Shown piece by piece: positions 1-15,407 of a DNA stretch of 15,407 nt (positions are counted from its first letter, which is position 1; each line of letters opens with the position of its first letter). Origin of the DNA: Thermoproteota archaeon (GTDB lineage: Archaea; Thermoproteota; EX4484-205; JAAOZP01). The DNA lies in assembly GCA_049700215.1 (NCBI GenBank), contig JBNAVT010000013.1, positions 1 to 15,407 on the forward strand, given 5' to 3'. Below the pieces are notes generated by a model. That model was not told the DNA's origin and did not search any database. It was given only the letters and a program-made list of their open reading frames with translations. The translations under genes were made by a program, and so were the position numbers.

Positions 1-6
1 ATTAGG

Positions 7-243
7 ATGAGCGAATATTTGATGCTCTTCGACGTTCACGAGAGTAATAGGAGGTGGTTTGAAGAGAATTACGATGCGTTGGTTAAAAAGTTTGACAAGA
101 AGTTCATAGCTATTTATGACCAGAAGGTGGTTGATTCAGACCCCGACTTAGATAGGCTTATTAGTAGGGTTGAAGCCAAGTTTCCATTAGAAAAAGTTTC
201 AATAGAATACGTGACTAAGGAGAAGATTCAGCTTATTCTATGA
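7..243 (+). CDS. DUF5678-like small protein, putative partner or antitoxin of the downstream protease
   Basis: 78 aa. The pattern WFEENY..L..KF..KFIAIYDQKVVDSD resembles the DUF5678 family. Its stop overlaps the next start (ATGA at 240-243). Confidence 0.7.
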   Translation: MSEYLMLFDVHESNRRWFEENYDALVKKFDKKFIAIYDQKVVDSDPDLDRLISRVEAKFPLEKVSIEYVTKEKIQLIL

Positions 244-689
244 GGATTAAAGGTTTCTTGGAGAGAAAGTTTGACCCACCTGCCCCCTTCGTTAAGGCAA
301 TATTAGTCTCCGAGGAGCTCAACTTAAGCAAGCTTGTGGATTTTCACATTGATACTGGGGCCTCAGCATCCATAATTCTCGATAAGGACCTGAGGTATCT
401 TAAATTAGATGTTACCAAGCTTAGAAGGGCTGAAAGAAATGTTGGTGGAATAGGCGGCATGATCGAAACATATATTATTAAAGACGCAAATTTAATGTTT
501 AGAGTAGACGATGGCTCTTTATGTAAAGAGCAAATAAAAATGCTTGTGGGTAGACATGATTTAATGAGCCTTGATGCAGAGTCGAAGAAGCTGATCATGG
601 TTATGCCTTCCTTACTTGGAAGAGATGTGTTGCGGAGATATAAACTAATATATAACGAACGATCTAATGAAGTTTTCCTGGAAAGATGA
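240..689 (+). CDS. Retropepsin-like (clan AA) aspartyl protease
   Basis: 149 aa with the catalytic motif FHIDTGAS, a flap-like GGIGG and a C-terminal LLGRDVL. Confidence 0.85.
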   Translation: MRIKGFLERKFDPPAPFVKAILVSEELNLSKLVDFHIDTGASASIILDKDLRYLKLDVTKLRRAERNVGGIGGMIETYIIKDANLMFRVDDGSLCKEQIKMLVGRHDLMSLDAESKKLIMVMPSLLGRDVLRRYKLIYNERSNEVFLER

Positions 690-733
690 AACAAGCTGTG
701 GGTTGATATGCATTAGACCTAATAGTTCTTCTT

Positions 734-922
734 TCATTTTTTAGCGCGCGCGCATATGGTTTCAACTATCTTTGAGTTTTTAATTTCTTCATCTTTTGTA
801 ATTAACGTGGCGTTAAGAATCTTCGCAGTTGCAACAATGATTCTGTCATGAAGTTCTTTCAGTCTTATGTGAGGAAGGAGCCTTATCACTTGGAGGTTAA
901 GAGAAGCAGGAACGAAATTCAT
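734..922 (-). pseudogene. C-terminal half of a VapC/PIN toxin
   Basis: ELHDRIIVATAKILNATLITKDEEIK is a typical PIN C-terminal pattern. The N-terminal PIN motif (hhD[T/A]) is absent. The piece is bounded by GC tracts at 744-753 and 924-929. Confidence 0.8.
744..753. repeat. (GC)5 junction tract
   Basis: TTAGCGCGCGCGCAT. It lies where the C-terminal end of the inverted PIN remnant would be. Confidence 0.9.
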
Positions 923-928
923 AGCGCG

Positions 929-1006
929 CTACAGTATAAAGCTTCTCAGCTTTTTAATCTCTTCTTCAAGCTCATTCAGCCTTTTAGTTACTTCCACCAT
1001 TTTCAT
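929..1006 (-). pseudogene. N-terminal stub of a small coiled-coil antitoxin-like gene
   Basis: Own translation: MKMVEVTKRLNELEEEIKKLRSFIL*. Its TAG stop is formed at the TAGCGCGC junction, directly upstream of the PIN remnant on the same strand. Confidence 0.55.
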
Positions 1007-1033
1007 AATAACTTTGATAGAAACTATTAGCGC

Positions 1034-1075
1034 GCTTGATCTACTAATGCTTTTAAGAATGCTTAAATACTGGTT
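1034..1075 (+). repeat. 42-bp direct repeat, copy 1 (contains a TATA-like TTAAATA)
   Basis: GCTTGATCTACTAATGCTTTTAAGAATGCTTAAATACTGGTT is identical to 1658-1699. Confidence 0.95.
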
Positions 1076-1092
1076 TTTGTTTTCTTTAAAAC

Positions 1093-1305
1093 GTGAAGAA
1101 TAGGAGATTCACAGTCCGGTTGAAGAAGGATCCGGAATCCGGCTGGTATGCCGCGAGGTGTGTAGAGCTTCCGGAAGTTATTTCTCAGGGACGAACTGAG
1201 GAGGAGGCTTTGATGAATATTAGGGAAGCGTTAGAATTAGTGCTTGAAGAGTATGAGAAAGAGGCGGAGAAAGAAGGGCATAAACTGGTAGAGCTCGTTG
1301 TCTAA
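1093..1305 (+). CDS. hicB: HicB-family antitoxin (short form without a DNA-binding domain)
   Basis: 70 aa with GWYAARCVELPEVISQGRTEEEALMNIREALEL, the typical HicB/UPF0150 signature. GTG start. Confidence 0.92.
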   Translation: MKNRRFTVRLKKDPESGWYAARCVELPEVISQGRTEEEALMNIREALELVLEEYEKEAEKEGHKLVELVV

Positions 1306-1519
1306 GCTTCCTGTTGTTTCCGGAAGGGATGTGATAAGGGCTCTTTCTAAACTGGGTTTTTATCCAGTAAGGCAAAGGGGGAGCCATGTGTTCCTGAGGC
1401 ATGAGGACGGAAGGCGTACCGTGGTTCCTCTTCACGAAGAGATTAATAAGACGACGCTCATGGATATTCTGAATCAAATTGGTCTAACTAAAGAAGAATT
1501 TCTGAAGTTATTAAAGTGA
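1298..1519 (+). CDS. hicA: HicA-family mRNA interferase toxin
   Basis: 73 aa with LGF..VRQRGSHVFL.H.DGRRTVVPLH, including the catalytic GSH. Overlaps the end of hicB. Confidence 0.93.
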   Translation: MSKLPVVSGRDVIRALSKLGFYPVRQRGSHVFLRHEDGRRTVVPLHEEINKTTLMDILNQIGLTKEEFLKLLK

Positions 1520-1550
1520 AAAGACAAGAACATATTCTGGTCGAAAATAA

Positions 1551-1657
1551 GGGTTTGAGACCCTAGTCTACGAGGCTTCTAAGGCTACTTACGATCTTTA
1601 CGGTGTTGCTGTTTCTAAGACTGGTGACGTTTATGTTTCCTGCCCGTATACTGACGA
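1551..1657 (+). pseudogene. Possible NHL/beta-propeller repeat gene fragment
   Basis: An open frame with no start codon reads GFETLVYEASKATYDLYGVAVSKTGDVYVSCPYTD. GVAV..TGDVYV resembles an NHL repeat blade. Confidence 0.35.
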
Positions 1658-1699
1658 GCTTGATCTACTAATGCTTTTAAGAATGCTTAAATACTGGTT
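1658..1699 (+). repeat. 42-bp direct repeat, copy 2
   Basis: Identical to 1034-1075. Confidence 0.95.
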
Positions 1700-1714
1700 G
1701 GTGAGAATACCGTA

Positions 1715-1801
1715 ATGGACATGGCTGAGATCGTTGTAAGGATTCCGACCGAGGTTAGTGAGGAGCTTCTCGCCAAGTTGAAGAAGGATATAAGCAGTTG
1801 A
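1715..1801 (+). pseudogene. Truncated antitoxin-like (RHH-type N-terminus) stub
   Basis: Own translation: MDMAEIVVRIPTEVSEELLAKLKKDISS*. It follows the repeated promoter, has no partner toxin, and a GC tract follows at 1828-1835. Confidence 0.45.
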
Positions 1802-1840
1802 TACTAACATCCTGTTTTCATTCTTTAGCGCGCGCCTAAA

Positions 1841-1854
1841 ATAATGTTTATATA
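1841..1854 (+). promoter_or_regulatory. Putative archaeal TATA promoter of the vapBC pair
   Basis: ATAATG-TTTATATA, ending about 22 nt before ATG 1877. Confidence 0.6.
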
Positions 1855-1876
1855 GGAGCTGGATGGGTAATCTATA

Positions 1877-2119
1877 ATGATGAGCTCATCTGGTAAGCTC
1901 GTGAATGTATCAGTGAAGGTTCCGGAGGAGCTTAGGGAGCGGATGCGCCGTGTGAAAGTTGATTGGAGCGAGTATCTCAGGGAGGCGATAAGTGCCAAGA
2001 TTAGGGAGGAGCTTGCAAGGGAGGCGGCTGAGAAGCTCGACGAGATCAGGCGGAGGGCGAGAAGGGTGCCGACGGAGGTTCTTGTTGGATGGCTGAGGGA
2101 AGAGAGGGAAAGAAGGTAA
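1877..2119 (+). CDS. vapB: VapB-type antitoxin (ribbon-helix-helix-like)
   Basis: VNVSVKVPEELRERMRRVKVDWSEYLREAI is a typical archaeal RHH antitoxin pattern. Overlaps the PIN gene. Confidence 0.82.
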   Translation: MMSSSGKLVNVSVKVPEELRERMRRVKVDWSEYLREAISAKIREELAREAAEKLDEIRRRARRVPTEVLVGWLREERERR

Positions 2120-2553
2120 AGCTGGTAATCGATGCAAGCGTCGCTACGAAATGGATCATACCCGGCGAGCCCTGGGAGGAGGAAGCCGACGCGTTGAAGA
2201 ATGCGATTGCCTCGGGCAGCTTAGAAGCATATGCCCCCACACTCATAATCTATGAGCTCGCCTCAGCCATGTCTAAAGCTATTAGGAACAACGTCCTGAA
2301 AACTCGAGATGGAACTGATGCTCTAGAAGCGGTAGGCTCCCTCGGAATCAAACTAACTCCAATACTCTGGAGGGAAGCCGCTGAAATTCTCGAAGCAGCC
2401 ACCACTTCAGGCCTAACAGTATACGACTCAGCATACCTCTGGCTCTCAAGAAGACTTGGGGGAAGGCTCGTCACAGCAGATGAAAAACTTAAGGAGAAAG
2501 GAGCAACCATCACAGAAACCATCTTGCTAGGAGAGCTGGAACTAAACATCTGA
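2089..2553 (+). CDS. vapC: VapC/PIN-domain ribonuclease toxin
   Basis: LVIDASVATKW, YELASA, TVYDSAYL and LVTADEKL carry the PIN acidic residues. The exact start is uncertain. Confidence 0.9.
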   Translation: MAEGREGKKVKLVIDASVATKWIIPGEPWEEEADALKNAIASGSLEAYAPTLIIYELASAMSKAIRNNVLKTRDGTDALEAVGSLGIKLTPILWREAAEILEAATTSGLTVYDSAYLWLSRRLGGRLVTADEKLKEKGATITETILLGELELNI

Positions 2554-2565
2554 ATAGAAGGGCAA

Positions 2566-2637
2566 TGGATAACCATAGTAAATCCCTTCCCCGGGAAAAC
2601 AGTAATAGAATACCATAAATTCCTAAAGAAAAGCTAG
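2566..2637 (+). pseudogene. C-terminal tail of a PIN toxin paralogous to 10100-10582
   Basis: WITIVNPFPGKTVIEYHKFLKKS* aligns with WIKAVNPIPEDKMQELRAFLKGS, 11/23 identical by manual alignment. Confidence 0.65.
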
Positions 2638-2669
2638 GCGGATAAAACTCCGAAAACCTGGCGCGCGTC

Positions 2670-2697
2670 ATTTTGAATAAAGTTGGCCTAACTAGAG
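2670..2697 (+). pseudogene. 28-bp hicA-like fragment between two GC tracts
   Basis: ATTTTGAATAAAGTTGGCCTAACTAGAG (ILNKVGLTR) versus hicA 1466-1493 ATTCTGAATCAAATTGGTCTAACTAAAG (ILNQIGLTK), 23/28 nt identical. Confidence 0.65.
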
Positions 2698-2724
2698 TGG
2701 CGTGCGATGCTTGAACATTCCGTA

Positions 2725-2737
2725 TAAGGTTTAAATT
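2725..2737 (+). promoter_or_regulatory. Putative BRE/TATA promoter of the rml operon
   Basis: TAAGG-TTTAAATT, about 25 nt upstream of ATG 2763. Confidence 0.55.
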
Positions 2738-2762
2738 TCAGGGAGATTACTGGTTCCACTAA

Positions 2763-3824
2763 ATGAAAGGTGTTGTCTTGCATGGTGGCGCCGGCACTCG
2801 GCTTCGTCCCTTGACTTTCAGCGGCCCTAAGCAGCTTATTCCCGTGGCGAACAAGCCTATAAGCCAGTATGTTTTAGAGGATTTGCGGAGTATCGGTGTT
2901 GTCGACGTGGCGATTGTTCTTGGCGAGACTTTTCCGGAGCTTGTAATGCAGCATTACGGTGATGGAAGCAGGTTCAACATGAGGATATCTTATGTTCACC
3001 AGGGTAAGCCCCTGGGCATTGCTCACGCAGTATACTTGTGCAGGGATTTCGTTCAGGACGATAGCTTCATAGTTTACCTTGGGGATAATCTTCTTCAGAA
3101 CGGTATTAAGGCTTATTTCGAGAAGTTTCTCGTGAACGATTACGACTGCATGGTTCTTTTGAAGGAGGTTGATGATCCTTCGAGGTTCGGCGTCGCAGAG
3201 TTCGATGATAAGGGTGGTCTCGTGAGGCTTGTCGAGAAGCCTAGGGTTCCCCCCAGCAGGTTCGCATTAGTCGGAGTATACTTCTTTAAGCCCGTTGTCT
3301 TCGAAATCATTAAGGGTTTGAAGCCCAGCTGGAGGGGTGAGCTCGAGATTACCGACGCTGTTCAAACAATGCTTGAAAAGGGTTTTCGAGTGAGCTACAG
3401 TATTGTCGACGGGTGGTGGCTCGACACTGGGAAGAAAGACGATATCCTGTACGCTAACTCGCTGATCCTGGATGAGTATGGGGCTAGAGAGGTTAAGGGT
3501 GAGCTGGTCGACTCCAGGGCTGAGGGAAGGGTTTCCGTCGGGGAGGGCAGCAGGGTTGTCAACAGCACTGTAAGGGGTCCCGCGGTGATAGGTGGGGGCT
3601 GCGTTATTCAAAACTCTTTCATCGGTCCCTACACGAGCATAGGTGATAACGTTAAGGTTTTGAACAGTTCGATAGAGTACTCCATCGTTTTAGAGGGGGC
3701 TTGCATCGAGGATGTTGAAAGGCTTGAGGAGAGCCTCGTCGGCAAGAATGCTAGGGTTGTGAAGAACAGGGCTAGAAAGGCTTTAAGACTTCACGTCGGG
3801 GACTACTCCGAGGTGGAGCTATAG
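2763..3824 (+). CDS. rmlA: Glucose-1-phosphate thymidylyltransferase (long form)
   Basis: GVVLHGGAGTRLRPLT..PKQLIPVANKP, LVEKP, PSWRGELEITDA and WWLDTG, followed by a C-terminal hexapeptide-like domain. 353 aa. Confidence 0.95.
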   Translation: MKGVVLHGGAGTRLRPLTFSGPKQLIPVANKPISQYVLEDLRSIGVVDVAIVLGETFPELVMQHYGDGSRFNMRISYVHQGKPLGIAHAVYLCRDFVQDDSFIVYLGDNLLQNGIKAYFEKFLVNDYDCMVLLKEVDDPSRFGVAEFDDKGGLVRLVEKPRVPPSRFALVGVYFFKPVVFEIIKGLKPSWRGELEITDAVQTMLEKGFRVSYSIVDGWWLDTGKKDDILYANSLILDEYGAREVKGELVDSRAEGRVSVGEGSRVVNSTVRGPAVIGGGCVIQNSFIGPYTSIGDNVKVLNSSIEYSIVLEGACIEDVERLEESLVGKNARVVKNRARKALRLHVGDYSEVEL

Positions 3825-3854
3825 GCTTATTACCATGCACGCTATGGTTTAAAC

Positions 3855-4385
3855 ATGCCGCAGGATAAGGCTAGGGAGCTCCCTCTCGCTGGCGTGAGGC
3901 TTCTCAACCTGGCTAGGCATCCTGATGAACGCGGAGTGTTCGCTGAAATCATGCGTTCAGACTGGGCGGGCCTTCTAGAGGGGGATTCTCTTCTGCAGGC
4001 AAACCTCTCCGTGACGTACCCGGGCGTCGTGAGGGCCTGGCATAGGCATGAGAGGGGTCAGACAGACTATTTCCTCGTTTTAAGAGGCTCTGTTAAAGCC
4101 TGCGTCTACGATGAGAAGGAGGCCCACCTGCTTGAAACAGTGCTTTCAGGTGAAGTACTGCAGGTTCTGAGGGTTCCTGGCCACTACTGGCACGGCTTCA
4201 AGGTTGTGAGCCCTGAGCCAGCCTACCTGGTTTACTTCGTGAACAGGCTTTACGACTACGAGGAGCCTGACGAGGTCAGGAGGCCCTGGAACGATCCCCA
4301 GATAGTTCCAAGGATGATAAACGGTAGGATTGATGATCCGCGGTGCAACAGGCCGTGGGACTGGTTTTACCCTCCCCACAGGTGA
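3855..4385 (+). CDS. rmlC: dTDP-4-dehydrorhamnose 3,5-epimerase family (cupin)
   Basis: DERGVFAE, GVVRAWHRH and VPGHYWHGF motifs, and its position in the rml operon. Confidence 0.9.
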   Translation: MPQDKARELPLAGVRLLNLARHPDERGVFAEIMRSDWAGLLEGDSLLQANLSVTYPGVVRAWHRHERGQTDYFLVLRGSVKACVYDEKEAHLLETVLSGEVLQVLRVPGHYWHGFKVVSPEPAYLVYFVNRLYDYEEPDEVRRPWNDPQIVPRMINGRIDDPRCNRPWDWFYPPHR

Positions 4386-4389
4386 GAGC

Positions 4390-5391
4390 ATGCGTCTCCT
4401 GGTTACTGGCGGCTGCGGGTTCATAGGGAGCAACTTCATCAGGCACGTGTTGAAAACGCACGGGGATGTTGAGATTGTTAACGTTGACAACCTGTCCTAC
4501 GGCTCTAGCCTGAGCAACCTGAAGGATATTGAGGATGATAAGCGGTACAGGTTTGTAAGGGGGAGCGTATGCGACCCTGCTCTCATGAGCATGCTCGTGA
4601 ATGATGCTGATGCTGCCGTAAACTTTGCGGCTGAGAGCCATGTTGACCGCAGCATAGCCGACCCCTGGCCCTTCTTCAGGAGCAATACTGAAGGCGTTCT
4701 AGTCCTTCTTGAGGCGGTTAGGAGGAGCAGCAGGAACGTTAGGCTTGTTCAAGTCGGCACTGACGAGAGCTACGGCGATATTCTGGAGGGCTCCTTCAAG
4801 GAGGAGGATGGGCTTAAGCCCTCAAGCCCCTACGCTGCTTCAAAAGCCTCAGCAGACCTTTTCTGCCTAGCCTACCATAGGACCTACGGGCTGAACGTGT
4901 GCGTTACGCGCTGCACTAACAATTTCGGGCCATACCAGTTTCCAGAGAAGCTTATTCCCAAGACGATAGTCAGGGCGATGCTGAATCTTAAGATTCCGAT
5001 TTACGGGAGCGGGAGGAATGTGAGAGACTGGATTTACGTCCTGGACCATTGCGAAGCGTTAGACACGGTTTTGAGAAAAGGGAGGAAGGGTGAAATCTAC
5101 AATATTGCTGGAGGAAACGAGCTTTCAAACCTTCAGGTTGTAGACAGGATTCTGGAGCTCATGGGTAAGCCTAGAGACCTTGTGGAGTTTGTAGAGGACA
5201 GGCCTGGCCACGACGTGCGGTACAGCCTCGACTCCTCTAAAATCAGGAGCGAGCTGGGCTGGGAGCCTAGGCACGTTTTCAACGAGGCTTTGAAGAAAAC
5301 TGTAGAATGGTATTTGAGTAACGAGTGGTGGTGGAGACCTCTGGCTGGCGAGCAGGTTCTTCACCCTACACCTTGGAGGCTCAAGTGGTAG
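4390..5391 (+). CDS. rmlB: dTDP-glucose 4,6-dehydratase
   Basis: LLVTGGCGFIGSNF, NFAAESHVDRSI, TDESYG, PSSPYAASKAS, NNFGPYQFPEKLIP and DRPGHDVRY. Start placed at ATG 4390 (GGTGAG at 4381) rather than 4330. Confidence 0.96.
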   Translation: MRLLVTGGCGFIGSNFIRHVLKTHGDVEIVNVDNLSYGSSLSNLKDIEDDKRYRFVRGSVCDPALMSMLVNDADAAVNFAAESHVDRSIADPWPFFRSNTEGVLVLLEAVRRSSRNVRLVQVGTDESYGDILEGSFKEEDGLKPSSPYAASKASADLFCLAYHRTYGLNVCVTRCTNNFGPYQFPEKLIPKTIVRAMLNLKIPIYGSGRNVRDWIYVLDHCEALDTVLRKGRKGEIYNIAGGNELSNLQVVDRILELMGKPRDLVEFVEDRPGHDVRYSLDSSKIRSELGWEPRHVFNEALKKTVEWYLSNEWWWRPLAGEQVLHPTPWRLKW

Positions 5392-6275
5392 TTTTGAGAA
5401 TCCTGGTGACAGGGGCAAGCGGGCTGGTCGGCCACAGAGTCGCCAGGCTAGCGTTGGAGAAGGGCCACGAGGTCTATTGTCTCTACAGGGAGCATGCTGT
5501 GAACATCGGCGTGCCTCTTACGCTCGACATAACCGACGGGGGCAGGCTGTTGAAGACTATCTCTGAGGTCAAACCGAACGCAATCATTCACACGGCGGCC
5601 TACACTGATGTCGACGGCTGCGAGGCCAATAGGGATCTGGCTTGGAGGGTGAACGCGGAGGCGACGAGAAGCATTGCGGAAGCGTCAGCTGAAAACGGTT
5701 CACACATGGTTTACGTTTCAACAGACTATGTTTTCGACGGTGAGAAAGGCCTGTACCTTGAGGATGACCAGACTAATCCTGTTAACTATTATGGTTTCAC
5801 GAAACTTAAGGGGGAGGAGTTCGTTAAAGAGTATGCTGTAGAGTGGTGTATTGCCAGAACAAGCGTAATCTACGGGTGGAGCCTCACGGGGAAGCCTAAC
5901 TTTGCCACATGGGTGATTAATAATTTGAGGCAGAGGAAGGAGGTTAATGCGCTCATAGACCAGTACGTGTCGCCGACGCTTAACACTAACCTGGCTGAGA
6001 TGCTTCTGGAGGTTGCGGAGAGGAGGATAACCGGAGTACTACATGCCTCGGGCGCTACAAGAATCAATAGATACATGTTTGCATTGAAACTCGCTGAAGC
6101 CTTCAGCCTAGATAAGGATTTGGTGAAGCCGGCTGAGATGAGAAGTATCTCTTGGAAGGCCAGGAGGCCGAGAGACTCCTCTCTAAACGTGGATAAGGCT
6201 TCAACATTGCTTAAGGCCAAACCGTTGAAGCTTGAACAAGCTTTGCGGAATATGAGAAACATTAAACCCGGATAG
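5385..6275 (+). CDS. rmlD: dTDP-4-dehydrorhamnose reductase
   Basis: ILVTGASGLVG, HTAAYTDVDGCE, STDYVFDG, YYGFTKLKGE and DQYVSPT. Start is GTG 5385 (GGAGG at 5375-5379) or TTG 5394. Confidence 0.93.
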   Translation: MVVLRILVTGASGLVGHRVARLALEKGHEVYCLYREHAVNIGVPLTLDITDGGRLLKTISEVKPNAIIHTAAYTDVDGCEANRDLAWRVNAEATRSIAEASAENGSHMVYVSTDYVFDGEKGLYLEDDQTNPVNYYGFTKLKGEEFVKEYAVEWCIARTSVIYGWSLTGKPNFATWVINNLRQRKEVNALIDQYVSPTLNTNLAEMLLEVAERRITGVLHASGATRINRYMFALKLAEAFSLDKDLVKPAEMRSISWKARRPRDSSLNVDKASTLLKAKPLKLEQALRNMRNIKPG

Positions 6276-6301
6276 CACGCGCATGAAGATATTATTTAGC
6301 C

Positions 6302-6544
6302 GTGCCAAAACAGATTGAAATAGAGGTTCCGGAAGAAATACATGCCTTAATCGAATCCGATCCATTTATGAAGCTGCTTTTGGAGAGGGTCGTCAGAGAA
6401 GAGGCTGTGAACTATGCGCTATCCATATTGACGCTTGATAAGCTTACAGAGGACTCTATGCTGACAGAGGATGATGCAGTGAAGGTGGACAGAAAGGTCA
6501 AGGAAGGTATCGGGAAAAGGGTTGAGGATGAAAATAATCGTTGA
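6302..6544 (+). CDS. Putative antitoxin (small protein upstream of a PIN gene)
   Basis: 80 aa with an N-terminal IEIEVPEEI. Overlaps the PIN gene. Confidence 0.6.
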   Translation: MPKQIEIEVPEEIHALIESDPFMKLLLERVVREEAVNYALSILTLDKLTEDSMLTEDDAVKVDRKVKEGIGKRVEDENNR

Positions 6545-6935
6545 CGCTAACAAATTAATCTCGTGCCTGCTTAAGGATAGTTTAACTCTGAGCTTAGCGA
6601 AATACGAGGTTGGAAACCCACTTTGGAAGGAGGCTCTGCTTCAGAAAAGAATAAGTATTCAGGAGGCTTTTGAAACAATGCTCTTGCTGAACAAAGTTTT
6701 GAAAATAATGGGAACTGTGAATCCTTCGAATGATGGAATGGTTCTAAAGCTAGCATGTGAACTTAAAGCAACGTTCTATGACGCATCATACATAGCGGCG
6801 TCGATAGAGAACAATTCAAGGCTAGTAACCGATGACGAGAAGCTTACGAGGAAAATACGGGAGAACGCTAACACTATAGTTAAAATACTTGGACATAAAA
6901 CGGAAGCACCATCAAGCAGTAACATCACGGGTTGA
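6528..6935 (+). CDS. vapC: PIN-domain toxin, possibly internally deleted or chimeric
   Basis: MKIIVDAN, YEVGN, TFYDASYIA and LVTDDEKL. The spacing between the first Asp and the conserved Glu is unusually short. Confidence 0.75.
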   Translation: MKIIVDANKLISCLLKDSLTLSLAKYEVGNPLWKEALLQKRISIQEAFETMLLLNKVLKIMGTVNPSNDGMVLKLACELKATFYDASYIAASIENNSRLVTDDEKLTRKIRENANTIVKILGHKTEAPSSSNITG

Positions 6936-6978
6936 AAGGAGAGAATGATGTCAAGTTGTCGAGCGCACGTGTTTTCCT

Positions 6979-6992
6979 GAAAAGGCTTATAA
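6979..6992 (+). promoter_or_regulatory. BRE/TATA promoter of the collapsed module
   Basis: GAAAAGGC-TTATAA, upstream of ATG 7024. Confidence 0.6.
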
Positions 6993-7023
6993 GTAATCTC
7001 GTTAAATTCTGAAGAACGGCAAA

Positions 7024-7131
7024 ATGTCTGAACTCCTGGTCGTGTTCGAAGAGCATGATAAGAACTGGTCGCGCGCTAGATTCAGGCTGGTTTGTGATAA
7101 AAGCAGGGATGAGATTTACCTGGAGCGATAG
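7024..7131 (+). pseudogene. Collapsed DUF5678-like/aspartyl protease module: N-terminus of gene 1 fused to C-terminus of gene 2 at GCGCGC
   Basis: Own translation: MSELLVVFEEHDKNWS-RA-RFRLVCDKSRDEIYLER*. It matches MSEYLMLFDVHESN (ORF 7-243, 7/14 identical) and RYKLIYNERSNEVFLER* (ORF 240-689, 6/17 identical plus conservative changes). Confidence 0.85.
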
Positions 7132-7385
7132 AACAACGATTTCGTTCTCTCAGGTTTCTGTTGACGGCCTGCTCAACATGGTTAAAGTGTTGAAGGGCAT
7201 GGAGGTGGCTTGTGTAACTAGGAGGAGTCTAGAGATTTAGGCTAGTGTTCAAACATCTTTTTTAAAGCTTTTAAGTTTATTCTTCTTTCTCAAGAAAGCA
7301 TGAAGCTTCGGGAAAACGGGAGAAATATTGAAGGCGCATCCGTATCGCGGTTGGCCGCTGTGCCCTGGTAGGAGGGTGTTGAGCG

Positions 7386-8906
7386 CTGCCTGACGACGAG
7401 GGTTTAAGCATTGCTTCCGTCGCCGTCGGCTCAATATATCTTGTTCTTCAAAACGTTGTTTCAACAGCTATCGGCGTCTTGGGCTATGCTTTCATGGCTA
7501 GGGTGGTGACGCAGGAGGAGATGGGTGTTGTAGCCGGGGTTACTCTCCTCCACTCTCTAGCCCAGGTTCTGGTTGACTTCGGTTTGAACGCGTCTATCGC
7601 GAGGTTTGTTTCAGAGAGTATCGGGAGGAAGACGGGTTACGCGAAGCGTGTTTTCTCAGCCCTCGTATTCAGGCTCCTAGTCTCCCTGGCTGTCTTCCTC
7701 CTGATACTGTCTTCGTCGACGATTGTTTCCCAGGTTTTCTTCGGATCCCCCGGGTACTCTAGCCTGCTAGCCATAGTCACTGTGGACATGACGCTTGCCT
7801 CCATCGCTTCTCTTCTGAACGGTGTCCTCCTTGGCTCAGGGCGTTTGAAAACCATGGCTTTCTTCAACACGGTTTCCGTCGCAGCCAGATGGGTCTCAAT
7901 AGTCGTACTCCTGCTCCAGGGCTATGGCTTAACGGGGGTGTTCTACGGCTGGATTACGGGGAGCATTGTGCTGCTAGCGTTGCTGGCTTCCTCAACCCTT
8001 AGGCTAACGGGCTTAGGAGGAGGCTCCCCAGGGGAGCATGGTATCCTTTGGAGCATGCTGAGGTTCTCAGCCCCGGTTTACGCCGCTTCAATGGTTTCCT
8101 TCCTCTACAACTGGTATGATAAGGCTCTCATCCTCGCCTTCCTCCCGCTTCAACAGCTCGGAGTGTACAACGTTGCCTACACGGCTTTCACGGTCTACGC
8201 GTCCATTGCTTCAGCAGTAGGCTCCTCCCTCCTCCCCTTCTACGGCGTGTTGTACGGCAGGGGTGAGCACTCAGCCGTCTCCGAGGGTGTTAGACGGGTT
8301 AGCAGGTACACGATGCTGCTTCTCTTCCCGCTTGCACTAGGCTTAGCGTCAACCTCTAGGCAAGTGTTGATTGTTTTCGCGGGGAGACAGTATGAGCCGG
8401 GCTGGCTTACGCTGGCGACGCTATCCGTCTTCGGCATGGTCTACGGGGTTTCCACAGCCTTCAGCAACCTCCTGCTAATATACGGGAGGACCAGGACTAT
8501 TCTCCTGGTGACGCTTGCTTCAACACTGCTCAGCATAGTTTTCATGCCCCTGGTGACGGTTCTCAACCTGGTTGGCCTCGCCGTCGTCAAGGGAGCATCC
8601 ATCCTCCTAAGCTTCCTGCTCTCACTATTCTTCATAAAGAGGATCGTGACGGTTAGGATAGATGCTACGGCTGCTTTCAAGACCATCCTATCCTCAACTC
8701 TCATGGCGATAGTGGTGCTTGCTTCTCAACATTTTCTCCAGGGAAGCCTGTTCCTCCCCCTGCATTTTTTAACCGGCGTCGCAGCCTACGCTCTACTCGT
8801 CAGGGGTCTTAAAGTGTTGAACAGCGACGACGTGGAGCTTATCAGAGAAGTTTTCGGAGAAAAAGTCTCCCGATACCTGGTTAGAATAATGGGGATGAAA
8901 TCCTAA
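7386..8906 (+). CDS. Wzx-like oligosaccharide flippase (MOP superfamily)
   Basis: Many hydrophobic segments, with DFGLNASIARFV and DKALILAFLPLQQLGVYNVA. The frame is open upstream of 7479 to CTG 7386 and encodes the missing first TM helix (VAVGSIYLVLQNVVSTAIGVLG). GGAGGGTG lies at 7371-7378. Confidence 0.9.
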   Translation: MPDDEGLSIASVAVGSIYLVLQNVVSTAIGVLGYAFMARVVTQEEMGVVAGVTLLHSLAQVLVDFGLNASIARFVSESIGRKTGYAKRVFSALVFRLLVSLAVFLLILSSSTIVSQVFFGSPGYSSLLAIVTVDMTLASIASLLNGVLLGSGRLKTMAFFNTVSVAARWVSIVVLLLQGYGLTGVFYGWITGSIVLLALLASSTLRLTGLGGGSPGEHGILWSMLRFSAPVYAASMVSFLYNWYDKALILAFLPLQQLGVYNVAYTAFTVYASIASAVGSSLLPFYGVLYGRGEHSAVSEGVRRVSRYTMLLLFPLALGLASTSRQVLIVFAGRQYEPGWLTLATLSVFGMVYGVSTAFSNLLLIYGRTRTILLVTLASTLLSIVFMPLVTVLNLVGLAVVKGASILLSFLLSLFFIKRIVTVRIDATAAFKTILSSTLMAIVVLASQHFLQGSLFLPLHFLTGVAAYALLVRGLKVLNSDDVELIREVFGEKVSRYLVRIMGMKS

Positions 8907-9014
8907 TCCGCGCGCTAAAGGCCTATGGTCGGCTTCAAATAGGCGGTTTCTAACAATCCCCTTCGTCAGAGCTCATTCGCTCTATGTTTGGCGCGTGCGG
9001 GTGATGAAAAGTTT

Positions 9015-9077
9015 ATCCCACTATAGAAATGATAAAGCTTAAATCCCACTAAGAATTAAAGAAATAATCAGGTGGGA
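9015..9077. promoter_or_regulatory. Putative autoregulatory operator and promoter of the AbrB-VapC pair
   Basis: ATCCCACTA at 9015-9023 and 9043-9051, each just after a TATA-like box, plus an inverted GTGGGA at 9072-9077. Confidence 0.55.
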
Positions 9078-9079
9078 AA

Positions 9080-9322
9080 ATGAGCATTCTAGAATTAGAC
9101 AGCAAGGGGAGGCTGACGCTGCCGAAAGAGGTCAGGGAATCACTCAACATCGGGAGGAAAGTCTTAATCATAAACGCTGGAGACCACCTTAAAATAATCC
9201 CGCTGCCATCAGACCCATTCCAGGTTCTTCACGGAGCGTTCAACGTTAAGAAACCGTTCAAAGAGCTTAGGAAACAGGCGGAGCAGACCGCTGGGAAAGA
9301 GGTTGAGAGGGCTGAGGACTAA
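9080..9322 (+). CDS. vapB: AbrB/MazE-family antitoxin
   Basis: LDSKGRLTLPKEVRESLNI is the AbrB signature. TAATG coupling to the next gene. Confidence 0.88.
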   Translation: MSILELDSKGRLTLPKEVRESLNIGRKVLIINAGDHLKIIPLPSDPFQVLHGAFNVKKPFKELRKQAEQTAGKEVERAED

Positions 9323-9726
9323 TGCCCCTGTTGGAGAACGATGTTGTTTTCGCATACTTGAACGAGTATGACCCTAACCACGCCGTCGCGGAAAGAATCT
9401 TCCAAAAACTCAAAAACAGGCAGGTAAACGTGGAGATTTCGAGCGTCAGCCTGATCGAGATGGAGCTGATCTACAGGAGCGAGAAAATGGAGGATAGGCT
9501 TCTGAAAGACCTGGCGGCCATAGCGGCGCTGCCGAACGTGAAATATGCCGGGTTAACGCCGGACGTGGCTGTTGCAAGCGTATACTTGAGGCAAACCCTC
9601 AGCCTAACGTTCTTCGACTCGCACTACGCCGCGGCTGCGCTGAACCTGGATAGGAAAATCATTTCCTTCGACCAGGCATACGACAGGGTGCCCGGCTTAA
9701 CACGAGTCAGGCCTGAAACAGTTTAG
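9322..9726 (+). CDS. vapC: VapC/PIN-domain toxin
   Basis: LLENDVVFAYL (Glu at the first acidic position), SSVSLIE, TFFDSHYAAAA and IISFDQAYD. Confidence 0.88.
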   Translation: MPLLENDVVFAYLNEYDPNHAVAERIFQKLKNRQVNVEISSVSLIEMELIYRSEKMEDRLLKDLAAIAALPNVKYAGLTPDVAVASVYLRQTLSLTFFDSHYAAAALNLDRKIISFDQAYDRVPGLTRVRPETV

Positions 9727-9811
9727 CGTATGAACGGAGGGGAAGAGTAGCAGGCAATTGGTGGCGCATGCTCTTGAGCGTGCCATTGAGCTGCAGCCGC
9801 TACTAGGCTTG

Positions 9812-9847
9812 GCAAAGTTTATAAAGTGGAATTCCATCTTCCATTCC
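9812..9847 (+). promoter_or_regulatory. BRE/TATA promoter with an adjacent palindromic operator
   Basis: GCAAAG-TTTATAAA (9812-9825), followed by the palindrome TGGAATTCCA (9827-9836) and TTCCA repeats. Confidence 0.6.
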
Positions 9848-9851
9848 AAAT

Positions 9852-10133
9852 ATGGGGAGTAAGACCAAGGTTTCCTCCCAGGGGAGAACAGTGATTCCGG
9901 CGGAAATAAGGGAGAAGCTGGGGATCCGCGAGGGAGAGGAGGTTGAGTGGACCCTGGAGGGAGATGCTATAGTGGTTAGGCTGGTGCGGGAGGAGAAAAC
10001 GCCTGACGAGATTATGCGTCAAATCAAAAACCATTTAGTGGAGATTAAGGCTGTTGGAAAGAAGATTCCTGCTGACCTGAAGAGCTGGATGATGGAGGAT
10101 TGGGCGAGAAGGAAGCTAGGGCTGACGCCGTAG
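9852..10133 (+). CDS. AbrB/MazE-family antitoxin
   Basis: KVSSQGRTVIPAEIREKLGIREGEEVEW. Confidence 0.88.
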   Translation: MGSKTKVSSQGRTVIPAEIREKLGIREGEEVEWTLEGDAIVVRLVREEKTPDEIMRQIKNHLVEIKAVGKKIPADLKSWMMEDWARRKLGLTP

Positions 10134-10582
10134 TCGACGTCGGAATCCTGGCTGTAGGCTTGTCTAAGAACCCTGCTACCGACTATTGCCTAGAGCTGAT
10201 GGAGGACGCTGTTAGGGGTAGAATCAGAGTCCTCATCCCGTATACTGTGGTTTTCGGCGCCCACTATATTTTGACTAGGCTTTACGGCGTTTCGCCCAAG
10301 GAGGCAGGCGGCTTACTGCGAAGCTTACTTTCCTCTAAAAGGATAGTTTGGCATGGGCGTATTGACGGAGACGATGTGGAGAAGTCCTTTGAGAACACTG
10401 AGAATTATGGTTTGGATGCTTGGGACGGATATATTCTGCGCTTGATGGAGGAGAATCAAATCAGGATTATTTACACACTCGACATGGAGCATTTCGGCAA
10501 AATAAACTGGATAAAGGCGGTTAACCCTATTCCGGAGGATAAAATGCAGGAGCTACGCGCCTTCTTAAAAGGAAGCGTATAA
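10100..10582 (+). CDS. vapC: PIN-domain toxin
   Basis: AVVDVG, LDAWDGYIL and IYTLDMEHF. Overlaps the AbrB gene. Confidence 0.8.
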   Translation: MGEKEARADAVVDVGILAVGLSKNPATDYCLELMEDAVRGRIRVLIPYTVVFGAHYILTRLYGVSPKEAGGLLRSLLSSKRIVWHGRIDGDDVEKSFENTENYGLDAWDGYILRLMEENQIRIIYTLDMEHFGKINWIKAVNPIPEDKMQELRAFLKGSV

Positions 10583-10586
10583 CCAG

Positions 10587-10639
10587 TATCGACGTCTTGG
10601 GCTGTGCTTTCATGGCTGGGGCAGTAACGCAGGAGGAGA
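10587..10639 (+). repeat. Degenerate 53-bp copy of the flippase 5' region
   Basis: 47/53 identical to 7469-7521. All six mismatches are transitions. Confidence 0.9.
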
Positions 10640-10723
10640 ATGGGGAAAGCGCAGCACGCACTTGACATAATTTCCATCTCAGAAATTTCGCTGGGCTTAA
10701 ACGATAAAGAAGCGCGCGCTCGC

Positions 10724-10737
10724 GAAAGCCTTATAAT
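10724..10737 (+). promoter_or_regulatory. BRE/TATA promoter of the HEPN-MNT pair
   Basis: GAAAGCC-TTATAAT, immediately after the GC tract at 10712-10719. Confidence 0.55.
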
Positions 10738-10771
10738 TAATTTAGCAGCTTCTTAAATATGGCGTTATAGG

Positions 10772-11209
10772 TTGGTAAGTATGGATACTGGCGATGAGAG
10801 GATTTCAAGGCTTCTCAAGGATGTTGGAAACTCTCTTAAAATAGCTGAAGACCTTACTTCTCTAAGTCTTGACGAATTCTTAGGTGATGTCAGAAATAGG
10901 TATACTCTGAGGCTTGCTCTTGTAGAAATAGTTGAGGCCATGACTTCGCTAGGTCTATACATTCTCAGAGAACGCCTCAAGACTGAGGCTGAGGGATACA
11001 TAGCAGTCTTTAGAAAACTTGTTGAAAATGGAGTAATATCTAAAGAGGTTGGGGATAGTGTAGAGAGGTTGACGAGACTGAGGAACCTCATTATTCATAG
11101 GTATTGGGAGGTTGATGATGCTAGAGTATATAGAGAAGCTAGGGAAGGAGGGTTAAACATCATAAAGAGGTTTGTAGATGAGGTGAGGAGTTATGCCTCT
11201 GGATCTTGA
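10772..11209 (+). CDS. HEPN-domain (DUF86/HepT-like) RNase toxin
   Basis: RLRNLIIHRYWEVD contains the RX4H(X)Y motif. Start is TTG 10772 or ATG 10781. Confidence 0.9.
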   Translation: MVSMDTGDERISRLLKDVGNSLKIAEDLTSLSLDEFLGDVRNRYTLRLALVEIVEAMTSLGLYILRERLKTEAEGYIAVFRKLVENGVISKEVGDSVERLTRLRNLIIHRYWEVDDARVYREAREGGLNIIKRFVDEVRSYASGS

Positions 11210-11609
11210 GGAGAGGGAGAGGTTCAGGTTTTACAGGATTAGTAAAGGGGAGAAGGAGAGGGTTGCGGAGGTTCTTAAAAGAGTTCTGTATGGCCGTGGG
11301 GAGACGGCTCTGGCAGTGCTCTATGGATCGTTCCTTAAGGACTACCCGTTTAGAGATATAGATGTGGCGGTGTACGTGGTGGGTGAAGGGCTTGACCCCC
11401 TAGACTACGAGCTCAGCTTGGAAGCAGAGCTTAGCGAGAAGCTGGGCTACAATACTGATGTGAAGGTGTTGAACGACGCACCCCCATGGTTTGTAAAGAA
11501 GGCTCTGAGAGAAGGGGTGATCCTTATCGAGAAAATACCGCTTCTCAACGAGAAACTCTATCTTAAAGCAGTAGATGAGGAAGCACTAGCCGAGCATATC
11601 GAGCCCTAG
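11193..11609 (+). CDS. Minimal nucleotidyltransferase (MNT/MntA-like antitoxin)
   Basis: LYGSFLKDYPFRDIDVAVY (GS...DxD) and DVKVLNDAP. Overlaps the HEPN gene. Confidence 0.9.
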   Translation: MPLDLEERERFRFYRISKGEKERVAEVLKRVLYGRGETALAVLYGSFLKDYPFRDIDVAVYVVGEGLDPLDYELSLEAELSEKLGYNTDVKVLNDAPPWFVKKALREGVILIEKIPLLNEKLYLKAVDEEALAEHIEP

Positions 11610-11859
11610 AATACGCACGCCTTTACAGCCGCGCTTAACAGGGTTGGGGAAGCCGCACCTCCTGCGCGCGCTTCAATCCTGAAAGGTTTCTAATTAAAAG
11701 AAGTCGAAAGAATCGATGTCGTTGCAATACCTAGAAACTAATGAAAAACTTAAAACCTCTCTTTGTATTTCTCGAGTTGAGCATAGATTTTCCGGAGAAG
11801 GTGAGCGTGCGCGATGAGGTTGCGCGCGCGCTTTTTACACCTTTTTTAACTCAACCGGG

Positions 11860-12012
11860 ATGAACGATGAGCAGAAGCTGGAAGAGCTGGAGAAGAGGCT
11901 AAGGGCGGTGGATCTAGCCTACGAGATGTTTGACGATCTTGACGCGGAGATGAAATTCACAAGAGCATTTCGTAGAACAATGGAAAAAACACGTAGGAGA
12001 ACCGTCTCCTGA
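11860..12012 (+). other. Short ORF (50 aa), possibly an antitoxin-like remnant
   Basis: Own translation: MNDEQKLEELEKRLRAVDLAYEMFDDLDAEMKFTRAFRRTMEKTRRRTVS*. It follows the last GC tract. Confidence 0.3.
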
Positions 12013-12059
12013 TTCACGTTAAAAAAATATTTAGAAAAAAGCACCGAGGGGAAGCGTGT

Positions 12060-13025
12060 CTACCACCAGGGCTTAACCTCAGGAGGCTCAACTCTCACAA
12101 GGGGCTTAAGGAAGAACAACGCCTGCTCCACGCCAGAGTCCCTGCTGAAACACGGGTCCTCATGCTCAACACTCAACACGTAGTTATACCCTGTCTCCAG
12201 TAAAGCCGTTACAAGTCTGCGCCACGGAACCTGCCCCCACCCCACTGTCCTGAACCTCACCGGCCTCGCAACCCTGTTCCACGGACCGTACGCCAGAACC
12301 CCGGTTTTATCCGCCGTGTGGTGAACCACTTCAACGTCTTTCGCATGCACGTGAAATATTCTGTCGTGAAGCTCGTATATGAATATCACCGGGTCCATCT
12401 GCTGCCACACGAAGTGAGACGGGTCGTAGTTGAAGCCGAGCGCCTTGTGCCCCCCAGCAGCCTCAACCAGAGCCTTAGCCGTGTCAAGATTATAGTTCAG
12501 CTCCATCGGGTGTGTCTCGAAAGCAATCCTAATCCCATGGTCACTCGCGTAGTCAAGAATAGGAAGCCACCTCTCCCTGAATATTTTAAAATAGTTGTTC
12601 CAAATCTCCTCGTTCGTCGGTGGAAAGTTGTACCATTTTCCCCACTCGGGCACGCCTGTGAAGCCGCATACTACTGGGACGTTGAGTGTTTGCGCGGCGT
12701 CTATGGTTTTCTTCATTCTGCTGACGCCGTATTCGATTTTCTCTTTAGGCGTGCCTTTGAACCATATGTCTGTTGACTCGTCGAGTGGCCCCAGTATGAG
12801 CTGGCTTTCAAGATGGTTGCTTAAGGCGGATATTTGCATCCCGTACTTGGTTACGGTGCTTCTTATTTCGCTTGCTCCGCCTGAGGTGACTTGGTCGATG
12901 TTGATGTGGTTTGAGCCTTTCCAGCATGCTAGTTCAACAGCCTCGTAGCCTAGGGAGGAGACGTATTCCAGCGTTTTGTCAAGCGGCCGATCGTTGTACA
13001 GGACTGTGAAAATGCCTACCTTCAT
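12060..13025 (-). CDS. Sugar phosphate isomerase/epimerase (xylose isomerase-like TIM barrel, IolE/AP endonuclease 2 family)
   Basis: LGYEAVEL, IAFETHP, NYDPSH, HVHAKD and LSVEHED carry the metal-binding E-D-H-E residues. Start placed at MKVGIF (13025). Confidence 0.88.
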   Translation of the reverse strand: MKVGIFTVLYNDRPLDKTLEYVSSLGYEAVELACWKGSNHINIDQVTSGGASEIRSTVTKYGMQISALSNHLESQLILGPLDESTDIWFKGTPKEKIEYGVSRMKKTIDAAQTLNVPVVCGFTGVPEWGKWYNFPPTNEEIWNNYFKIFRERWLPILDYASDHGIRIAFETHPMELNYNLDTAKALVEAAGGHKALGFNYDPSHFVWQQMDPVIFIYELHDRIFHVHAKDVEVVHHTADKTGVLAYGPWNRVARPVRFRTVGWGQVPWRRLVTALLETGYNYVLSVEHEDPCFSRDSGVEQALFFLKPLVRVEPPEVKPWW

Positions 13026-13113
13026 TTCTCCAACACCAAGTTTTAATAACTCTCGCGTGAATATAAATATATCACCCCAGTTGAAAACCGGATTTAATAA
13101 GGCGGCGGTCGAA

Positions 13114-13656
13114 GTGTTGATAATCCTCATGGGGGACGCTAATCCCGGCGAGCTTGATTTTCTCCTGGGAAGCCTTACCCAGGTTTTCAGAACGGTGCGT
13201 TTCAGGATGAGTAGAAGGGTTTTCAGGCTGCCGCCGCATGCTTACGACAAGGCTAGGGGACAGTATAATTCCACGCTTCTGCTGGGGTATCTGGCGGTGT
13301 CTAAGCCCGGGGGCTATGCTAAGTATCTTGGGGTTACGGAGGCTGATCTCTACGCCAGAGGGCTGAACTTCGTCTTCGGCGAAGCGATTCTAAACGGGCA
13401 GTATGCCGTCGTCTCGCTGCACAGGCTTAGGCCGGAGTTCTACGGCAACCCTCCTGACAGGAGGCTTTTCGAAGCCAGAGTGCTTAAGGAGGCTATTCAC
13501 GAGCTCGGCCACACTTTCGGCTTAACCCACTGCGAGAAGCCTGAGTGCGTAATGCACTTCAGCAACTCGATAATAGACACGGATGTGAAGAAGGCTCAGC
13601 CGTGTTTAAACTGCCAGGTTAAACTCTTTAGGAAGACTTTCAGCAACCTTAAATAA
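13114..13656 (+). CDS. amzA: Archaemetzincin Zn-dependent metalloprotease
   Basis: HELGHTFGLTHC....CVMHFSNS...D.K....C..C plus LNFVFGEA. The start is uncertain (13114, 13117 or 13129); the upstream part of the listed ORF overlaps the divergent gene. Confidence 0.9.
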   Translation: MLIILMGDANPGELDFLLGSLTQVFRTVRFRMSRRVFRLPPHAYDKARGQYNSTLLLGYLAVSKPGGYAKYLGVTEADLYARGLNFVFGEAILNGQYAVVSLHRLRPEFYGNPPDRRLFEARVLKEAIHELGHTFGLTHCEKPECVMHFSNSIIDTDVKKAQPCLNCQVKLFRKTFSNLK

Positions 13657-13680
13657 ATACTCGGGGTATAACTCATTGGG

Positions 13681-14898
13681 ATGGGGAGGGTTTTCACTTA
13701 CATTTGCGGAGACGCTGGTCCAGAGGATGAGTACAACCCGTTCAAAGCGACTCGACAGGAGCATGCGCCCGAGATCCTGTTCCTACTGAACTTAGAGCCT
13801 CTTAGTGCAAATGAACTTTCAGCCAGGCTGAGTATAGGAGTCGAAACCGTCAGCAGGCTGCTTCAAGACCTCTCCAGGATTAACGCTGTTGTTGAGAAAG
13901 ATGGAAGGTGGCATGTCTCCTTCCCTGTATTCATGAAGCGGGATGTTCATCTGATTTCCGAGAAAACAAGGATGCCTGGTGCGAGGCTTGCGGAAGAGAT
14001 AATGGGGGTGGGGTTGAAGCTTAAGGAGCAGCTGGCCAGGCTTTCATGTGCCAAGCAGGTTGAGATCGGTAAGCTCATGTTCGCTGTTGTAGGCTGTTTC
14101 ATCCTAGACTGGAAAGCCCTGGAAATCCTTAACGAGAAGGGCTTAAGCCTCTGCGGCAGGAAGCAGCAGCCCGGCGGCCGTAGATACGTCCTGCTCGGAA
14201 GGGAGGAAGGTGCGGGAGAAGGCCTGTACGATAAGATGTACTGGGGTAGTCACAGCAACAGGTTCGGCAGAATCACTTTCACAAGCTTCGGCGACCACAC
14301 TGGCTGCAGGTATGTGTTTCCAGACGTGGCTTGGAGCCTCAACGCATTGATTCTAAGAAGGGGGGAAGACGGGCTGCCCGACTGGTTCTCGGGAAAGATT
14401 ACGAAAGTATTCAACGTTTTCCAGACGGAGTGCATGCTTGAGCTCGGAAGAATGCTCCTGCTATTGAACGATGAGGGACCGGTGGAAGCGTCACTGTTGA
14501 GAGGGAAGCTCGGCGTGGAGAAGGAGCAGGCTGAAAGCCTACTCGGGCTGCTGGCCGACATGAAATATGTTTCCCTCACCGGGGGAAGGGTGAGGCTGAA
14601 CCATCCTGTTTTCACAGCCGGCGATAAGACGGTTATCGAGGATGTTTGGCTAGCCCTGTCTCCGCTGGTTGAAAAAGAGGCGTGCGAATACTTTAACTCT
14701 CTACGAGACGAGTTGGCTGAAATAACCCCGGTTCGCAGAGGGATCGACCCGAGGGAAATATATACCGACGTGTGGCACTGGGTCTTCGGGTGGGCCAACC
14801 GGATCATGGCTGAAAAAGGCTTCTTCTTCGACCCGCCTAGGGAAAGAGAAGGAGAGGGCAGGTATATCGCCTGGATCGAGGAGGGCTATGCGCACTAA
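13681..14898 (+). CDS. Hypothetical protein with winged-HTH-like segments
   Basis: 405 aa. The N-terminal ILFLL...PLSANELSARLSIGVETVSRLLQDL is HTH-like, and a second HTH-like segment is LLRGKLGVEKEQAESLLGLL. Confidence 0.65.
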   Translation: MGRVFTYICGDAGPEDEYNPFKATRQEHAPEILFLLNLEPLSANELSARLSIGVETVSRLLQDLSRINAVVEKDGRWHVSFPVFMKRDVHLISEKTRMPGARLAEEIMGVGLKLKEQLARLSCAKQVEIGKLMFAVVGCFILDWKALEILNEKGLSLCGRKQQPGGRRYVLLGREEGAGEGLYDKMYWGSHSNRFGRITFTSFGDHTGCRYVFPDVAWSLNALILRRGEDGLPDWFSGKITKVFNVFQTECMLELGRMLLLLNDEGPVEASLLRGKLGVEKEQAESLLGLLADMKYVSLTGGRVRLNHPVFTAGDKTVIEDVWLALSPLVEKEACEYFNSLRDELAEITPVRRGIDPREIYTDVWHWVFGWANRIMAEKGFFFDPPREREGEGRYIAWIEEGYAH

Positions 14899-14932
14899 CT
14901 AACCCTTCCCTATAGGGTTTTCGGCGCATTAA

Positions 14933-15406
14933 CTATTGTTGCTGCATACTCTTGTCGATATCTCTATCGTATTTTCCGCCGTATGCTTGAACCAGAACAT
15001 AAGCCCACCGTGTGAAAAAAGGTATTGTCCAGCTCATGAAAACCACTATGAAAATCACTACGGTAACAATGTCCGGCGGACGACTCGCTTGGAAAAACAT
15101 TGACGAGAAGAGGAGTATCCATGCGAGTGAGAGAGCTAGCAGGGCTGAGAAAAGCGTTATTCTCCGCCTAACTTTGAACAACGTTATTAAAACACCGAGG
15201 AAATAATGGATTGAGAAGAACAGGAAGCTGCCGAGAAGCATTATGCCGCTTAAAACAGGGCTCCCGATGCAGAGTCCTAGAAGAAGCAGGTTAAACACTA
15301 TGATAAACCCAACTGACCATGATGACAACTTGTAGATTTCCCAAGAAAGCCAGTAATACCCCTTGTAAAGATTGCTGGATCTTTCTATGATTCTTTTCTC
15401 AAACTC
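14933..15406 (-). CDS. Hypothetical membrane protein, 5'-partial (runs off the window)
   Basis: About four hydrophobic segments. The frame stays open from 15328 to the window edge (EFEKRIIERSSNLYKGYYWLSWEIYK). Confidence 0.6.
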   Translation of the reverse strand, partial: EFEKRIIERSSNLYKGYYWLSWEIYKLSSWSVGFIIVFNLLLLGLCIGSPVLSGIMLLGSFLFFSIHYFLGVLITLFKVRRRITLFSALLALSLAWILLFSSMFFQASRPPDIVTVVIFIVVFMSWTIPFFTRWAYVLVQAYGGKYDRDIDKSMQQQ

Positions 15407-15407
15407 T

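What the first reader, a model, noticed from the sequence alone, without database searches (positions are those of the whole stretch)
744..11831. (GC)n junction tracts punctuate the whole array: candidate undescribed DNA joining or cassette-shuffling system
Seen: perfect GCGCGC-containing tracts at 744-753, 924-929, 1030-1035, 1828-1835, 2661-2667, 7071-7076, 8910-8915, 10712-10719, 11664-11671 and 11822-11831. All ten lie between modules or at breakpoints of broken genes. Five are 8-10 nt long, and many sit in a TAGCGCGC or GCGCGCTA context. By eye I found none inside the roughly 12 kb of intact CDS and none after 12060. Roughly one or fewer would be expected by chance in about 3 kb of intergenic DNA. 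Inference: (GC)n is self-complementary, so any two ends carrying it can anneal in either orientation. The variable tract length would fit untemplated or slippage addition during end-joining. Alternatives are the core site of a recombinase, an excision footprint, or BssHII-like cut-and-ligate events. The result resembles an integron-like cassette array, but no attC site or integrase is visible in this window.
Basis: partly seen in the sequence, partly recalled or inferred. Interest (0 to 1): 0.92.

Follow-up and report, generated by a model that had tools for sequence, protein, structure and literature searches.

The report
GC-palindrome scars at DNA rejoining sites
The ten GC tracts are local copies of a short palindrome, TA(GC)4TA, that this hot-spring archaeon and a few relatives leave wherever DNA has been deleted, inserted or rejoined, which points to an undescribed way of mending or shuffling DNA.

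Summary
They are not special to this array. The genome (a 2.09-Mb MAG; its kin are titled Brockarchaeota/Thermoproteota) holds 608 such tracts. They are about 10-fold denser in non-coding DNA, and they give its three commonest non-coding 8-mers.

The unit is a palindrome, (T)A(GC)3-5T(A), with a peak at (GC)4. That is not a slippage-type length decay.

Comparison with paralogues and with the closest relative shows that homology stops exactly at tracts. The other copy carries no tract. Tracts replace 1-60 nt, or sit as the only filler in kb-scale deletions of ordinary genes. Outgroups show these states are derived.

Junctions sit on a native T, TA or G/C, that is, 1-3 nt of microhomology with the unit.

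The motif marks one clade of the genus and two unrelated genomes of other families.

No Ku, Prim-Pol, reverse transcriptase, tyrosine recombinase, Y1 or IS630-type transposase or C5 methylase was found. No gene I tested tracks the motif.

Best reading (about 0.5): a sequence-specific scar of an unknown end-joining process. The main rival is a miniature element mobilised in trans. I found no description of this in five searches of the held papers.

The parts
744..753 (.). (GC)5 tract in the context ttttTA|GCGCGCGCGC|ATatgg. It lies between the DUF5678/aspartyl-protease pair and a small conserved minus-strand ORF.
   Evidence: Homology of the small ORF to relatives starts at 753/758. A Logan contig of X1 has 2 nt fewer here.
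924..929 (.). (GC)3 tract, full palindrome TAGCGCGCTA. It forms the other boundary of the small ORF block 753-919.
1030..1035 (.). (GC)3 tract that directly abuts the first copy of a 45-nt direct repeat.
   Evidence: case 15. Copy 1 reads TTAGCGCGCTTGATC. The copy inside the gene fragment reads CTGACGAGCTTGATC and has no tract.
1031..1075 (+). First copy of the 45-nt direct repeat (98% identical to 1655-1699). The two copies bracket the HicB/HicA cassette, a long target duplication with a tract at one junction.
   Evidence: family D4. HicA and weak HicB-like Pfam hits. A comparable case with about a 21-nt duplication is at G000:C27 (event 44).
1655..1699 (+). Second copy of the 45-nt repeat. 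It lies inside a gene fragment (1549-1792) that has paralogues elsewhere in the genome.
   Evidence: G000:C71:2087-2333, 88%.
1828..1835 (.). (GC)4 tract. Homology to a paralogous segment stops exactly here. It lies 41 nt upstream of a VapB-like/PIN pair.
   Evidence: case 16: 32 nt are 100% identical to C71:1831-1862, and C71 then continues TTTAG|aaaagac without a tract. One search shows G007:C2 homology covering 1797-1827.
1877..2553 (+). RHH antitoxin-like ORF plus PIN (VapC-like) toxin. This cassette is bracketed by the tracts at 1828 and 2661.
2661..2667 (.). 7-nt tract upstream of rmlA. Homology with relatives begins at 2706 or 2763.
2763..6275 (+). dTDP-rhamnose genes (nucleotidyl transferase, epimerase, dehydratase, reductase). 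This is the conserved core block shared with relatives.
6302..6935 (+). Small ORF plus PIN-domain ORF. They are part of about 1.1 kb present here between rmlD and the flippase. In L005 those two genes are about 80 nt apart.
7070..7076 (.). 7-nt tract inside that 1.1-kb extra segment, within remnants of a small degraded ORF.
   Evidence: Covered unchanged by an X2 contig.
7372..8906 (+). Polysaccharide flippase-like gene, a conserved block.
8909..8915 (.). 7-nt tract 3 nt after the flippase stop. Homology with L002-L005 ends at about the flippase stop, a few bases before it; L001 aligns through it. L001 carries a decayed version (TGCACGCGTTA).
9080..10582 (+). Two AbrB/MazE-type antitoxin plus PIN toxin pairs.
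   Evidence: The second pair is 92% identical to G002:C2:3674-4533.
10581..10644 (+). Internal fragment of a flippase gene (89% identical to 7469-7521), fused to the end of the second PIN gene. The same fragment travels with this PIN gene in G002 and G008. In G002 it is followed after 3 nt by GCGCGC.
   Evidence: (family D2).
10712..10719 (.). (GC)4 tract between the flippase fragment and the HepT/MNT pair.
10772..11609 (+). HepT-like RNase plus minimal nucleotidyltransferase pair, bracketed by the tracts at 10712 and 11664. No DNA match was found in the 16 other genomes of the genus.
11664..11671 (.). (GC)4 tract.
   Evidence: Covered by an X2 contig.
11822..11831 (.). (GC)5 tract, the last one before the conserved block that starts at about 11946-12062.
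   Evidence: Covered by an X2 contig.

Best explanation
The tracts are scars of a DNA break-and-rejoin process that is active in this lineage. When DNA is broken and rejoined, a short self-complementary unit ends up at the junction. This happens at small indels, at kb-scale deletions, at the capture of foreign cassettes such as toxin-antitoxin pairs, and at gene fragments. The unit has the core A(GC)4T, often with an outer T..A.

The native ends meet the unit on 1-3 shared bases (T, TA, or G/C running into the core). The all-G/C palindrome lets any two ends so extended anneal in either orientation, and stably at high temperature. Scars survive mainly in non-coding DNA because most lengths break reading frames. 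They then decay by transitions.

Shown: the motif and its statistics; that it is absent from the undisturbed allele; that tract-bearing states are derived; the microhomology pattern; the clade-limited distribution.

Inferred: that the events start from double-strand breaks, and how the unit is supplied. My preferred version is that a 3' end ending in T or TA primes on an existing tract and copies it, so that scars seed further scars. A dedicated enzyme or template is equally open.
For: (1) Defined unit, not a microsatellite. A(GC)nT counts in G000 are n=2 372, n=3 53, n=4 118, n=5 33, n=6 2 and n=7 2. For n=4 the flanks are A..T in 118 cases against 17 with other flanks. There is no palindromy beyond +-2.

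(2) Non-coding enrichment. There are 362 tracts in the 13% of the genome that is non-coding and 246 in the coding 87%. AGCGCGCG, GCGCGCTA and GCGCGCGC are the three commonest non-coding 8-mers. Density is similar in all four intergenic orientations.

(3) Junctions. Of 338 non-coding ends of intragenomic homology, 29 lie within 2 nt of a tract, against 5.25 expected (maximum 10 of 200 samplings). Of 102 non-coding G000-G002 block ends, 12 do, against 1.74 expected (maximum 6 of 300). In most of the 38 listed cases the other copy runs on without a tract. Two gene fragments, of 74 and 207 nt, are flanked by tracts on both sides.

(4) Deletion scars. Of 22 short-versus-long events between G000 and G002, 8 carry the tract in the short allele, 1 carries it at the edge of the long allele, and 13 have none. 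The missing DNA is ordinary genes. Outgroups keep those genes, so the deletions are derived.

(5) Small events are also derived. C16:45731 and C16:46171 are empty in 3-4 outgroups. At C4:90139 about 57-60 nt of coding DNA, kept in 4 genomes, is replaced by (GC)5. One site carries three different independent tracts in G000, G008 and G010.

(6) Microhomology. Homology reaches the tract in 17 ends (last shared base A in 16, xTA in 9). It stops 1 nt short in 17 ends (the unshared base is A in 14, the last shared base T in 15). It runs 1-3 nt into the tract in 11 ends. The background is T 0.275 and TA 0.067.

(7) Target duplications vary in length (4, 5, 6, about 21 and 45 nt), as expected from staggered breaks and not from one transposase.

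(8) Distribution. AGCGCGCGCT counts are G000 118, G008 88, G002 70, G009 33, G007 32, G006 18 and G010 16, against 0 in 7 genomes of the same genus. The tract-rich genomes all fall in one clade by identity of a conserved gene. The same motif occurs in G105 (22) and G142 (30), which belong to other families.
Against: No enzyme or template was identified. Ku, Prim-Pol, RVT_1 and a bona fide PolX were not found in G000, and the genome is 94.6% complete.

Nothing here shows a double-strand break directly. All inference comes from end products.

13 of 22 large indels, and 38 of all 61 events, have no tract, so this is not the only joining route.

Priming on 1-2 nt of microhomology is weak chemistry, and the copy-from-a-scar version does not explain the first scar.

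The sharp peak at (GC)4 could equally reflect a protein that measures its site.

My gene calls are crude (a home-made codon-usage ORF picker), so the coding versus non-coding numbers are approximate.

HSP ends from repeat families and related genomes are not independent events.

A two-step history (tract inserted first, deletion or rearrangement at it later) cannot be excluded for any single junction.
Confidence: 0.5

Rival explanations
1. The palindrome is a miniature, non-autonomous mobile element, or the minimal end of one. An enzyme acting in trans inserts it. Any DNA lying between two tracts can then move as a cassette. Recombination or intramolecular transposition between tracts gives the deletions, solo tracts and fragments.
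For: - Cassettes and fragments are bracketed by tracts on both sides (window 1828/2661 and 10712/11664; G000:C56 74-nt and C2 207-nt fragments; a VapBC-like pair in G105).
- Tracts cluster: 36 islands hold 217 of the 468 tracts considered, and there are 22 tracts in 15 kb of G008 with pieces of 9-120 nt between them.
- Some insertions carry short target duplications.
- The preference for a native T/TA recalls TA-targeting transposons.
- The patchy distribution is like that of IS families.
Against: - Duplications vary from 4 to 45 nt, and many events have none.
- In 15 of 17 one-base-offset junctions only the T is native and the A is added, so TA is not a strict duplicated target.
- Neither endpoint of the G002 deletions carries a tract in the undeleted G000 allele.
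- 10-12 bp is shorter than any transposase end I know of (recalled).
- No Y1, IS630-type DDE or tyrosine recombinase was found.
- TnpB does not track the motif. It is absent from tract-rich G002 and G009, while G011, with only 3 canonical tracts, has 6 copies.
- No cassette was seen in two places with identical tract-defined ends.
Confidence: 0.25
2. The palindrome is a selected functional site: a binding site of an abundant DNA-binding protein, a methylation or uptake signal, or a structural element such as a Z-DNA or clamp motif, comparable to cyanobacterial HIP1 or to uptake sequences. Its link with breakpoints arises because such sites are fragile or recombinogenic.
For: - It is the most over-represented non-coding word of the genome.
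- It has a sharp preferred length and fixed flanks.
- It is lineage-specific.
- Three independent gains occurred at one intergenic site.
- Some tracts lie 10-13 nt upstream of TATA-like boxes in the window (read from the sequence).
Against: - Density is equal in convergent, divergent and tandem spacers, so it is neither promoter- nor terminator-specific.
- Few long tracts are conserved between G000 and G002, and old ones decay by transitions.
- Tracts sit as the sole filler of gene deletions and inside a broken coding region.
- The undisturbed alleles have no tract, so fragility of a pre-existing site does not explain the junctions.
- C5 methylases are not found in the tract-rich genomes.
- The one N6/N4-type DNA methylase candidate is conserved in tract-poor kin too.
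Confidence: 0.12
3. A BssHII-like restriction enzyme (G^CGCGC) cuts the DNA. The ends are religated, partly after fill-in, which would give 6, 8 or 10 nt.
For: The even lengths of 6, 8 and 10, with a sharp drop after 10 (10: 55 tracts; 12: 2), are what full, partial and blunt joining of a 4-nt CGCG overhang would give (my own arithmetic). R-M systems are patchily distributed (general knowledge).
Against: - The undisturbed alleles have no GCGCGC at the breakpoints.
- GCGCGC is not avoided in coding DNA (observed/expected 1.62).
- The A..T flanks and the T/TA microhomology are unexplained.
- No C5 methylase was found in the tract-rich genomes.
- I could not search for a BssHII-type endonuclease family.
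Confidence: 0.04
4. The tracts are an assembly, amplification or library artefact of metagenome-assembled genomes.
For: The genome is a MAG. 17 of 170 contig ends lie within 130 nt of a tract, against 6.4 expected.
Against: - Independent Logan contigs of two runs from two studies carry the tracts.
- The motif is confined to one clade among MAGs of many studies and is near-absent from 190 other genomes of the phylum.
- It occurs in a closed single-contig genome (G105).
- Orthologous tracts are shared, and they decay by point mutation between species.
Confidence: 0.02

Closest known systems
Short interstitial telomeric repeats inserted at break sites during repair in vertebrate evolution (recalled from memory; no paper read here)
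   Same: A fixed short repeat appears in one lineage at a site that is 'empty' in the orthologous locus of relatives. It is sometimes accompanied by a small deletion or by microhomology. It is read as filler added while a double-strand break was mended.
   Different: There the filler is the telomere repeat, supplied by telomerase. Here no reverse transcriptase was found, the chromosome needs no telomeres, the unit is a self-complementary 10-12-mer, and it also marks kb-scale deletions and cassette captures.
HIP1 (GCGATCGC), the highly iterated palindrome of cyanobacteria (abstracts of PMC5861425 and PMC4390886 seen; passages of PMC4390886)
   Same: An 8-bp G+C-rich palindrome, hyper-abundant and lineage-specific, of long-unknown function.
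   Different: According to those abstracts HIP1 exceeds one copy per gene and is tied to orphan methylases. Here the tracts are about 10-fold depleted in coding DNA, arise as insertions or fillers and not at conserved positions, and no matching methylase tracks them.
REP/REPIN elements mobilised by RAYT (Y1) transposases (abstract of PMC3116915 seen; the rest recalled)
   Same: Short palindromic intergenic repeats in hundreds of copies that differ between close relatives.
   Different: REPs are hairpin-forming and longer, and they come with a RAYT gene (recalled: about 20-40 nt). Here the unit is 10-12 nt with no extended hairpin, and no Y1 transposase was found.
Integron cassette arrays (attC sites plus IntI)
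   Same: Arrays of promoter-proximal small cassettes, many of them toxin-antitoxin pairs, separated by a recurring palindromic element.
   Different: No tyrosine recombinase was found. The element has no attC-like structure. The tracts are scattered genome-wide and also mark deletions and gene fragments.
Excision footprints of TA-targeting cut-and-paste transposons (Tc1/mariner, IS630; recalled)
   Same: TA-x-TA architecture with a short palindromic insert.
   Different: The TA is often only half native. No IS630-type transposase was found. No full-length element with GCGC ends was seen. The tracts also join unrelated DNA.

Membership tests
Integron | IntI-type tyrosine recombinase next to the array | tested here: not met
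   PF00589 has no match in G000, while all 14 control genomes ring. The genome is 94.6% complete, so absence is not proven.
Integron | attC sites: imperfect palindromes of tens of nt that fold as hairpins | tested here: not met
   Complementarity of the flanks drops to background beyond +-2. The unit is 10-12 nt.
Microsatellite generated by replication slippage | Copy-number distribution that decays with length, and flanks that are free | tested here: not met
   A(GC)nT counts are 53, 118, 33, 2 and 2 for n=3 to 7. For n=4 the flanks are A..T in 118 of 135 cases. A single 2-nt length difference between assemblies shows that some slippage does occur.
HIP1-like iterated palindrome | Hyper-abundance in coding as well as non-coding DNA, at conserved positions | tested here: not met
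   Density is 0.135 per kb in coding DNA and 1.33 per kb in non-coding DNA. Only 3 of 9 and 2 of 8 tracts of 8 nt or more are shared between G000 and G002.
HIP1-like iterated palindrome | Cognate orphan DNA methyltransferase that co-occurs with the motif | tested here: inconclusive
   No C5 methylase was found in G000 or its tract-rich kin. The N6/N4-type candidate is present in 16 of 17 genomes of the genus, whatever their tract load. Specificity cannot be tested with these tools.
REP/RAYT | Y1 (HUH) transposase of the RAYT type in the genome | tested here: not met
   PF01797 has no match in G000.
Tc1/mariner-IS630 footprint | IS630-type DDE transposase and full-length elements with matching ends | tested here: not met
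   PF13358 has no match. The self-blast shows no repeat of 300 nt or more at 90% identity or more. MAGs often lose IS copies, so this test is weak.
Bacterial-type NHEJ (Ku plus LigD) | Ku, and an AEP-type polymerase domain | tested here: not met
   PF02735 has no match and PF09250 has no match. The only PolX palm hit is sub-threshold, at 21 bits.
Restriction cut-and-ligate at GCGCGC | Pre-existing recognition site at both partners, and avoidance of the site in the genome | tested here: not met
   The undisturbed alleles lack the site. Observed/expected in coding DNA is 1.62.

The most novel reading that the evidence does not exclude
TA(GC)4TA is a self-propagating repair splint. In these thermophiles a broken 3' end that ends in T or TA primes on any existing tract and copies the all-G/C palindrome. 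The palindromic tail then anneals with the other end, so that every repair leaves a new copy that can template the next one. This would explain three things without a dedicated gene: the fixed length, the T/TA microhomology, and the explosive yet clade-limited spread (118 copies against 0 within one genus, and the same word in three families). It would be an archaeal counterpart of telomere-repeat insertion at breaks, and a route by which foreign cassettes such as toxin-antitoxin pairs are stitched into the chromosome. Equally novel is the alternative that a still unknown enzyme adds the unit.
Probability: 0.3. Interest if true: 0.92.

Novelty: categorically new. Interest (0 to 1): 0.86.

Why it matters
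How archaea that lack Ku-type end joining mend two-ended breaks, delete genes and take up foreign cassettes is an open question. Here the products of such events carry a sequence tag, so they can be counted, dated and polarised directly from genomes. About a third of the large deletions between two sister species carry it (8 of 22), along with many cassette and fragment boundaries.

The tag gives a read-out for experiments: induce a break and look for the GC filler. One tract-bearing genome is closed (G105), so a culture may exist.

It is also of practical use. It marks recently rearranged DNA and pseudogenised genes in MAGs, and it explains part of their contig breaks.

If the unit is supplied by an enzyme or template, that would be a new DNA-joining activity working at high temperature.

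Tried and rejected
Explanations tried and dropped
- Promoter or terminator element: rejected, because density is equal in all intergenic orientations.
- Part of a longer repeat or MITE: rejected. There is no conservation or flank symmetry beyond +-2 and no high-identity repeat family.
- A 'reverse' motif T(CG)4A in G057: this is just a G+C-rich genome, with about 600 CGCGCGCG and 680 GCGCGCGC. The near-equal motif (10) and reversed-control (12) counts in G159 look likewise compositional; G159 itself was not examined.
- HepT/MNT cassettes as carriers of the tracts: only 1 of 80 metagenome loci with HepT homologues (282 kb) has tracts of 8 nt or more, and that contig is 65% G+C. The best relative is 65% identical in protein, so no donor was found.

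Gene hunt (no candidate tracks the motif)
- C5 methylase.
- TnpB.
- The N6/N4 methylase of C31. The C53 hit looks like a tRNA methylase by its sequence (my reading).
- A multi-copy family of large proteins with a nuclease-like C-terminal motif. The motif is my reading; there was no Pfam hit. The family is present in tract-poor G003 and was not found in G002, G105 or G142.
- tblastn of G000 proteins against 800 kb of G105 gave no unusually similar gene (top 69% identity, metabolic genes).

Read-level variants in the window
- The joints reported (1610/1675, 2554/9007, 3053/3154, 7416/7878) do not end at tracts and look like paralogues or strains.
- Run X3 laid nothing.

Literature
- Searches found no description of this phenomenon. 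I saw listings and abstracts, plus passages of PMC4060949 and PMC4390886.
- Supplements were not consulted.
- I did not use structure prediction, Rfam, the protein atlas or complex prediction. Nothing in the question needed them.

Full report
OBSERVATION

The window has 17 overlapping GCGCGC matches, against 2.96 expected from 200 dinucleotide-preserving shuffles (maximum 10). None lies after 11831.

By my own crude gene calls, 9 of the 10 are non-coding. The tenth sits in the tail of a 62-aa ORF. Pfam shows what lies between the tracts:
- a dTDP-rhamnose operon and a flippase-like gene;
- four PIN-type pairs;
- a HicA/HicB-like pair;
- a HepT/MNT pair.

Logan contigs of two runs from two studies carry the tracts they cover. 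One contig has (GC)4 in place of (GC)5 at 744.

IT IS GENOME-WIDE

The window is the start of contig 13 of a 2,089,643-bp, 85-contig genome. Its close relatives in public records are titled Candidatus Brockarchaeota / Thermoproteota MAGs.

The genome holds 608 alternating G/C tracts of 6 nt or more. Of these, 362 lie in the 13% I call non-coding and 246 in the coding 87%. That is 1.33 against 0.135 per kb.

The tract-derived words AGCGCGCG, GCGCGCTA and GCGCGCGC are the three commonest 8-mers of the non-coding DNA, ahead of TATA-like words. Density is similar in tandem, convergent and divergent spacers, so this is neither a promoter nor a terminator element.

Nearly half of the tracts considered (217 of 468) lie in 36 islands. 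The largest island examined holds transporters, HEPN/MNT and PIN-like genes.

THE UNIT

- Position -1 is A in 377 of 607 tracts, and +1 is T in 382. Position -2 is T in 258, and +2 is A in 235.
- Counts of A(GC)nT are 372, 53, 118, 33, 2 and 2 for n=2 to 7. For n=4 the flanks are A..T 118 times and anything else 17 times.
- This is a preferred length with fixed flanks, not the decay expected of a slippage microsatellite.
- There is no flank symmetry beyond +-2 and no longer conserved context.
- A survey paper lists GC6/GC8 patterns as generally under-represented in prokaryotes (passages of PMC4060949).

TRACTS SIT AT JUNCTIONS AND ARE ABSENT FROM THE UNDISTURBED COPY

In a self-comparison of the genome, 29 of 338 non-coding homology ends lie within 2 nt of a tract, against 5.25 expected (maximum 10 of 200 samplings). 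In most of the 38 cases listed, the paralogue continues without any tract. Examples:
- GTA|GCGCGCGC|TAG against GTA|ctcacac;
- a 74-nt and a 207-nt gene fragment, each flanked by tracts on both sides;
- about 50 nt with a hairpin replaced by AGCGCGCGC.

In the window:
- Homology to a paralogous segment is 100% over 32 nt and stops at 1828.
- The tract at 1030 abuts one copy of a 45-nt duplication that brackets the HicAB pair.
- In L002, a 3' fragment of rmlD starts right at GCGCGCGC, while the intact gene reads TCTC|TAAACGTGG.

ORTHOLOGOUS COMPARISON

I fetched 615 kb of the closest relative, G002, and aligned it to G000.
- Of 102 non-coding block ends, 12 lie within 2 nt of a tract, against 1.74 expected (maximum 6 of 300).
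- Tracts of 6-7 nt, which in the alignments lie mostly inside long conserved stretches, are usually shared. Tracts of 8 nt or more inside alignable DNA are mostly not: 3 of 9 and 2 of 8 are shared.
- Typical small events replace 1-60 nt by (GC)3-5, or insert the unit with a 4-6-nt duplication.
- Of 61 larger events, 23 have a tract at a junction. Of 22 clean short-versus-long events, 8 have it in the short allele, 1 at the edge of the long allele, and 13 nowhere. Only 2.8% of random 30-nt non-coding windows hold a tract.

Examples:
- G002 reads GCAGCCG[GCGCGCGC]TATTTTAATT where G000 has 1750 nt.
- G002 reads GCCTA[GCGCGC]TAGG where G000 has 1988 nt.
- G000 reads GGCTTA[GCGCGCGC]TAATGC where G002 has GGCTTA, then 320 nt, then TAATGC.

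The lost DNA is ordinary genes: oxidoreductase-like and ferredoxin-like ORFs, and a 649-aa glycosidase-like ORF (my reading of the translations).

POLARITY

Five and four other genomes of the genus, respectively, keep the two kb-scale segments, so the tract-bearing deletions are derived in G002.
- The small events at C16:45731 and C16:46171 are derived in G000.
- At C4:90139, about 57-60 nt of coding DNA kept in four genomes is replaced by (GC)5.
- The site GAAAAAG|TTTTTA carries three different tracts in G000, G008 and G010, and none in G002 and G009. This is a recurrent hot spot.
- Older tracts decay by transitions, for example CGCGCGCGC against CACGTGCGT. The tract after the flippase gene reads TGCACGCG in L001.

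JUNCTION ANATOMY

I oriented all homology ends towards the tract.
- 17 reach it. The last shared base is A in 16, and the last three are xTA in 9.
- 17 stop one base short. The unshared base is A in 14, and the last shared base is T in 15.
- 11 run 1-3 nt into the G/C core.
- 7 stop 2-3 nt short.

The background in non-coding DNA is T 0.275 and TA 0.067. The native ends therefore meet a TA(GC)nTA unit on 1-3 shared bases.

Target duplications range over 4, 5, 6, about 21 and 45 nt.

DISTRIBUTION

AGCGCGCGCT occurs as follows:
- 118, 88, 70, 33, 32, 18 and 16 times in G000, G008, G002, G009, G007, G006 and G010;
- 6, 3 and 3 times in G013, G011 and G014;
- 0 times in seven other genomes of the genus;
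- 0-5 times in most of 184 genomes of other genera;
- 22 times in G105 and 30 times in G142, where the reversed control word occurs 0 times.

Identities of a conserved gene split the genus into a clade with all the tract-rich genomes and a clade with the tract-poor ones.

G105 is a closed 1.75-Mb genome of another family. Its tracts have the same TA..TA context and lie among PIN-type pairs. In its first 800 kb, A(GC)3T and A(GC)4T occur 9 times each; the nine (GC)4 tracts have no other flank, while seven further (GC)3 tracts do. Tracts of 8 nt or more are 4 coding against 12 non-coding.

ENZYMES

Not found in G000: Ku, Prim-Pol, RVT_1, Phage_integrase, Y1_Tnp and DDE_3. PolX gave only a sub-threshold hit.

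C5 methylases were not found in G000 or its tract-rich kin.

TnpB, an N6/N4-type methylase and a multi-copy family of large proteins are present but do not follow the motif.

The genome is 94.6% complete, so these are 'not found' and not 'absent'.

READING

The simplest account is a break-and-rejoin process that leaves a defined, self-complementary G/C unit at the joint. It fits:
- the absence of the tract from undisturbed alleles;
- the derived state of tract-bearing alleles;
- the tract as sole filler of gene deletions;
- fragments and foreign cassettes bracketed by tracts;
- the variable duplications;
- the T/TA/G-C microhomology.

How the unit is supplied is not shown. One economical idea is that ends prime on existing tracts and copy them. 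That would keep the length constant and make scars breed scars. A dedicated enzyme or template is equally possible.

The main rival is a miniature element mobilised in trans. It explains the bracketing and the islands. It fits less well with the variable duplications, the half-native TA and the tract-free endpoints of deletions.

A selected binding or structural site, a restriction cut-and-ligate history and an artefact are each contradicted by specific results (see the rivals).

Two parts of it do not: that the array itself is special, and that it resembles an integron.

LIMITS

- My gene calls are home-made.
- Homology ends are not independent events.
- Only 615 kb of one close relative and 800 kb of G105 were compared.
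- Only a handful of gene families were tested.
- No raw reads were available (contigs only).
- Literature searches cover only the held library, and supplements were closed.

Noticed in passing
window 7372-7480: The flippase-like gene seems to have lost its usual start. Relatives read TTGCCTGACGACGAG at the conserved N-terminus, while the window reads CTGCCTGACGACGAG. The first listed start (TTG at 7479) would drop about 30 conserved codons.
   Followed up: partly
G000 whole genome: No match to the tyrosine recombinase family (PF00589) was found in a 94.6%-complete genome, although all 14 control genomes, archaea included, ring. Either a Xer-type recombinase is missing or unassembled, or it is very divergent.
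   Followed up: no
G000:C8:51545-51552 and C28:37-44: A tRNA-like gene pair carries CGCGCGCG within a 23-nt stretch that other paralogous tRNA-like sequences lack. It could be an intron or a variable-arm insertion, and it is not flanked by TA.
   Followed up: no
G000:C10:347-5198, C57:2-2605 and paralogues on C11, C20, C28, C85: A multi-copy family (6-7 paralogues, 63-77% DNA identity) of large proteins with no Pfam match. The C-termini look like a PD-(D/E)xK nuclease motif by eye. It is found in some genomes of the genus only and is not correlated with the tracts.
   Followed up: partly
G002:C7, about 1578 nt absent from G000:C7:30139-30141 (event 21): A 1.6-kb in-frame insertion splits a P-loop motif (GPPGTGK) in G002. 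It looks like an intein. There is no tract at its borders.
   Followed up: no
window 1-689: A DUF5678 ORF is followed by a 149-aa ORF with retropepsin-like aspartyl protease hits (RVP, E 6e-5). This is an unusual pairing in an archaeon. It is 83% identical at DNA level to G001:C19:2739-3417.
   Followed up: no
G000 sites replaced by tracts: Three of the short segments that a tract replaces contain their own inverted repeats (ACTCTATCAGAGT; GGTAAGCGG..CCGCTTACC; GCTTGTAGGCGCG..CGCGTAAGC). This hints that hairpin-prone spots are preferred break sites.
   Followed up: no
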